A stretch of DNA of 64,000 bases, taken from an uncultured Gammaproteobacteria bacterium (lineage in GTDB: Bacteria > Pseudomonadota > Gammaproteobacteria > Arenicellales > JAANXG01). Made by a program: the position numbers and the translations under genes. Below the pieces are notes generated by a model. That model ran no database searches and was not told the origin of the DNA. It worked only from the letters and a program-made list of their open reading frames with translations. The stretch lies in the NCBI GenBank assembly GCA_963731035.1, contig CAVSUY010000022.1, positions 4,887-68,886 on the forward strand, in the 5' to 3' direction. The number at the start of each line of letters is the position of its first letter. Position 1 is the stretch's first letter. This document shows, in pieces, positions 1-64,000 of this stretch.

Positions 1-98
1 CCGGATTGCGTATCGATCCGCGAACCCCCGTTCCCGACTGGTACGGCGAGTCGATGGATGATTCGATGGCGGTGGAGGGATTGTTGCAGCGGGAATAG
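1..98 (+). CDS. 3' end of a DUF222/HNH endonuclease paralogue (runs off left edge)
   Basis: Reads GLRIDPRTPVPDWYGESMDDSMAVEGLLQRE*. This closely matches the C-terminus of the HNH gene at 7181-8493 (GLRIDPQTPIPAWDGEPMDDSMAVEGLLHWD*). Confidence 0.7.
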   Translation, partial: GLRIDPRTPVPDWYGESMDDSMAVEGLLQRE

Positions 99-161
99 GC
101 TCAAGCGCCTGTGTGGAGCGTGCCCACTGCACCGTCTGTCCCGCCGCCCAGGAAAGAGATT

Positions 162-181
162 CGGTATCCTGTCCCCGGAAC
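162..181. repeat. REP family 1 unit (cggtatcctgtccccggaac)
   Basis: Same ~20-mer as at 5564-5583 and 5662-5681, and as the units flanking the RAYT gene at 46.1-46.9 kb. Sits just 3' of the 185-661 stop codon. Confidence 0.7.
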
Positions 182-184
182 TCG

Positions 185-661
185 CTACGCGGCGGGCCGT
201 CCCGTGAACTCGATCTCGCCTCCAGGCAGCATGTAGAGCACCAGCGAGCGGCCTCCCTTCACCGTGGGAAAGTGGTCCGATCCCGCTTCGAAGACGCACC
301 AGCCGCGTGGATGACCATTGAACCGCGCGTCCTCGTCCACCGGCATCACCATGCAGATCTCGCCGTTGGGATGCCGATGATGGGGGCCGACAATGTTCTC
401 CAGGTCAACCACGTCGACACTCAGACCATGGGTCTCACGGGCAGGCTCGATGACACGGCCGAATCGCCGTCCCTGCTCGCCCTGAGCGCACATCCAGCCC
501 GCGGAGATGGCCGCGTGGCAAGCTTCTTCGATGCCACGGAAGATTTCCCCATCCTGAGGAAACTGGGAGTTCAGTAGCTGTGCCAGGCTTTGATCCACCG
601 GCTTGTCCGCGACCGCGTTCAGCACGGGTTCGAGCAGGGGTTGAAATTCCTGGACGTTCAT
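185..661 (-). CDS. cupin-like hypothetical protein (possibly DUF4863-type)
   Basis: 158-aa ORF with an ATG start. His-rich motif GPHHRHPNGE typical of cupin metal sites. Family name is from memory only. Confidence 0.65.
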   Translation of the reverse strand: MNVQEFQPLLEPVLNAVADKPVDQSLAQLLNSQFPQDGEIFRGIEEACHAAISAGWMCAQGEQGRRFGRVIEPARETHGLSVDVVDLENIVGPHHRHPNGEICMVMPVDEDARFNGHPRGWCVFEAGSDHFPTVKGGRSLVLYMLPGGEIEFTGRPAA

Positions 662-760
662 AGGGCAGCGTCACCTCCGGTGCTATGCCATAGTGATTGC
701 AGTCTCCGTAAAGTACCAGCATTCTGGTCCGAATCAAAAAAACAGCAAGAAAACAAGGAC

Positions 761-848
761 AGACCACGGTTCCGTCCACGACTACGTCGGTGTATGCGCT
801 CAATCTGGCGGTAAGCATCGAATATTAGCAACAAATGCTCTCTGACCC
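761..848 (-). repeat. junction module A (28-nt core at 821-848 plus ~60-nt arm shared with module C)
   Basis: Minus-strand core GGGTCAGAGAGCATTTGTTGCTAATATT starts ~20 nt after the K+ channel stop. The arm aligns with 4683-4742. Confidence 0.8.
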
Positions 849-866
849 TGTTTTTCTACTGTTTTT

Positions 867-2576
867 CTAAGCCGAATCATGCGGCAACACTGGATACACT
901 TCGAAATAGCTTGCAAGCGCCTGTTCACTGCCGCAGACGTAGAGGACGTCGCCTTCGGCGATGGTGAAGTCCTCTTCAAACTCCACGAACACCGCGGTGC
1001 CGCGCCCAACGGCGACAATCTGGCATCCGGTCTTTTCGCGCACGCCCGCCCGCCACGGATGGTTGCCTACAAGTCGATCGGCATCCGCGCTCACGACCCT
1101 GAGGCTCGGCTCGACACTGACGTAATCCTCACCCAGCAGATGGTATACGAGCAATCGCCCGGACACCTGCCCGACGGAAAGGGCAAAGTCGACGCCCAGG
1201 CGATGCAGCCGTTCTACACTCTGGTCGAGATTGACACGCGCATACAAAGGCACGTCGGGCGCGTAGTCGCGGAGTATGGCCGCGGCAAAAAGAGATTCGC
1301 TGTCATTGCCGATGGTAAGAATGACGGCACGGGCATTGCGAATGTCGGCGGTCTTCAGCGTCTGCTGGCGTAGCAGATTGCCCACGATGTCGACACCGTC
1401 TTCCGCCCTGTCATTGACGACAAGAACCTCTTCGCCGGCGTCGCGCAGCAATTCCGCAACCTTGGCGCCGACTTCGCCGTAACCCGCCACGACGAGAGGC
1501 CCATCGAGAGGCGTTGCCGTGGCAAGTTCGCCAAGTCGCGCGAGCGCGGGGTGGCTGCCAATGGCAATGAGAATAGAACGGGCATACAAACGCGTGTCGC
1601 CGTTCGGCTGATCGATGAGCTTCCCGTCGTTCCACAGACCAATCACCGTCGCGCCCATCGTTTCACGAATTCCGACTTCTTCCAGCGTGCGCCCCGCCAG
1701 ACGACTGTCGGCAGTGACGCGAAGCTGCGCCACCGCGATGTTGGCGCCGATTTGCTGCACGCCGCTGACACTGGGGTTTATCCGCTGGCTGGCGCGGGCG
1801 GCGAGTGCCGCAGCCAGTACATGCCGCGGCGTGAACACGACGTTCGCCCCAGCTTGAGTCATGGCGTGGCGGTGCAGCGGGTCCTCCGCGAGCGCAACCA
1901 CCTGCCCTTCGAAACCAACTTCGCGGGCGGCCATGGTCAGAATCGCGTTTTCGTCGTCGCTGCCATTGGCCACCAGCGCCTGGGCACCTGTGAGTTGACC
2001 GGCCTGGAAGCGATCTTCATTCAAGTCCATGAGTATTACTTTGTGACCGCGTTCCAACAAGCGCCGCGCCACGGGTTCTTCGGACTCGACGATCAGGTAC
2101 GGCCTATGGAAACTCCGCAGTTCTGCCACCAAGGAGGCAACCGGTGGCCCGTATTGGAATATCAGGATCTCCCCCTCGAGATGCGGCAAGGCCCGCGGCA
2201 CCCGGGCCTCGAACCGTTCCTCGAAGAAGGGCAGGACGTAAACAGGGAGGATCATGAAGATCAGGAACAGACCCGCGAACTGGACGAGGATGACGAACAG
2301 CACCATGCGCGGGTCCTGCCAATGCGCATCCTGGCCGTAACCGGTCGTGGTCAGGGTCTCCGCCGCCCATTCGAGACTTTCCCAGATGGTGCGGGCATGT
2401 CCCTCGAGATGGGCCATGCCCTCCATGTAGACAAAAGCGAATACCACGAGCGACAGCGGTACCATGGCGAGCAGCAATAACAACCGTTGTGTCGGACGAC
2501 GCATCGCACGGCCCCACGCCGGAATTGTTGGAATTGGGGTAAGTCTACCACCAAGCCGTGCAGCGCCCGGTGGCAC
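867..2576 (-). CDS. K+ channel with tandem RCK/TrkA-N domains
   Basis: Selectivity filter TTTGYGQ. GYGEVG Rossmann motif and TrkA-C-like tail. True start may be the internal Met at 2504 (MRRPTQRLLLLL). Confidence 0.85.
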   Translation of the reverse strand: MPPGAARLGGRLTPIPTIPAWGRAMRRPTQRLLLLLAMVPLSLVVFAFVYMEGMAHLEGHARTIWESLEWAAETLTTTGYGQDAHWQDPRMVLFVILVQFAGLFLIFMILPVYVLPFFEERFEARVPRALPHLEGEILIFQYGPPVASLVAELRSFHRPYLIVESEEPVARRLLERGHKVILMDLNEDRFQAGQLTGAQALVANGSDDENAILTMAAREVGFEGQVVALAEDPLHRHAMTQAGANVVFTPRHVLAAALAARASQRINPSVSGVQQIGANIAVAQLRVTADSRLAGRTLEEVGIRETMGATVIGLWNDGKLIDQPNGDTRLYARSILIAIGSHPALARLGELATATPLDGPLVVAGYGEVGAKVAELLRDAGEEVLVVNDRAEDGVDIVGNLLRQQTLKTADIRNARAVILTIGNDSESLFAAAILRDYAPDVPLYARVNLDQSVERLHRLGVDFALSVGQVSGRLLVYHLLGEDYVSVEPSLRVVSADADRLVGNHPWRAGVREKTGCQIVAVGRGTAVFVEFEEDFTIAEGDVLYVCGSEQALASYFEVYPVLPHDSA

Positions 2577-2750
2577 TTGCCGGGAGAGGATACGGGGAAC
2601 TCTCCGCCAGTAATTGTCACGACGCCGCTCGCTATCCCGAGCAAGCGATCCGGGGCCACCCTCGGCGATTTCGAGCCACCCGACTTTACGCAGGGATGCA
2701 CGAGGGGAAAATGGGAATGGACCTTCTTTGACTGCGGATCTTGTTCTCGA

Positions 2751-2778
2751 ATATCAGGAACAAATGCTCTCTGACCCG
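2751..2778 (-). repeat. junction core B
   Basis: Plus strand aatatcaggaacaaatgctctctgaccc. Lies in the divergent gap between the K+ channel and the JmjC-like gene. Confidence 0.8.
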
Positions 2779-2838
2779 GTTTTCACAAAATAACTTGGAA
2801 CACGGCTAAAATCGCCGCTGAAGACTGGTGGAATATCT

Positions 2839-4131
2839 ATGACCAAACAAAATCTGAAATTCCTGGACCAGCTGTTTCCCGAGTCTGGCGGAGAGGCGTT
2901 TATCAATGATTGGTGGCTCAAGAGATATACTCTCCAGCACGGTGAAGTGTCGCGCTTGCCATCTTGTTTGCAAGCTCCGGACGGAGCAGTTGCCGGTATA
3001 CATTGCCTTGAAAACTGGCGCAAAGGCGACCTTTTTGATGTCGCCGTGGTTGACGACATCGACTATACCCAATACACGGTTCGCGACTTGCCTCCGATGG
3101 CGTTATATCGAGTTGGCGCACCTGTAATGCTAAGTAACCCTCATTATCGCAACAATGAACTTGCCGATTGGGTGACCGGAGTCAGCAGTGAACTCGGTAT
3201 CGCCAACGAATTTGTGACAGTTAATGCCTGGTTCGCGCGAAAGTCCTACGGACTAGGCATGCACTACGACCCAGGTGAAGTCATCCTGATTCAACTGGTT
3301 GGCAACAAACGAATGCAAATTTGTACTAATCAATTCACGACGATGCCGGATACACAATATGAGCTCTGCAAGCCCTGCGAGCAGAGCGAGTTGCCGCTCT
3401 TTGCCAATGGGTTTCCAGAGGGTGAACTGGAAGGCACGGAGGAAATAGAGCTGTACCCCGGGTCCGTACTGGCCATGCCGCGCGGCACTTGGCATAACTC
3501 TCTGGCGATGGATTCAGAATCGATTGCCCTCGCTCTGTTCTTTCGCACGCCGACAGTCGTAAGCCTTGTAATTTCATACTTGCGGGAATTCTTACGGCAG
3601 GATCCACTCTGGCGTACGCCCTTGTTCGGCCTCAAACTGGAAGGTGACAACAGTAAAGATATCCAAGGAGCAATGGACACTATATCAACCAGTTTGCAAA
3701 CTCTTGACAAGTATATCCATGCCATTCACCCGGAGCAGGTGATCGCTCATGCAGAACCGGTGATCAGCCGTATTCATCGACTGAAACAGGCGCCCTATTC
3801 GCTTCAGCGGCTACCTGAAGCCAGTTTATCGATCAAGGCAACGAACAGCGACGCCTGTCAGATAGTCATCCACGCTCGACTGAACATGCAACAGACCAAA
3901 ACCAGCGAGATGGAACTGGATAGCAGCGTAGTCGGAGCACTGGAATGGATATCCGAACATCCAGCGCGATTTACAATAAAGGAAATTGCTTCAGCGTGCC
4001 CGGAATTACCTTTGGATCATATCGAAGGTTTGATTGACGTACTTCTGGAAACAAACTATTTGGCACTTCTGCCTTTCCCATCAATCCAACCCAATGACGG
4101 TTTCTCGAGTTCAGTTGGGGAGCAAAACTGA
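2839..4131 (+). CDS. JmjC/cupin-4-like putative 2OG-Fe(II) oxygenase
   Basis: 430-aa ORF with lower GC than background. HxD...H pattern (GMHYDPGEVILIQLVGNKR ... PRGTWHNS). Confidence 0.7.
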   Translation: MTKQNLKFLDQLFPESGGEAFINDWWLKRYTLQHGEVSRLPSCLQAPDGAVAGIHCLENWRKGDLFDVAVVDDIDYTQYTVRDLPPMALYRVGAPVMLSNPHYRNNELADWVTGVSSELGIANEFVTVNAWFARKSYGLGMHYDPGEVILIQLVGNKRMQICTNQFTTMPDTQYELCKPCEQSELPLFANGFPEGELEGTEEIELYPGSVLAMPRGTWHNSLAMDSESIALALFFRTPTVVSLVISYLREFLRQDPLWRTPLFGLKLEGDNSKDIQGAMDTISTSLQTLDKYIHAIHPEQVIAHAEPVISRIHRLKQAPYSLQRLPEASLSIKATNSDACQIVIHARLNMQQTKTSEMELDSSVVGALEWISEHPARFTIKEIASACPELPLDHIEGLIDVLLETNYLALLPFPSIQPNDGFSSSVGEQN

Positions 4132-4596
4132 ATCAATTCCCGATTGATCCCATTCCTCAAGACTTGCCATTTTCAATCCCAATAAGTCATACCGAACCAT
4201 GAGATAGCCGTCGGCTCTCCTTCTCAAGGCATAAGGGTGGCTGCAAATCAAGTCCTGCGCCATCAACCCTACGTGAGTTTTCTTCGTCGGATCGTTCTTA
4301 TATTGGAATCGATACAGCTGAATTCCATTTTCCGTAACGGATAAAGCCTCAATTTCAGTCTTCAGTCGGATGTCACTCGCGTTTCCGGCATTTCCGGCAT
4401 TCCCCGCGTTTCCAGCATTCCCGGCGTTTCCAGTCGAGTCAGAACTCTCGCTGGTTTGAGCATGGGCCGGGAGAATGACAGAGTCAATAACAGGTTTCTT
4501 CCACCCATTGGTTACTTGAGCAGTTGCCGTCATGACCAATGCACTACTTCCGGCCGTCCGCATCAAACGGCGGCGTTGCAATTGTTTTTTATTCAT
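4111..4596 (-). CDS. secreted protein: RR-containing signal, (GNA)6 linker, peptidase-S74 intramolecular-chaperone domain
   Basis: ATG at 4596 preceded by GGGGGA. Signal region QRRRLMRTAGSSALVMTATA...LPAHA. SDIRLKTEI...VGLMAQDL...MVRYDLL matches the S74 autocleaving chaperone motif. Confidence 0.8.
   Translation of the reverse strand: MNKKQLQRRRLMRTAGSSALVMTATAQVTNGWKKPVIDSVILPAHAQTSESSDSTGNAGNAGNAGNAGNAGNASDIRLKTEIEALSVTENGIQLYRFQYKNDPTKKTHVGLMAQDLICSHPYALRRRADGYLMVRYDLLGLKMASLEEWDQSGIDSVLLPN
4378..4431 (-). repeat. in-frame 9-bp tandem repeat x6 encoding (Gly-Asn-Ala)6
   Basis: Units cgcgtttcc/ggcatttcc/ggcattccc... read directly. Lies inside CDS 4111-4596. Confidence 0.9.
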
Positions 4597-4682
4597 CGCT
4601 ATATCCCCCACAATCTCAGTTTCTGGAACTGACGTTATAGAAGGTATGGCACCGCTGGTCAACCTTGGTAAAAAAACAGGTA

Positions 4683-4780
4683 CTGACCACGGTCCGTCCA
4701 CGACTACGCCAGTGTATGCGCTCATACTGGCGGTCAGCATCCAATATCAGAAACGATATGCTCTCTGACCCGGTTTCTGA
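4683..4780 (-). repeat. junction module C (core 4743-4771; 8-bp stem 4747-4754/4773-4780)
   Basis: Aligns with module A over ~90 nt. TCAGAAAC ... GTTTCTGA brackets the conserved tgctctctgaccc loop. Confidence 0.8.
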
Positions 4781-4820
4781 GCAGAAAGTGGATCTGTTCC
4801 CTCTCTCGCACGAATTGTGG

Positions 4821-5451
4821 TCAGGCATTCAGCCCCCATACGGTATCGAGAACTGTTCGCAGCGCCCTGGTACCGGACGAGGAAAAAAGCCACCCGAGGA
4901 TCCCGCAATTGATAACAACCGTCCCCCAGAACACGATCTGAAACGACCGCTTCCTGGACTTGTGACGAAGCAGCCTTTGCGCCGCCAACGCACCCGGCCA
5001 ACCGCCCACCAGGGCGAACAGGTGCAAGGTGCTCTCCTGGGTCCGCCAGCGATCATTCCTGGCGGCGGACTTGTCGAGCGCATAGGCGACAAATGCCACG
5101 ACGCTGGCGGTGCAGTACAGCCCAAGGACGGCAATCGGCAATTTGCCCGGCGAATACCGCCCCCGCCACGAATACCAGGAACCCGCCGGCCAGCACGAGC
5201 GGGATGCCACTGCGGCCGGATGATGCGTCCGACGGCAATCTCTCGCCAGCGAAAGCAACGCGCTCGGCCTGTGCCCGTCCCTTGGCGTCGGTCCGGAGCT
5301 CGTAGGTCACGACCTCGTCGCCGGCGGGTCTTCGCTGGCGGTTTGCAAACGACTTGATGTGAACGAAGACCTGCTGCCCACCGCCGTTGGGGGCGATGAA
5401 GCCAAAGCCCCTGTCGTCCTTCCAGCTTGTCATTCTGCCCTTGTGTCGCAT
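4821..5451 (-). pseudogene. cold-shock domain + DUF1294 membrane protein, frameshifted near 5145
   Basis: N-terminal frame reads MRHKGRMTSWKDDRGFGFI...VAGAVFAG. C-terminal frame reads KLPIAVLGLYC...DKSAARNDRWRTQESTLH. Span is 631 nt (3n+1), consistent with a 1-nt insertion at gggCaaa. Confidence 0.8.
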
Positions 5452-5563
5452 ACTCGCTCCTCCCGAAGGCTCTGGACGGACGCCGCGCCCGGCCTGACCT
5501 GATCCCAAGCTAAGGCCGACTAACCGAGTCTGCTACCGCAACCACAGGTTGCAACCTGGTGTT

Positions 5564-5604
5564 CGGTATACTGTCCCCGGAACACGAGACCGGGGACAGT
5601 ATAT
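5564..5604. repeat. REPIN (inverted doublet of REP family 1)
   Basis: cggTATACTGTCCCCGGaacacgagaCCGGGGACAGTATAt. A 14-nt perfect palindrome, caggttgcaacctg, lies at 5544-5557. Confidence 0.8.
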
Positions 5605-5661
5605 TGAGTTCCTTCTGCGGCAGCAGGACGGTTTGCAAGAAGCAAGTCGTCCCGACCAATC

Positions 5662-5681
5662 CGGTATACTGTCCCCAGAAC
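5662..5681. repeat. REP family 1 unit
   Basis: cggtatactgtccccagaac. Confidence 0.7.
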
Positions 5682-5685
5682 TACT

Positions 5686-5800
5686 CTTCCTCGCGCCGTG
5701 CTGCCGCCATCAGCCGCTTGCATCAATTGCTCTCCGAGGAGTCCTATGGCGCATGTCGTCGCTCGGAATCAAATATAAGGAACAAATGGTCCTCCGGGCC
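5686..5800 (-). repeat. junction module D (degenerate core plus leader and first ~13 codons shared with module F)
   Basis: Aligns with 9731-9844. Encodes M(M)QAADGGSTARG versus MRATDGSSTARG, then diverges into REP sequence. Confidence 0.75.
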
Positions 5801-5982
5801 ACGGAACAGTGATAGCCGCCTCGCCGCTCAACTCTGGCGGGGTGAAGATGTAGCAATCTTCCAAGTGGTTGGAAGGGCCAGGACTACTCCTTTCAACAGC
5901 TTGCGACGGCTTCGCCGAGTCATGCGAGTTGCTCCATCCTGCGTACTCATCTGGTTTCATCTGACGCCCGGCCTGATCTCTG

Positions 5983-6022
5983 AATATTGGGAACAAATGC
6001 TCTCTGACCCGGCTTTTGTTCC
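5983..6022 (-). repeat. junction core E with perfect 8-bp stem
   Basis: GGAACAAA (5990-5997) and TTTGTTCC (6015-6022) bracket the loop tgctctctgacccggct. Starts ~20 nt after the stop of ORF 6033-6254. Confidence 0.8.
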
Positions 6023-6032
6023 GGGAGGAGGG

Positions 6033-6254
6033 TCAATTCGAAGGGCCACAGGCGCCATCTTCGCAACTCCACGGTCCCGTCACGACCTGCCCGCCTCCCG
6101 GGGTAATGGTGCCGTCGGGAATCGAGACGGTGGCGAACAGGTTGTTGCAATCCAGACTGGTCGTGGTGTACGTGAGCGTCTCGCTCGAGCACTCGGTCGA
6201 TATGGTTATGGTATGAGTGTCAAAACCACGTCTCGCCTGAGTGGCGGGAAGCAC
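6033..6254 (-). CDS. small Thr/Cys-rich hypothetical protein (uncertain)
   Basis: 73-aa ORF. Overlaps the end of the nhaA fossil. No recognisable SD or family. Confidence 0.3.
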   Translation of the reverse strand: MLPATQARRGFDTHTITISTECSSETLTYTTTSLDCNNLFATVSIPDGTITPGGGQVVTGPWSCEDGACGPSN

Positions 6255-6904
6255 CAGTACTTAGCCTGGCTACCCACATGATTATGCCAACGAGTATGTA
6301 CGGGCTCTTCGATACATCATCGGCTCTATTGAGCACACCCAACACCGCCCCGCAAAGGACCGCTGCCCCACGCACTGGCAGAGATGATGGCCGTGTAGAA
6401 CAATGCAAGAATCAATATTGCACCAATGTCTTCCATATCGCCAGGGCAGATACTAATCTCTTGAGAGAAGTTTGCACACGACTACCCAACAATGGCAATA
6501 TACCTAACGCGAATGCGATATCCGTGGCAGCGGGAATTGCCCAACCCTGTGCGTCAGCGCATCACCGACGTTGATGACACGTAGATCCCCGCCGGGACAA
6601 GCATCCCCCCAAGAGCATCGATCCCTGGATGAATAATATTCTTTACGTCAGATAGCTCACCTGCTATGTGTTCCCGCTTCTACTCCAGACTGACACGGTC
6701 GAAAAAGACCGCCATGACGCGATCGTTAATCCAAAGCACCAGAGGCTTCGCGATTTCATCAGTCCCGATACGCACTTCCACGGCAGTCGACAGAAGCTGG
6801 CGATAATACGTGTCGAGGCGGGAATTGGCAGCGACCAGCGCCACTAGGGCGGCGAAGATCAGGATGATTCCGCCGGCGGACTCTTTCTTCAGGAATTCCG
6901 ACAT
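6220..6904 (-). pseudogene. nhaA: Na+/H+ antiporter NhaA fossil (N-terminal ~230 codons, stops and frameshifts, 3' truncated)
   Basis: MSEFLKKESAGGIILIFAALVALVAANS...LWINDRVMAVFF matches the NhaA N-terminus. Later frames give [13 protein letters not shown] and SPYILVGIIMWVA, interrupted by stops. Confidence 0.8.
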
Positions 6905-7142
6905 TATTTATCGATGTTCGCGCTTGCCGGGAACAGTATATCAACTTCGTCTGCTTCGCGACGGCCGCGATTCCGTATGCGGAACTCAACCCTATCCGCG
7001 CTCGACGCGCACCTTCTCGAGTCAAGAATCGGGTTCATGGTGCCTCCGGTTCTCGGAAAAGGATCCAACGCAAACTCTGCATTGATGTAGTTGGACATGT
7101 TCCTTTGCGCAAGTCCTTGGAAAGTAGACTCTTCAAATAAAA

Positions 7143-7162
7143 TACTGTACATTTGTACAGTA
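7143..7162 (+). promoter_or_regulatory. putative LexA (SOS) box
   Basis: TACTGTACATTTGTACAGTA fits CTGT-N8-ACAG and lies within a perfect 11+11 inverted repeat. Located 19 nt upstream of the HNH gene ATG. Confidence 0.6.
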
Positions 7163-7180
7163 TTCAAAAAGGATCCCACC

Positions 7181-8493
7181 ATGACGCACGCCGCGGCACT
7201 ACCCACCGATCACGAACGCAAACCGCTGCAAACCCTGGCCGACGAAATCACCGAGTTGTCCGCGCATATCGCCGCCGCCACCTATCGCTTCCTGATCCTG
7301 ATCCGCGAGTTCGACGAGCGCGAGGGCTGGGAAGGGCCGGGCCTCAAGTCCTGCGCCCATTGGCTCAACTGGCAATGCGGCATCGGCCTGGGCGCCGCCC
7401 GAGAGAAAGTCCGCGTCGCCCACGCCCTCACGGACCTGCCCCGGATCAGTGACGCGTTTCGCACCGGACGGATCAGCTTCTCCAAGGTCCGCGCCATGAC
7501 GCGCGTGGCGACGCCGGAGAACGAGGAGTATCTGCTCATGATCGCCGAGCACGGCACGGCCGCCCATGTCGAGCGCCTGGTCCGGGGCTACCGGAGCGTC
7601 AAGCGGACCGAGGCGCTGGAGGCGGAGAATCTTCGCCATGACCTGCGGGAGCTGTGCTGGTTCATCGACGACGACGGCAGCTACGTGCTCAAGGCCCGGC
7701 TGACCCCCGAGCAAGGAGCACGAGTCGTGCAGGCCCTGAATGCCGGCGATGGAAGCCCAATCGGATGGCGAGTCCGAGGAGCACAAAAACGTTTCCGCGG
7801 AAACGCCCATCGCCTCACGCCGCGCCGACGCCCTGGAACGCGTCGCCGAAGGATTCCTCGCCGGCGGAGACGCAGGCCAACACCGGCGGCGACCGCTGCA
7901 CCCTCCATATCCATACCGACATCGACACCCTGCGCGCCGACGGCGAAGGCGCGGAAGCCGAGCTGGCCTCAGGCGGACGCGTTTGTGCGGAAACGTCGAG
8001 ACGGCTCGCTTGCGATAGCGGCGTGGTCCGGTGGCTGGAGGCCGCCGACGGCACCACCCTGGACGTGGGCCGCCGCACCCGCAGTATTCCCCCTGCCCTG
8101 CGGCGGGCCCTGGCGCGCCGCGATCAGGGCTGCCGTTTCCCCGGCTGCACCAGCGAGCGCTTTGTCGACGCCCACCACATCCACCACTGGGCCGACGGCG
8201 GCGAAACCCGGCTCGACAACCTCGTGCTCCTATGTCGCCACCACCACCGCCTGGTGCACGAAGGCGGCTATGCGGTCAGGATGGACTCGGGCAGTGAGCC
8301 CATCTTCACCGACCAGGCCGGTGAAACCATCCCCACCGGACCCGATACACGTTTCCGCGGAAACGTCTTCGCGCTCACCACCCGCAATCGCCGAGCCGGG
8401 CTGCGCATCGACCCGCAAACCCCCATTCCCGCCTGGGATGGCGAGCCGATGGACGATTCGATGGCAGTGGAGGGGTTGCTGCACTGGGACTGA
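7181..8493 (+). pseudogene. DUF222 + HNH endonuclease with two frameshifts (near 7742 and 7870)
   Basis: Reading passes through three frames: MTHAAALPTD...QALNA, then AMEAQSDGE...VSAETP...RRADALERVAEGF, then NTGGDRCTLHIHTD...CRFPGC...HHIHHWADGG...LLCRHHHRLVHEGG. Confidence 0.85.
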
Positions 8494-8513
8494 GCTGGCG
8501 GTCCTGCAATTGA

Positions 8514-9233
8514 TCAGGTTTCCTTCATCCGAACATACAGCTGGCCCGCAGCGCTGCCGTCGCCGCTCCTCCGGTTGTCAACTTCCAGATACGCCTGATC
8601 ACGTACCAGGTCGCCAAGCTTCTTGTAACCAAAGTTGCGGGAGTCGAACGACGGATCGTTCTTGTTCACGAGGCTTCCAACCGTCCCAAGGTTTGCCCAC
8701 CCATCTTCCTGAGCAGTGGAGGAAATCGCCGAGGTAAGCAGCTCCCGCAGCTTGCTTTCGTCCGCCTTCCCGGGTTTGGTCTTCTTCTCCGACTCTCCGA
8801 GAATTTCGGTGAAGATGAACTTGTCGCACGCCGCCACGAAGGGTTTAGGAGTCTTCTTCTCCCCAAAGCCATAGACAGCCAGCCCGGCCTCGCGCATGCG
8901 TGTTGCAAGGCGAGTGAAATCGCTGTCGGACGAGACCAGACAGACCCCATCTATCTTCCCCCCATGGAGAAGATCCATGGCGTCGATGATCAGCGCCGAG
9001 TCCGTGGCATTCTTTCCGGTCGTGTACCGGAATTGCTGAATCGGTTGGACGGCATGAACATGCAGCACATCCTTCCAGCCATTCAGATTCGGCGTCGTCC
9101 AATCGCCGTACGCTCGTTTCACCGTCGCCGTTCCATACCTGGCGACTTCCCCGAGTATCTCCCCTATTGCCGATGCTTGCGCATTATCCGCGTCAAACAG
9201 TACGGCCAGGTTTGAGGTTTCTGAAGCACTCAT
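8514..9233 (-). CDS. NYN (LabA-like) nuclease domain + OST-HTH/LOTUS domain protein
   Basis: NLAVLFDADN...YGDW...LVSSDSDFTRLATRMREAG is NYN-like. C-terminal GWANLGTVGSLV...FGYKKLGDLV is LOTUS-like. Start taken at MSASETS. Confidence 0.85.
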   Translation of the reverse strand: MSASETSNLAVLFDADNAQASAIGEILGEVARYGTATVKRAYGDWTTPNLNGWKDVLHVHAVQPIQQFRYTTGKNATDSALIIDAMDLLHGGKIDGVCLVSSDSDFTRLATRMREAGLAVYGFGEKKTPKPFVAACDKFIFTEILGESEKKTKPGKADESKLRELLTSAISSTAQEDGWANLGTVGSLVNKNDPSFDSRNFGYKKLGDLVRDQAYLEVDNRRSGDGSAAGQLYVRMKET

Positions 9234-9323
9234 ACGAACGACCTCATGCCGATGGCTTTGATAGCCAGGTGCCTGTTCCTGCGACGGAACATCGTTCTGA
9301 TCCCATTTCCCCGCTGGCAATCT

Positions 9324-9768
9324 TTATTCATTGTGGGTCCCTATCCAAGGGATTGACGGATCTACGCCCAGAAAGGTCTTCGTTTCCGTGAGGCTCTGCT
9401 CTATGAGTCGACGAGATTCCTCGGATGCTTGCGTACCTGGGGAAACAGCCTCTGGAATATTCGCCTTCGCTTCCACCAGCAGTACCCGCCCGTCAGCAGT
9501 GCGACCAAGCGCATCCCACTGCGGCCCGCGATTCGGCCATCGCCAGCGCTCGATTCGGCAAAGTGATGCCAACCCGATCCAGGAAATCCTGATCTCCGTA
9601 CTCCGCATAATCATCCTCGACCAGGGGCGAGACCCATTCGATTTCGCTTGGTCCGAGTCGGCAGGCAGCGGATATCTCTCCGTTCAAGGTGTCCGGATGG
9701 TCGTTCACCGCCGCACGAATCCACCTGAGACTTCCTCTCGCTGTGCTGCTGCCATCAGTGGCTCGCAT
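9324..9768 (-). pseudogene. PD-(D/E)xK-like protein, frameshifted near 9540
   Basis: Frame 1 reads MRATDGSSTARG...DRVGITLPNRALA. Frame 2 reads WPNRGPQWDALGRTADGRVLLVEAKANIPE. Span is 445 nt (3n+1). Confidence 0.65.
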
Positions 9769-9844
9769 CGATCGCTCTCCGAGCAGCCCTATGACGCATG
9801 TCGTCGCTCAGAATCAAATATTAGGAACAAATGCTCTCTGACCC
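9731..9844 (-). repeat. junction module F (core 9817-9844 plus leader and first codons of the 9324-9768 gene)
   Basis: Aligns with module D. Core on the plus strand is aatattaggaacaaatgctctctgacccc. Confidence 0.8.
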
Positions 9845-10018
9845 CGTCCTTCTCTGGGCTTTTCGTTTTCAGCCATCTTGTGACTCCTGAAACGCCTAAA
9901 ACGCCTAGGTTCAGCGGCGTTTGAGGCGACGGCCGCTTTTGCGGTGGCAAAAATGGGCGGCGGCCCAAACGTCCGCTGCAACGATTTGTTGGGCGTCAGA
10001 TCCGCAGGGCTTAGGTTT

Positions 10019-11329
10019 TCATCTGAGTCGCGACGCTGATGGTCGGACTGAACAATCGATAACGCGGGTGGCGATTACATGCGCGGAGTTGTCCGGGTTT
10101 TTGGCCAACGTCTCGATGAATTCGCGTGTTCTTTCTAAGTCGTTTGATTTCGGTTCTGAAAAGTAGCGTCCCGCTTCATCCTTGAACCACATCAGGATGA
10201 AGATACCGTGCGAACATGGGATTGAGTCCATGTAGCGCGGGAGCTGGCGGGTGACTCCCGCTTTCACCTCTTTGTGGTGGGCCAGCTTAAATTCCGCCGC
10301 AACTGACACGAGTTCGGATTTGGTGTTTGTCGTGGAAAAGCGAAAGTCCAACGAGCCAGAGCCCTCGTAACTCTCCCTTATGACGTGAACACCAAATGGT
10401 TCCAAAGCCATTTGCAGAAAAACATGCAGAGTTGGCTGTATTTCTGTCTCGTTCTTGGGAATTCTCGGTATGTCTAGCTTTTCGCCGTCAACATCAATCG
10501 TCCGGGAGCCATCCCAGAAGGGTTCGACCAATCTACGTGTTTCAAAATGATGAACCAACACCTTGTCGATCGCGGATGTCACCAATGACTGCAACTCTGG
10601 TTCATTAGATGGAGGCGAAGAATGCTGAGCTTTGAGAGCTGCGAGGGCAACGGTAACGCTGTCACGGGCATCGCCTAGGTAGTATTCCTCCGTGGCGTTC
10701 TTGAAAGCGGCTGGTGTCGTAACCAAGCTGACAGTCCGGGCTAGAAGACGTTGCTCGGATTTAAGGCCGTGAGTTGTAACTAGAGCTGTGACCTCATCAG
10801 CCGATATGGGTCTGCCATTGTTGAGTCTAAGTTCCTTAATCGCTCGATTTGTTGCGGAAAGGGCGACAAGCTTTTCCGGCATTGGATCAGGGCCCAGGAT
10901 ATCCATACGCTCACGATCCTCATCAGTGATAGGCGTATCGGGTGCACGTATGGTGTCGCCATCAACGCGCACGGGAAAGCACGCCTCCACCGCGACGCAA
11001 GGGTAATGACCCCGGTTATCCAACAAATGGCGCGTCGGTACGAACGCCCTTCCTTTCTCGTCAGCAGCTAGAACGAGATCCTTCGAAGCTTGATATATGG
11101 GATCCTCGTCCTCGCTTCTTACAAGTAGGAAACGAATTCTCGCGTCACCTAGTCGAGTTTGTACCTGGCAGGTGCCCGGTTCAAAGCCTTCCGGAGTGAA
11201 AGGGGCCACAAACCATACGCACGACCCGATACTTGCAGGTTCAGCAGCAGCTACTTCGTCACGAGAGCCCTGAGTGAGATGCATCGACTGAATGTCGAAG
11301 GGAATATCAAAGCGGGACCGTGCCGACAT
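10019..11329 (-). CDS. hypothetical protein with C-terminal PD-(D/E)xK nuclease-like motifs
   Basis: 436-aa ORF with lower GC. Motif series ETEIQPTL ... GSLDF ... AAEFKL ... QLPRYM (E, D, ExK, QxxxY). N-terminal region unassigned. Confidence 0.75.
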   Translation of the reverse strand: MSARSRFDIPFDIQSMHLTQGSRDEVAAAEPASIGSCVWFVAPFTPEGFEPGTCQVQTRLGDARIRFLLVRSEDEDPIYQASKDLVLAADEKGRAFVPTRHLLDNRGHYPCVAVEACFPVRVDGDTIRAPDTPITDEDRERMDILGPDPMPEKLVALSATNRAIKELRLNNGRPISADEVTALVTTHGLKSEQRLLARTVSLVTTPAAFKNATEEYYLGDARDSVTVALAALKAQHSSPPSNEPELQSLVTSAIDKVLVHHFETRRLVEPFWDGSRTIDVDGEKLDIPRIPKNETEIQPTLHVFLQMALEPFGVHVIRESYEGSGSLDFRFSTTNTKSELVSVAAEFKLAHHKEVKAGVTRQLPRYMDSIPCSHGIFILMWFKDEAGRYFSEPKSNDLERTREFIETLAKNPDNSAHVIATRVIDCSVRPSASRLR

Positions 11330-11435
11330 CGCTACGCGCTCACTTCATTGACTCGGGGTCGGGCCGACGTCCAAGGATACCGATGAGTCACGCTTGAGGG
11401 CGACCGAGCGGAGCGGCAGCGAAGGGAGCGAGCGG

Positions 11436-11795
11436 TCAAGCGTCGGACTCCATCGCCCTTGTTGGGTTTCCACTGCTTCTTTCATCAAAGAGCGCCTGGA
11501 TCTCTGAAAAGGCAGACAATGCATTAATTGATCGCCGAAGAAATCTCTCCGCCTCTTCGTAATTCTGTGTCCGTATCTTATCGGAGGCTTCGCGCAGATT
11601 GTCCCTAACCGTATTAGCCCAAATAGCGTACCTACTAAAAGTGGCTCCACCCTCATCAGCCTGATTCAGGGCTGCACGGGCTAAACGAGGAAAGAGCGGA
11701 TCCACGCCGCCATCCGGAAATACTGTCGACACAACGATCTCTTCATCCGTGTCGTGTCGATCTAGGATTTCTTGTATTTGATTCTCTACATCCAT
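11436..11795 (-). CDS. hypothetical 119-aa protein upstream of the nuclease-like gene
   Basis: ATG-started ORF, same strand and lower GC. No family recognised. Confidence 0.55.
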   Translation of the reverse strand: MDVENQIQEILDRHDTDEEIVVSTVFPDGGVDPLFPRLARAALNQADEGGATFSRYAIWANTVRDNLREASDKIRTQNYEEAERFLRRSINALSAFSEIQALFDERSSGNPTRAMESDA

Positions 11796-11970
11796 AGCTC
11801 TCAGGAGACCCAGCAGTGAATTGGGCAGAGTTCGTAGATCCCGTAATAGGCAGAGTTCCTGACTCGGGTGCTAGCGAGATTCCGAGCGGGTCCGGTCGCG
11901 GCGCGGGTGCTGCGGGTCGTGGTTCGTGATCGAATGGAGAGGTCCTTGCGGTGTCAAGCTGTCCTCTGTG

Positions 11971-13098
11971 TTACGGGGCGATGAAATGTTTGCTGAGCTT
12001 CAGGCCTTGGCTTTGGTAGCTGGATTTCAGGTCCTGGCCGTAGACTTTGTGTGGGGGTTCGGCCAGGGGTTCGTAGATTAGGCGGCCTACTATTTGGCCG
12101 TGTTCTATTACGAAGGGGACTTCGAAGGATCTGACTTCGAGGACGGCTCTGGAGCCTTCGCCGCCGGCGGCGGCGTCGCCGAAGCCGGGGTCGAAGAAGC
12201 CGGCGTAGTGGACTCGGAATTCGCCGACGAGGGTGTCGTAGGCGATCATTTCGGCGGCGTAGTGGGTGGGGACGCGGACGGCTTCCTTGCTGGCGAGGAT
12301 GTAGAACTCGCCGGGGTCGAGGATGAGGCTGGGGCCGTTGCTGCGGTGGATGGGCTCCCAGAAGTCCTCGGCCTGGTAGTGGTTCTTCTTGTCCATGTCG
12401 ATGAGGCCGGCGTGGGACTTGGCGCGGTAGCCGATGAGGCCGGTATGCGGGTCGCCGGCGACGTCGACGGTGATGGGGACGCCGTTCTTGATGTCTTCCT
12501 GGGTCAGCTCGGCGTCGACGATCTTGAGCTCTTCCTGCAGTCGGATGTGCTCGGCGTCGGAGCGGGTGGCGATGCCGCGGCGCACGCGGAGCTGGTTGAG
12601 GCGCGAGCCGGCGCGGACCAGCACGCTGAAGGTGCGCGGGGCGATCTCGGCGTACAGGGGGCCGGCGTAGCCGGGCTTGACCTGGTCGAACTCGACGCCA
12701 TGGTCGGTGATGAGCCGGGTGAAGACGTCGAGGCGGCCGGTGGAGCTTTTCGGGTTGCCGATGGCGCTGTGGTCCGGGGGCAGGTTGACCGATTCCATGA
12801 GGGGCACGATGTAGACGCAGTCGCGCTCCAGCACGGCGCCGTTGGTGAGGTCGAACTCGTGCATGGTGAGGGCCTTGATCCGGTCCTGCACGGTGTTGTG
12901 CTTGCCCGGGAGGAAGCTGGCGCGGACGCGGTAGGCTTTGTGGCCGAGGCGCAGGTCCAGGCTGGCGGGTTGGATCTGGTCGTCGGCGATGGGGTCGGTG
13001 GCTTTGAGGGCGCCGGTGTGGATCAGGGCGACGATGGATTGGGACGGGAGGACGCCTTTGGGTTGGGGGTCCATTTTGGGGGCTGGGTGGTCCGTCAT
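11971..13098 (-). CDS. dcd: 2'-deoxycytidine 5'-triphosphate deaminase (long DCD family)
   Basis: 375 aa. IQPASLDLRLG... and the overall length match the long proteobacterial dCTP deaminase family. Several Arg/Pro-rich shadow ORFs overlap it. Confidence 0.8.
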   Translation of the reverse strand: MTDHPAPKMDPQPKGVLPSQSIVALIHTGALKATDPIADDQIQPASLDLRLGHKAYRVRASFLPGKHNTVQDRIKALTMHEFDLTNGAVLERDCVYIVPLMESVNLPPDHSAIGNPKSSTGRLDVFTRLITDHGVEFDQVKPGYAGPLYAEIAPRTFSVLVRAGSRLNQLRVRRGIATRSDAEHIRLQEELKIVDAELTQEDIKNGVPITVDVAGDPHTGLIGYRAKSHAGLIDMDKKNHYQAEDFWEPIHRSNGPSLILDPGEFYILASKEAVRVPTHYAAEMIAYDTLVGEFRVHYAGFFDPGFGDAAAGGEGSRAVLEVRSFEVPFVIEHGQIVGRLIYEPLAEPPHKVYGQDLKSSYQSQGLKLSKHFIAP

Positions 13099-13143
13099 TG
13101 GTGGGCGTGGGGTGTGTTGGCTGTGGTGCCTGGGTTTTGAGTT

Positions 13144-13167
13144 GATCGCGACTGAAGTCGCTCCTAC
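13144..13167. repeat. REP family 2 unit (gatcgcgactgaagtcgctcctac)
   Basis: Same GC-rich hairpin unit as at 23.1, 23.9, 27.0 and 40.9 kb. Confidence 0.8.
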
Positions 13168-13182
13168 GGGGGGCTTCGTTCA

Positions 13183-13461
13183 TCAGGCGGCGAGGTCTAT
13201 GAGCTCGTTTCTTATGTGGCCGTGTTTTTGTTTGACCAGATCCAGGACTTCGGGGGAGCCCTCGAGCTCGTAGCTGAGGTTGTGGATGTCGGTGCCCTTA
13301 ATCAGGATGCGCAGGGGATTGTGGCAGTCGGGGATCTGGACGTCGGCGAACTTCTGCTTGACCTGGCGGGCGGCTCTCAGGAGCACTGCTTTTTGGACGC
13401 TGTCGCCTATGAAGCAGGGGTCGAGCTTGCGGCCGGCCAGTTCGTAGTGGATTTCCAGCAT
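13183..13461 (-). CDS. hypothetical 92-aa protein between nrdJb and dcd
   Basis: Start at MLEIHYELAGRK. No family recognised. Confidence 0.5.
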   Translation of the reverse strand: MLEIHYELAGRKLDPCFIGDSVQKAVLLRAARQVKQKFADVQIPDCHNPLRILIKGTDIHNLSYELEGSPEVLDLVKQKHGHIRNELIDLAA

Positions 13462-13614
13462 TGGCGTTTCAGTTCTGTGTTGGTTGGTATCGCATAGAGA
13501 TAAAAATGCTCCCTCCCCCATGCGTCGAGGGAGGGAGTACTGCTAGGTCCATCCTTGGACGAGGAGGAACGGGGTTCCCCTGCCAATCTTTCTTGGGCAA
13601 TTCTGTCGGTTCCG

Positions 13615-14391
13615 TCAGCCGCACTTGGATTCGCCGCAGTTGAGGCAGGTGAGGCAGCCGTCGAGTTGGACCATGGCCTTGGTGTGGCACTTGGTGCACA
13701 GGGTGGCGCCGCTGGGGAACTCGGCGTCGCCCTCCTCGTCGTCGGCCTCTTCCTCGGCCTCTTTTAGGGCCTTTTTGTGGGCTTCTCCCCGGGCGCCCGT
13801 GGCCCGCTCGTACTTGGTGCGGGCTTCCTCGACGTGCGTCTGCTGGTTCTCGTCCAGGCTCGGCTTTTCGAGGAGGCCGATGCTGATCAAGTGCTGCTCG
13901 ATGACGGTGCCGAGCTCGGCCACCAGGGACGGCATGTAGCGGCCGCCTTTCTTGAAGTAGCCGCCGCGCGGGTCGAAGACCGAGTGCAGCTCTTCCACCA
14001 GGAAGGTGACGTCGCCGCCCTTGCGGAATACCGCCGACATGATGCGCGTGAGGGCGACGATCCACTGGAAGTGGTCCATGTTCTTGGAGTTGATGAAGAC
14101 CTCGAAGGGACGGCGCAGCTCGTGCTCGGTGCCCTCGTTGAGGACGATGTCGTTGATGGTGACGTACATCGCGTGCTCGGACTGCGGGGTCTTGATCTTG
14201 TAGGTGGAGCCGCGCAGCACCGGCGGGCGCGCCACCTGCTCGTGCATCTGCACGACTTCGGCACGCTCGGGGTCGCGCTTGGGCTCGGCGGCCGGTTTGG
14301 GCGCAGCCTCGGGCTCCGCCTGCCGGGCTTCCGGGGGTTCGTTCTGCAGGACTTTGTAGTCCACGATGGGTTTTTCGATTTTGATGGCCAT
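13615..14391 (-). CDS. nrdJb: class II (B12-dependent) ribonucleotide reductase, small C-terminal polypeptide
   Basis: TSCPD-like region (YVTINDIVLNEG...PFEVFINSKN) and a C-terminal Cys cluster CTKCH...CLTCLNCGESKCG. Sits 16 nt downstream of nrdJa. Confidence 0.85.
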   Translation of the reverse strand: MAIKIEKPIVDYKVLQNEPPEARQAEPEAAPKPAAEPKRDPERAEVVQMHEQVARPPVLRGSTYKIKTPQSEHAMYVTINDIVLNEGTEHELRRPFEVFINSKNMDHFQWIVALTRIMSAVFRKGGDVTFLVEELHSVFDPRGGYFKKGGRYMPSLVAELGTVIEQHLISIGLLEKPSLDENQQTHVEEARTKYERATGARGEAHKKALKEAEEEADDEEGDAEFPSGATLCTKCHTKAMVQLDGCLTCLNCGESKCG

Positions 14392-14407
14392 GTCTTGTCT
14401 CTAAACT

Positions 14408-16561
14408 TTAAAACTTGCCGTAGTAGCCTTCTTTCAAGGCTTCGAACAGGTTGGCAGCGGTGTGGGTCTCGCCGTCGTACTCGATTTCCTCGTTGCCGCG
14501 GGCGCTGACCGTGGTGCCGTCCTTGAGGGTGAACTCGTAGACGGTGTTCTCGAGGTCCTTGTCCTTGACCAGCACGCCCTGGAACGCTTCCGGGTTGAAT
14601 CGGAAGGTGGTGCAGCCTTTGAGGCCGCTTTCGTAGGCGTACAGGTAGATATCCTTGAAGTCCTCGAAGGGATAGTCGGTCGGCACGTTGGCGGTCTTGG
14701 AGATCGACGAGTCGATCCACTTCTGGGCCGCGGCCTGGATGTCCACGTGCTGCTTGGGGCTGATGTCGTCGGCGGTGATGAAATAGTCCGGCAGGCGCTT
14801 GTCCGGGTCGTCCGAGAACGGCTCGGCCTTGCCGTTGATGTGATGCTTGTAGGCCAGCATCTCCATGGAGTGAACGGTCACCTTCTCCTTGGATTTGCGG
14901 CCCTCGCGGATGACGTTGCGCGAGTACTGGTGCGCGAAGCTCGGCTCGATGCCGTTGCTGGCGTTGTTGGCCAGCGACAGCGAGATGGTGCCGGTGGGCG
15001 CGATGGAGCTGTGGTGGGTGAAGCGTGCGCCGGCCTCGGCGATCTCGCTCACCAGGTCCGGATCGGCCTCGGCGAGCTGGCGCATGTAGCGGCTGTACTT
15101 CGCGATCAGCACCCTGCCCTTCACGGTGTCGCCGGCCTGGTAGCCGTCGCTCTCCAGTTCCGGGCGCTTGCGCAGCATCTCCGCGGTGATGGTGAAGTCA
15201 TCGTCCATGATGGGCGCCGGTCCTTTTTCCCGGGCCAGGGCGACCCCCTCACGCCAGCCCGCGAGGGCCATCTCGCGGGTCACGCGCTCGGTGAACTCGA
15301 GCGAATCGGATTCACCGTACTTCATGCGCAGCATGGTGAGGGTCGAGCCCAGGCCGAGATAACCCATGCCGTGCCGGCGCTTGTACTCGATCTCGTGGCG
15401 TTGCTGCCCGAGCGGCAAGCCGTTGATCTCGACCACGTTGTCCAGCATCCGGGTAAACACGCTGACGACGTCTCGGAATTCATCCCAGTCGAAGCGCGCA
15501 TCGTCCGTAAACGGATCGCGCACGAACTTGGTGAGGTTTACCGAACCCAGAAGGCATGAGCCATACTCCGGAAGAGGCTGCTCTCCGCAGGGATTGGTCG
15601 CACGGATGTTCTCGCAGAACCAGTTGTTGTTCATCTCGTTGACGCGGTCGATCAGGACGAAGCCCGGCTCGGCGTAGTCGTAGGTCGACGCCATGATCAT
15701 GTCCCACAGGCGGCGGGCCTTGATGGGCTTGTAGACCCGGCACGCCACCAGTCCCTCGTCGTTGCTCACGTAGCCGCGCCTGGTGGGCCACTCTCGCCAA
15801 ACGATGTCCTCGGCCTGCATGGCCTCGGGGTTATCCCGCAATTCCTTCTCGTCGACCGGGAAGATCAGCTTCCACATGCGGTCGTGCTTGACCGCCTCCA
15901 TGAAGTCGCGGCTGATCAGCAGCGACAGATTGAACTGGCGCAGGCGGCCGTTCTCGCGCTTGGCGCGCACGAAGTCCTTCACGTCCGGATGGGCAACGTC
16001 GAAGGTGGCCATCTGCGCGCCGCGCCGGCCGCCGGCGGAGGACACGGTGAAGCACATCTTGTCGTAGATATCCATGAACGAAAGCGGGCCGGAGGTGTGG
16101 GCACCGGCGCCGGAGACGTAGGCGCCCCTGGGGCGCAGGGTCGAGAACTCGTAGCCGATGCCGCAGCCGGCCTTGAGCGTCAGTCCTGCCTCGTGGACCC
16201 GCTGCAGGATGCCGTCCATCGAGTCCTGCACCGTGCCGGACACGGTGCAGTTGATGGTGGAGGTGGCGGGCTTGTGGTCCCAGGCGCCGGCGTTGGAAAC
16301 GATGCGGCCGGCCGGGATAGCGCCGCGGCGCAGGGCCCAGGTGAAGCGCTCGTACCAGTGCTCCTTCTTTGTCTCGTCCGACTCCACGTCGGCGAGGGCC
16401 CGGGCGACGCGCTTGTAGGTGCCGTCGAGGTCCTCGTCGATGGGGTGCCCGGACTTGCTCTTCAGGCGATACTTCTTGTCCCAGATGTCCAGCGACGCTT
16501 CCTGGAGGGGAAGATCTTTCTTCGACTCTTTGTCGGCCGCCGGTAACTGTACGCTGCTCAT
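14408..16561 (-). CDS. nrdJa: class II ribonucleotide reductase, large polypeptide
   Basis: 717 aa. SNAGAW...TINCTVS, NPCGEQPLP and APTGTISL are RNR catalytic motifs. Confidence 0.95.
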   Translation of the reverse strand: MSSVQLPAADKESKKDLPLQEASLDIWDKKYRLKSKSGHPIDEDLDGTYKRVARALADVESDETKKEHWYERFTWALRRGAIPAGRIVSNAGAWDHKPATSTINCTVSGTVQDSMDGILQRVHEAGLTLKAGCGIGYEFSTLRPRGAYVSGAGAHTSGPLSFMDIYDKMCFTVSSAGGRRGAQMATFDVAHPDVKDFVRAKRENGRLRQFNLSLLISRDFMEAVKHDRMWKLIFPVDEKELRDNPEAMQAEDIVWREWPTRRGYVSNDEGLVACRVYKPIKARRLWDMIMASTYDYAEPGFVLIDRVNEMNNNWFCENIRATNPCGEQPLPEYGSCLLGSVNLTKFVRDPFTDDARFDWDEFRDVVSVFTRMLDNVVEINGLPLGQQRHEIEYKRRHGMGYLGLGSTLTMLRMKYGESDSLEFTERVTREMALAGWREGVALAREKGPAPIMDDDFTITAEMLRKRPELESDGYQAGDTVKGRVLIAKYSRYMRQLAEADPDLVSEIAEAGARFTHHSSIAPTGTISLSLANNASNGIEPSFAHQYSRNVIREGRKSKEKVTVHSMEMLAYKHHINGKAEPFSDDPDKRLPDYFITADDISPKQHVDIQAAAQKWIDSSISKTANVPTDYPFEDFKDIYLYAYESGLKGCTTFRFNPEAFQGVLVKDKDLENTVYEFTLKDGTTVSARGNEEIEYDGETHTAANLFEALKEGYYGKF

Positions 16562-16702
16562 GTGATTCGGTCTCTCCGTATGCTGCTTTTGTCTGTTTTT
16601 TCAACGTGTTGCAGAGGAACGGAGTGCAGCCTTGGCCGGCGACTCGAGCGTTGCGACCTGTCTGCCACCCTTCCCCACTTCGGGCCGCGGCCCCTGGTTG
16701 AA

Positions 16703-16751
16703 CCCACAACATATTGGGGTTTCATGCGACTCAAATCATAAGATAATGGGA
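16703..16751 (-). promoter_or_regulatory. putative tandem NrdR boxes
   Basis: cccacaacatattgggg matches 12/16 to acaCwAtATaTwGtgt. A weaker box, tcataagataatggga, lies ~32 bp centre-to-centre. Located 140-190 nt upstream of nrdJa. Confidence 0.4.
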
Positions 16752-16867
16752 TTTTGGGGTGGATGCAAGGGCCATTTGTCGGGCTGGTGGAGGGCTTCGA
16801 CAGCGCTCCGGGGTGGCGGAATATTTTCTTGTGAAATCAAGGGGTTGTTGGTGTCATTTGCCGTTGT

Positions 16868-16939
16868 TCACCCCCTCACCCTGACTCCCTCCCTGGAGGG
16901 GAGAGGGATTGGCTCCCGGCTCCCCTTCGAGGGGGTGAC
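16868..16939. repeat. G/C-rich hairpin repeat (family 3)
   Basis: TCACCCCCTC ... GAGGGGGTGA flanks ctccctccctggaggggagaggg. Related to 18369-18470 and 57063-57088. Confidence 0.7.
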
Positions 16940-17110
16940 GCCATGGCTCGATCCCCCAACCTTGAAAACCACTACTTCACCCCGCACTCCAGACGTTCAG
17001 CCCATCGCGTCACCGGCCGGACCCACCGACGCCGCACGGGGCTGTCGTATTACCTGCTCACCCTTGGATATGCGGGCGACGTATGCTCGTCCGGCGGAAT
17101 AAGAACCAAC

Positions 17111-18328
17111 ATGGCCGACCCCAAACAAACACGCGACCTGGGCCTCATCCTCCTGCTCGGCCTGCTGACGGCGGCAGCCCCGTTGTCCATCGACATGTAC
17201 CTGCCCGCCCTGCCCCAGTTGCGCACGGATTTCGGGGTGGGCGAGGCGGCGGTGCAGCGCAGTCTCAGCAGCTTCTTCCTGGGGCTGGCGGTGGGCCAGC
17301 TTCTGCTCGGGCCGCTGTCCGATCGCTTCGGGCGCCGGGTCGTGCTCCAGATCGGGCTGGCGATGTACCTGGTGGGCTCGGTGCTGTGCCTGGCCAGCGA
17401 CGGCATCGCCGTGCTGGTCGCGGCGCGCTGCTTTCAGGGCCTGGGCGGCGCGGTGGGACCGGTGATCTCCAGGGCCATCGTCCGCGACCGCTTTCACGGT
17501 CCCCAGGCGGCGCGGGTGATGTCCTTCGTCATCATGGTGATGGGCGCGGCGCCCCTGCTGGCGCCGCCCATAGGCGGCATCGTCGTGACATGGTCGGGAT
17601 GGCGGACCATCTTCTGGATCCTCACGGCTTATGCGCTGCTGGCCCTGGTGCTGGTGACCTGGCGGCTGGCGGAAACCAATCCCGAGTCGCGCCGCCAGGG
17701 CGTGCACCTGTGGTCCCGCTTCCAGGCCTACGCGACGGTGCTGTCGAAGCCCTACGCCGTCGCCCAGCTATTGATCGGCGGCCTCACCTTCGGCGGCCTG
17801 TTCGCTTTCATCGCCGGGGCGCCGTTCGTGTTCATGGACCGCTTCGGAATTGCGGCTGATCATTTCGGCTTCTACTTCGCCGCCAATGTCGTCGGCATGC
17901 TGGTGATCACCTATCTCAACGGCCGGCTGGTGCTGCGTTATGGCACCGCCCGGCTGCAGCGGCTCGGCCTCACCGTGTCGGCGGCGGCCGGCGTGGCGCT
18001 GGCGGCGATGGCGCTGGCCGGCAAGCCCGGGCTGGTGAGCGTCACCTTACTGCTGATTGCGACGGTATCGATGATCGGGTTCATCGCCGGCAATACCGTG
18101 GCCAACCTGCTGGACCTGTTTCCGAACAACGCGGGGGCGGCGTCGGCGCTGTTCGGGGTGTTTCAGTTTACGATGGGCGCCGCGACCTCCGCCCTGGTGG
18201 GGATGGTTTCGGATGATCCCGTCACGGCGATGGGGGTGGTGCTGGCGATTACCGGGTGCGGGGCGTTGGGGGTGCAGCGGTTGTGTGCTTATCTCGGGGC
18301 GCGGGTGGTTTCCTCGGATTTGCCTTAA
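17111..18328 (+). CDS. bcr: MFS transporter, Bcr/CflA family
   Basis: PLSIDMYLPALPQLRTDFG...LGPLSDRFGRR signature. The track ORF start at 16943 runs over the repeat, so ATG 17111 is preferred. Confidence 0.9.
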   Translation: MADPKQTRDLGLILLLGLLTAAAPLSIDMYLPALPQLRTDFGVGEAAVQRSLSSFFLGLAVGQLLLGPLSDRFGRRVVLQIGLAMYLVGSVLCLASDGIAVLVAARCFQGLGGAVGPVISRAIVRDRFHGPQAARVMSFVIMVMGAAPLLAPPIGGIVVTWSGWRTIFWILTAYALLALVLVTWRLAETNPESRRQGVHLWSRFQAYATVLSKPYAVAQLLIGGLTFGGLFAFIAGAPFVFMDRFGIAADHFGFYFAANVVGMLVITYLNGRLVLRYGTARLQRLGLTVSAAAGVALAAMALAGKPGLVSVTLLLIATVSMIGFIAGNTVANLLDLFPNNAGAASALFGVFQFTMGAATSALVGMVSDDPVTAMGVVLAITGCGALGVQRLCAYLGARVVSSDLP

Positions 18329-18368
18329 GGATGGGGTTTGTCAGTGGGGTGGTGTGGCTTGTTGCCGC

Positions 18369-18470
18369 TTCCCCCTCATCCTGACCTTCTCCCCCAAGGG
18401 GGAGAAGGGACAATACTCCCTCTCCCGCTTGCGGGAGAGGGTCGGGGTGAGGGCTGTTGGGGTGAGGGTG
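18369..18470. repeat. G/C-rich hairpin repeats (family 3, two perfect hairpins)
   Basis: cttctcccccAAgggggagaag and ccctctcccgcTTgcgggagaggg. Confidence 0.8.
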
Positions 18471-18478
18471 TTGAGCTA

Positions 18479-19120
18479 TCAGGCGGTCTGCGTCAGGCAC
18501 GCCCCCGTGCCGGCCAGACCGCAGTAGCCGCCGGGGTTCTTCTCCAGATACTGCTGATGGAAATCCTCGGCGTAGTAGAAGGCCGGGGCGTCCAGGATCT
18601 CGGTAGTAATGTCGCCGTAGCGCCGTTCCTTCAATGCCTGCTGGAACTCCTGTCGCGAAGCCTCGGCGGCGGCCCGTTGGGCATCGTTGTGCACGTAGAT
18701 GGCGGAGCGGTACTGGGTACCCACGTCGTTGCCCTGGCGCATGCCCTGAGTGGGATCGTGGGACTCCCAGAACAGCTTGAGCAAGGTCTGGTAGCTGACC
18801 TGCGCGGGATCGTAGACTACCAGCACTACCTCGGTGTGCCCGGTCATGCCGCTGCAGACTTCTTTATAGGTCGGGTTGCGGGTGTAGCCGCCGGCGTAGC
18901 CCACGGCGGTGGTGTACACGCCCGGCAGCTTCCAGAACTCGCGCTCCGCGCCCCAGAAGCAGCCCATCCCGAACACCGCCTGCTCCATCCCGTCGGGGAA
19001 CGGGCCCTTGAGGGGCGTGCCCAGCACGCAGTGCCGGTCCGGGACCGACATTTGCTCGTCGCGGCCCGGCAGGGCGTCAGTCTCGGCGGGGATGGATGTC
19101 TTCTTGTCGAACCAGTGCAT
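18479..19120 (-). CDS. msrA: peptide-methionine (S)-S-oxide reductase (cytoplasmic)
   Basis: MHWFDKK...ALPGRDEQM...GMGCFWGAE. Aligns along its length with E. coli MsrA. Confidence 0.9.
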
Positions 19121-19227
19121 GAGGCCTCGTTTGATCATGGTCGGTGGTTGCCGTCGTCGAAAGTCTATCACCCGGTGTCACAAATTGATCCGCGGAAGCG
19201 GCCTGAAGTTCCCCTGCGGCCGGCGTG

Positions 19228-19431
19228 TCACCGGGCGGCCGCCTCCCCCTCCGCCGTCTTGTGGCGGTATTCCTCGGATTCCTTGAGAATCCGCTCGATG
19301 TCCACCAGGGCCATCTCGCCGCTCTCCAGCAGCCCGGCATAGGTGAAATAGCCCGAGTGGTCGATGTCCCGCCCGAGCAGCTCGCGGTAGAGCCGGTTCA
19401 GCTCGTGGTAGTAGGGGCGGATTCCGGCCAC
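19228..19431 (-). CDS. small DUF4214-like protein
   Basis: LYRELLGRDIDHSGYFTYAGLLESG pattern. Lies 4 nt after the 888-aa gene. Confidence 0.5.
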   Translation of the reverse strand: MAGIRPYYHELNRLYRELLGRDIDHSGYFTYAGLLESGEMALVDIERILKESEEYRHKTAEGEAAAR

Positions 19432-19434
19432 GGC

Positions 19435-22101
19435 TCAGACCCCGCCCCTGCACGCCAGCGGCTTGCCGGAGCTGCGGCCGGTCCACTGCTCCCCCAGCAG
19501 CGCCATGATGGTGGGCACCACATCGAAGGTGCTGCGCCGTCCATAGTCGCCTGGCGCTATGCCGTCGGCGACAAGCCATGCCGCACCAAAGCCGCGGTGT
19601 CCGCCGGGCCGGCGCCACGGCGCCGGCCCGACGCGGCCGTAGTCCGGGTGATCGATCGCCACCGTGGGAGATTTCCAGCGCACTTTCAGATCGCAGTCGG
19701 TGGCGTCGAGGCGCAAAGGGTCCGGCCCGTCGTAGCGACGTACGTGGTCGACCACCGTCTCCCCGGTCTGGTGGTCGCGGCACTTCATCAGGGTGTCGAC
19801 GAGGTGCTCGCAAAGCGCTCCGTACTGCTCTAGCGGCACCCTGCCCTGGCGCTCGCGCCCGCGCAGGTTGATCCGGATCCTGCCGTCGTAGAGTGACGGC
19901 AGGGCGAAGGCGTCCATCATGTGCCAGGCCGGCTGGTAGTGCGCCGCAGGCATGAAAGCCAGATTGCCGAGGTCGTTCGCGTCGGGTGCGGCAAACTGCT
20001 CCGGCAGCGTGATCTGCCGGTTCACCGTTTGTGACCAATCCGCGCCCGGCGCCAGCATCGCGGCAGGGTCCGCGCCATGCCAATCCGCACGCGGTTCGAA
20101 CGCGGGGCATCCGAAGGCGCGGCGGAACATGAGCTCCGGCAACAACAGCATGCTGGAGACGTCGGAGCGATTGCCTCCCATGCCGTGCGGCGAGAACACC
20201 AGCAGGTCGACGCCCGGAAACTCCGCCCGGAGTTCGCCCAGCACACTGTCGGCTGCCCGGAACACCGCGCGTATGCCCTCGCCCGCGACGACCGCCGAGG
20301 GCGCCGCGTGCAGGGGATGCCCGCGATCGACACCGTGCCATAAGCCCTCCACCGCGGAATGGAATTCGCCCATGGTCACCATGGCCAGATCCCAACTGGT
20401 AAAGCGCTCGCTGAACAGCCAACGGCAGATCTCGCCGCGGCGACGCACCGACTCGGCCAGTAGTCTGCCCATCTCGGCCGCGCGCTCGACGCTGGGCCAC
20501 ACGAAACCGTAGATCCAGTCGCGTGCTGGATAGTCGCCGAAGCGGCCCGCGATTTCCCGTTCCAGGGACACCGGCTTGGAACGCCGCGGCGTTCCGGGAT
20601 CATGCGCGCCCCAGCTTGTGAGGCCGGAGACGTTGCGGGTGCCGGCGAGATCGAAATACGGGACATCGAAGACCACGGTATGGGCCTCCAGGCCGTCGAC
20701 GAAAGTACGCTCCCGGGTGCCGCGCTGGCGGGTGCGATAGGTGTCGACATCGAAATCGATGGCGGAGAAGCGGCCGTAATCCGCCGGCGCATACCCGGTG
20801 CTGAAGTGCTCCCAGGCCAGGCCGGTCAACAAGGCATCACCGTGGTCGAGCTCGAAACGCGCGCTGTCTTCGTGAAGTGCCTTGAATCCCGGCAACTCGC
20901 CCGCGGCGACCATCTCGTCGGCCAGCGAAGCGACAAAACCGTCCAGGCACACCACCAGCAGCGGCCGGGTCTTCTTCCTGCGCCGCGCCCGGTAGTGGCC
21001 GGGCACGACCTCCCAGGCCAGCCGGCGGCCGTCCTCGACGGCGCCCTGGTGCAGCTCCGCCAGCCACTGCGAGGGCGGTGTATCGACAGCCAGGTGCGCG
21101 CGCCGAGAACCAAACAGCCGGTCCAGCGCGTCACCCGAGACCGCGGCGACGGCCGCGTCCGGGTCGCCGTCCACGTCCAGCAGCTCGTCCAGGAAGCCGT
21201 CGCCGAGACCGTGGTCGTAGAGCCAGCGGAGGGTCTGGCGTTCCGGTCCGATCCAATTCTCCACCCCGGCCGGCGGCAGCCACAGTCCGCAGGCGCCGTC
21301 CCCGGTGAGTCTGCGGAATATGCACTGCTCGTCGCCGCCGCGCAGCACCGTGCCGGGCTGTCGCCCGAGCCGGGGGTCGAAGCGCAGACGCTCGAAAGTG
21401 CCGGCGCGAAACGCCATGTTGGCACCGAAGGGCAAGAACGCCGCGCCCTCGCCCAGCTCCGCGAATTCCGCGCTGGGATCGATGTGGGCGAATACCTCCG
21501 GGAAAAGCCGGGCCGCGGTCCCGGTCCAGGGCGGAGGTTCGCCTTCGAACCGGGCGCGCACCGGACCGCCGAAAAACGAGAACTGCGGCCAGTACCGGAA
21601 CGCGCGTTCGTACACGGACAGCCAGTTGTCGGGCACGGCCACATCGTCGTCGGTCCACAGCGTGTGGCGATGGGGACCGATCCACTCGATAGCCCGGTTG
21701 CGGGCCCGGGCATGGCCGGGCTCGGGCTCGTGGAGCAGCGTGAGGGGCAGAGTCGCTTCGAATTCACGCACCACGCGCCGGGTAGCGTCGGCGTGAGCAC
21801 CGCCATCGTCGTTGTTGTCCACAATCACGACTTCCCAGTTCAGGTCGCCCGGCACCTGCATCCCCGACAGGGACTGCAGCAGCCTGGCCAGTGGCCGCGG
21901 GCGGTCGCGGGTGCAGACCACGATCGAGATCATGGATGCGGTACCGGGGCCGGCATCGGGCACCACGAATTCCACCGGCTCGGTCGACGCCGCCGGGGCG
22001 GACATGGCACTGTTCGATCTGGAAGATGGTACCGACCGGGCGCCGGCACCGGCTCTATGACGCATCGAATCGACAGGACTCGTTTGTTGACCACCGATCA
22101 A
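19435..22101 (-). CDS. fusion protein: GT2 glycosyltransferase (N) + alkaline-phosphatase-superfamily phosphodiesterase/sulfatase-like domain (C)
   Basis: ISIVVCTRDRP...VVIVDNNDDGG is GT2-like. LVVCLDGF...GELPGF...FSPHGMG is AlkP-like. Start is ambiguous (MSAPAAS or MISIVV). Confidence 0.8.
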   Translation of the reverse strand: MIGGQQTSPVDSMRHRAGAGARSVPSSRSNSAMSAPAASTEPVEFVVPDAGPGTASMISIVVCTRDRPRPLARLLQSLSGMQVPGDLNWEVVIVDNNDDGGAHADATRRVVREFEATLPLTLLHEPEPGHARARNRAIEWIGPHRHTLWTDDDVAVPDNWLSVYERAFRYWPQFSFFGGPVRARFEGEPPPWTGTAARLFPEVFAHIDPSAEFAELGEGAAFLPFGANMAFRAGTFERLRFDPRLGRQPGTVLRGGDEQCIFRRLTGDGACGLWLPPAGVENWIGPERQTLRWLYDHGLGDGFLDELLDVDGDPDAAVAAVSGDALDRLFGSRRAHLAVDTPPSQWLAELHQGAVEDGRRLAWEVVPGHYRARRRKKTRPLLVVCLDGFVASLADEMVAAGELPGFKALHEDSARFELDHGDALLTGLAWEHFSTGYAPADYGRFSAIDFDVDTYRTRQRGTRERTFVDGLEAHTVVFDVPYFDLAGTRNVSGLTSWGAHDPGTPRRSKPVSLEREIAGRFGDYPARDWIYGFVWPSVERAAEMGRLLAESVRRRGEICRWLFSERFTSWDLAMVTMGEFHSAVEGLWHGVDRGHPLHAAPSAVVAGEGIRAVFRAADSVLGELRAEFPGVDLLVFSPHGMGGNRSDVSSMLLLPELMFRRAFGCPAFEPRADWHGADPAAMLAPGADWSQTVNRQITLPEQFAAPDANDLGNLAFMPAAHYQPAWHMMDAFALPSLYDGRIRINLRGRERQGRVPLEQYGALCEHLVDTLMKCRDHQTGETVVDHVRRYDGPDPLRLDATDCDLKVRWKSPTVAIDHPDYGRVGPAPWRRPGGHRGFGAAWLVADGIAPGDYGRRSTFDVVPTIMALLGEQWTGRSSGKPLACRGGV

Positions 22102-22140
22102 TTACCATCATTCACTCCGAAAGATCAATCCGGGAAACCC

Positions 22141-22683
22141 ATGAAGTTCCTGAAACGCTTAATCCTGTTGTTACTCCTGCTGATCCTCATCCTGATCGGC
22201 ATCGGCTACGAGCTGCCGGACACGGCCCACGTGGAGCGCAGCATTCGCATCGACGCACCGCCCGAGACCGTGTTCCCCTACGTCAGCGACTTCAGGAAGT
22301 TCAATGAGTGGTCGCCGTGGGCGCAGAAGGATCCCGACATGAAATACACTTTCGGCGGGCCTGAATCGGGTGTGGGGGCGACCATGACCTGGCACAGCAA
22401 TGACCCGGACATCGGCAACGGCAGCAACCTGATCACCCAGAGCAAGCCGCCGCACCACGTAGCCAGCCGGCTGGAGCTCGGTGCAGAAGCGACCACGGCA
22501 ACATCCTACTTCAACATCACGCCCGTGAGCGGCGGCAGCAAAGTGACCTGGGGCTTCGATACCGAGTTCGGCAACAACCTGATCGCACGCTACTTCGGCC
22601 TGATGATGGACCGTTGGGTCGGCGGCGAGTACGACACGGGACTCCAGAACCTCAAGACCCTGGTGGAGAAGAAAGATGCCTGA
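22141..22683 (+). CDS. SRPBCC (polyketide-cyclase-like) family protein with N-terminal TM anchor
   Basis: MKFLKRLILLLLLLILILIG followed by HVERSIRIDAPPETVFPYVSDFRKFNEWSPW. Confidence 0.8.
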   Translation: MKFLKRLILLLLLLILILIGIGYELPDTAHVERSIRIDAPPETVFPYVSDFRKFNEWSPWAQKDPDMKYTFGGPESGVGATMTWHSNDPDIGNGSNLITQSKPPHHVASRLELGAEATTATSYFNITPVSGGSKVTWGFDTEFGNNLIARYFGLMMDRWVGGEYDTGLQNLKTLVEKKDA

Positions 22684-23116
22684 GCTCGGACATGTGGTTT
22701 TTTACGTACGCGATCTTCAGCGATCCGTGGATTTTTATCGCGACGCCGTCGGCCTGACGTTCAAGGGCAAAATCTTCGATGGACGTGCCGGCATGCTGAC
22801 CGGCGGCCGCACCCATCACGAGCTGCTGTTGATCGAAGTGGATGATGCGCCCGGTCCGATGCAGGGCCGCCGCATCGGCCTGTATCACACCGGCTGGAAG
22901 ATCGGCGAGTCGCTGGACGAGCTGCGCGCCAAGAAAGCGCAGCTCGAGAAGCTCGGCTACGGCATCGACGGCCAGTCCGACCACACCGTGAGCCAGAGCT
23001 TGTACCTGCGCGATCCCGACGGCAACGAGGTGGAGCTGTTCGTGGATGATCCAAGCTATGACTGGAAGAATCGCGAGGAGTGGATGGAGGCGCCGGTGTT
23101 GCCGCTGGAGTTGTGA
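22676..23116 (+). CDS. VOC/glyoxalase family protein
   Basis: LGHVVFYVRDLQRSVDFYRDAVGL. Overlaps the previous gene by 8 nt. Confidence 0.85.
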   Translation: MPELGHVVFYVRDLQRSVDFYRDAVGLTFKGKIFDGRAGMLTGGRTHHELLLIEVDDAPGPMQGRRIGLYHTGWKIGESLDELRAKKAQLEKLGYGIDGQSDHTVSQSLYLRDPDGNEVELFVDDPSYDWKNREEWMEAPVLPLEL

Positions 23117-23118
23117 GG

Positions 23119-23199
23119 AATCGCGGCTGAAGCCGCTCCTACAATCCGGGGTTCACCGTGGTGCCGATCCCGGGATCGCAGGAGCGGCTTCAGCCGCTA
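23119..23199. repeat. REPIN of REP family 2
   Basis: aatcgcggctgaagccgctcctac ... gcaggagcggcttcagccgcta in inverted orientation. Confidence 0.85.
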
Positions 23200-23218
23200 T
23201 TGCCGAGGAACACGACAT

Positions 23219-23830
23219 ATGAGAATACTGAAATCGCTCATCCCGGCCATCGCGCTGCTCGCGGCCTGGTCATGCGCCGGTCCCGCCTCCGCGTCGGACA
23301 CGGGCCCCGCCATCGCCACCTTCGCCGGCGGATGCTTCTGGTGCATGGAGCCGCCTTTCGAAAAGCTGGATGGCGTCGTCTCCGTCACGTCCGGCTACAC
23401 CGGCGGCCACACTGTGAACCCCACCTACGAAGAGGTCTCCGCCGGCGGCACCGGCCATGCCGAGTCGGTGGAGATCAAGTACGACCCCGCCAGGATCAGC
23501 TATCAACAGTTGCTGGACGTGTTCTGGGTGAACCACGACCCGACCACCAACACGGGCCAGTTCTGCGACCATGGCAACCAGTATCGCCCGGCGATTTTCT
23601 ACCACGACGCCGAGCAGAAGCGTCTCGCCGAGGCGTCGAGGCAGAAGATCGAGGATACCCACCCGTTCCCGGTGCTGACCGAGATCACGCCGGCGACGGA
23701 GTTCTATCCCGCGGAGGAATATCACCAGGGCTACTACAAGAAGAATCCCCTCAGGTACAAATTTTATCGCTATACCTGCGGGCGCGACGCCCGCTTGAAG
23801 GAGCTGTGGGGCGAGGCGGCGGCCCACTAG
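23219..23830 (+). CDS. msrA: peptide-methionine (S)-S-oxide reductase with signal peptide (periplasmic paralogue)
   Basis: MRILKSLIPAIALLAAWSCAGPASA followed by GGCFWCMEPPFE...GYTGG. Confidence 0.9.
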   Translation: MRILKSLIPAIALLAAWSCAGPASASDTGPAIATFAGGCFWCMEPPFEKLDGVVSVTSGYTGGHTVNPTYEEVSAGGTGHAESVEIKYDPARISYQQLLDVFWVNHDPTTNTGQFCDHGNQYRPAIFYHDAEQKRLAEASRQKIEDTHPFPVLTEITPATEFYPAEEYHQGYYKKNPLRYKFYRYTCGRDARLKELWGEAAAH

Positions 23831-23862
23831 CACGGCGCGGGTATTGACCACGGTTCACGCCG

Positions 23863-23986
23863 GTCGCGGCTGCAGGCCGCTCCTGTAACCCGAAGGTCAC
23901 CGTGGCACCAATTACGGGGTTGCAGGAGCGGCTTTAGCCACGATGATCCGGGAACCGGTACCGATCGCGACTGAAGTCGCTCCTAC
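23863..23986. repeat. cluster of three REP family 2 units
   Basis: gtcgcggctgcaggccgctcctgt, gcaggagcggctttagccacgat, gatcgcgactgaagtcgctcctac. Confidence 0.85.
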
Positions 23987-24010
23987 GATCCGTGGTTCAA
24001 TGCGGGCGCG

Positions 24011-25129
24011 TCAGTCTTGCAGCGCCTCTCGCGGGTCGTAGTAGGTGTAGCCGAGATCGTCGGCGACTTCCCTGTAGACCACCTTGCCCTTGTAAACGTT
24101 CAAGCCGTTGAGTAGATGCGGATTGTCCAGCAGGGCCTGCTTGTAGCCCTTGTCGGCGATGTTCAACAAGTGCGGCAGGGTGACGTTGTTCAGCGCGTAA
24201 GTGGAGGTGAGCGGTACCCCGCCGGGCATGTTGGCCACGCAGTAGTGCACTACGTCGTGCACGACGTACGTGGGATGCGAATGAGTGGTCGCCCTGGAAG
24301 TCTCAAAGCAGCCTCCCTGGTCGATGGCGACGTCGACGATCACCGCGCCGGCTTTCATCTCCTTGACCATTTCCTCGGTCACGAGCTTGGGCGCCGCGGC
24401 CCCAGGGATGAGAACGCCGCCGATGACGAGGTCCGCGTCCCGAACGTGCTGCTCGATGGCCTCGGTCGTGGAGAACACGGTGGTGGTGGTGCGGCCGAAC
24501 TGCTGCCAGTGGGACTCCAGCACCTCCGGATTGCGATCGATGACCCACACGTCCGCGCCCATGCCGACGGCGATGAAGGTCGCATGCTTGCCCACGACCC
24601 CCGCCCCGATGACCACGACCTTGGCCGGATGCACGCCCGGCACGCCGCCGAGCAGCATGCCGAGACCACCGTGGGGATGCTCCAGGCAGTAGGCACCCGC
24701 CTGCACCGCCATGCGCCCGGCCACCTTGGACATGGGCGCGAGCAGCGGCAGGCCGCCGTAGGGAGAGGTCACGGTTTCGTAAGCAATACAGACTGCGCCG
24801 CTGTTCACCAGGTCCTTGGTCTGCTCGGGATCGGGCGCGAGGTGCAGGTAGGTATAAAGGATCTGGTTCTCGCGCAGCATGGCGCGCTCCACCGCCTGGG
24901 GCTCCTTGACCTTCACGATCATGTCGGCCCGGGCAAAGATCTCCTCGGCGCTGTCGATGATCTGCGCCCCGGCGTTGCGATAGTCTTCGTCGCTGGATCG
25001 AATACCCTCGCCGGCGTTGGCCTGCACCAGCACCTCGTGGCCATGCGTCACGGCTTCGCGCACGCTCGAGGGTGCCATGCCTACGCGGTATTCGTTGTCT
25101 TTGATTTCCTTGGGTACGCCAATCAGCAT
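24011..25129 (-). CDS. ald: alanine dehydrogenase
   Basis: [20 protein letters not shown]...VIGAGVVG... 372 aa. The track ORF has a spurious 31-aa N-terminal extension. Confidence 0.95.
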
Positions 25130-25569
25130 GATTCGTCTCCGGGGCAATTGATAAAGGCCGGCGTGCTGCTTGCCGGCCTTCGGGTGAACATTTTCGGTAT
25201 GCGCAATGTTAGGGCGTTGCACGCCCGTGTACCAGAGGCGGCGGGCGGCGGGGACCCGGTTGCGGGCCCGGCAACGACGTTTGTGTGCGTTTTATGTAGA
25301 AAGATCTTCTTGAGCCGGCTCGAGGCTCGATTCTTCCCGCAAACGACGCTCGCTTGTCCCCAAGACCGATGTCACGGCCGCAAGGGACCGGCTACGTCCC
25401 TTCCGTGGGGCCGGGCTTCGCGGTTGCCTCGGAAAGAGTTTCCAGCGGCGCACAAAGAATAGAAAAAAACGTCTGCCGCTCGACGGTGCCGGAATGTTCC
25501 GCCGGGCTGGAGCACAGGCGCCTTCCTTTGTGTCAAAATGAGCCGAAGCCACAACGGCGTGTAAGACCC

Positions 25570-26880
25570 ATGAAACTCGACCAAGACAATATGTACAACT
25601 ACTGGATGCCGTTCACCGGCAACCGAGACTTCAAATCCGAGCCCAGGATCATGGTCCGGGGCGAAGGTGTTTACGTGTGGAACCAGAACGGGGACCGGGT
25701 GCTGGACGGCTCGTCGGGATTATTCTGCTGCGCCGCCGGCCACAGCCGGCGGGAGATCGCCGACGCCGTCTACGAGCAGATGAAAGAGCTCGCCTACGCA
25801 CCGCCGTTCCAGGTCGCGCAGCCCAAGGCCTTCGAGCTGGCTCGCCGGGTGGCGGCGCTGACGCCGGCGGACCTGGACCACGTGTTCTTCGTGAACTCCG
25901 GCTCGGAGTCCGTGGACACGGCGATGAAGATCGCCTATGCGTATCACTATGCGCGCGGCGAGGGCCAGCGGATCCGCTTCGCCTCCCGGGAACGCGCCTA
26001 CCACGGGGTCAACATGGGCGGCGTTTCCTTGAGCGGCATGATTAAGAACCGTCAGGCCTTCGGTCCCGGCCTGCCGGGCGTTGCCCACATGCGGCACACC
26101 TGGCTGCCGGAGCACCGGATGGTCAGGGGCCAGCCCGAAGCCGGCGCCGAGCTGGCGGACGACCTGGATCGCATCGCCATGAACTTCGGGCCCGATACCA
26201 TTGCCGCCTGCGTGGTGGAACCCATCGCCGGCTCCACCGGGTGCCTGGTGCCGCCCAAGGGCTACCTGGAGCGGCTGCGGGAGATCTGCGACCGGCACGG
26301 CATACTGCTGATATTTGACGAGGTGATCTGCGGCTTCGGGCGCACCGGCAAGCCTTTTGCTTCCGACAGCTTCGGTGTGGTGCCCGACATCATGACCATG
26401 GCCAAGGCGCTCACCAATGCCGCCCAGCCCATGGGTGCGGTGGCAGTGAACAACAAGGTCCACGATGCCATCATGAACGCGGCCCCGGGCAAGTCCATCG
26501 AGCTGTTCCACGGCTATACCTACTCCGCCCACCCGGCGGCCTGCGCCGCGGGGCTCGCCACCCTGGACATCTATGAAAAAGAGAAGCTGTTCGACAAGGC
26601 GGCCGGGCTGTCGGGGTACTTCCTGGATTCGATCTTCGCCCTGCAGGAGCTGCCGGTGGTCAACGACATCCGCGGCTACGGTCTGATCGCGGCCTTCGAG
26701 TTGAAACCTGGCGACGCTCCCGGCGCCCGCGGCTTGGAGGTGCAAAAGCGACTGTTCAAGGCCGGCCTGCACGTCAAGTTCACCGGCGACACCGGCATCC
26801 CCGCTCCACCGTTCGTGAGCGAGAAAGGGCATATCGACGAGATGTGCGGGATTCTGCGCGAGGTGCTGGGGGAGTATTGA
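25570..26880 (+). CDS. class III (omega-amino acid/beta-alanine:pyruvate-type) aminotransferase
   Basis: YWMPFTGNRDF, LIFDEVICGFGRTG and MAKALTN (PLP lysine). Confidence 0.9.
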   Translation: MKLDQDNMYNYWMPFTGNRDFKSEPRIMVRGEGVYVWNQNGDRVLDGSSGLFCCAAGHSRREIADAVYEQMKELAYAPPFQVAQPKAFELARRVAALTPADLDHVFFVNSGSESVDTAMKIAYAYHYARGEGQRIRFASRERAYHGVNMGGVSLSGMIKNRQAFGPGLPGVAHMRHTWLPEHRMVRGQPEAGAELADDLDRIAMNFGPDTIAACVVEPIAGSTGCLVPPKGYLERLREICDRHGILLIFDEVICGFGRTGKPFASDSFGVVPDIMTMAKALTNAAQPMGAVAVNNKVHDAIMNAAPGKSIELFHGYTYSAHPAACAAGLATLDIYEKEKLFDKAAGLSGYFLDSIFALQELPVVNDIRGYGLIAAFELKPGDAPGARGLEVQKRLFKAGLHVKFTGDTGIPAPPFVSEKGHIDEMCGILREVLGEY

Positions 26881-26960
26881 GGCTCCGGAGGGAGCCAAAC
26901 GTCAATCGCGGCTGGCGGCAATTGCTCCCGGCAATATGCCGCACTTCCTCCGTCCGTGGA

Positions 26961-27037
26961 GGTCGAAGCCGCTCCTGCAATCCCGGGCCAATCGCGGTGC
27001 TGATCCCTGGATCGTAGGAGCGGCTTTAGCCGCGATT
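26961..27037. repeat. REPIN of REP family 2
   Basis: ggtcgaagccgctcctgc ... gtaggagcggctttagccgcgatt. Confidence 0.85.
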
Positions 27038-27042
27038 CCTCC

Positions 27043-27267
27043 TTACTCACGCCAGAACGGTTTCCGATACTCCCGATACGCGTCGAGCCGGCTGATCCCA
27101 ATGTCTTTCAGGAGGTGCTCCGGCATCTCCAGCAGCTCCCGGCGCTCGACGGCGCGCTTGTGCCACTCGGACAGGCGGTCCATGGCACGAAGAACCCGTT
27201 CGAACAGGGAAACCCGCACGGTGGGCCGGTCGCACAGATCGTCAAAGCAGATATCAGTCGTGGTCAT
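27043..27267 (-). CDS. DUF1127 small protein
   Basis: C-terminal ELLEMPEHLLKDIGISR motif. Divergent from the LysR gene. Confidence 0.75.
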   Translation of the reverse strand: MTTTDICFDDLCDRPTVRVSLFERVLRAMDRLSEWHKRAVERRELLEMPEHLLKDIGISRLDAYREYRKPFWRE

Positions 27268-27336
27268 GGCTTATCTCCATTAGTATTTGCAATAGTGGCA
27301 TGGGCGGTATTGCCCTGCTGAGATGCGTTATATGCC

Positions 27337-28329
27337 TTGTATTCAGGCTTCACAAACCATATATTTTGCGTTGATTCATTAGTACAACTAATACTACCGC
27401 GACCACCTGTGAAACTGCCCCCGCTCGCTCCCCTTCGGGCCTTCGAGGCCGCCGCCCGCCACTTGAGCTTCACGCGGGCCGCCGAGGAACTGCACGTGAC
27501 CCAGGGCGCGATCAGCCAGCAAGTCAAGCAGCTCGAGGAATACCTCGGGTTCGCCCTGTTCCACCGCCGGCCCCGCAAACTGGCACTCACCGCGGAAGGC
27601 GGCGCCTTTCAGGAGGTGGTCGGCAACGCCCTGCGGCAGATCTCGGACAAGGCGGAATCATTGAAGTCGTCGCGGGACAGCGGACCCGTCACCGTGAGCG
27701 TGGTGCCGTCGTTCGCCGCCAAGTGGCTGATTCCCCGGCTCACGGCATTCCGGCAGGCCCATCCTGATATACCGGTACGAGTGGATGCCAACCATGACCG
27801 GGTCGACCTGCGCGACGGCGAGGTGGACCTGGCGGTGCGCTTCACCTGGCGGAAATTTCCCGACCTGCACTCGGTGGAGCTGTTCCGGGACCGGGTGTTC
27901 CCTGTCTGCAGCCCCGATCTGGTTCGCGAGGGTCGTGCACCCCGCACTTTGGAGGACCTGGCCAACGTGGTGCTGCTGCACGACAACGCGACGATGTGGG
28001 ATGAAAGCGCCTGCGATTGGGAGTACTGGGCCAGGGCCGTCGGCTTGAAAAACATCGATGTGCGCAGCGGACCCGGATTCACCCAGGGCGACATGGTGCT
28101 GCAGGCCGCCATGCTCGGGGACGGCGTGGCGCTGACCCGCAGCTCGCTGGCCGAGTTGGACCTCGCATCGGGGCGCCTGGTGAAACCCCTGGACATCAGC
28201 ATACCCTGCCCGTGGGCGCACTATGTCGTGTGCCTCGAAGAGTCGTTGGACCGCCCCAATATCAGGGCGTTCTATGACTGGCTGCTCGCCGAAGGATCGA
28301 GGGTCGCGCCTGTCTACGACAAGAGCTGA
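27337..28329 (+). CDS. LysR-family regulator (GcvA-like)
   Basis: LPPLAPLRAFEAAARHLSFTRAAEELHVTQGAISQQVKQLE. Start uncertain (possibly GTG near 27406). Confidence 0.85.
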   Translation: MYSGFTNHIFCVDSLVQLILPRPPVKLPPLAPLRAFEAAARHLSFTRAAEELHVTQGAISQQVKQLEEYLGFALFHRRPRKLALTAEGGAFQEVVGNALRQISDKAESLKSSRDSGPVTVSVVPSFAAKWLIPRLTAFRQAHPDIPVRVDANHDRVDLRDGEVDLAVRFTWRKFPDLHSVELFRDRVFPVCSPDLVREGRAPRTLEDLANVVLLHDNATMWDESACDWEYWARAVGLKNIDVRSGPGFTQGDMVLQAAMLGDGVALTRSSLAELDLASGRLVKPLDISIPCPWAHYVVCLEESLDRPNIRAFYDWLLAEGSRVAPVYDKS

Positions 28330-29356
28330 GCGGTCGAGCCGCCGCGTTGCCTATCCGCCTCCGGACCACCTCCAGGGAACGTTCAACGCCTGCCGCGAGA
28401 ATCCCGGAGACCGCCAGGATCAAGGGCAGCGAAGACAACACCAGCCCTGCCCCGTGCCGGCTGACTCCGATCCCCAGGGCGTGGTACAGATAGAAGACGG
28501 TCAGGCCCGCCAGAAAGTGCACCAGGTATATGGGGTAACTCAGATCACCGAGGCGCTTATCGAAGCGCCGGGTGAGCCATGAGGAAGGCTTTATCTCGGA
28601 CAGGCCCGCTACCGCCAGGCTGCACAGCACGTAGTTCGAGTAGAAGAATATTCCCGTTGACCGACCGGTCAGCCAGCCGCCCAGCCAGTTCGCAAGTATG
28701 ATCCCGACCAACACCAATGGAACCCAGGCTCCCGTCAAGTCGAGAGCTCGCCTGAAGTATTGCGGGATCGAAGCACCGAAATGAAAGATCAAGGCGCCGG
28801 TGGCGAAAGGGAGAGACGCGGAAGGGATTGCGAAGTACTGGTAAGGCCAGCCGAACTGAGCCGTCACAGCGACGACATGGTAGGCGACGCTTGCGGCAAA
28901 CCATACGATCACTGACTTTTTCGTCTTCGACAACCCGAGACCGATCAGGATATAGAAGCACAGCTCGACGGTCAGCGCCCAGGCCGGGGGTATCAAACGG
29001 GGAGCCGCCCTGGCCGGGAAGAAGATCAGGATATTCCGAGCGAGCTCGTCGACACTACCGGGGAGATAGAGAGTCGGGCGATAAGCGGTGGCAAACTGCT
29101 CTCCCACCAGCGCGATCAATAAGGCGGAAAGGCCGATGGACAGCCAATAGATCGGATAGATCCGGAGAAACCTGTTCAGTAGATAGCGAGCCGCGCCGGC
29201 CGGGGTGTGACCGTAGTCCCGGTGCATGATGCAACTCATGAGATAGCCGCTCAGCACGTAGAATCCGAACACGGCGTACGCGCCCATCCGTGGCGCCCCG
29301 CCAAGGTGCTGGGCGACCACCATCAACGCCAACGCGGTGCGGAACGTGCCGAACAT
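28262..29356 (-). CDS. acyltransferase family 3 (membrane O-acyltransferase)
   Basis: FRTALALMVVAQHLGG...FGFYVLSGYL with multiple TM segments. Last gene of the 32939-28262 operon. Confidence 0.85.
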   Translation of the reverse strand: MFGTFRTALALMVVAQHLGGAPRMGAYAVFGFYVLSGYLMSCIMHRDYGHTPAGAARYLLNRFLRIYPIYWLSIGLSALLIALVGEQFATAYRPTLYLPGSVDELARNILIFFPARAAPRLIPPAWALTVELCFYILIGLGLSKTKKSVIVWFAASVAYHVVAVTAQFGWPYQYFAIPSASLPFATGALIFHFGASIPQYFRRALDLTGAWVPLVLVGIILANWLGGWLTGRSTGIFFYSNYVLCSLAVAGLSEIKPSSWLTRRFDKRLGDLSYPIYLVHFLAGLTVFYLYHALGIGVSRHGAGLVLSSLPLILAVSGILAAGVERSLEVVRRRIGNAAARPLSSCRRQARPSILRRAASHRTP

Positions 29357-29380
29357 TACACGGCGGACCGTCGGGTCGCG

Positions 29381-30682
29381 CTAGCCGAGAATATCGAAGG
29401 TCCCTCCATCCGACAGGATGGTGCCTTCGCCGATTTCGTAGCGCAGCCCCGTATTCAGGATCCGTATATCCATGGTGCCGGCACAGCCCCTCCCGATCAC
29501 GAGCTTGTTGTGGCTGCCGCGAACCCAGATCCGCGATCCCTTGCGAAATACGACGTCGTCGCCGATCTCGACCCGGTTGTCGTGGCCCACGAGCTCGAGA
29601 CGGGCGCCCGACTCTATGCGGACATTCCGCCCGATGCTCACGACGTTCGCGAATCCCCTGGCCTTGACCTCCAGCGAGCCCGCCACTTTGCCGGATTGGC
29701 ATGTGACGCGATTGTCCTCGGAGCTCGAGTCCATGGTCACGCCCTCGACGCATGCAGCCGTAGCGGGATCTGCGGCATCCTCGCTCTCGCCCGCTCTGAG
29801 AATGCGCGGCCAGAGTCCGGAGCCGGGCGAGAATCTGTCCAGAAAACTCCGCGCATCTTCCTTGAGCGCCGGCACCACCTCGCGCAGAGCTTCGCCATCC
29901 CAGTCTACCGGTGTATCGGCAAACGGACGCCGCAGCCCGAGTTCCTTCAGAAGGGGATCAATGTGGTCGGGAGGTATCCTATCCAGCGCCTGGGCGATCT
30001 CCGGGAACTTCCCGCGTTTTCGGAAGTGCCGCATGCGCTGCGTATCGTAGAGCTTCTCCCTCCCTTCGTTCAGGCGGATGTCACATTCGGGTATTTCAAC
30101 ATCCGGATCCACGCCCAGAAAATCGAAACATCCCCGCAATACCATTCTTGGGTCCGCGGCGAGATGCTCGAGAAACACGACGTGTATCCGCCCCTCGTCC
30201 ATGTGGTCGAGATAGTTGCGGATCCGCTTCCAGTAGAAAGCATTCTCGAGAATCGACTCGTCTGTACGGGTGGCACAACCCAGAGAGTATGGCGCCAATA
30301 CGCCGTAGAGATGGCCGCTGTGATGAATCTCCTTGTACGCAGCCTCCACCCGGTCGATGGGATCGCGGGCAATGAAGATCAGCTTCATTCCTGGATAGTG
30401 ATGCAGCATCCGCTCCCGGGAGACGCGTTCGAATTCAAAATCCGTGTAGCAGGTGCTGCATTCCCCGAGCAACACGCCGGGCCGGGCATCCTTGAATCTT
30501 TCCGCGTATCCCGACCAATGGCTTAGGTAGTCCTCTTTGGGAAAGAAACAGAATTCCTTGAGACCCTCCCCCGTCGGCATGAAGAGCTGCGGATGACGCG
30601 AGAGCAGCTCGGTCAGGGTGGTAGTTCCACACTTGCTGAAACCCGGAACGATGAAATCGACGTGAATCGGAGGGCGCGTCAT
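29381..30682 (-). CDS. sulfotransferase (PAPS-dependent) fused to a C-terminal beta-helix/hexapeptide-like domain
   Basis: 5'-PSB motif VPGFSKCGTTTL and 3'-PB motif IARDPIDRVEAAY. C-terminus has repetitive V/I-G-x-x patterns. Confidence 0.85.
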   Translation of the reverse strand: MTRPPIHVDFIVPGFSKCGTTTLTELLSRHPQLFMPTGEGLKEFCFFPKEDYLSHWSGYAERFKDARPGVLLGECSTCYTDFEFERVSRERMLHHYPGMKLIFIARDPIDRVEAAYKEIHHSGHLYGVLAPYSLGCATRTDESILENAFYWKRIRNYLDHMDEGRIHVVFLEHLAADPRMVLRGCFDFLGVDPDVEIPECDIRLNEGREKLYDTQRMRHFRKRGKFPEIAQALDRIPPDHIDPLLKELGLRRPFADTPVDWDGEALREVVPALKEDARSFLDRFSPGSGLWPRILRAGESEDAADPATAACVEGVTMDSSSEDNRVTCQSGKVAGSLEVKARGFANVVSIGRNVRIESGARLELVGHDNRVEIGDDVVFRKGSRIWVRGSHNKLVIGRGCAGTMDIRILNTGLRYEIGEGTILSDGGTFDILG

Positions 30683-30691
30683 CTCACGAGC

Positions 30692-31363
30692 TCACTGGTC
30701 ACGGTATTCGAACCGGTATCGAAAGGTCTCGATGTCATCAGCGTACATCTCGGCGACCCGGTTGCGCGTCTCATCCGTATAGTAATCGCTGTAGTGCCTG
30801 GCGTTGCCGCGCCGGTTGCTGCGGGAGATCAGGCGCTCGTAGACGTCATCCATACCCAGGGAGTACAAGTACGGTCTCAAGGTAAGCTGGAGATCTTCCA
30901 GACGCAGAATTCTATCCACCATCAGTTCGCCGTCCCCGTCGCCCGCGTAGTGCCGTGTGTCGTAGGCGCCGTACTTTCGCCAGCGCACCGAGTCTTCACC
31001 GCCTCCCCCGGGGCCCTCGGTGCGCACCGTGCGCAGCCAGGCGGCGAAGCTCCCGGGGGAGTCATCTGCTTCGCCGCGCTCCTCCTCCTCGAGTACGTGT
31101 CGGTACAGCGAGACCAGCCTTTCCCAGGGATTTCGCGTGAGCATGAACCGGGTGTAGCTGTCGAAATCCAGACCTCGGCTGACGAACACCTCGCGCACCT
31201 CGATGGGACGCATGTGAGGATAGTACGGCAAGTCCTCAGTCCTCGTCAGATAATCCTTCGCGGGAAACTCGTCACTGTAGGGATTCAGGAACTGGCGTAC
31301 GCTGGAGGAACCGGTCTTGGGGTTGGCGAAGAAGATGAATCTGTAGCGGTGCGAAACGCGCAC
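30692..31363 (-). CDS. sulfotransferase family protein (type 2-like)
   Basis: FIFFANPKTGSSSV and MLTRNPWERLVSLY. Confidence 0.8.
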   Translation of the reverse strand: MRVSHRYRFIFFANPKTGSSSVRQFLNPYSDEFPAKDYLTRTEDLPYYPHMRPIEVREVFVSRGLDFDSYTRFMLTRNPWERLVSLYRHVLEEEERGEADDSPGSFAAWLRTVRTEGPGGGGEDSVRWRKYGAYDTRHYAGDGDGELMVDRILRLEDLQLTLRPYLYSLGMDDVYERLISRSNRRGNARHYSDYYTDETRNRVAEMYADDIETFRYRFEYRDQ

Positions 31364-31374
31364 GATGTTTCTCT

Positions 31375-32579
31375 CTAGGCCGCTTCGCGGGGCGGCCTCC
31401 CCGTGGTGGCCTCCAGAATCAAGGCGCTGCAGGTCTCACTCCCTTCGGCATCCCCCAGCGCCCGCAGCAGACACATCAGGTCGCCGAGCGCTACATCCCA
31501 TCGGAACCTCTCGCGAATGCGCGCCGAGGCTGCCGCCGCCGAGGACTTGTACCGGTCCCACTCGCTCCACATCTGGTGCAGCGCCGCCTCGAGCGCGCTC
31601 TCGTCGACCTTGTAGCCGCAATCCGACGGGTAGCCGAGCGGATCCCGCGATACCTCGCCTCGGTCCATCGGAAGATCCAGGGAGTTGTCATCGTCGAGGT
31701 ATTCCCCCAGCGCCGTATGCCGCGGAGCAATGACCGGGGTTGCGCAGGCGATTGACTGCAGTGGAATCAGGCCGAAACCCTCGGACTTGCTGGGGTGCAC
31801 GGTGCAGTGCGCGTTGCGGTAGCAGGCGGCGAGGCTTTCCACCTCGCGGTGCTCGGGCATGTCGAGATGGACCAGCTCTTCCGTCCGGTGCTCTTCGATG
31901 AGCTTCGGCAGATTGCCCGGCTCGTCCACTCGCAGTTGCAGCCGGACGCCGCGCGTGCCGCGAAACACATTCGCGAAGCATCGGATCAGCTCCGCGGCCC
32001 CCTTGCGGTCGGCGAAGCGGCTCGAAAACACGTTGAGAAACGTGAACGGACCGTCGGCCGGCGGCCCTTCCCCCGGCCTGAACGCCGGCTCCAGGCCGTG
32101 CCCCACAACCATGATGGGCGTCGTGACGCCGGAATCAATGAACGCGCGCCGGCAGAACTCGGACGGAACGATGACGAGGTCCATGGTCTGCAGGCGCTCC
32201 ACCCAGGCCGCCGGGATTGTCTCGCTCTCGCAGACGAAACCCGCAATCCGGACCCGGTGGCCGTCGAAGAAATCCGGGATATAACCCGGAAAACCATAGA
32301 AAAATCCCACGGGCGCATGACTATCCAGGCCAAGCCCGCTTCGAGCTCGCCGCGGAACAACGGCGGACCATAGTAGTTGCAGATTCCCGCGCCGGGGATG
32401 TGCTTCAGGACATGGGTGGCGATCTCGCCGGCGACACTCGCGATGGAACCGTATCCCTTCAGCGGTCCGTAGAATTGCAGGGGCAGACCGGAGCGCCTCG
32501 GCGCGGAGAAATCGAGAGGGGACGGAAGCTCAAACTTCGTTTCGACGGAAGCGACTACGGTTCCCATTGTGGTATTCAA
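31375..32579 (-). pseudogene. GT4 glycosyltransferase with one frameshift near 32335
   Basis: N-terminal frame reads MNTTMGT...GYGSIASVAGE...ELEAG. C-terminal frame reads LGLDSHAPVGFFYGFPGY...HPSKSEGFGLIPLQSIACATPVIAP. Span is 1205 nt (3n+2). Confidence 0.75.
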
Positions 32580-32606
32580 GCATTGACCGCACCGGCCACA
32601 CTACCC

Positions 32607-32939
32607 TCAGCAGACGTTCGTCGCGGAGAGACTGACGTTGGTGATGGTATGGCTCAGGGGGCCGGTGAGGTAGGTACTGTTGCAGTAGGGCGTGGAGCCG
32701 ACGTAGGTGAAGTGCAGGTCAACGCGCATGGCACCAGCGCTGGTCTGGGTACAGGTAACCGATACGTTGAATGCCCCGCAGGTCGGGTGCACGTATACGA
32801 ATCTCGTAGCATTGACTGAGGTGCCAACACCCGTGAGCACACCGTCCGCCGGCTTACTCACCGCGTTGAAAGTGATGATTCCATTGCTGGAACCGGGAGT
32901 GTGACAGTAGGTCACCGAGACGTTGACACTGATGGACAT
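32607..32939 (-). CDS. small Cys/Ser/Thr/Val-rich protein, first gene of the modification operon
   Basis: 110 aa from MSISVNVSVTYCHTPG. 6 Cys and 5 N-x-S/T sequons (NVS x3, NAT, NST). No signal peptide seen. Lies 27 nt upstream of the GT4 gene. Confidence 0.55.
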   Translation of the reverse strand: MSISVNVSVTYCHTPGSSNGIITFNAVSKPADGVLTGVGTSVNATRFVYVHPTCGAFNVSVTCTQTSAGAMRVDLHFTYVGSTPYCNSTYLTGPLSHTITNVSLSATNVC

Positions 32940-33299
32940 GTATGTCGCTCTTCTTTGTTCTATACTCGGTTCATCGGGGGCCGAATCACGTTGCACTTTT
33001 TCGCGAGCGACCAGGCGAGAATCCGGACGTCGGCGGAATTCGCAGGATCTGTCGCGAATTATATCCGGTAACGCTCCGACCGCAAATCAGGGATGGCGAT
33101 TGCTCCCAATCCTTGTCGGCGCGCGGGAGCAAAGCGCTATTCGACGGATGTGGACCACCAGTCAACTCTGATGGGCCGCTGGGCTCGGTTCGCCGGAAGC
33201 GGCCGGGGGGCCGGCATTCCAGTTGCGGGCGATCCTCGTCTCTGCTGTCTGAACGGCACTTCACTAGCTGATAACTGGCTTCTGCTAGCAGCAGGCACA

Positions 33300-36250
33300 G
33301 ACTGATGCCATCGCGGTATAGATCACGACTGTGGGGTCGCTCATCGCGTACAAGGGCTGATACTCCAGCCTGAAGAAAAGCTCTCTGGTGAGCGAAAGCC
33401 GGTATGTGCCCAGATACGGCTGTACGATCGCGAGCTGATCCACAGCATCCTTTCCGTGGACTTGGCGATGGGACTAGCACGTCTAGGTTGCAGGAGGCGA
33501 TGAGAACCGCTAAGGCGCACACGGCACCACTAGGCTCAATGGATGTGCTCTGGGAAAAGGCATTGCATCTTGTCCCAAGACAACCAATGAAGCGTAGACA
33601 GAACTACTGCAGCTGTACTCGGAGGGGTGATCCTCCGCAATACTGTCTTTGCTCGCCAGTACGAACTAGATGTCGACTAGATCGCTAGCAGGACTACCGT
33701 GAAAAGCGCGTCACTGCGAAAGCTGTTTATGACGGTTCTCGCAGCTAGGAGCTGAACCACTGTCGCGAGAATCAGAACTGGGACTAGGAAACGCTGGCAA
33801 AGCAGGACGACTACGGGAAACAGAAGGTAGAACTGCATCTCCAGTGACAGCGACTAGTGCCGAACAGGATGTTGCGGTACTCACTGTCGCTATACAACAG
33901 CTCAAAGGTATAGTTGGCGAAGTTGAGCAGGCGCTGGCACCGACGATCAGGTTGCTCTTGACTGTTCTCAACGCTCCGGTTTCATTGAACTGCGCCTAGC
34001 ACGAGACCTGCGATACCGTCTACGCTGCGCATGATGCGCTAGATGCGGCGGATCTAGAAGGCTGTGGCGTGTGGTAGAACTGTCTCTTGCTCGATGCGGT
34101 TTGAAGCTGCGAGAGCAAGTGCGTGCGATCTCGAAACTCGAGTGACTAAGAAAAGAGTGACGCTACTGGCGCTTGAACTAGTCGCTGAAAAACTACAGAG
34201 ACTCGGTCTTCTAGTGGAACTGTTTGAGCTTCAGTTGATAGATTATACTAGTACTATCGCGACGGTTAGGAGCACTTCGATGTCGTCAATCTGGGAAGTT
34301 GCGCTGCTTTTTTCAGAGGCGTACATGTCGGTTAGAGCGGCATGGATTGATCTCTTTGGTTGTGAACTATCTAAGCGAGTTCTCTGTATTATATATTCGA
34401 ACTGTGGAGCTAGCTGAGTTACTAGGGGTCGTTTATGTCGGATTATTGATCTTTTGATGAACGACAACGTTTCTTTGTCTATTTGCTTCGGAAAGCTCTG
34501 TGGTAGCGATGGTCTCGGCTCGGGCAGTCGAGACTGTGTGGTGTATTTATCTGAAAGCGCTGCGAGGACTGAGAAACACAGAGGTGGCATCGGATACAGA
34601 GTCGCGTAACGATGATGACTAGCGAGTGCTACGTCATCGCTTTCTCATCTCTCTCGGCTGGCGCGCTCGGTTAGCGCGCTGCTGCTGTGATTTTCACCGG
34701 CTACGACGTCTACGATGATTCGTACAAGACTGACACTTCGGGACGCTGATCGGATAGCTGAACGACTATTCGTTGATCGTGTGTGCTCTGAGCTTACAGC
34801 GCTTACTGTCTGATATTAACTGACTAAAGCGATAGCGAGATCGCTGCAATTATATCTCTCTGTTAGAGCGCTACGACACTGTTAGAAAGAACTATGACTG
34901 CTATAGAGAAATCGAGCTTGCTTCAGTGCTGTATACGTGGACAGCTACTATCTTTGCTTCTCTCGGTAAAGCTCGTAGAGCTATTTCTCAGCGCTGGGGT
35001 TTCGAATCTCACTGAAATCGGCGACAGTGTTTGCTGCGCGTGCTGGACTTCTGCTGATCGGGTGAGTGCTTTAGCTTTTGAGAAGTTTTGTACTGCTAGA
35101 AGATTGAAGAACTTAGAAGAATGCTGACAGAGCTATGATTCTGCTGCTAAAGCGAATTGATATGCATCAATTTTTCTATGTATTACTAAATATAAGAGCA
35201 ATTAAGTTAGATTAGATTGCTCTGCGACTTAGTCAGAGCTAAGAAACGATCTATTCTGAGAAACGATAGCAATTTCAATAAAGTGATATATGTGATAGAA
35301 ATCTTAGATCAGCTACATTTCTCTGCGATTTCGGAGTACTTTGCGAGCGACTCTATTGAACTACTGCAATTGCTGATAGAGCGCGTAGCGCTGATTCTGT
35401 CGATTAGTACTATGCTAGAGATCTACGCTGCGCTGAGAACAAACTCGCTATCTTAGTGTCTGTTGACTTGTGAGCTCTACTCGCATCTTCTGAGTAACAG
35501 CTGAATGCTGAGTATTAATTCGAAGTGCTGAGCGCTTTCTGCTTAACGCACCGCTTCTACGACGACGCTACTCTGTTCTTCTAGACCGACGCTCTCGATC
35601 TCATACTGCTGCGCATGTCTGAGAGCTAGCGAAAATAAAACGTTTATATGCTAAGTGCTATTAATAGCTGTAGATCTGAACTCAACTTCTTATTGCAACT
35701 AGCTAGCGAACACTACTTTCTTCTTCCTAGACTACTCTGCGATGTGTCTGCTCAAACAATCGCGGATTTCTTGATCCTAGCGTAGTGCTCATCGCGCTGA
35801 GCTGAGACGCTCATACAGAACTGATCTCTGCTGAAAATAAGTACAAATTAAACTCTTAGCGCTACACAGATCTACGCTCTTCGAATCTCCCACTCTCTAC
35901 TGAGACAGCTTGTGCGACTATAACTGAGAGAGCTTCGCAGAGTTTTCTAAAAATATTACAAAACTACGCTAACGACACGGACACCGATTACTCTCTGTGT
36001 CCGCTGCACGCGCTAACTGTTAGCGCGCTACTGAGAAACTCACACCGTAGCTACGCACTCTAGAGCTAGCTCTATCCGTTACTGCGCTATCTTGCTCATA
36101 GCTGCGACGCTGAGAAGACCGCTCTCTATTGCACTGAGCTGAGCTGACCCGAATACAGCTATACTTCGATCTCAAAGCTTCCTGCCGATATTGAACGCAC
36201 GATCGCTATTCGAACTGCCAAACTCACGGCCCGACTCAACAGTGAACCGA
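33300..36250. other. ORF-free, compositionally graded tract (GC minimum ~32% near 35.2 kb; CTAG-rich; GG/CC-poor)
   Basis: No ORF >117 aa in six frames, and all three stop codons occur in all frames. Dinucleotide and tetranucleotide hand counts are given in the findings. Confidence 0.8.
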
Positions 36251-36606
36251 CAGATCGCCTGAATCTCTCCGCTGTGCTACGCCCGCCGCCCGCACTCCGA
36301 GCAGCTCCGACGAGCTCGTGCCGCTGTTCGCACGGAATTCGACGATATCCCGCGAGGAATGAGCACCTGCCGCAGAACGACTGACGCGCGCTCGAGAGAC
36401 ACGAGAGCCATCCCCACTCCGCGTCGCGCACGGCGGTGCGCACGCATGCGTCGCACCCGCGAACGATCCCGCCCGCTCGCGCCCTGCGCAGAGAACACGA
36501 CCGGCCGAACCGGTACGGCCTGGTGGTGGAGAGAAACGACGCGGACAGCCGATCGCTACCACCGGTAAGGCGGAAGGGGAGCTGACACGGAGCTGAGCGC
36601 ACCTGC

Positions 36607-37228
36607 ATGAGATATCGCTTCCCGGAGGCGCGGCGCCCCCGAGCCCGACGACGAGAGCCGGCGACCACGGAGCTGGAGCTCCGGGCGACGACACCCACGA
36701 TCCGAATCCGCCGGACGGCCGCAGAACTGCGTCGACCCGACACTGCTACTGCCTGGCTCTCACACACCCGGACGCCACCTACTGCACCCGACCACACGAC
36801 ACCAACCTCGGTGTCGGCCACTCCCGCACCCCTTGCGACGGTGGCACGGCAGAAATGCCGCGTCGCGCTCACCAACAGCTCCATCCGGACGCCGCGATCG
36901 CCGCCCGCCCTGGCGAGCCACTACTGCGACAACGCGACCAGCGGCGAAGGCCAGTGCCGCCGCTGATGGAGTACATGTCCGCCGGCGCACCGGCAGTGGC
37001 TCCCGATCACACGGGAATGATGGACTACGTGAACCGGCACAACGCGCCATCGCGGAGGCCGACCGCGAGCCCTGCGGATGGCCCCAGGATGGCCGCGGCG
37101 CGCACCGCACCCCGCCGGCGCCCAACAAGGAGTCCCTGGTGCGCCAGCTCCGGAGAAGCTACGACGTCGCGGCCAACTCTCCCTCCTTGTACGCGGAGAT
37201 GGCCGGGCGAGCCCGGTCGACCTGCTGA
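36607..37228 (+). pseudogene. GT4 glycosyltransferase fossil (C-terminal half recognisable, several frame changes)
   Basis: ...RVALTNSSIRTPRSPPALASHYCDNATSGEGQCRR / LMEYMSAGAPAVAPDHTGMMDYV / PNKESLVRQLRRSYDVAANSPSLYAEMAGRAR lie in three frames. They align to VHLDMPEH..LAACYRNA..PSKSEGFGLIPLQSIACATPVIAPRHTALGEYL of the gene at 31375-32579. Confidence 0.55.
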
Positions 37229-37319
37229 AGCACTGCTCGCCGGCGGCTGTCTCCACAAGCTCCAGCAACCGACGACGCGCACGGCGAGCGGATGTCTCCA
37301 CCCCGTGAGGCGGAGGAAC

Positions 37320-37901
37320 ATGGTCGAAATTCGGACACGAACGCCAAGCCAAACGCGCCTACCTGGTTCTGGGAGCGGAGTCCAGCGGCACGCACATGGT
37401 GACCGAGCTGTTGATCAGCGCGGGCTGCATTGGCCATGCCGGTGATCACATCGATTGGCAGATCGACCAGCGGGAGCTGCCGAGGACGGATTTCGGCTCT
37501 GGGAGTCCGTCGTGCCCACCGCCAGCAGCCGTGGGATCCGAGCTGCCCCATGACCAGACTCCCATCGTCTGGCGCTAGAGCTCCCCCACGGTGGCGATCG
37601 GGTGGACATCTCCGGGTTGATACAGTTGCTCGAGGAGCGGGGCTATTCGGTCACGACTGTGGTGATCACCCGCTACCGCCACGCCACGATCCAGTCGCAG
37701 CTCAAATGGCGTCATGCCGCCGATGCCACGGCGGCCGCCGCCGCGATCGATCGTGCCACCAGGCATATACCCGCTCATCTCGACAGATGCGCCGCGGATT
37801 TCACCCGGGTGACATACGAGATTCTGGTGCGCGATCCCGGCGCTCGCGAGACCTTGCTGTCGTCGCTGCGCCTCGTGGTGCCTAGCGGTTGGCGCCTGTG
37901 A
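37320..37901 (+). pseudogene. P-loop (sulfotransferase/kinase-like) small protein with two compensating frameshifts (near 37350 and 37575)
   Basis: MVEIRTRTPSQ / KRAYLVLGAESSGTHMVTELLISAGC...TPIVWR / ELPHGGDRVDISGLIQLLEERGYSVTTVVITRYRHATIQSQ. Confidence 0.6.
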
Positions 37902-38068
37902 GAGAAGACAACACAAAATGGGACGCAACGGACGCGGGCGGGCCGGTGGAGGGTTTTCCGGCCGCCGAAGCGCAGATACCGCTCGACGGATTTCCCGAAT
38001 GGAGCTTCGCCTGCCAGCACGCCTTGAGGCGGAACTATCTCGAGTGCGCTCACTAGGGCTGTAAGCGC

Positions 38069-38816
38069 ATGAAGGAGTCCACGGTCATGCTGTGCGGGTT
38101 GGCGCGAGACGTTGAAAGATATCTTGACCCGGTCATTGCCCGCGTTGAGCGATTCGGCCGCTGCTTTGCGAACTACAGGGTGGCGGTATATGAGAACGAT
38201 TCACGCGATTCGACGGCCGCCCGGCTTCAGCGGTGGAGAGAGGAAAACGAACGCGTAGTGGTTCTCAATGAAACCCGGGGCGTCTCTGCGTGGCCAGTTG
38301 GCACTTCCCCTGAGCGCATGGGGCACATGGCGCAATGCAGGAATCGGTATGGAGCTCGCCGGCGATACCTGCCCGGCGGCCGACTTCGTCGTCGTGTTGG
38401 ACATGGACCTGCCGCAGGGATTCAGCTACGAGGGAATCGCCAACACGTTCGGCGATTCGGAGTGGGACATCGTCGGGTCCAACGGTATACTGTTCGCGCC
38501 GGCCGGGGGGATGCCGCTGGGCAGGCGCGACTCTTCGATATGGGCGTTCAGGACAGACGAGTATCCGGACGGGTCGGCATTGGAGATGGTGAACGCGCTC
38601 CGTTTCGAGCGAGGAGAGCCTCTGGTCCCGGTGCGCTCGTGCTTCGGCGGCCTGTGTGTTTACCGCGCGCCGGCTTTCTTCTGCGGCGAACGGTACGATG
38701 GCGGGGACTGTGAGCACGTCGTGTTCCATGAAGCTCTGAGGCGCCGCGGGTATGATCGCCAATTCCTGAATCCGAGCCAGATCGTACTTTACACGGGACC
38801 AGACAAAGCGGGATGA
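38069..38816 (+). pseudogene. GT-A-fold-like transferase, frameshifted near 38348
   Basis: MKESTVMLCGLARDVERYL...VAVYENDSRDST...AQCRNRY, then MELAGDTCPAADFVVVLDMDL...CFGGLCVYR. Span is 748 nt (3n+1). Family call is inference. Confidence 0.6.
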
Positions 38817-39571
38817 ATGCTCATCCACAACAGATTCATGAACTCAGCTCGCCGCGCTACGGCTCCCACTGCTGCGAACCTCGCTCGATTGTCACCCGCA
38901 GATCGAATGCCATACCGAGGTATTCAATCCGGACTTCACCGTGTTCGCCCCGTATGATCGCGCCACTCCCGCGGTAAAGATCTCGATAATCACATCTTCG
39001 GCACACGGCCGTCCGAAATCCAATCGGTGGGCTTCTTACTGCATAGAAGCGCGCCAACTTCGGCGCCTGGCAGGACCTGTGGCCCCGGCTGGAGAAGGAT
39101 GATGCCCTGCGCATCGTCAGCCTGCGGCGCGAGAACCTGCTGCGCCGTTACCTGTCTTATCTCACCATGAAAGAGCCGCGCGAGCGCAAGCTCCATCCAC
39201 GGACACTGGATCCCGTGGAGTTGGAGGCGGAGTTCGAGGCGCGCCACAGTGAAATCACATCGTTCGACGAACGCTTCGCGGGCCATCCGCTGCTGGTCGT
39301 GACCTACGAGCAGCTGTGCCACGACCACGCCAACACCCTCGAGGCTGTGCAGCACTTCCTGTCAGTGCCGGTGACGGACCTGGCTCCGCACACCAACCGC
39401 AATCCGCGCCTGGATCTCAGGTCGGCGATTTCGAACTACGACGCCCTCCGCGCCCACTTCGAGCACACGCCCTGGGCGGGATTCTTTGACGACAGACCGG
39501 AGCCCCCGGTTGACCAGATCAAGTTCGGTGGATACACGGGACGCATCACCATTGCTTCCTCTGGCGACTGA
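38813..39571 (+). pseudogene. sulfotransferase with at least 2 frame changes and an in-frame TAG
   Basis: MNAHPQQIHELSSPRYGS / LLRTSLDCHPQIECHTEVFNPDF / ...SVGFLLH / NFGAWQDLWPRLEKDDALRIVSLRRENLLRRYLS...LLVVTYEQL...FLSV. ATGA overlap with the previous gene. Confidence 0.6.
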
Positions 39572-39603
39572 GACCGGCCTCCGGGGACGGACGCCGGAGA
39601 ATC

Positions 39604-40068
39604 TTGGAGGCCGCGTCCCCGGGAATATCCCCTATGAATGATCCTGAGCCGGGGTCTCTTTATGTGCCGTATCTAACCGACAACTTCTGGGAAGAAACCG
39701 CACTCGACCGCTTCCGCTACGATACGTTCGTGGAAACAGGGAGTTACAGAGGGTTCGTGCTTGAGTTCATGAAAACCCGATTCAGGTTCATTGACAGCAT
39801 CGAGCTTTCGAATAGATGGTATGAGTTTTGCCGGGAAAAGTTCAGGAATGATGCGCATATGTATTTGCATCAGTTTGAGTACAACTGGACCGGTATCACA
39901 CTGGAGAGGGTACTGGGTCTGATGAAGCCGGGTTATGGGTGCTTGGAGAACGCACAATCCCGGTATACAGTGACACCTCGCGAGGACCAGTTGATCTTCT
40001 ATCCTCTTGGGGACCGGGCGTTCTTCGAGCGACGAGGAGCGGGGTGTAACGGCTGGGGAGGCTTCTAG
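39604..40068 (+). CDS. hypothetical protein with methyltransferase-like N-terminal motif, possibly degraded
   Basis: DTFVETGSYRGFVLEFM...IDSIELS resembles class I/FkbM-type MTases. Downstream motifs not found. Confidence 0.35.
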   Translation: MEAASPGISPMNDPEPGSLYVPYLTDNFWEETALDRFRYDTFVETGSYRGFVLEFMKTRFRFIDSIELSNRWYEFCREKFRNDAHMYLHQFEYNWTGITLERVLGLMKPGYGCLENAQSRYTVTPREDQLIFYPLGDRAFFERRGAGCNGWGGF

Positions 40069-40283
40069 GCGCCGATCGAGAAGGCCTGGCTGGTGGTGCC
40101 CCTGAGCCCGTGGGTGGCGATGACGGAGCTTCTCGCATGAGCCGGCAGCGTAACGGATTCGATGATGGGCCTCACCCAGCGCGTCGGTACCGTCGTACCC
40201 GCGAACAGCGAAGCGGCGAGCAGAGTCCGGCGAACGTGCTTGTGATCGAAAGATCCATCGCCCTTTTTAGACTTTTCTTTCAT
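40065..40283 (-). CDS. small secreted peptide precursor sharing the leader of the 4111-4596 protein
   Basis: 72 aa. HVRRTLLAASLFAGTTVPTRWVRPIIESVTLPAHA then a 22-aa tail. The motif W-x-[KR]-P-[VI]-I-[DE]-S-V-x-L-P-A-H-A is shared. Confidence 0.5.
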   Translation of the reverse strand: MKEKSKKGDGSFDHKHVRRTLLAASLFAGTTVPTRWVRPIIESVTLPAHARSSVIATHGLRGTTSQAFSIGA

Positions 40284-40413
40284 AACTGAAACCTTCTTCG
40301 GCAGGCCGAGACAACCCGATAAGCAAAGTATACAGCTTTTCGCCGGCAAGTCGTCGCGGCGGCCAATCTGCGGCCTGGGCCTTCGTTCGTTCATCCCGCC
40401 GGTCCGGCTGAGG

Positions 40414-40884
40414 TTGCACCGGCCGGCGGGATGGAACGGGGCTCAGCTCAACGAATACGCCCACTCGGCGCCGCTCGCGCGGCAGATCCCCAGCGCCCGG
40501 CTGGTGGAGCTGCCGGGTCCTGATCACTTGTTGTTCGCCGGTGACAACAGCGACGAGATCACCCGGGCCATCGTGGATTTTATCGAGGCTCCGGCGAAAC
40601 GCGAGAAGACCAATCGCGTGCTCGCGACCATTGTTCTGATCCAGTACGGAGACGGCGTGGGCGACCGTGTGTCCGACGCCGTGGCGGCATCTGTCAGTGA
40701 CGAGCTCCGGCGTTTTCGTGCCACCCACGTCGCGGCCCAGGACGGCGCCGGGATCGCGGCGACCTTCGACGGTCCCGCCAGGGCTCTCGAATGCGCGCGC
40801 TCATTGTCGCTGCTTCTCTCTGCGGCGGGCATCCATCACCGCATCGGGGTACACGCCGGCGAGGTTACCCGCGATCGTCTGTGA
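40414..40884 (+). pseudogene. fragment of an alpha/beta-hydrolase + class III nucleotidyl cyclase fusion
   Basis: ARLVELPGPDHLLFAGDNSDEITRAIVDFI is a hydrolase C-terminus. RVLATIVL...GIHHRIGVHAGEVTRD is a degenerate, truncated cyclase. Ends at a REP. Confidence 0.6.
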
Positions 40885-40886
40885 GC

Positions 40887-40910
40887 AATCGCGGCTGAAG
40901 CCGCTCCTAC
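40887..40910. repeat. REP family 2 unit
   Basis: aatcgcggctgaagccgctcctac. Confidence 0.85.
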
Positions 40911-40937
40911 CATCCGTGGATCAGCCCTGTGGCAGCA

Positions 40938-45146
<4,209 letters not shown>

Positions 45147-45342
45147 GACTCAGTAAACCACGAAGCCGGGTTGCCGCCAAGGGAGTATGCCACGCCGGAT
45201 CGGCTCAAAGGGTCTGCGTGGATTCGGCGTCGCCACCGGCGATTCGACGCCGGTTTGTTCACATCGCAATAAAACGCATCGGGGCCGGCGTGGTGATATT
45301 GGCGGACGTCCTTGGCACGGTGCCAATCGTTCGATTCAGGCG

Positions 45343-46152
45343 CTACCAGATTACCTCGTCGGCCATCAGTGCCATGGCGCGGATCGGCTCATAGTCTTCA
45401 TCCTGAACCGGAGCCATTTTGAGCAAGCCATGCTCTTCCAGAATGCTCCGTCCCGGTTCGCCTTCGTGCATTCGCCAGAGAGCCTCACGAATTGCCTGAC
45501 GCAGTTCCGGCGGCACATCTTTATGGACCACCCACGGCGGTATGGGGCTCGGTCCCAGAACGTCAATGACTCGCAGCTGGGTCTTGAGCCGGGGCTGAAG
45601 GTCCATTTCGATTTCGAGGACGGTACTGTCAATCGCGCTTGCGTCAACGGCCCCGTCCAGGACCATCTCAAGGGCCCGGAGGTGGGAACCGGCTTCGATA
45701 ACACGGCCAAAGTAACCTTTGCTCTCGCCCAGGGCCGCCAGGTGGTACCGGGTAATATTGTATCCCGACTGGGAGCCGGTTTCGTTATAAGCCCACGACG
45801 CACCGCGTAAGTCGGTGAAGCAGCCATATTCCCTGTCACTGCGCACGACGACATCGGAGAAATAGACCGGTCGCTGCTGATAACGCGGGTGCTGCATGAC
45901 CGGCGCGGCCACCAGTTCGATGCAGGGAAACTTCCGGTCCACCCTACGCACATACGGCAATCCGCAAATCCAACCTAAGTGGACCTGTCCCGCGTCCAAC
46001 ATCCGTCCCCGCTCTTTCCACGGAATATCGTTGACGAACTCCGTCTCTACGCCCAAGTGATCACCAAGATAGCCGGTAACTGCCCGGCACATGGGAGCCG
46101 CGTTGTCCGACTGGATCGAGATGACCTTGAGAGTTCCGGGGACACAATACAT
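45343..46152 (-). CDS. PhnD-like substrate-binding-fold protein (no signal peptide)
   Basis: SQSGYNITRYHLA and an overall PhnD-like pattern. The annotated ATG lies inside a REP unit, so the true start may be internal. Confidence 0.7.
   Translation of the reverse strand: MYCVPGTLKVISIQSDNAAPMCRAVTGYLGDHLGVETEFVNDIPWKERGRMLDAGQVHLGWICGLPYVRRVDRKFPCIELVAAPVMQHPRYQQRPVYFSDVVVRSDREYGCFTDLRGASWAYNETGSQSGYNITRYHLAALGESKGYFGRVIEAGSHLRALEMVLDGAVDASAIDSTVLEIEMDLQPRLKTQLRVIDVLGPSPIPPWVVHKDVPPELRQAIREALWRMHEGEPGRSILEEHGLLKMAPVQDEDYEPIRAMALMADEVIW
46133..46150. repeat. REP family 1 unit flanking the RAYT (inverted relative to 46913-46930)
   Basis: gttccggggacacaatac. Confidence 0.8.
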
Positions 46153-46154
46153 AA

Positions 46155-46814
46155 CTAGTCAGCCCTTTTCGGGCCAGGCTTCTGGCGCCGCAGGCGACGA
46201 CCCGTTAGAGATTCGAGGCGCCGAAGGAACGAATCGGAGCCCAACGGGCGGCCGGTACGTTCATGGAGCTTAAGCACTTCGGTATCTTGCGGGCTCGGAT
46301 TTTCCGTCAAGTATTCGGACCAATCGTCGACGCGATTTAGCATCGGGGCCACGCTTACCAATTCGTCGTCCCTGCCGTCCAAATGTGCCCGGGCACTGGA
46401 CCATTTCCAGCTTCCCGGACGAGTACACAGGCCGGCTCGAACCGGGTTCAGCTCAATGTAACGGACGGCGGCTATCAAGTGAGACTCATCCATCGGGAAC
46501 GAAGCAAAGCGGCCCTGCCACAGATACCCCCTCCATCCTTCACGAAAGTTGACATAGCGTGTGTATCTCCTGTGTGCTTCAGCCAGTGATCGATGCAGAC
46601 CGTCAATACTGCGGGGCAATAGCACGAGATGCACATGATTGGGCATCAGACAGTAGGCCCATACCGCAACATTGGCCTTCTTACAGTGGCGGCTGATCAA
46701 GAGCCTGTAGTGACGATAGTCCCTGTCGGAAAAAAAGACTCGTTGCCGGCGATTGCCGCGTTGCGTGATGTGGTGTGGGATATCAGGTACCACGACCCGT
46801 GCCATCCTGGCCAT
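46155..46814 (-). mobile_element. REP-associated tyrosine transposase (RAYT, IS200/Y1 family)
   Basis: IPHHITQRGNRRQRVF...YCLMPNHVHLVL...YIELNPVRAGL. Flanked by inverted REP units. Confidence 0.85.
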
Positions 46815-46912
46815 ATTGCTCCTTTCTAGTCAGCCCCATTGAGGGACCACAAGTCTAACCCATGCGGTGGCCTAGATCGAGTTCCTAGCCTCTCTCGAGC
46901 GGGAGGAATTGA

Positions 46913-46945
46913 GTATTGTGTCCCCCGAATACCGAATACAATACT
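46913..46945. repeat. REP family 1 unit with hairpin partner
   Basis: GTATTGTGTCCCCCGAAT followed by gaATACAATACT, which is complementary to AGTATTGT. Confidence 0.8.
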
Positions 46946-47327
46946 ATTCGCTGCCCAACAGCTCGATCAACGCGCGGAACAGGTCGGTTTCAGTGAGGAG
47001 GCCGACGACGCGGCCGCCTTTGAGCACTGGCAGTCCGCCGATGCGGTTTGAGACCATCAGCCTGGCGGCGGACGCCAGTGGGTCATCGGGGGAAACGGTT
47101 ATCACCGGGGAATGCATGACCTCATAGACCTCGACCTTCGCTTCCCGGAAATGGCGCGCGGCGAGTTGAAGATCCCGGTGCGTCAGTATGCCGACCAACT
47201 TCCCTTCCGGGTCCACCACCGGCAGATGATGCAGGTTCTTGTCGTGCATGATGTCGAAGGCTTCCCGGTAGTCGGTGTCGGTCTGAATGGTGATAGGGGC
47301 CTCGGACATGTAGCTACTGACTTTCAT
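46944..47327 (-). CDS. CBS-pair domain protein
   Basis: 127 aa with two CBS-like repeats (HHLPVVDPEGKLVGILT; IGGLPVLKGGRVVGLLT). Confidence 0.85.
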   Translation of the reverse strand: MKVSSYMSEAPITIQTDTDYREAFDIMHDKNLHHLPVVDPEGKLVGILTHRDLQLAARHFREAKVEVYEVMHSPVITVSPDDPLASAARLMVSNRIGGLPVLKGGRVVGLLTETDLFRALIELLGSE

Positions 47328-47585
47328 TGAGGTTCTCCGTCGACTGACCGGTAATACCGGCGAATGTTTTTTTCACAGGGTCCGTCTCAATGCCGCGGCG
47401 GGCGGTGGACAGCCTCCGTGCCACTCTGCGCTCGGACGCGGAAAAAGTGTTGATCCAGATCAGAATTCCGTTTCAGGATGACAGGTCCATTGGTGGAACC
47501 CACCGCCGGATGCTACATTAGAGTCAACAATCGCATGGTCGCGCGCCAGTATGGGCGGCGACCGGCAAGAGAGCGAAAAACCGCT

Positions 47586-48686
47586 ATGGAAACGATCGCG
47601 AGCGCCACCAATGGAGACGCGCAGCGCCTCCGCAGCTTGATTCCGCTGGAAAGCCTCAGCGACGAAGGCTTCGAGCGCGTGGTGAACACCATGACCCTTC
47701 GTCCAGTCAAGGCCGGAACGCTGTTGTTCCGTATGGGCAAGCAGAACGAATACTCCCTTTATCTCCTCGATGGCCGCGTGGAGCTCTCCAATTTCGAGAC
47801 GCTGGAGCGGATCGATGCCGACACCGAGCGCGCCCGCCGCCCCCTGGCCAACGTCAAGACCAACAAATTCAACGGCGTGGCGGCGACCGACTGCATCGTG
47901 GCGGTTATCGACGGGGCCCTGTTGGAAAAGCATCTTGCTTGGGATCAGATGGCGCGCAAACCGGTGGAAGGCTACGAAGTCCGGGAGTTCGAAGGCACCG
48001 CCGACGTCGACTGGATGCTGCAGATGCTCCAGACAAAAGTCTTCATGCGCCTGCCCACCGCAAACATTCAGACCCTGTTCGATCGATTCGAAGAGTGTCA
48101 GGTTACTGCGGGCCAGGTGGTGTTGACACAGGGCGACCCTGGCGACTACTACTACATTATCAAGCAGGGACGTTGCAGCGTCACTCGTTGCGATGTCGAG
48201 GGAACGCCGGAATCAACGCTGGCCGAGCTGGGCCCGCGCGACGCTTTCGGAGAAGAGTCACTGCTGTCCGACAATCCGCGCAACGCCACCATAACCATGC
48301 TCACCGACGGCGTATTGATGCGTCTGGCAAAGGAGGACTTCCGGACCCTGATGACCGAACCGCTGGTCAAGCGCGTCGACGGCGCGCGGATGGCCGCGAT
48401 GATGCGGGAAGGCGCGGTGGTACTGGACGTGCGCCTGGAAAGCGAGTTCCAGCAGGGCAGTATCGAGAAGGCCCGCAACCTGCCGCTGTACCTGTTGAGG
48501 CTCAAGGCCGCCACCCTGGATCCTGGAACTCGCTACGTCATCGTCTGCGACACGGGAGCGCGCAGCGCCGCCGCGACCTTCCTGTTAAGCGAGCGCGGCC
48601 TGGACGCCTCGATGCTTCAGGGCGGGCTGGCGTCTCTGCGCCCCCCGGGACAGCCTCAAACTGAGCCGCGCGACCCAGGGTCGTGA
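47586..48686 (+). CDS. two cyclic-nucleotide-binding domains + C-terminal rhodanese domain
   Basis: GDPGDYYYIIKQGRC...FGEESLL is cNMP-like. VVLDVRLESEFQQGSIEKARNLP...VIVCDTGARS is rhodanese-like. Confidence 0.8.
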   Translation: METIASATNGDAQRLRSLIPLESLSDEGFERVVNTMTLRPVKAGTLLFRMGKQNEYSLYLLDGRVELSNFETLERIDADTERARRPLANVKTNKFNGVAATDCIVAVIDGALLEKHLAWDQMARKPVEGYEVREFEGTADVDWMLQMLQTKVFMRLPTANIQTLFDRFEECQVTAGQVVLTQGDPGDYYYIIKQGRCSVTRCDVEGTPESTLAELGPRDAFGEESLLSDNPRNATITMLTDGVLMRLAKEDFRTLMTEPLVKRVDGARMAAMMREGAVVLDVRLESEFQQGSIEKARNLPLYLLRLKAATLDPGTRYVIVCDTGARSAAATFLLSERGLDASMLQGGLASLRPPGQPQTEPRDPGS

Positions 48687-48717
48687 TCCCAGGAGAAGGA
48701 CGATCGGGCAGACGGGT

Positions 48718-48921
48718 CTACTGACTCTGCTGCTCGATCTCTTTGCGCTGCCGGTCCGCGTCCTGGAGGACGGTCTGCTCCACCTGCTTTGCCTTATCGA
48801 GCGCCCGGGTCTGCCCTTTCCAGACCGTATCGTCGCTCTTGCTTCCGCTACCGTCGGAGCATGCGGCTGTCGCGAGTATCAGCGCGATCATGATGAGTCG
48901 GTACGACTTTGCCATGTTCAT
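48718..48921 (-). CDS. small lipoprotein
   Basis: Lipobox ILATAAC after a hydrophobic signal. Confidence 0.6.
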   Translation of the reverse strand: MNMAKSYRLIMIALILATAACSDGSGSKSDDTVWKGQTRALDKAKQVEQTVLQDADRQRKEIEQQSQ

Positions 48922-48947
48922 AGTGTAGTCCCGACGGGCGACGCGCC

Positions 48948-49445
48948 TTATGATTGAGAATCGTCTATGACGAGGCGCTCGATTCCGTGCTTCTCGAATT
49001 CCGCGGCGTACTTCTGCTCGTAGGGGGCGGCGCGTTTCCAGAACTCCTCCGTATCGAGACGGTCTGGCGCGTCGTCGGGCAACCCCCCGTATACGTCGCG
49101 ATCGGTGAAGCGCTCGATGAGCTCCTCCCAGAAGTTCATGGCGTCATATTCCTCGATCCTATCGAACACGTCGTTTGCGTCCTCGTACTCCTTCGTGGGG
49201 TAGTAGCGGTTCAGCTCCGGAGCAGCCTCGACCAGGTTCCGAAATCCCGACTCCTCGGCGTAGGAATAGATCTTCTGAAACAGCATCTGATACGGATCGT
49301 CGTCCGAGGGTTCTTCCACGTCGTGGGAGGTCAGAATCCAATCGGCAATGAAAACCACGTCGAGAAGCAGGCGATATTCTTGCTTGGTGAAGTCGATCTT
49401 CAAGTCTGTCGTCCAGGCCGTACTATTGAAATCCAGGCAGACCAT
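48948..49445 (-). CDS. acidic hypothetical protein
   Basis: 165-aa ORF. No family recognised. Confidence 0.55.
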   Translation of the reverse strand: MVCLDFNSTAWTTDLKIDFTKQEYRLLLDVVFIADWILTSHDVEEPSDDDPYQMLFQKIYSYAEESGFRNLVEAAPELNRYYPTKEYEDANDVFDRIEEYDAMNFWEELIERFTDRDVYGGLPDDAPDRLDTEEFWKRAAPYEQKYAAEFEKHGIERLVIDDSQS

Positions 49446-49532
49446 TGGTCCCGCCTGAGAACCGGTTTACACGGGATTTCTCCCTTACCAGATAGTAGCC
49501 GGTAATCGCGCCTATTGTCAGCAGACGAGTAG

Positions 49533-50291
49533 TTATTGCACGAGCGGCGAATCAGAAGCCTGGATTTCCACTCCCTTGATCTCGGCCTCGGCGGCCAGGC
49601 GACCAATGTACTGACTCACGGCGCGACGCCAGGCACGCTCGTGCAGGTAATCGGCGATCAGGTGGTGGACCTGGTCGTAGTCAAGCGGCTCGCCGCCGGA
49701 GCGCCGCAGGACCTCTACGATGTGAAAGCCGTACCGCGTCTCGACCGGCCGTTCGGCGAGTCCCACCGCCAGCCGGAGGATGACTTCCTCGAATTCGGGG
49801 ACTGTCTGGCCGCGTCCCACGACCCCCAGGTGTCCCCCCTGGTCGGCTGAAGGGCAATCCGAATGGCGGGTGGCAAGCCTGGCGAAATCATCCGGCGTGT
49901 CGCGCAGCTCCGCCAGCAGCGCCTCCGCAGTGTCCCGCTGGCGCACGCGGGCGGCGGGGTCGTCGGGGGCCGCCGCCAGCAGAATATGCCGTACCTCGAT
50001 CTCGTCGGGAGATCGAAAACGCTCGCGGTTGGCCTCGAAGTAGCGGCGGCACGCCGCGACGTCGGCTTCCGGGACCCGGACCTCGGTGGCCAGAAGCTCG
50101 TCTATCGCTTCCCCGGTGCGGTCATTTGAGGAGATCCCCGTCGCTTCGGCACGCTGCCGCAGCAGCTCGCGGATCACCAGCCGTCTCGCCGCCTCCTCCC
50201 GGCGCCCCTCGATGGTCCCCTCTTCGACGTGCCCGGACTCGAGGTTGATATCCTCTTTGGACACGAGAACCCGGTTTACGGATACCAGCAC
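49533..50291 (-). CDS. parvulin-type peptidyl-prolyl isomerase associated with the nar operon
   Basis: VRHILL...HSDCPSADQGGHLGVVGRGQTVPEFE...GFHIVEV. Confidence 0.8.
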   Translation of the reverse strand: MLVSVNRVLVSKEDINLESGHVEEGTIEGRREEAARRLVIRELLRQRAEATGISSNDRTGEAIDELLATEVRVPEADVAACRRYFEANRERFRSPDEIEVRHILLAAAPDDPAARVRQRDTAEALLAELRDTPDDFARLATRHSDCPSADQGGHLGVVGRGQTVPEFEEVILRLAVGLAERPVETRYGFHIVEVLRRSGGEPLDYDQVHHLIADYLHERAWRRAVSQYIGRLAAEAEIKGVEIQASDSPLVQ

Positions 50292-50301
50292 CGGACCAAG
50301 C

Positions 50302-50988
50302 TCAGACGGCTCGCCGGCGGACGATCTGGTACTGCCTCGCGACGTAGCCCACGGGAATACTCCAGATGTGGACCAGACGCGTGAACGGAAACACCAGGAA
50401 AATCGTCAGGCCGAGGAACAGGTGCACCTTGTATACCCAGTGCACACCGGCGATGTAGTCGGCCGCCCCGGGGCGGAAAGTGACGATGCGCTGAGCCCAG
50501 TCGGCCAGCACCAGCATCATGGAACCATCCAGGTGGCGTCCGGAGATCGCGATGGTGAAAAGGCCCAGGATGAGCTGGGCATACAAGAGCACCAGGATGA
50601 AAATGTCCATGCGCGTGGAATGCGCCCGGACACGCGGATGATACAACCGCCGGTGCAGGAGTATCGTGCCGCCTACCAGCGCAATGACGCCGGCGATGCC
50701 GCCCGAGACCATGGCCATTATTTGTTTGCTTTCGGCCGTCAGCCCGAAATAGGGATAAAGCCAGTGCGGCATCAGCAGGCCGACCAAGTGGCCCAGGAAC
50801 AGGAACAGCACGCCCACGTGGAACAGCACGCTGCCGACCTGGAAACGAAACGAGTTGTCGAGCAGCTGGCTGGAGTTGGTCTTCCAGGTGTACTGGCTCA
50901 TGTCGAAGCGAACCAGACTACCGAGCAGGAAGACCGTGCCGGCAATGTAGGGGTAGTAACCGAACAGTAGATTGTTGAGAAAGGACAT
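50302..50988 (-). CDS. narI: respiratory nitrate reductase gamma subunit
   Basis: MSFLNNLLFGYYPYIAG... with multiple TM segments and haem-ligand His residues. Confidence 0.9.
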   Translation of the reverse strand: MSFLNNLLFGYYPYIAGTVFLLGSLVRFDMSQYTWKTNSSQLLDNSFRFQVGSVLFHVGVLFLFLGHLVGLLMPHWLYPYFGLTAESKQIMAMVSGGIAGVIALVGGTILLHRRLYHPRVRAHSTRMDIFILVLLYAQLILGLFTIAISGRHLDGSMMLVLADWAQRIVTFRPGAADYIAGVHWVYKVHLFLGLTIFLVFPFTRLVHIWSIPVGYVARQYQIVRRRAV

Positions 50989-50990
50989 GG

Positions 50991-51728
50991 TCAGATGCTC
51001 CTCGGTTTCCGGCCCGTGCGCGGCTTTTCCACCCATTGCACGGGCTGTTCCCGCCATTGTTTGGTTGCGCCGCAGTTGGTGTGCTCCTGTCCCGGTCCGA
51101 AGATGACCGGCGCCTCCATCCAGGCGCGATCGAGCGCCGCCGGCGTATCGTCGCGCTCCTCGCCCGCGGTCGTCTCCAACATCGCCCCGGGCATCGGATC
51201 CAAGCCGATGATTCGCAGCAGCACACGCATCGGCACGGCGTGCCGACTCTCGCGATCATGCAGACGTACGTGCACTTGCTGCACGATCTCTCCGATTTCT
51301 TCCAGCCAGGAGCGCGCCTGCTCTTCCGGCAGCTCGGAGCAGAACTCCAGGAACATGGGCAGGAAGTCGGGCAGCTCGCGGCTGTCGATTTCCAGTCCCT
51401 GCTCCCGGTAGGACTCGCGCAACTCCACCATGGCCGGACCGCGGTCGCGTGACTCGCCATATACATGCTCGAAGAGGTACAGGGATACCTTCTTGCTGCG
51501 ATCGAAGGTTTCGACATAAACGGCCTGGATGTCGAGCAGCGGCGCGCCGCCAAACCAGTCCAGAAAGTCCTCCAGGGCAAGGCGCTCTTCGGACCCCAGC
51601 TCCGGCCGGATCACGAGCAACGCACCGATTTCACCGGTGTTGCGCTGGACGTCGTCCTCGGGGTAGGCGAGCAGTGCGGCGATCGCTCTCAACGGATACC
51701 GCAGGGGATTTTCGTGGGGCGCGTTCAT
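50991..51728 (-). CDS. narJ: nitrate reductase chaperone
   Basis: LLAYPEDD...VYVETFD...SLYLFEHVYGESRDRG. ATGA overlap with the narH stop. Confidence 0.9.
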   Translation of the reverse strand: MNAPHENPLRYPLRAIAALLAYPEDDVQRNTGEIGALLVIRPELGSEERLALEDFLDWFGGAPLLDIQAVYVETFDRSKKVSLYLFEHVYGESRDRGPAMVELRESYREQGLEIDSRELPDFLPMFLEFCSELPEEQARSWLEEIGEIVQQVHVRLHDRESRHAVPMRVLLRIIGLDPMPGAMLETTAGEERDDTPAALDRAWMEAPVIFGPGQEHTNCGATKQWREQPVQWVEKPRTGRKPRSI

Positions 51729-53293
51729 TGATGGGTCTCCGGCACTTTCGACCGCATGGCGGCGCCGGCCGGCTTCTGGTGCTCGCGCTGGCGCGGGCTC
51801 TTGCTGCCAAACAGGTTGGTGCGCGTGACCCCGTGAGTGTGGCAGCCGTCGCCGAAGCTGAAACCGCACCCGCTGCGCTCGCCGTACGGATCGTCGCTGG
51901 AGAGCTCCCGGTGGTTGGTGGGCACCACGAAGCGGTCCTCGTAGTTGGCGATGGCCATGTATCGGTACATCTCCTCGACCTGGTTCTCGTCCATCCCCAC
52001 CTGCTCGAGCACCTCGTGCCGCGGCTCACCCTCCACCGTCTGCGAGCGCTTGAATACCCGCATCGCCAGCAGGCGGCGCAGCGCGTGGATCACCGGGCGC
52101 TCGTCGCCGCCGGTGAGCATGTTGGCCAGGTACATGACCGGGATGCGCAACGACTCGACGTCCGGGATCAAGCCGTCCAACCCGACCTTGCCGGTGTCGG
52201 CGGCAGCCTGGACCGGCGACAGCGGCGGCACGTACCAGACCATGGGCAGAGTGCGGTACTCGGGGTGCAGGGGGAACGCGACCTTCCAGTCGATGGCCAT
52301 CTTGTAGACCGGAGAGCGCCGCGCCGCTTCCAGCCAGGAATCCTGTACGCCGTCGGCGCGCGCCTGGCGGATTACCTCGGGGTCGTTTGGATCGAGGAAG
52401 ATATCGAGCTGGGCCTGGTAAAGGTCCTGCTCGTTGGGCACGCTCGCAGCCTCCTTGATGCGGTCGGCATCGTAAAGCACCACGCCGAGGTAGCGGATGC
52501 GGCCCACACAGGTCTCGGAGCACACGGTGGGCTGGCCCGACTCGATGCGCGGGTAGCAGAAGGTGCATTTCTCCGACTTGCCCGACTGCCAGTTGTAGTA
52601 GATCTTCTTGTAGGGACAGCCCGAGATACACATGCGCCAGCCGCGGCACTTGTCCTGGTCGATGAGGACGATGCCGTCCTCCTCGCGCTTGTAGATCGCG
52701 CCGCTCGGGCAGCTCGCCACGCAGCTCGGGTTCAGGCAGTGCTCACACAGGCGCGGCAGGTACATCATGAAGGTGTTCTCGAACTGGCCGTAGATCTCCT
52801 TCTGAACGTTCTCGAAGTTGCAGTCCCGGGAACGCTTGGCGAACTCGCCGCCCAGAATCTCCTCCCAGTTCGGCCCCCACTCGATCTTCTCCATGGGTTT
52901 GCCGGTGATGGCCGAGTAGGGCTTGGCGGTCGGCTGCGCCTTCGAAGCGGGCGCCGTCTGCAGGCGCTGGTAGTCGAAGTTGTACGGCTCGTAGTAGTCG
53001 TCGATCTCGGGCAGGTGGGGATTGGCGAAGATCTTGGCCAGCAGGCGCCACTTGCCGCCCTGCTTCGGCGTGATGTCGCCGTCGCTGCGACGCACCCAGC
53101 CGCCCTTCCAGCGGTCCTGGTTCTCCCAGTCCTTGGGGTAGCCGATGCCGGGCTTGGTCTCGACGTTGTTGAACCACGCGTATTCCATGCCCTCGCGCGA
53201 GGTCCACACGTTCTTGCAGGTCACCGAGCAGGTGTGGCAGCCGATGCACTTGTCGAGGTTCAGGACTTTTCCGATCTGCGCGCGAACCTTCAT
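51725..53293 (-). CDS. narH: respiratory nitrate reductase beta subunit
   Basis: MKVRAQIGKVLNLDKCIGCHTCSVTCKNVW plus further Fe-S Cys clusters. 522 aa. Confidence 0.95.
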   Translation of the reverse strand: MKVRAQIGKVLNLDKCIGCHTCSVTCKNVWTSREGMEYAWFNNVETKPGIGYPKDWENQDRWKGGWVRRSDGDITPKQGGKWRLLAKIFANPHLPEIDDYYEPYNFDYQRLQTAPASKAQPTAKPYSAITGKPMEKIEWGPNWEEILGGEFAKRSRDCNFENVQKEIYGQFENTFMMYLPRLCEHCLNPSCVASCPSGAIYKREEDGIVLIDQDKCRGWRMCISGCPYKKIYYNWQSGKSEKCTFCYPRIESGQPTVCSETCVGRIRYLGVVLYDADRIKEAASVPNEQDLYQAQLDIFLDPNDPEVIRQARADGVQDSWLEAARRSPVYKMAIDWKVAFPLHPEYRTLPMVWYVPPLSPVQAAADTGKVGLDGLIPDVESLRIPVMYLANMLTGGDERPVIHALRRLLAMRVFKRSQTVEGEPRHEVLEQVGMDENQVEEMYRYMAIANYEDRFVVPTNHRELSSDDPYGERSGCGFSFGDGCHTHGVTRTNLFGSKSPRQREHQKPAGAAMRSKVPETHQ

Positions 53294-56200
53294 CGTACGT
53301 ACTCCTGACTGATAATGCTTTCGTCGTCGCCTTCCAACCAGTCGACGCGGTCCATCTTGCGGACCACGACGAATTCGTCGCGGTTGGAGCCGACGGTACC
53401 GTAATAGTTGAAGCCGTAGCTCTGCTGGGCGTAGCCGCCGATCATGTGGGTCGGCTTGACCACGGCGCGGGTCACCGAGTTGTGGATGCCGCCGCGCACC
53501 CCTGTGATCTCGGAGCCGGGCGTGTTCACGATGCGTTCCTGGGCGTGGTACATCATCGCCATGCCCTCGCGTACCCGCTGGGATACCACTGCCCGGGCCA
53601 CCACGGCGCCATTGATGTTGTAGACCTCGATCCAGTCGTTGTCCTCGATGCCAACTTTCTGCGCATCCTTCTCCGACAGCCATACGATGGGTCCGCCGCG
53701 GGACAGGGTGAGCATGATCAGATTGTCGCTGTAGGTGCTGTGAATGCCCCACTTCTGGTGCGGGGTGATCCAGTTGAGCACGATCTCCGGGTTGCCGTTG
53801 GGTTTGCTGCCGACGATCTGCTTCCAGGTCTTGGTGTTCACCGGCGGCCGGTAGGACACCAGCGCCTCACCGAAGCCGCGCATCCACTTGTGGTCCTGGT
53901 AGAGCTGCTGGCGGCCGGTGAGGGTGCGCCAGGGGATCAGTTCGTGGACATTGGTCCAGCCGGCGTTGTAGCAGACCTTCTCCGACTCGATGCCGGACCA
54001 GGTCGGCGAGGAGATGATCTTGCGCGGCTGGGCCTGGATGTCGCGGAAGCGGATCTTCTCGTCCTGCTTGTGGATGGCGAGATGGGCGTGCTCGCGCCCG
54101 GTGACTTTCTCCAGCGCCTGCCAGGCCTTGACCGCCACTTCGCCGTTGGTCTCGGGTGCCAGGGACATGATCGCCTCGGCGGCGTCGATGGCGCTGACCA
54201 TGCGCGGGTGCCCGCGGGCGGCTTTGCCGCCGGTATGGCGGCCGTTCAGTTGACCGAGATACTCGACTTCGCTCTCAGTGTTCCAGGAAATGCCCTTGCC
54301 GCCGTTGCCGAGCTTCTCCAGCAGCGGGCCGATGGACGTGAAACGCTCGTAGGTGGCGGGATAGTCGCGCTCCACCACCAGCAGATTGGGCATGGTCTTA
54401 CCGGGCACCGGCTCGCACTCGCCGCGCTTCCAGTCGCGCACATCGAACGCCTGGCCCAATTCGCCGGGCGTATCGTGCAGCAGCGGCAGGGTCACGAGGT
54501 CCTGCTCGACCCCGAGATGCCCATCGACCAGCTCGGAGAACTTCTTCGCGATCCCCTTGAAGATGTCCCAGTCGGAGCGCGACTCCCAGGCGGGATTCAC
54601 CGCTTCGGACAAGGGATGGATGAAGGGATGCATGTCCGATGTATTCAAGTCGTCCTTCTCGTACCAGGTTGCCGTGGGGAGAACGACGTCCGAATACAGG
54701 CAGGTGGTGGACATGCGGAAGTCCAGGGTTACCAGGAGATCGAGCTTGCCTTCCGGCGCCTGCTCATGCCACACGACCTCCTCTCCGCCCTGCTCGGCGG
54801 GGTCGCCCAGGTCCTTGCCTTGCACGCCGTCGTCGGTGCCGAGGAGGTGTCGAAGCAGGTACTCGTGGCCCTTGCCGCTGGAGCCCAGCAGGTTGGAGCG
54901 CCACACGAACAGGTTGCGCGGGAAATTCTCCGGCGCGTCCGGATCCTCGCAGGCCAGACGCAGATCGCCGGACTTGAGCTGCTCAACCACATAGTCCTTC
55001 GGATCCTTGCCAGCCGCGGCGGCGTGGCGCGCGACCTCCAGCGGATTACGGTTGAGCTGCGGCGCCGACGGCAGCCAGCCCATGCGCTCGGCACGCACGT
55101 TGTAGTCTATGAGACTGCCGGGCCAATCGGCCGGATCGGCAAGCGGCGAAAGGATCTCGTCGACGTGCAGCTTTTCGTAGCGCCACTGGTCCGAGTGGGC
55201 GTACCAGAACGAGGTGCCGTTCATGTGCCGCGGCGGGCGTACCCAATCCAGGGCAAACGCCACCGGCAGCCAGCCGGTCTGCGGACGCAGCTTCTCCTGG
55301 CCAACGTAATGCGCCCAACCGCCGCCGCTCTTGCCGATGCAGCCGCACATCACCAGCATGTTGATGATGCCGCGGTAGTTCATGTCCATGTGATACCAGT
55401 GGTTGAGACCGGCGCCGAGGATCACCATGGAACGCCCTTCGGTCTTCGCCGCGTTGTCGGCGAACTCCCGGGCCACGCGGATCACGTCGTCGGCCGGGAC
55501 CCCGGTGATCGCTTCCTGCCACTTCGGGGTATACGGCACGTCGTCGTCGAAGGAACTCGCCACGGCGTCGTCGCCCAGACCGCGATCGACGCCGTAGTGG
55601 GCGGCCATCAGATCGAAGACGGTGGCCGCGCTCACGGTACGGCCATCCGCCAGCTGGACGCGCTTCACCGGAACCTTGCGCTCCAGAACATCCTGCTGGG
55701 TATTGTGGGTGAAGTACTCGTGCTCGACGCCTCCGAAATACGGAAACGATACGGTTTCCACCGCGTCATGGTCGTCGACCATCGACAGCCGCAGGCGGGT
55801 CTCGCCGCCCCCGCCGCCTTCCTTCTCCTCGAGGTTCCATTTCCCGCTCTTGTCCCAGCGAAAGCCGATTGAGCCCTGCGGCGCCACCAGCCTCTTCGAC
55901 TCCTCGTCCCAGGCAATGGTCTTCCAGTCCGCATTGTCCTTCCCGCCCGGGTTGCCCGTCAGATCGCTCGCCCGCAGGAAACGACCCGGCACCTGTCGGC
56001 CGCCGCTCTCCTCGAGTTCCACCAGCATCGGCATGTCGGTGTAGCGCCGGCAGTAGTCGGTGAAGTACGGCGTCTGTTTATCGACATGGAATTCCTTGAG
56101 GATGACGTGCCCCAGCGCCATCGCCAGCGCTGCGTCCGTGCCCTGCTTGGGCGACAGCCACAGGTCGGCAAACTTGGTGGCCTCGGCATAGTCCGGAGAG

Positions 56201-57042
56201 CAGACTACGATCTTGGTGCCGTTGTAGCGCGCCTCGGTCATGAAATGCGCATCCGGGGTGCGCGTCTGCGGCACGTTGGAGCCCCACATCATGATGAACT
56301 TCGAGTTGTACCAGTCGGCGGACTCCGGCACGTCGGTCTGCTCGCCCCAGGTCATGGGGGAGCTGGGCGGCAGGTCGCAGTACCAGTCGTAGAAGGACAG
56401 GCACACGCCGCCGATAAGCGACAGGTAGCGGCTCCCCGCCGCGTATGAAATCATGGACATCGCCGGAATGGGCGAGAAGCCGATAACACGATCGGGGCCG
56501 TAGCGCTTCACCGTGTAGACATTGGCAGCCGCAACCAGCTCGTCGACTTCTTCCCAGGTTGAACGCACGAGGCCGCCCAGACCGCGCCGCTTCTGATAGC
56601 GGCGCCGTTTGTCCGGATCCTCGACAATGGAGCGCCACGCCTCGACCGGATCGGCGTTAGTCTCCCGCGCCTCGCGCCACAATCCGAGCAAGGTGCCCCG
56701 AACCATGGGGTACTTCAGGCGCGCGGCGCTGTAGATGTACCAGGAATAGCTGGCGCCCCGGGCGCACCCCCGGGGCTCGTGGTTGGGCATGTCGGGACGG
56801 GTGCGCGGGTAGTCCGTCTGCTGCGTTTCCCAGGTCACCAGGCCGTCTTTCACGTAGATCTTCCAGGAGCACGCACCAGTGCAGTTCACGCCGTGGGTCG
56901 AGCGCACCACTTTGTCGTGCTGCCAACGCTGGCGGTATGACTTCTCCCAGGACCGATCCTCACTGGTCGTGCGGCCATGGCCGCCGGAGAACTCGCTGCC
57001 GGTCCGAGAGAGAAACCGCATGCGGTCAAGAAAATGACTCAT
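53290..57042 (-). CDS. narG: respiratory nitrate reductase alpha subunit
   Basis: 1250 aa. MSHFLDRMRFL...HGVNCTGACSW... Confidence 0.97.
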   Translation of the reverse strand: MSHFLDRMRFLSRTGSEFSGGHGRTTSEDRSWEKSYRQRWQHDKVVRSTHGVNCTGACSWKIYVKDGLVTWETQQTDYPRTRPDMPNHEPRGCARGASYSWYIYSAARLKYPMVRGTLLGLWREARETNADPVEAWRSIVEDPDKRRRYQKRRGLGGLVRSTWEEVDELVAAANVYTVKRYGPDRVIGFSPIPAMSMISYAAGSRYLSLIGGVCLSFYDWYCDLPPSSPMTWGEQTDVPESADWYNSKFIMMWGSNVPQTRTPDAHFMTEARYNGTKIVVCSPDYAEATKFADLWLSPKQGTDAALAMALGHVILKEFHVDKQTPYFTDYCRRYTDMPMLVELEESGGRQVPGRFLRASDLTGNPGGKDNADWKTIAWDEESKRLVAPQGSIGFRWDKSGKWNLEEKEGGGGGETRLRLSMVDDHDAVETVSFPYFGGVEHEYFTHNTQQDVLERKVPVKRVQLADGRTVSAATVFDLMAAHYGVDRGLGDDAVASSFDDDVPYTPKWQEAITGVPADDVIRVAREFADNAAKTEGRSMVILGAGLNHWYHMDMNYRGIINMLVMCGCIGKSGGGWAHYVGQEKLRPQTGWLPVAFALDWVRPPRHMNGTSFWYAHSDQWRYEKLHVDEILSPLADPADWPGSLIDYNVRAERMGWLPSAPQLNRNPLEVARHAAAAGKDPKDYVVEQLKSGDLRLACEDPDAPENFPRNLFVWRSNLLGSSGKGHEYLLRHLLGTDDGVQGKDLGDPAEQGGEEVVWHEQAPEGKLDLLVTLDFRMSTTCLYSDVVLPTATWYEKDDLNTSDMHPFIHPLSEAVNPAWESRSDWDIFKGIAKKFSELVDGHLGVEQDLVTLPLLHDTPGELGQAFDVRDWKRGECEPVPGKTMPNLLVVERDYPATYERFTSIGPLLEKLGNGGKGISWNTESEVEYLGQLNGRHTGGKAARGHPRMVSAIDAAEAIMSLAPETNGEVAVKAWQALEKVTGREHAHLAIHKQDEKIRFRDIQAQPRKIISSPTWSGIESEKVCYNAGWTNVHELIPWRTLTGRQQLYQDHKWMRGFGEALVSYRPPVNTKTWKQIVGSKPNGNPEIVLNWITPHQKWGIHSTYSDNLIMLTLSRGGPIVWLSEKDAQKVGIEDNDWIEVYNINGAVVARAVVSQRVREGMAMMYHAQERIVNTPGSEITGVRGGIHNSVTRAVVKPTHMIGGYAQQSYGFNYYGTVGSNRDEFVVVRKMDRVDWLEGDDESIISQEYVR

Positions 57043-57062
57043 TGTCTACCTCCTAAAAATTT

Positions 57063-57088
57063 CCCCTCTCCCGCTGGCGTGAGAGGGA
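57063..57088. repeat. G/C-rich hairpin (family 3) between narK and narG
   Basis: cccctctcccgcTGgcgtgagaggga, compare ccctctcccgcTTgcgggagaggg at 18.4 kb. Confidence 0.7.
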
Positions 57089-57143
57089 GTCCTCTTGCGA
57101 CATCGTCTCGAAAGGAGGGAAAGGGAACTTTGTTTCAATTCAC

Positions 57144-58460
57144 TCACGCGGTTTCCGCCGCGCCGGCAATCCGTCGGGGCTTCGTCATCCATATCAGCAC
57201 AACCGACAGCAGCGCGAGTGCCACGTACACCAGGTAACCGCGTGCATAGCCCACCGGTCCCATCCATTCGACAGTCTTGCCGAGCATCGGCGGGACAGCG
57301 AACCCGCCCAGGGCGCCCAAGCCACCGACCCAACCGGCGGCGCCGCCAACGGCATTAGGGACGTAGTCTGGAACCAGCCGGAACACTGCGGCGTTGTTTA
57401 CGCCCATGCCAACCGCCACCACCAGCATCGCGATACCGGCCAGCACGGGACCTTCGGAAAAGCTCACTAGCAACGCGCCGGCAAGCAGTATCAACAAAGA
57501 GACCGCCGCCACGCGTTCACCGCCAAGACGGTCGGAAAGGCTGCCTCCGGGAACGCGGATAATAGACGCCAGCAGCGAAAATGATGCCGTCATGATCACG
57601 GCGGTCCAGTTGGATACACCGAAGTAGCTCTGCCAGTAGTTCGGCAGCCACGCGGTCAGGGCGAGGAATCCACCGAAGGTCGTGAAATAGAGGATCACCA
57701 GAACCCATGTGCGCCAGATCTTTGCCGCTTCCAGCAACGCGTGCAGAGCCGATTTCTGGGGAAACACTTCCTGGCCCTCGGCTTGCGCCTTCTTGCGCGC
57801 CTCGGCGGGGTCGATGCCATGCTTACGGATCTGGAAGTACCAGGCGTTCTGACCCAGAAAGTAGTACAGGATCAAGCCGGCGATCACGATCGCCACCGAA
57901 ACCAGGTACGCCATCCACAAGCCGGCGAAGGCGATAATCAAGGGCAGGATCAGTACCACCAGACCCGGCGAGGTGTTGCCGAGGCCGGCGTAGATGGCCA
58001 GGGCGGAACCCTGCTGGCTGCGCGGGTACCAGTACGACACCTGGCCGATACCGACGCTGAACGTCGCAATACCACAGCCGGCAAATGCGCCGAACAACAG
58101 CAGCAACGGGTAGTACGCCTGCGTCAGATGCTCCGGGTACAGGGTGAGCAGCATGTACCACAGGCCCGCGATGCCTATCAGCGACAGCACGAGCAGCACC
58201 AGGAACGGCTGCTTGCCGCCGGTGCTGTCCACCCAGGCGCCGAACGGAATACGCAGCAGCGAGCCGGTCAGCAGGGGAATCGAGACCAGCAGTCCGACCT
58301 GCGTCGGCGTGAGCTGCATCACTTCGATGAAGCGATGAGCGGTGGGACCGAACAGCGAGACGGCTCCGAACCCGATGAAGAAGCCGATTGTGGCGCCGAA
58401 CAGCGCGTCTCGCGGACTACCACTGAGGGCCAACTCCCGCCCCGGAGTTGTCTGTGCCAT
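57144..58460 (-). CDS. narK: MFS nitrate/nitrite transporter
   Basis: 438 aa, 12-TM MFS. Position upstream of narG and Gly-rich NNP-type motifs. Confidence 0.88.
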   Translation of the reverse strand: MAQTTPGRELALSGSPRDALFGATIGFFIGFGAVSLFGPTAHRFIEVMQLTPTQVGLLVSIPLLTGSLLRIPFGAWVDSTGGKQPFLVLLVLSLIGIAGLWYMLLTLYPEHLTQAYYPLLLLFGAFAGCGIATFSVGIGQVSYWYPRSQQGSALAIYAGLGNTSPGLVVLILPLIIAFAGLWMAYLVSVAIVIAGLILYYFLGQNAWYFQIRKHGIDPAEARKKAQAEGQEVFPQKSALHALLEAAKIWRTWVLVILYFTTFGGFLALTAWLPNYWQSYFGVSNWTAVIMTASFSLLASIIRVPGGSLSDRLGGERVAAVSLLILLAGALLVSFSEGPVLAGIAMLVVAVGMGVNNAAVFRLVPDYVPNAVGGAAGWVGGLGALGGFAVPPMLGKTVEWMGPVGYARGYLVYVALALLSVVLIWMTKPRRIAGAAETA

Positions 58461-58519
58461 TGCTGCATCTCCCGTTAATGTCTACGCGCGACTCTAGTGC
58501 AGCCCGGCGCCGGTTGTAC

Positions 58520-58533
58520 TTGACAATAGTCAA
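58520..58533 (-). promoter_or_regulatory. putative FNR/ANR/Dnr-type box
   Basis: TTGACaataGTCAA is a perfect palindrome ~60-70 nt upstream of the narK ATG. Confidence 0.5.
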
Positions 58534-58723
58534 GCTGTGCGACGGAATGTGAGGAAAGGGTCCCGGTGAATGCAAATAAGGGCAGCGGGCGGGCATACGG
58601 GCCGTATCCGCTCGTGCCGCGCCAGGGTTTGCGGCAATTCGGGTGTCACCGTGTCGTGGCGCGGGACCCTGCCGGTTGGCCGCGGTCAACCACCACTCAA
58701 CATCGCTACCTGGAGGTGTTCAA

Positions 58724-59278
58724 ATGAGTATCGGTCGCTCACTGCTGGCTCTGATTCTTCTGGCGTCGATCCCGGCCGTTCACGCGGCGGGCTTCAGTGT
58801 CACCAGCCCCGACGTTCAAGAGGGCGGAACCATCGCCAACGAGCAGGTCTACAATGGCTTTGGGTGTTCGGGCGACAACGTGTCGCCGGCCTTGAGCTGG
58901 TCCGGCGCGCCGGCCGGCACCAAGAGCTTCGCGGTGACCTTGTACGATCCGGACGCCCCAACGGGCAGCGGCTGGTGGCACTGGCTGGTTTTCAATATTC
59001 CCGCCTCCGTCACCGCGCTCGCCAAGGGTGCCGGAGATCCATCCGCCGGCACGCTGCCGGACGGCAGCGTTCAAAGCCGCACGGATTTCGGCCAACCCGG
59101 CTACGGCGGACCCTGCCCCCCGCAAGGCGACGCACCGCACCACTACATCTTCACCGTCTACGCGCTGAAGACCGACCACCTGGAGATCGACAGCAACGCG
59201 CCCGGCGCGATGGTGGGCTTCAACCTGCACGCGGCCATGATCGGCAAGGCGATGTTGACCGCGACTTACGGGAGGTAG
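58724..59278 (+). CDS. YbhB/YbcL (PEBP) family periplasmic protein
   Basis: Signal peptide MSIGRSLLALILLASIPAVHA. LYDPDAPTGSGWWHW motif. GGAGG SD. Confidence 0.85.
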   Translation: MSIGRSLLALILLASIPAVHAAGFSVTSPDVQEGGTIANEQVYNGFGCSGDNVSPALSWSGAPAGTKSFAVTLYDPDAPTGSGWWHWLVFNIPASVTALAKGAGDPSAGTLPDGSVQSRTDFGQPGYGGPCPPQGDAPHHYIFTVYALKTDHLEIDSNAPGAMVGFNLHAAMIGKAMLTATYGR

Positions 59279-59282
59279 CCGC

Positions 59283-61973
59283 TCAGCCCGGAGTGGGTCC
59301 CTGACTCACCCGGACGAGGTCCTTGGGGCGCAGCCACTTCTTGAAGGCGGCCTGGATCTCGGGTGCACCCAGCTTCAGGTAGCGGCGCGCGGCCCGGGTG
59401 GGCTCATCCAGTGGCAGGCCGAGGGTCTCTCGGTGGATGAAGCCGTTGGCGATGGCCTCGACTCCCGATTCGCCGAGCGGAATCTGGCGCAGCAGGTAAG
59501 CTTTCGCCTGCTCCAACTCGTGGTTGCTCACCGGCGTCTTTTGCATGGTCTCCAGCTCGCGTGCCACGATGTGCTGGACTCGCGACACGTTCTTCGGATC
59601 GCAGGCGTATTCGACGGAATACACGCCGCGGGTGCGACCGATATCGAGGTCCGACGAGACGTAGTAGACCAGACCCGCGTCCTTCCTCAGATCGCGCGTC
59701 AGGCGGGTCGAATAGAAACTTCCGCCCAGCACCGTGTTGCCCAGTGTCAGCGCATAGTAGTCCGGATCGGAGCGTGTCAGGCCGAGGGTCTGCGCCAGGT
59801 CCACGCTGTCCTGCACCCGGCTCGAATCAGGCACGGAAACAACGCTGACTTTGTTGCGAGGCGCCGCCGGCAGATCGGTATCGGGCTTGGGCCCCCGGGC
59901 CGTCCAACCGCCGAAGTACTTCTCGATTACCGCCTTGGCCCGGGACGGCGTCACCTTGCCGATGACGACGATAGTGGTCATGTCGGGACGGAAGACGTCA
60001 CCGTAGTAATCGCGCACATCCTCGAGGGTGAGGCTCGATACGGTGTCGGGAACCGCCTCACGCAGCACCGGGTCGTCTTTCGGAAAGAGCGCGGCGCGCA
60101 GCGCCCGCTGCGAGAGGTATCCCGGACTCTTGAGGCGGCTCGTCACCGTCTGCAGGGTCTGGCGTTTCACCACCTCGAAAGCCTTTTCGGGAAACGCGGG
60201 ATGCAGCTCATTGTCCGCCAGCAGCTCAACGCCACGGTCGAGCTTCCCGGCCAGCACCTGCAGGGAGAATTTCGCGCCCGCGTCCGCGCTGGCGCCGATT
60301 TCGTCCAGCGCTTTCTGGAAAGCGAGGCGATCCAGGTGCTCGGTGCCGTAGGAGAACAGATCGTCAAGCACCATGGACAAACCTTCCTCGCCGGGTGGCA
60401 CCTGCATCTGTGCGCGGTGCTCGACGTGGCCGACAACGGTGACCGTGTCGCTCACATCCTCCGGCTGGACGATCAGCTTGATCCCGTTGGGCAGCGTGCT
60501 CACCGTGGGCTTTGCGGTGGTCGCGGGGATCTTCAGGCGGCTCAGCGCCGTTTCGGCCCAGTGCGGCAGCTTGGTGGGCATGGCGTGTCCGAGAGAGATG
60601 TTTTCCTGGCCACCGAAACCGCCGGAGGCCACCGGCTTGCCGGAGCTCCGGGGTACCGTGGTCGCAACGACAGCCTGGTCCAGCGTCAGATACTTCCGCG
60701 CCGCGCGGTTGACGTCGTCGACGGTGACCTTCTCGATGCGTGCGAGATCCTGGTCCGGCGAGTCGAGGCCGTAGACCGCCACCGCCTCCGACCAGACCTG
60801 GGCCAGGCCCTCGATGGAATTCTTGGTGAGCTCCAGGTCCCGCCTTTCCTGCAATTTTGCCGCCCGCACCAGGTCCGGCGACACGCCGTGCTCGGCGATC
60901 CGGGCCAGGATGCCCCGGATCTCTTTGTTCAGCCCGTCGATGTCGCTGCCTTCGGGCACGCTCACCGCCGCATAGCCGAATCCCGCCCCGGGCATCGGGT
61001 CGTAAGAGAAGCTCGCGTCGAATGCCTTTCCCTGCGGCACCAACTGGTACAAGTCGCCCCGCTGGCTGCTCAATACATCCGCGAGCACCTCGACTGCGGG
61101 ATAGTCCGGGCTGTCCAGACCCGGCATGCGCAGCGCAATAACGTGCTCGGCGTAAGGCAGATCGCTGTCGACGGTGAACGACTGTGACTTCACCGGAAGC
61201 AGGTGGATCTCTGGACGCGCCGGCAGGCGCTTCTCGGGGATCGATCCGAACAGCTTCTTGATGTGGCGCAGCGTGGATTCGGGATCGACGTTGCCCACTA
61301 CCACCAGGACAGCGTTGTTGGGGGCATACCATTTGTCATAGAAAGACTTCAGATCGGCGCCCGCCGTCTTGTCGAACGACGGTCTCGTGCCCAGCGCATC
61401 ATGCTCATAAGCCGTGCCCTTGAACAGCGCGCCGAGCACCTTCGTGTACATCACGTAGTTGGGACTGGATAGATCCTGGGCCACCTCCTGTTCGATGGCG
61501 CCGCGCTCCTGCTTCCAGTCTTTTTCGCTGTCTTCGACGCCGCGCATTCTCACCGCTTCGATGTGCAAAGCGGTATCGAGGTCTTCCGCCGGTACGGTGA
61601 AGTAGTATTGGGTGATCGTATGGCGGGTGTCGGCGTTGAAACGTCCGCCCATGACGCTGCCGATGTAAGCGAGCTGGTCGGCCGACAGCCCGGGGCTGCC
61701 GCGGAACATCATGTGCTCCTGGGCATGGGCGGTGCCGGGAAACCCCGCCGGCGTTTCGTTGGAGCCCGCCAGGTAGTTGACGACTGTTGTCGCCACCGGC
61801 GCCAGCGTGTTGCGGACGACCACCACCCGCAGGCCGTTGTCCAGGGTGGCGCGCACCACGTTCGAGCCGGCCGCCAGGGTGTTGCCGGCGGCCAGCAGGA
61901 GCGCACAGGCGAAGCCGAGACGGGCCAGCCGGCGGTTGTTCAGTATTCGTAAGCGCAAGGAGAGTCTTTCCAT
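59283..61973 (-). CDS. M16-family zinc peptidase (double M16 unit, PqqL-like)
   Basis: Signal-like N-terminus MERLSLRLRILNNRRLARLGFACALLLAAG. HxxEH motif HAQEH. The track ORF N-terminal extension is rejected. Confidence 0.85.
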   Translation of the reverse strand: MERLSLRLRILNNRRLARLGFACALLLAAGNTLAAGSNVVRATLDNGLRVVVVRNTLAPVATTVVNYLAGSNETPAGFPGTAHAQEHMMFRGSPGLSADQLAYIGSVMGGRFNADTRHTITQYYFTVPAEDLDTALHIEAVRMRGVEDSEKDWKQERGAIEQEVAQDLSSPNYVMYTKVLGALFKGTAYEHDALGTRPSFDKTAGADLKSFYDKWYAPNNAVLVVVGNVDPESTLRHIKKLFGSIPEKRLPARPEIHLLPVKSQSFTVDSDLPYAEHVIALRMPGLDSPDYPAVEVLADVLSSQRGDLYQLVPQGKAFDASFSYDPMPGAGFGYAAVSVPEGSDIDGLNKEIRGILARIAEHGVSPDLVRAAKLQERRDLELTKNSIEGLAQVWSEAVAVYGLDSPDQDLARIEKVTVDDVNRAARKYLTLDQAVVATTVPRSSGKPVASGGFGGQENISLGHAMPTKLPHWAETALSRLKIPATTAKPTVSTLPNGIKLIVQPEDVSDTVTVVGHVEHRAQMQVPPGEEGLSMVLDDLFSYGTEHLDRLAFQKALDEIGASADAGAKFSLQVLAGKLDRGVELLADNELHPAFPEKAFEVVKRQTLQTVTSRLKSPGYLSQRALRAALFPKDDPVLREAVPDTVSSLTLEDVRDYYGDVFRPDMTTIVVIGKVTPSRAKAVIEKYFGGWTARGPKPDTDLPAAPRNKVSVVSVPDSSRVQDSVDLAQTLGLTRSDPDYYALTLGNTVLGGSFYSTRLTRDLRKDAGLVYYVSSDLDIGRTRGVYSVEYACDPKNVSRVQHIVARELETMQKTPVSNHELEQAKAYLLRQIPLGESGVEAIANGFIHRETLGLPLDEPTRAARRYLKLGAPEIQAAFKKWLRPKDLVRVSQGPTPG

Positions 61974-62149
61974 ATTGCCTCGCATGGATTTGTTGGTTGC
62001 TTCCGGGTTGGAGCCGGGGGACACGCAGCTAACGCATACTCCCGGTTCGTCGCGTACCCACTGAGACCAATCGGCGACAAAAGCGTTCCCTGACGCGTCC
62101 GTCGCGGGATCCGAACCGCGGGAGAAAAGACCCTTCGGTACACGTCCTT

Positions 62150-63055
62150 TCAACCGGTGTTGCGCTGAAACCAGTCCACCACCGCCGCAATGATGGCGCG
62201 GTCGGGGTGGCGGGCGCCGAGGATGTACCCGTATCCCTGCCTCTCCACGACCGGATCCATGCGCACCAAGGTGCCCTCCTCTATCATCGACTCCACCAGG
62301 CCGGACCAGCCCAGCGCCAGGCCATTGCCTTCGACCGCCGCGTTCAACAGCAAGGGATAGTTGTTGTAATGGAAGCGCGTGCGGGCCGGCGCGTCCAGGC
62401 CGGCGAGCTGGCACCAGCGGCTCCAATCCAGCCAGCGCGCGTTATGGGCGTCCATGTGCAGCAACGGCACCCGCGCCAGCGCATCGCTGTCGACTACGCC
62501 GCCGAGATCGTAGCGCGCGGCACATCCCGGGCTGCACACGGGAAATACCGATTCGTGAAACAGGGGCCACTCGTCCTCGCCACGCTGGTCGAAGCGGTCG
62601 AAACGGATGGTCAGGTCGGCGCTGGTCATCTCCGGGGCATCGTCGCGATCAACGGGAATTACCTCGAACTGGGTGCCGGGAAACGCCGACTCGAGACGCG
62701 CCATGCGCGGCAGCAGCCAACGATGGGCGAACCCGAAGTGCACCGCGAACATCAGCTCACGGTGCAGTGCATGGGCCCGCGACTGGAGCCGCCGGGTGGC
62801 GCCGACGAGCCGGCGCAGCGCGGCGGCGGTGTCCTCGTAGTATTCCTGACCGTTGCGGGTGGGACGCAGCCGCCGGCTGGTGCGGTCGAACAAGGGAACG
62901 CCCACGGCATCCTCCAGTGCCCGGATTCGCTGGGAAACGGCGGGCTGGGTGCTGCCCAGCTCCCGGGCTGCCGCGGTCATGGACCCGAGGCGCGCTGCCG
63001 CCTCGAAGGCCGCAATAGCCTTCAGGGAAGGCAGTGGTCGGTCTTCTTCGCTCAT
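62150..63055 (-). CDS. LysR-family regulator
   Basis: LPSLKAIAAFEAAARLGSMTAAARELGSTQPAVSQRIRALE. Confidence 0.85.
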   Translation of the reverse strand: MSEEDRPLPSLKAIAAFEAAARLGSMTAAARELGSTQPAVSQRIRALEDAVGVPLFDRTSRRLRPTRNGQEYYEDTAAALRRLVGATRRLQSRAHALHRELMFAVHFGFAHRWLLPRMARLESAFPGTQFEVIPVDRDDAPEMTSADLTIRFDRFDQRGEDEWPLFHESVFPVCSPGCAARYDLGGVVDSDALARVPLLHMDAHNARWLDWSRWCQLAGLDAPARTRFHYNNYPLLLNAAVEGNGLALGWSGLVESMIEEGTLVRMDPVVERQGYGYILGARHPDRAIIAAVVDWFQRNTG

Positions 63056-63150
63056 AAGATTATTGCATGTCGCCTATCATCAATCATTGAATTTACAGCA
63101 AATCACATCCGGTTCCATAATGCGCTCACCAGCAACCCCAGGACTCCTCC

Positions 63151-64000
63151 ATGACTCGCGTACGATTCGAAATCGATACCGCCGCGGCGCGGATCGTCGC
63201 CTGCCTCGACCGGGGCCAGGTGGAGCTGCCTGCCCTGTGGCTCCGCGAGCGCTCCCGGGACCCCGAGCAGCTCGACCCGCAGACTCACCAGCGGCTGTTC
63301 AATCCCCACCAGTTGCCGGACGATCTGACTCTGACCGCCGTGGAATCGGGCGAACCCGGGCAGGCCCGGGTGAGCTTCAGCGACGGCTACCGTGGCTGCT
63401 ACGAGCTGCAGGCACTCGCGGACGAGCTCGACCCGGACGACGGCGTTCCCGCGCCCCGGCCGTGGGACGCGACCCTGGACCGCCGGGAAGTAAGCTTCGA
63501 CTGGCGCCTGCTGACCGATACCGCGCACATGCACGCGGCGCTGGGCGAATTCCTGGCCAGGGGCTTCCTGATCCTGCGGCAGGTCCCGACCGATCCGCAG
63601 CGTATTCTCGAGGTAGCGCGCAGTTTCGGCTACCTGCGGGACACCAACTTCGGTTTGTATTTTGAAGTGTATTCGCGACCGGTATCCAACGACCTGGCTT
63701 ACAGCAGTCAGGCGCTCGGCCCCCACACCGACAATCCTTACCGTGAGCCGGTGCCCGGCATTCAGCTCCTGCACTGCCTGGTGAACGAGACCAGCGGCGG
63801 GCTGTCCGCCCTGGCGGACAGCCTGGCCGTCGGGAGGGCATTGGCGGAAGAAGACCCGGAAGCGTTCGAGCGGCTCGCCACCACACCGGTGCGGTTCCGC
63901 TTCCTGGACGCCGAGGAAGAGTTCATCGAAAGGCGGTTCATCATCCGGCGCGATGCCCTGGGACGGATGACCGGCGTGCACTATAGCCCGCGTATGGACT
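63151..64000 (+). CDS. TauD/gamma-butyrobetaine-dioxygenase-like 2OG-Fe(II) oxygenase (3' end off window)
   Basis: Translated by hand from ATG 63151: MTRVRFEIDTAAARIV... and ALGPHTDNPYREPVPGIQLLHC (HxD). Open to the window end, hence absent from the ORF track. Confidence 0.8.
   Translation, partial: MTRVRFEIDTAAARIVACLDRGQVELPALWLRERSRDPEQLDPQTHQRLFNPHQLPDDLTLTAVESGEPGQARVSFSDGYRGCYELQALADELDPDDGVPAPRPWDATLDRREVSFDWRLLTDTAHMHAALGEFLARGFLILRQVPTDPQRILEVARSFGYLRDTNFGLYFEVYSRPVSNDLAYSSQALGPHTDNPYREPVPGIQLLHCLVNETSGGLSALADSLAVGRALAEEDPEAFERLATTPVRFRFLDAEEEFIERRFIIRRDALGRMTGVHYSPRMD

Follow-up and report, generated by a model that had tools for sequence, protein, structure and literature searches.

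The 64,000-nt window analysed here, from the contig of an uncultured gammaproteobacterium, raises the question of how a stretch near its middle came to lose both its genes and its normal base composition. The initial annotation had described 33,300–36,250 as an ORF-free tract with a GC dip to ~32% and almost no CC or GG, and each of these observations holds. ORFs inside the tract reach 117 aa at most, and windowed GC falls from ~0.6 to 0.32 at 35,100–35,299 before reaching ~0.70 by 36,400. In 1-kb windows, the observed/expected ratio of CC is 0.07 at 34,001–35,000 (three CC), and at 35,001–36,000 the ratios are 0.15 for CC and 0.17 for GG (seven of each), against 0.72–1.09 for CC and 0.70–1.07 for GG in the other windows. 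A single CC lies within 34,017–35,550, and only four GG within 35,062–36,333. The depletion differs between the strands, with CC lost mainly on the left (32.8–36.15 kb) and GG mainly on the right (34–36.4 kb), so that the GC skew runs at +0.2 and then at −0.24. The adjoining segment at 36.15–37.45 kb is GC-rich and T-poor, with an AT skew of up to +0.43. CTAG is indeed in excess, with 30 of the 56 copies in the window falling within 33,000–36,300, but the other 26, eight of them at 10–12 kb, are more than the handful first estimated. A k-mer of the altered tract, GATTGCTCTGCGACTTAGTCAGAGCTAAGAAACGATC, serves as an example. As had been anticipated from the raw letters, there is no RNA or tandem-period signature: an Rfam search of the whole window gave no matches, a tRNA/tmRNA scan found none, and a tandem-repeat scan returned nothing meaningful.

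The tract lies within a strain-variable island of 12.5 kb (28,388–40,866) that carries acyltransferase, sulfotransferase and glycosyltransferase genes. The island is missing from L005 (JGI) and L006 (a 627-kb contig at ENA), where position 40,867 is joined directly to ~28,387–28,393. It is present and intact in L001/L009, L002/L010, L003, L011, L004, L007, L008, L012 and L013, and the intact version was found in six other public datasets. At the position of the tract, the intact copies encode an acyltransferase, a 559-aa protein, two glycosyltransferase-like proteins and a sulfotransferase. L001, L002 and L003 are 99.93–99.99% identical to one another, with intact ORFs that have Pfam matches. 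Two independent contigs, L007 (NCBI MAG GCA_049282175.1) and L008 (SRR27973165), cover the left half of the tract and are 99.94% identical to L002 there, whereas the same half matches the window at only 94.9% (L007) and 90.9% (L008).

Aligned to these intact copies, the window differs between 32,334 and ~39,400 by ~650 substitutions, 186 deleted bases and one insertion. The 3.7 kb of the island to the left (28,584–32,333) contain no difference at all, and only two occur to the right of 39,500. The comparison with related loci, which the initial annotation had proposed, thus recovers both the ancestral intact genes and the mutation spectrum. It shows that 32.3–39.4 kb of the window is the derived state of a gene block that other datasets carry intact and that is broken here, and the tract is a heavily corrupted copy of four or five ordinary sugar-modification genes. 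The earlier limits of 33,300–36,250 were too narrow, since the T-poor segment at 36.15–37.45 kb and the changes up to ~39.4 kb belong to the same event.

This alignment bears directly on the reading of the tract as a natural non-coding element, whether foreign AT-rich DNA, a structured RNA gene or a pseudogene decayed by drift. That reading draws only on raw appearance (no ORFs, low GC and odd k-mers) and is highly improbable, as the bases of the tract can be aligned one by one with those of intact protein genes whose GC is normal. Each of its versions, first raised from composition, falls in turn. The ancestral GC of 0.53–0.70 refutes a foreign AT-rich origin. A large untranslated RNA locus is refuted by homologues that are protein genes, with Rfam and tRNA/tmRNA scans empty and repeat signals lacking. 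A very old gene fossil would have flanks as diverged as the decayed part, but the neighbouring 3.7 kb of the island have zero differences against a local density of up to 30 events per 100 bp inside the tract; because the adjacent DNA is 100% identical to the intact copies, there was no time for drift.

The changes fall into successive blocks, each with its own spectrum. The outermost change on the left is a single-base deletion at 32,334, which frameshifts a GT4 glycosyltransferase gene on the minus strand (31,375–32,567; 397 aa when intact, a 311-aa ORF in the window). Block 1 (32,804–34,000, plus strand) consists of near-pure CC>CT changes at ~4 events per 100 bp; it covers a 110-aa gene (32,607–32,939, minus strand) and most of an Acyl_transf_3 gene remnant (33,162–34,326, minus strand). 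Across blocks 2–3 (34,000–36,150), CC>CT is saturated and is joined by CC>CA and CA>CT, then by GG>AG and G>T, at 18–26 events per 100 bp. The GC minimum falls here, as does the remnant of the 559-aa hypothetical gene (34,457–36,101, plus strand), and S>W changes outnumber W>S by 379 to 1. The last dense CC>CT change is at 36,145. In block 4 (36,150–36,800), CC>CT ends abruptly, G>C and T>C appear, and deletions become abundant (~30 events per 100 bp, with ~13% of bases deleted, the local maximum); the block takes in the 5′ part of a 439-aa GT4 gene remnant (36,092–37,308, plus strand). Block 5 (36,800–37,450) is T-only, with 17 T>C changes, 13 deleted T and three T>A. At 36,800–37,299, T is altered at 34 of 92 sites and G, C and A by one change each, which leaves the segment poor in T and raises its GC above the ancestral level. 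Block 6 (37,450–39,400) holds sparse mixed changes (~2.4 per 100 bp) that break a 502-aa CAP59-like gene (37,320–38,816, plus strand) and a 254-aa sulfotransferase gene (38,813–39,571, plus strand).

The origin of the tract from GC-rich DNA by transitions in CC/GG context, proposed from the letters, is borne out by the intact copies, mainly as CC>CT and GG>AG. These transitions are only part of the spectrum: C>T and G>A make up only ~55% of 837 events, and the remainder includes 71 C>A, 47 G>T, 45 A>T and 44 T>C. Likewise, the suggestion that CTAG arose from CCAG and CTGG accounts for 15 and 2 of 33 copies, respectively, while six came from CAAG. Triplets and longer runs resolve into alternating sequence. 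CCC became CTC 27 times and CTT once, GGG became GAG, CCCCC became CTATC and CCCCCCC became CTACACA. The altered output avoids CC and GG by whatever route. Deletions show no enrichment at homopolymers (2.1% against 1.4%, and 7.0% against 7.5%). The initial annotation had noticed neither the deletions (186 bases) nor the C>A, G>T and A>T classes, the T-only block or the full extent of the alteration.

Read from left to right, the spectrum passes from C only to C and A, then C and G, then everything together with deletions, and finally T only. No single mutagen gives such a block-wise order. Several candidates for a sole cause were set aside: UV, as TC and TT are untouched; cisplatin-type GpG/ApG adducts, which have the wrong partner base; O6-alkylguanine, which would strike the 3′ G; guanine oxidation, for which G>T is expected; and alkylation of ssDNA at C and A, for which a CC context is not expected. 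A diversity-generating retroelement (DGR), which would alter adenines of a variable repeat close to an intact template repeat and a reverse transcriptase, was also rejected. Only block 5 is specific for a single base (T, or A on the minus strand), single-base deletions are common there, and a second copy of the region is absent from the window.

In block 1, at 33–34 kb, the base preceding the altered C is itself C in 45 of 46 C>T changes, and the ~217 C that follow A, G or T are unchanged apart from one in TCG. None of ~300 G in the block became A, and C and A account for 65 events against six at G or T. At the edge of the block, CCC triplets are altered before CC doublets, and event density is graded over ~1.5 kb. 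A real and very recent hypermutation in one cell lineage could leave such a pattern. A break or gap in the island would have exposed ssDNA, of the plus strand on the left and of the minus strand on the right, and a 5′-CC deaminase acting with error-prone bypass would have converted nearly every target and destroyed five non-essential genes. This account is possible but doubtful. The strict motif, the untouched G of block 1 and the graded left edge are in its favour, as are a single 5′C-to-3′G switch from C/A events on the left to G/T events on the right, flanks that are intact as a single burst predicts, and the accessory nature of the affected genes. In yeast, mutation clusters formed by bidirectional resection show the same order, C changes followed by G changes.

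Other features of the tract fit this account poorly. A ssDNA deaminase would leave a fixed short motif at the mutated C, which is what 33–34 kb displays, but also essentially only C>T/G>A changes without indels; ~45% of the events here are neither, and they include the deleted bases and the T-only block. Strand coordination, with at most one C-to-G switch at the break, gives a mixed picture. The left is C-only and the right is dominated by G and T, in the 5′C-to-3′G order expected, yet both strands are saturated over ~2 kb (34–36.15 kb), unlike the outcome of one break. The tract is similar to APOBEC-type kataegis (strand-coordinated clusters that arise in yeast and cancer from ssDNA at resected double-strand breaks) and to APOBEC3G hypermutation of retroviral DNA in its C-after-C motif, its C-left and G-right order, its gradient and its intact flanks. 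It differs in that C>T/G>A (plus C>G) changes make up those clusters, which lack indels and do not saturate both strands over 2 kb. APOBEC3G prefers 5′-CC, and such clusters leave CCC as CCT or CTT rather than CTC, whereas the tract has CTC and almost never CTT or CCT. To our knowledge, neither a comparable cluster density nor a kataegis-type cluster has been found in bacteria.

Among bacterial enzymes that cause C>T changes in surviving cells, the known deaminase toxins DddA and SsdA offer a partial likeness, but they have not been described as 5′-CC-specific: DddA acts on dsDNA and prefers 5′-TC, and SsdA acts on ssDNA with no strong context dependence. Their mutations are scattered genome-wide, not gathered in a saturated patch of 6 kb. 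Fungal RIP is similar in its saturation with C>T/G>A, in turning GC-rich genes into AT-rich, stop-riddled DNA, and in its sharp limits. RIP, however, is a fungal process that requires a duplication and targets CpA on both strands, while the tract is single-copy in the window, has a CC context and contains frequent indels. The fullest form of the hypermutation account would make the tract a natural bacterial counterpart of kataegis in an Arenicellales-like gammaproteobacterium, in which one 5′-CC ssDNA burst, a C-to-G strand switch and lesion bypass saturated ~4 kb and wrecked five accessory genes. We regard this specific scenario as unlikely, and somewhat more so than hypermutation in general. 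If the sequence is real, the tract would be without precedent in bacterial genomes as a dense, motif-specific and strand-switching mutation cluster, and a lead to a new CC-specific DNA-editing activity. The cause would have to be a so far unknown ssDNA deaminase or lesion process with CC specificity that acts on a bacterial chromosome, possibly on island DNA as it arrives.

Both local hypermutation and a basecalling or assembly artefact had been offered at the outset, and both remain, with the artefact favoured. Most likely, the tract reflects a fault of sequencing or assembly rather than real localized hypermutation; judged from sequence comparison, the alteration is probably an artefact of consensus building or basecalling, confined to one deposited contig, rather than the organism's DNA. 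The altered version occurs in a single contig, which also weighs against hypermutation, and six datasets agree on the intact sequence. A single contig, of 620,104 bp, is on record for the window-specific proteins P0009, P0010, P0014, P0026 and P0030. No exact match to a 37-mer from the tract turned up among JGI metagenome contigs, and exact look-ups of the tract ORFs at 36,159–36,884 and 32,986–33,522 (both minus strand) returned no displayable contig. A JGI scan with the intact 397-aa glycosyltransferase found no relatives, so that no partly altered intermediates were recovered there, and a genome-contig scan with the adjacent glycosyltransferase likewise found none. The ancestral state is known from near-identical copies (L001, L002 and L003), and the near-absence of differences on either side leaves no time for natural divergence. 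Over the rest of the contig, the differences from sister contigs are ordinary SNPs only, with one gap in 24 kb.

The location of the tract also points to an artefact. Identity between the window and the intact copies stops exactly at both ends of the island: the Lhr-side flanks of the intact copies differ from the window at ~10–27 sites per 100 bp, and the LysR-side flanks are similarly diverged. Sequence lineage thus switches exactly at the island ends, and the island, set in one lineage's backbone in the window, is identical to the one carried by a second lineage with clearly diverged flanks. In two sister samples the island forms separate 14-kb 'contig_N' pieces. A strain-variable island with a lineage switch at its very ends is an assembly trouble spot.

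From contig names and sizes only, the source appears to be a Flye-type long-read assembly, in which the island may be a minority 'bubble' branch that few reads supported. The central part of the island could stem from very few poor-signal reads, one strand at a time, and/or from neural consensus calling at almost no depth. Calling of this kind would split the flat signal of G/C runs into alternating calls (CC>CT, CCC>CTC, GG>AG and GGG>GAG) and drop single bases while almost never adding any, and the error classes would switch block by block with each change of supporting read, strand or processing chunk. Reported nanopore read errors have these traits: single-base deletions exceed insertions, G/C runs are troublesome, and G>A and A>G are the leading substitutions. 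The tract agrees with them in its 186 deleted bases against one inserted, in C>T/G>A and A>G (seen as T>C) as leading classes, in strand specificity and in the weakness of its G/C runs, and an output that avoids CC and GG whatever the route, along with a block-wise spectrum unlike that of any single mutagen, also favours an artefact. Against it stands a density of up to 30% of positions, far above ordinary consensus errors, whose reported rates are orders of magnitude lower. Reported long-read consensus errors are tied to methylation motifs or long homopolymers, whereas the deletions here are not homopolymer-biased, and C>A, G>T and A>T changes are frequent in the tract. The changes also look too clean, as block 1 is almost without other noise; the left-C, right-G order matches what bidirectional resection at a break predicts; and the remainder of the contig is of high quality.

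If the artefact reading is correct, a public MAG contig (NCBI, ENA) carries ~7 kb of false sequence, five or six intact genes appear as pseudogenes, and spurious ORFs enter protein databases, as with the 178-aa P0009. Patches of this kind will continue to be picked up by composition-based scans, and a comparison against sister assemblies quickly reveals them.

A related and improbable explanation is that the DNA is intact but heavily modified or damaged, so that a long-read basecaller applied to native DNA misreads, one strand at a time, modified C as T and modified A as G or as a gap. Nanopore errors induced by modification show strand specificity and are mostly C2T/G2A, and G2A and A2G are the leading substitution classes. 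No known system, however, targets every CC and then every T in a graded fashion over a few kilobases, at normal depth the errors should be outvoted by reads from the other strand, and the transversions and the 13% deletion rate are left unexplained. Two assemblies of the same project do carry errors in the same island centre, which speaks for modification as well as for the favoured artefact reading. Relative to the agreeing L002 and L003, a small private cluster in the sister contig L001, at 33,953–35,694, falls into the same error classes, with four T>C changes, one deleted T and one GG>AG. A leak of the altered states of the window into a mixed consensus was considered as the source of these private variants and rejected, as only one of the seven sites agrees.

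Intact counterparts of the AT-rich, ORF-free tract were recovered through exact matches to the protein of a nearby sulfotransferase gene (29,381–30,682, minus strand). The same strain-variable glycan-modification island of 12.5 kb (28,388–40,866), with its genes intact, is carried by the metagenome contigs L001 (ENA ERZ25039549), L002 (ENA ERZ25039500), L003 (Logan ERR11523667) and L004, and the first three share pairwise identities of 99.93–99.99%. Additional intact copies lie on L007, from an Arenicellales bacterium (NCBI MAG GCA_049282175.1), and on the Logan contigs L008, L012 and L013 (SRR27973165 and SRR28041847). When the intact genes are projected on the window and named by their Pfam domains, the minus strand holds a 110-aa gene (32,607–32,939) and an Acyl_transf_3 acyltransferase of 396 aa (33,162–34,326), and the plus strand a 559-aa protein with no Pfam match (34,457–36,101), a GT4-type glycosyltransferase of 439 aa (36,092–37,308), a CAP59-like protein of 502 aa (37,320–38,816) and a sulfotransferase of 254 aa (38,813–39,571). 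The ancestral GC content over the tract is an ordinary 0.53–0.70. The initial annotation had entertained foreign AT-rich DNA, an untranslated RNA locus and an old gene fossil; the first two are refuted because the ancestor consists of protein genes of ordinary GC content, with no Rfam match, and the third by 3.7 kb of adjacent island without a single difference from the intact copies. We regard the tract as probably not a real genomic feature but a technical product: accessory genes of an ordinary kind, corrupted in one publicly deposited MAG contig. Within the same island, a 397-aa glycosyltransferase (31,375–32,567, minus strand) hits Pfam PF20706 (E = 4e-16; 'Family 4 glycosyltransferase in conflict systems') and adjoins two sulfotransferases and two acyltransferases; the island could serve either to modify the cell surface or in defence.

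The unusual composition first read from the sequence is borne out by counting. GC content falls from ~0.6 to a minimum of 0.32 at 35,100–35,299 and reaches ~0.70 by 36,400, and the longest ORF within the tract is at most 117 aa. Counted in windows of 1 kb, CC occurs at 0.07 of expectation (3 CC) at 34,001–35,000, and CC and GG at 0.15 and 0.17 of expectation at 35,001–36,000, compared with 0.72–1.09 for CC and 0.70–1.07 for GG in all remaining windows. Only one CC occurs at 34,017–35,550 and only four GG at 35,062–36,333. This depletion is strand-asymmetric, a feature overlooked initially: the left side loses CC and the right side GG, with the GC skew running from +0.2 to −0.24. Scans for Rfam families, tRNAs and tandem repeats returned no family, tRNA or notable repeat. 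The reported CTAG excess is real, with 30 of the window's 56 copies at 33,000–36,300, but the 26 copies outside are more than the handful claimed; those in the tract derive mostly from CCAG (15), CAAG (6) and CCGG (3). Secondary CTAG clusters (8 at 10,001–12,000 and 4 at 46,001–47,000) lie in DNA of GC 0.52–0.56 with normal CC and GG ratios and are unrelated to the tract signature. The tract proposed at 33,300–36,250 stands, but its right limit was set too short, as an abnormal GC-rich, T-poor segment with an AT skew of up to +0.43 continues to ~37,450.

Compared with L001, the window shows zero differences at 28,584–32,333 and near-identity again after 39,500, and between these limits 665 substitutions, 187 missing bases and 2 extra bases. 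Against the majority of L001–L003, taken as the ancestor, the counts are 650 substitutions, 186 deleted bases and 1 insertion, and their nature changes from block to block. At 32,804–34,000 the changes on the plus strand are almost purely CC>CT (45 of the 46 C>T changes come after a C, and none of ~300 G became A). CC>CT is saturated at 34,000–36,150, joined by CC>CA, CA>CT or loss of A, and rising GG>AG, with 379 G/C-to-A/T changes versus 1 in the reverse direction; the last dense CC>CT lies at 36,145. From 36,150 to 36,800 the density reaches ~30 events per 100 bp, deletions remove 13% of bases, and G>C and T>C appear. T alone is altered at 36,800–37,450 (T>C 17, T deleted 13, T>A 3); within 36,800–37,299, T is changed at 34 of 92 sites and G, C and A once each. 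Sparse mixed changes follow from 37,450 to ~39,400. Runs are broken rather than converted: CCC yields CTC 27 times and CTT once, GGG yields GAG, CCCCC becomes CTATC and CCCCCCC becomes CTACACA. CCC triplets are altered ahead of CC doublets at the left edge, and deletions show no concentration in homopolymers. At 39,701 and 40,380, two isolated G>C differences set the window apart from every intact copy, each at a G preceded by G, in a right island part that is otherwise identical; they may be true SNPs or mark the farthest edge of this corruption.

With its strict 5′-CC motif, graded density, unaltered flanks and C-left, G-right order, the tract resembles the single-stranded DNA clusters that follow bidirectional resection of a break, in which C changes lie to the left and G changes to the right. 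Real localized hypermutation is an unlikely alternative, since ~45% of events are neither C>T nor G>A (among them the 186 deleted bases, many transversions and the T-only block), saturation extends to both strands over 2 kb, and CCC yields CTC rather than CTT. Furthermore, the known bacterial DNA deaminase toxins favour TC or have no strong context dependence. Should the sequence be real after all, for which there is a small residual chance, it would represent a bacterial hypermutation cluster without precedent.

A technical origin is supported by the confinement of the altered version to one contig, against six datasets that concur in the intact sequence, by flanks with zero divergence, and by the ratio of 186 deleted bases to 1 insertion. 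The base specificity shifts by block such that no single mutagen fits, and CC and GG are avoided by any route, which is more suggestive of a decoder than of an enzyme. In published nanopore profiles, G>A and A>G head the substitutions, single-base indels occur with insertions rarest, G/C homopolymers cause trouble and C2T/G2A errors are strand-specific. If the strand of the reads alternated, such errors would show as the tract's C>T, G>A and T>C classes, nanopore being the putative platform here. The centre of a low-coverage branch may rest on one or two reads of poor quality, each strand in turn, and may then have been processed by a neural polisher with hardly any depth; both would break the flat signal of G/C runs into alternating calls and drop bases. 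This technical reading is weakened by an extreme local error density of up to 30%, by the remarkably clean first block (32,804–34,000) and by deletions lacking homopolymer bias. Strand-specific C>T and A>G classes would also be expected from misreading a patch of DNA that carried heavy modification or damage. This explanation is very improbable, and no known modification system has such targets.

The assembly setting also favours a technical origin, as the tract sits in the middle of an assembly bubble and a sister assembly of the same project contains the same error classes. In the latter, L001, positions 4,935–6,717 (window 33,953–35,694) carry four private T>C changes, one deleted T and one GG>AG (window orientation) at sites where L002 and L003 agree with each other, leaving the 559-aa gene in two pieces of 352 and 195 aa. 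This cluster and the window's tract share change classes and the island centre, and differ in the sites affected. The tract-specific proteins P0009, P0010, P0014, P0026 and P0030 are recorded solely on the window's own contig (620,104 bp; NCBI and ENA), and a 37-mer from the tract had no match in JGI metagenome contigs. Protein matches with identities of at least 90% bear the name Arenicellales bacterium. L003 and L011, both Logan contigs of run ERR11523667, break with an overlap of ~28 bp at 36,953–36,980, inside the T-only block, which could reflect a graph branch or a coverage gap.

The island is missing from L005 (JGI) and from L006 (ENA, 627 kb, same accession series), where the Lhr helicase side is joined straight to the LysR side, with junctions at ~28,379–28,393 and 40,864–40,867. 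In two sister samples it forms separate 14-kb contigs named 'contig_N', suggestive of Flye naming. Outside the tract, the island is 100% identical to the intact copies, which belong to another lineage, while the LysR and Lhr flanks of those copies differ from the window by ~10–27 differences per 100 bp (a figure that applies to the Lhr side at least), such that the lineage switches exactly at both island ends. Because vertical inheritance would give the island the divergence of its flanks, either its transfer was very recent or we are dealing with a strain-chimeric contig, a collapsed consensus that may combine one lineage's backbone with another's island reads. No integrase or direct repeats were seen at the island. 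Elsewhere, the window differs from L005 and L006 by ordinary SNPs and one gap in 24 kb, indicating that the assembly is generally accurate. Dense SNP clusters relative to L006 (~20 differences in 200 bp at 21,055–21,256 and ~12 in 70 bp at 23,849–23,918, in surroundings 99.9% identical) look like short recombination tracts.

A palindromic element of ~44 bp (GCGGCTGAAGCCGC...) lies at the right island junction (40,880–40,925) and at two intergenic sites (23,112–23,203 and 26,999–27,041), one of which carries it as an inverted pair. A Y1_Tnp gene, of the REP-associated tyrosine transposase (RAYT) type, projects from L005 to ~46.15–46.8 kb, ~5 kb away. These palindromes and the Y1_Tnp gene look like REP elements with their RAYT.

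Follow-up and report, generated by a model that had tools for sequence, protein, structure and literature searches.

The T-poor, A/C-rich segment at 36,250-37,050 of the window (the whole stretch of DNA analysed here, 64,000 nucleotides) is, with a probability that we put at roughly 0.7, part of a local basecalling or consensus artefact and not an evolved property of the genome. This explanation is favoured because the changes that separate the segment and its surroundings from an intact public allele run in one direction, depend on short motifs and are confined to a single contig.

The intact allele was taken from four independent public contigs (L081, L082, L083 and L084; two from ENA, two from Logan), in which every gene of the locus is intact and which agree with one another at 99.93-99.99%. 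Over 28.4-32.8 kb the window is 100% identical to these contigs bar a 1-nt deletion at 32,334, the sole difference within 28,400-32,803, and it is nearly identical again over 39,400-40,498, where two G>C changes were found (39,701 and 40,380). Given the 100% identity of the flank, the intact contigs are not unrelated paralogues. Identity falls smoothly from the flanks to 72-75% at 34.8-36.8 kb and then rises again, and in all, the comparison counted 577 substituted, 192 deleted and 9 inserted bases. The tract that holds the dense differences lies within a surface-glycan island (Table 1) missing from a strain that is otherwise 99.986% identical. Elsewhere the source contig is very accurate, an alignment of 14.3 kb to a short-read contig showing no gaps and only 2 mismatches.

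Table 1. Features of the island and of the altered tract (window coordinates)
Feature	Position	Strand	Remarks
Surface-glycan island, 12.5 kb	28387..40866		sulfotransferases, glycosyltransferases, acyltransferase; encloses tract
Aberrant tract, 6.6 kb	32804..39389		holds all dense differences from intact allele
Zone 1	32804..33900	+	almost purely C>T, at 5'-CC
Zone 2 (core)	33900..36250		near-total loss of CC, then GG
Zone 3 (T-poor segment)	36250..37050	+	almost only T and G substituted, always to A or C
Zone 4 (tail)	37050..38000	+	T>C and loss of single Ts, chiefly TT>T or TT>TC; fading
Acyl_transf_3 gene, disrupted	33162..34326	-	396 aa when intact
Gene without assigned function, disrupted	34457..36101	+	559 aa in L082; most altered part of tract
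Group-1 glycosyltransferase gene, disrupted	36092..37308	+	439 aa in intact allele
502-aa gene with CAP59-like glycosyltransferase domain, disrupted	37320..38816	+	split into fragments in window
Sulfotransfer_3 gene, disrupted	38813..39571	+	254 aa intact; only C-terminal 134 aa left as ORF

The altered version is absent from L081-L084, short-read assemblies included. Its proteins are recorded on one contig only, the 620,104-bp source contig, and the intact versions on several. The window-specific variants already stand in the NCBI and ENA records of that contig, which rules out a sequence introduced after deposition. Five ORFs of the altered region (241, 214, 196, 110 and 144 aa) were looked up by exact sequence in a protein-to-contig index without a match, as was the 155-aa fragment of the CAP59-like gene that is annotated on the source contig (38,349-38,816); this index evidently omits the source contig, because cluster member lists hold the altered proteins. 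Scans of JGI metagenomes with the intact glycosyltransferase protein and with a tract-specific 22-mer gave no match either (an example of a tract-specific k-mer is GAGCTGAGCGCACCTGCATGAG).

The T-poor segment overlies the glycosyltransferase gene, whose copy in the window measures 1,217 nt against 1,320 nt in the intact allele (103 nt shorter), with about 100 deletions and no continuous open frame. The intact allele (protein P0012) matches Pfam Glyco_trans_1_4 at 29.6 bits over residues 280-356 (curated cut-off, 27 bits), aligns with the adjacent GT4 protein at 30% identity over 73 aa (E 1e-7) and carries the motif SGEGQCLPLMEYMSAG (E, seven residues, E). This E-x7-E nucleotide-sugar motif defines the GT4 family; by domain and motif, the predicted product of the intact allele is a group-1 (GT4-like, GT-B) glycosyltransferase. 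Since Pfam searches of the ORFs of the window gave no match at E ≤ 0.1, and a tblastn search of the region with the GT4 of the window as query found a single 47-aa match (E 0.007), the gene is identifiable through its intact allele only. The first-pass annotation had described a GT4 fossil here and an intact GT4 paralogue. That a disrupted GT4-like gene underlies the segment is confirmed by the domain match of the intact allele; great age is contradicted by flanks that are 100% or almost identical to that allele, and the supposedly intact paralogue carries a frameshift of its own in the window, the deletion at 32,334.

Base counts showed that the skew persists when computed. At 36,361-36,600 the composition is A 21.2, C 35.8, G 34.2 and T 8.8%, exactly as counted by hand in the first-pass annotation. 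At 36,601-36,840 (A 19.6, C 42.5, G 27.1, T 10.8%) the hand count stands for T and for the excess of C over G; A had been overstated at 21.7%. The A+C content of the segment is 57-62% and not about 64% as claimed, and the segment as a whole (36,250-37,050) has A 20.1, C 38.5, G 30.1 and T 11.4%. Positions 36,361-36,840 hold the lowest-T 240-nt windows of the whole 64 kb; T reaches its minimum of 8.3% at 36,461-36,720, against a window-wide median of 19.2%, and AT skew rises to +0.44. Intact minus-strand genes at 12-18 kb have a stronger AT skew of opposite sign (to -0.57), so bulk composition alone is not unique in the window. The sense strand of a dCTP-deaminase-like gene has A 21.5, C 41.6, G 23.8 and T 13.1%. 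What distinguishes the segment is a scarcity of T in each of the three codon phases, together with the absence of 3-base periodicity from 36.25-37.3 kb. The intact allele of the same segment is without skew (A 17.7, C 32.6, G 32.8, T 16.8%). The pile-up of overlapping ORFs reported at 36,159-37,900 was likewise found, with stop triplets sparse on both strands (about 11-12 per kb per strand, against 22 and 20 per kb window-wide); on the plus strand the intact allele already has as few as 11.4 per kb.

Polarized against the intact allele, almost all substitutions within the T-poor segment affect T (19 to C, 13 to A) or G (13 to C, 8 to A) of the plus strand, accompanied by 81 deleted and 2 inserted bases; T falls from 16.8% to 11.4%, and TT from 3.4% to 0.7% of dinucleotides. 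The first-pass annotation had envisaged a GT4 pseudogene of long standing, with a minus strand that stayed single-stranded and was deaminated over a long time, so that the plus strand grew rich in A and C. Several of its observations hold: the plus strand loses the keto bases T and G (A and C on the minus strand) and gains A and C, T>C outnumbers every other substitution, and codon position 2 takes 23 of the 34 T>C changes, recasting Val, Ile and Phe codons as Ala, Thr and Ser. We nevertheless regard the model as very improbable. The alignment that it called for returned a spectrum that is not of the long-term single-strand deamination type, for transversions match transitions and the 81 deleted bases fall within 800 nt. 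The intact allele has no skew, and flanks identical to that allele leave no time for slow decay. The segment is, moreover, one zone among several that differ in their one-way spectra, with adjoining zones changing in opposite directions.

The analogy with mitochondrial heavy and light strands extends to one strand being A+C-rich and the other G+T-rich, with losses from one strand. Mitochondrial skew consists of transitions built up over long times and genome-wide, whereas here it occupies a 0.8-kb zone in which half of the changes are transversions, beside zones with other spectra and DNA identical to the intact allele. The transitions expected on an exposed strand (C>T, A>G) do not account for 36,250-37,050, and neighbouring sites that should have diverged as well are almost unchanged. 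Ordinary decay of bacterial pseudogenes shares with the tract the GC>AT direction of the core and an excess of deletions; the rate would, however, be impossible, with about a quarter of bases changed next to 4.4 kb and 1.1 kb that show 0 (the 32,334 deletion apart) and 2 changes, respectively.

The other zones were characterized in the same manner. Nearly all changes in zone 1 (50 of 57) are C>T, 49 of these 50 in 5'-CC, with graded density; CCC became CTC 13 times and never CCT or CTT. The core has CC at 0.4-0.6% of dinucleotides (8.6-11.2% in the intact allele) and GG at no more than 1.0% (9.5%). No base in the core is replaced by anything but T or A (C>T, G>A, C>A, G>T, A>T); GC content drops from 66% to 43%, stop triplets increase five-fold and identity is reduced to 72-75%. 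A divergent block with lower core GC between identical flanks might suggest that recombination brought in a divergent homologue of lower GC in place of the island centre. We give this the least credence of the readings considered: the changes are one-way, with no AT>GC in the core, are even over codon positions and have broken all five genes, and the divergence is graded and not block-like. The even spread is seen in C>T (34, 38 and 54 at codon positions 1, 2 and 3) and in G>A (36, 40 and 31). Repeat and tandem-repeat searches over 30-41 kb revealed no duplication, template/variable repeat pair or inverted structure explaining the tract, and Rfam and tRNA scans of the window gave no match.

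Over the whole tract the spectrum is strictly one-way. Among the 577 substitutions there is no C>G and no A>G, and there is one A>C and one T>G; C>T or G>A make up 347. Changes to T stand directly after a C in 244 of 289 cases, A>T and G>T included, and 140 of 162 deletion events remove a single base. Dinucleotides CC, then GG, then TT are almost removed in succession along the tract. CC became CT 77 times and TC never, and CCC became CTC 30 times against a single CTT. Changes at G (GGG becoming GAG; GG>AG 20, GG>GA 13, GG>AA 10) are not the mirror image of those at C, which argues against a single enzyme working on both strands. Longer motifs undergo identical complex changes: CCGGAC became CCGCAC three times, its reverse complement GTCCGG being unchanged outside the core (40,225 and 40,402); TGCCTGG became TATGG twice; and TCGA became TAGA in the core, with five cases, and -CGA or ACGA at 36.2-37.3 kb, also with five. 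The concordance of outcomes grows with the width of the context considered (0.17, 0.24, 0.40, 0.44). The changes are thus context-determined, strand-specific and recurrently identical, with an excess of deletions.

It is also conceivable, though unlikely, that localized hypermutation took place in vivo, in one catastrophic, strand-coordinated event that inactivated five genes of a recently acquired glycan island. On either side of a break near 36.2 kb, exposed single strands (plus on the left, minus on the right) would have suffered dense lesions or deamination; faced with non-instructive sites, translesion synthesis would have put in A (or C) or passed over them. The tract would accordingly be a real scar, with a deaminase-like left arm (5'-CC>CT) and a remainder resembling lesion bypass (to T, to A, to C or skipped), a reading that we likewise hold to be unlikely. 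Consistent with such an event are the pure, graded, one-strand C>T of zone 1, the conversion of everything to T and everything to A in the core, as bypass by the A-rule on either strand gives, indels that are almost all single-base deletions, the product expected of lesion skipping, and C>T to the left with G>A further right, as in break-associated clusters. The accuracy of the contig elsewhere and the presence of the altered sequence in the public record fit as well. Against it, 25-30% of positions are changed beside unchanged flanks, for which we know of no precedent in bacteria. A>T and G>T are seen specifically behind a C, T>A and G>C equal transitions in frequency, and A>G is absent while T>C numbers 31. 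The plus- and minus-strand zones overlap for more than 2 kb with no switch point, the middle C of CCC is nearly always the one altered, repeated motifs change identically over several bases, G and C patterns are not mirrored, and the altered version is known from one contig only. The left-arm C>T also lies on the transcribed strand, opposite to what an R-loop model predicts.

Zone 1 taken by itself shows what a cytosine deaminase leaves (C>T/G>A only, in mirrored context and without indels); over the tract as a whole this pattern is lost, differences other than C>T/G>A making up more than 40% of all substitutions and indels. The tract resembles APOBEC3G editing and kataegis in the 5'-CC context, single strand and gradient of zone 1 and in the G>A further right, and departs from them in the middle-C rule, the 192 deleted bases, the 2-kb overlap of strand zones and the unmirrored G and C patterns. 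To our knowledge, no APOBEC3G-type or kataegis-like process has been described on bacterial chromosomes. With fungal RIP the tract shares dense GC>AT change on both strands, new stops, an AT-rich product and fading flanks. RIP acts in fungi, on duplicated DNA, in CpA context and through transitions only; the tract differs in its CC/GG context, its bacterial host, the lack of any duplication found, and its transversions and deletions. If hypermutation were nonetheless real, this would be the first case of a localized, strand-coordinated form in a bacterial chromosomal island, and would point to a previously undescribed way in which bacteria destroy foreign or unwanted genes by hypermutating them locally, in effect an equivalent of RIP or APOBEC editing in prokaryotes.

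Four further candidates were considered and rejected. R-loops or transcription asymmetry fail since the left-arm C>T is on the template strand of leftward genes, contrary to prediction. A single double-strand break with resection is at odds with strand zones overlapping by more than 2 kb and with the abundance of other change classes. UV-type dipyrimidine damage would not leave TC sites unaltered, and a diversity-generating retroelement does not agree with A>G and A>C being essentially zero, nor with a tract that is far too long.

Alternatively, the tract may be a faithful read of one damaged DNA molecule, such as relic extracellular DNA or a molecule resynthesized across lesions by library repair enzymes, that entered the consensus through low coverage of the island; it would then be an assembly artefact arising from DNA chemistry and not from signal decoding. 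We rate this, too, as improbable, at a level with hypermutation. The bias towards T and A and the deletion-only indels suit bypass of non-instructive lesions, the altered version is known from a single contig, and island depth may be low because the island is strain-variable. The preceding-C rule, the middle-of-run rule and the motif-identical complex changes look more like the work of a decoder than of chemistry, however, and the lesion density required is extreme. On the letters of the DNA alone, this alternative is inseparable from the artefact that we favour.

For the favoured basecalling or consensus artefact, the following course is envisaged. Over 6.6 kb, the gene cluster in the 620-kb contig would be a corrupted version of an intact cluster that is otherwise identical to it. 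The contig is probably of long-read origin, as suggested by its length and by the Flye-style names of its sister contigs, and its consensus at the tract was probably built on long reads that were too few or aberrant. The accuracy of the contig elsewhere excludes a general quality problem, so a local loss of read support must be assumed. The read signal may have been misdecoded systematically, leaving a draft too divergent for polishing, with miscalls set by local context and drifting along the tract: at first the base following C would be read as T, then the base preceding G as A, and lastly G and T would be read as A or C or skipped. At 36.25-37.05 kb this last mode would deplete the plus strand of T and G, giving the A/C-rich skew and the open frames.

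Several points count against such an artefact: raw long-read errors usually include many insertions, the contig is very accurate elsewhere, and zone 1 alone resembles a textbook single-strand cytosine-deaminase cluster. Furthermore, a scan of 1.7 Mb of retrieved loci turned up no other CC- or GG-free tract, so a recurrent type of artefact cannot be shown. Motif- and strand-specific nanopore miscalls that enter assemblies are documented (PMC11610573, PMC11610603). The tract is like them in its dependence on motif and strand, its identical recurrences, its C/T and A/G confusion in part of its length, its deletions far outnumbering insertions and its altered homopolymer runs. The published errors are sparse single positions and mostly transitions (PMC11610573, PMC11610603), whereas the tract is graded over 6.6 kb, with 25-30% of bases changed and transversions common.

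If the tract is an artefact, an otherwise near-perfect 620-kb MAG contig holds a 6.6-kb corrupted patch that makes five intact glycan-modification genes look like pseudogenes and creates false compositional islands, namely a stop-rich block of about 42% GC and a T-poor pile-up of ORFs. Patches of this kind would distort pseudogene counts, island detection and studies of mutation spectra, and would be recognizable by one-way spectra, loss of CC, GG and TT, and flanks identical to intact alleles.

The composition of the T-poor segment was recounted directly from the sequence. Positions 36,361-36,600 gave A 21.2, C 35.8, G 34.2 and T 8.8%, reproducing the first-pass annotation, and in 36,601-36,840 (A 19.6, C 42.5, G 27.1, T 10.8%) the reported T content agreed but the reported A content of 21.7% did not. 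Over the full segment, 36,250-37,050, direct counting gave A 20.1, C 38.5, G 30.1 and T 11.4%; A+C was 57-62%, short of the ~64% claimed. The T-poor, skewed segment nevertheless exists as observed, with T lower at 36,361-36,840 than anywhere else in the 64 kb and an AT skew of up to +0.44. From 36.25 to 37.3 kb all three phases are low in T and show no codon periodicity. The pile-up of overlapping ORFs is likewise real: stop triplets number 11-12 per kb here versus 20-22 per kb window-wide, and because all six stop triplets, as read on the plus strand, contain T, T-poverty opens both strands.

Bulk composition alone does not earn the segment exceptional status. Intact minus-strand genes at 12-18 kb have a skew of opposite sign and greater strength, with T at 24-28% of second codon positions and nearly absent from third positions; the sense strand of one, a dCTP-deaminase-like gene, has A 21.5, C 41.6, G 23.8 and T 13.1%. 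The window's strongest skew (11,971-16,561, AT skew to -0.57, plus strand G+T-rich) stems from ordinary intact minus-strand genes, this gene and a two-part class II ribonucleotide-reductase-like pair, identified from their translations, whose sense strands carry just 1-5% T at codon position 3.

Intact versions of the locus were retrieved by exact-protein look-up with a sulfotransferase encoded in the surrounding island. Every gene is intact in four public contigs (two from ENA, of 14 kb, and two from Logan), which agree with one another at 99.93-99.99%. Alignment to one of these, L081, covered window positions 28,334-40,498 end to end, with 100% identity at 28.4-32.8 kb and almost 100% at 39.4-40.5 kb; between them identity declines gradually, reaching 72-75% at 34.8-36.8 kb, before climbing back. 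Dynamic-programming realignment of the tract of dense differences (32,804-39,389) gave 577 substitutions, 9 inserted bases and 192 deleted ones, with 140 of the deletion events affecting a single base. The altered version was not introduced into the window afterwards: proteins with its specific substitutions are on record in NCBI and ENA, on one contig only (620,104 bp), and no second copy was found in JGI metagenomes or in the gene index, which appears to lack the source contig.

Genes under the tract, with the length of the intact product
Gene	Intact length (aa)	Position	Strand
Acyl_transf_3	396	33,162-34,326	-
Gene of unknown function	559	34,457-36,101	+
Group-1 glycosyltransferase	439	36,092-37,308	+
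CAP59-like	502	37,320-38,816	+
Sulfotransfer_3	254	38,813-39,571	+

The gene described at first as a GT4 fossil is the 439-aa group-1 glycosyltransferase gene. Its intact allele clears the Pfam Glyco_trans_1_4 cut-off, aligns to the neighbouring GT4 with an E value of 1e-7, and has an ordinary composition (A 17.7, C 32.6, G 32.8, T 16.8%). That neighbour, taken earlier for an intact paralogue, is itself truncated in this contig: the loss of one base from a run of C (CCCC>CCC) at 32,334, 470 nt away from the dense tract, shifts the frame of the 397-aa gene (31,375-32,567, minus strand), which is why the source annotation lists a GT4 product of a mere 311 aa.

The Lhr helicase of the window shares 86% identity with its counterpart in an Arenicellales MAG, and the organism is an Arenicellales-like gammaproteobacterium. 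A JGI contig matches the window at 99.986% over 14.3 kb with no gaps, joining position 28,393 directly to 40,867, and in the relative L002 the homologue of window 26.9 kb directly follows Lhr. Since 28.39-40.87 kb (28,387-40,866) is missing from both, it constitutes a strain-variable glycan-modification island of 12.5 kb, carrying sulfotransferases, glycosyltransferases and an acyltransferase. Three of the intact contigs (L081-L083) carry the same island at 100% identity beside a left flank only ~80% identical, which suggests that it moved recently from one lineage to another; the island junctions showed no clear terminal repeats. The gene list of the JGI contig also places an IS200/IS605-type Y1 transposase gene near Lhr (46,155-46,814, minus strand) and, beyond it, a NarGHJI nitrate reductase operon at 49.5-57 kb.

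Changes in the tract are one-directional and shift in kind along it. Over the whole tract C became T 215 times and A 70 times but never G; G became A 132 times, T 44 times and C 20 times; A became T 43 times and C once but never G; and T became C 31 times, A 20 times and G once. From 32.8 kb onward there is C>T alone, 49 of 50 changes falling at 5'-CC, and CCC became CTC 13 times but never CCT or CTT. A>T and C>A join from 33.9 kb, G>A and G>T from 34.5 kb, and of the 289 changes to T, 244 come immediately after a C. CC falls from 8.6-11.2% of dinucleotides to 0.4-0.6% at 34-36 kb, GG from 9.5% to at most 1.0% at 34.8-36.25 kb, and in the core (33,900-36,250) GC drops from 66% to 43% while stops rise five-fold. 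The stretch 33,600-36,250, low in GC (42-50%), stop-rich and full of CTAG and AGCT strings, could be taken for foreign or non-coding sequence; nowhere is the tract more altered, and the stretch lies over the acyltransferase gene and the 559-aa gene, both intact elsewhere.

Within the T-poor segment the pattern reverses: almost exclusively plus-strand T and G are hit, always becoming A or C. On the later realignment T went 19 times to C and 13 times to A, G went 13 times to C and 8 times to A, and 81 bases were deleted; the share of TT among dinucleotides drops from 3.4% to 0.7%. In a MAFFT alignment, 83 of the 148 T that the intact allele has in this segment were kept, 28 became C, 11 A and 4 G, and 22 were deleted. 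The same alignment placed T>C at codon positions 1/2/3 in 5/23/6 cases, so the predicted excess at position 2 was numerically right, mainly because over half of the gene's T lie there.

Changes with no chemistry in common run in one direction and obey a single neighbour rule. Transversions are as numerous as transitions in the T-poor segment, A>G is absent yet T>C common, insertions are near zero, and in triplet runs the middle base is the one replaced. The C and G patterns are not mirror images (CC>CT 77, CC>TC 0; GG>AG 20, GG>GA 13, GG>AA 10). The same motif repeatedly undergoes the same, strand-specific change: CCGGAC>CCGCAC three times with GTCCGG left unchanged, and TGCCTGG>TATGG, in a motif containing CCTGG, twice (recurrent motif sites in the faint right-hand tail: 37,105, 39,386, 39,698, 38,348 and 38,539). 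TCGA changed to TAGA at five sites in the core; at 36.2-37.3 kb, five TCGA sites became -CGA or ACGA. Agreement in outcome between sites grows with shared flanks (0.17, 0.24, 0.40 and 0.44 for ±1 to ±4). Together they point to a process that reads sequence context by rule, not to mutation.

We consider a local basecalling or consensus defect the probable origin of the tract (about 70%). The few reads supporting the strain-variable island may have suffered signal-scaling drift, which would yield graded, directional, context-specific miscalls. Nanopore miscalls that depend on motif and strand and pass into assemblies have been described, but as sparse positions only (PMC11610573, PMC11610603). 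A close variant, in which a single, heavily damaged molecule was read faithfully, is improbable. Equally doubtful is genuine hypermutation in vivo, against which the context rules speak, even though the changes at 32,804-33,900, taken alone, form a clean cluster of the single-strand deaminase type, the 'to T / to A / skip' outcomes are similar to those of bypass at non-instructive lesions, and the rest of the contig is excellent. Identical flanks, one-way spectra and the even codon-position spread led us to reject recombination with a divergent allele, ordinary pseudogene decay and long-term single-strand deamination of a fossil; of the last, the original interpretation, direction of change and gene identity stand, whereas age and cause do not. 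Most likely, then, the feature is not a real property of this genome, and it would be of low interest unless read-level data vindicate the tract.
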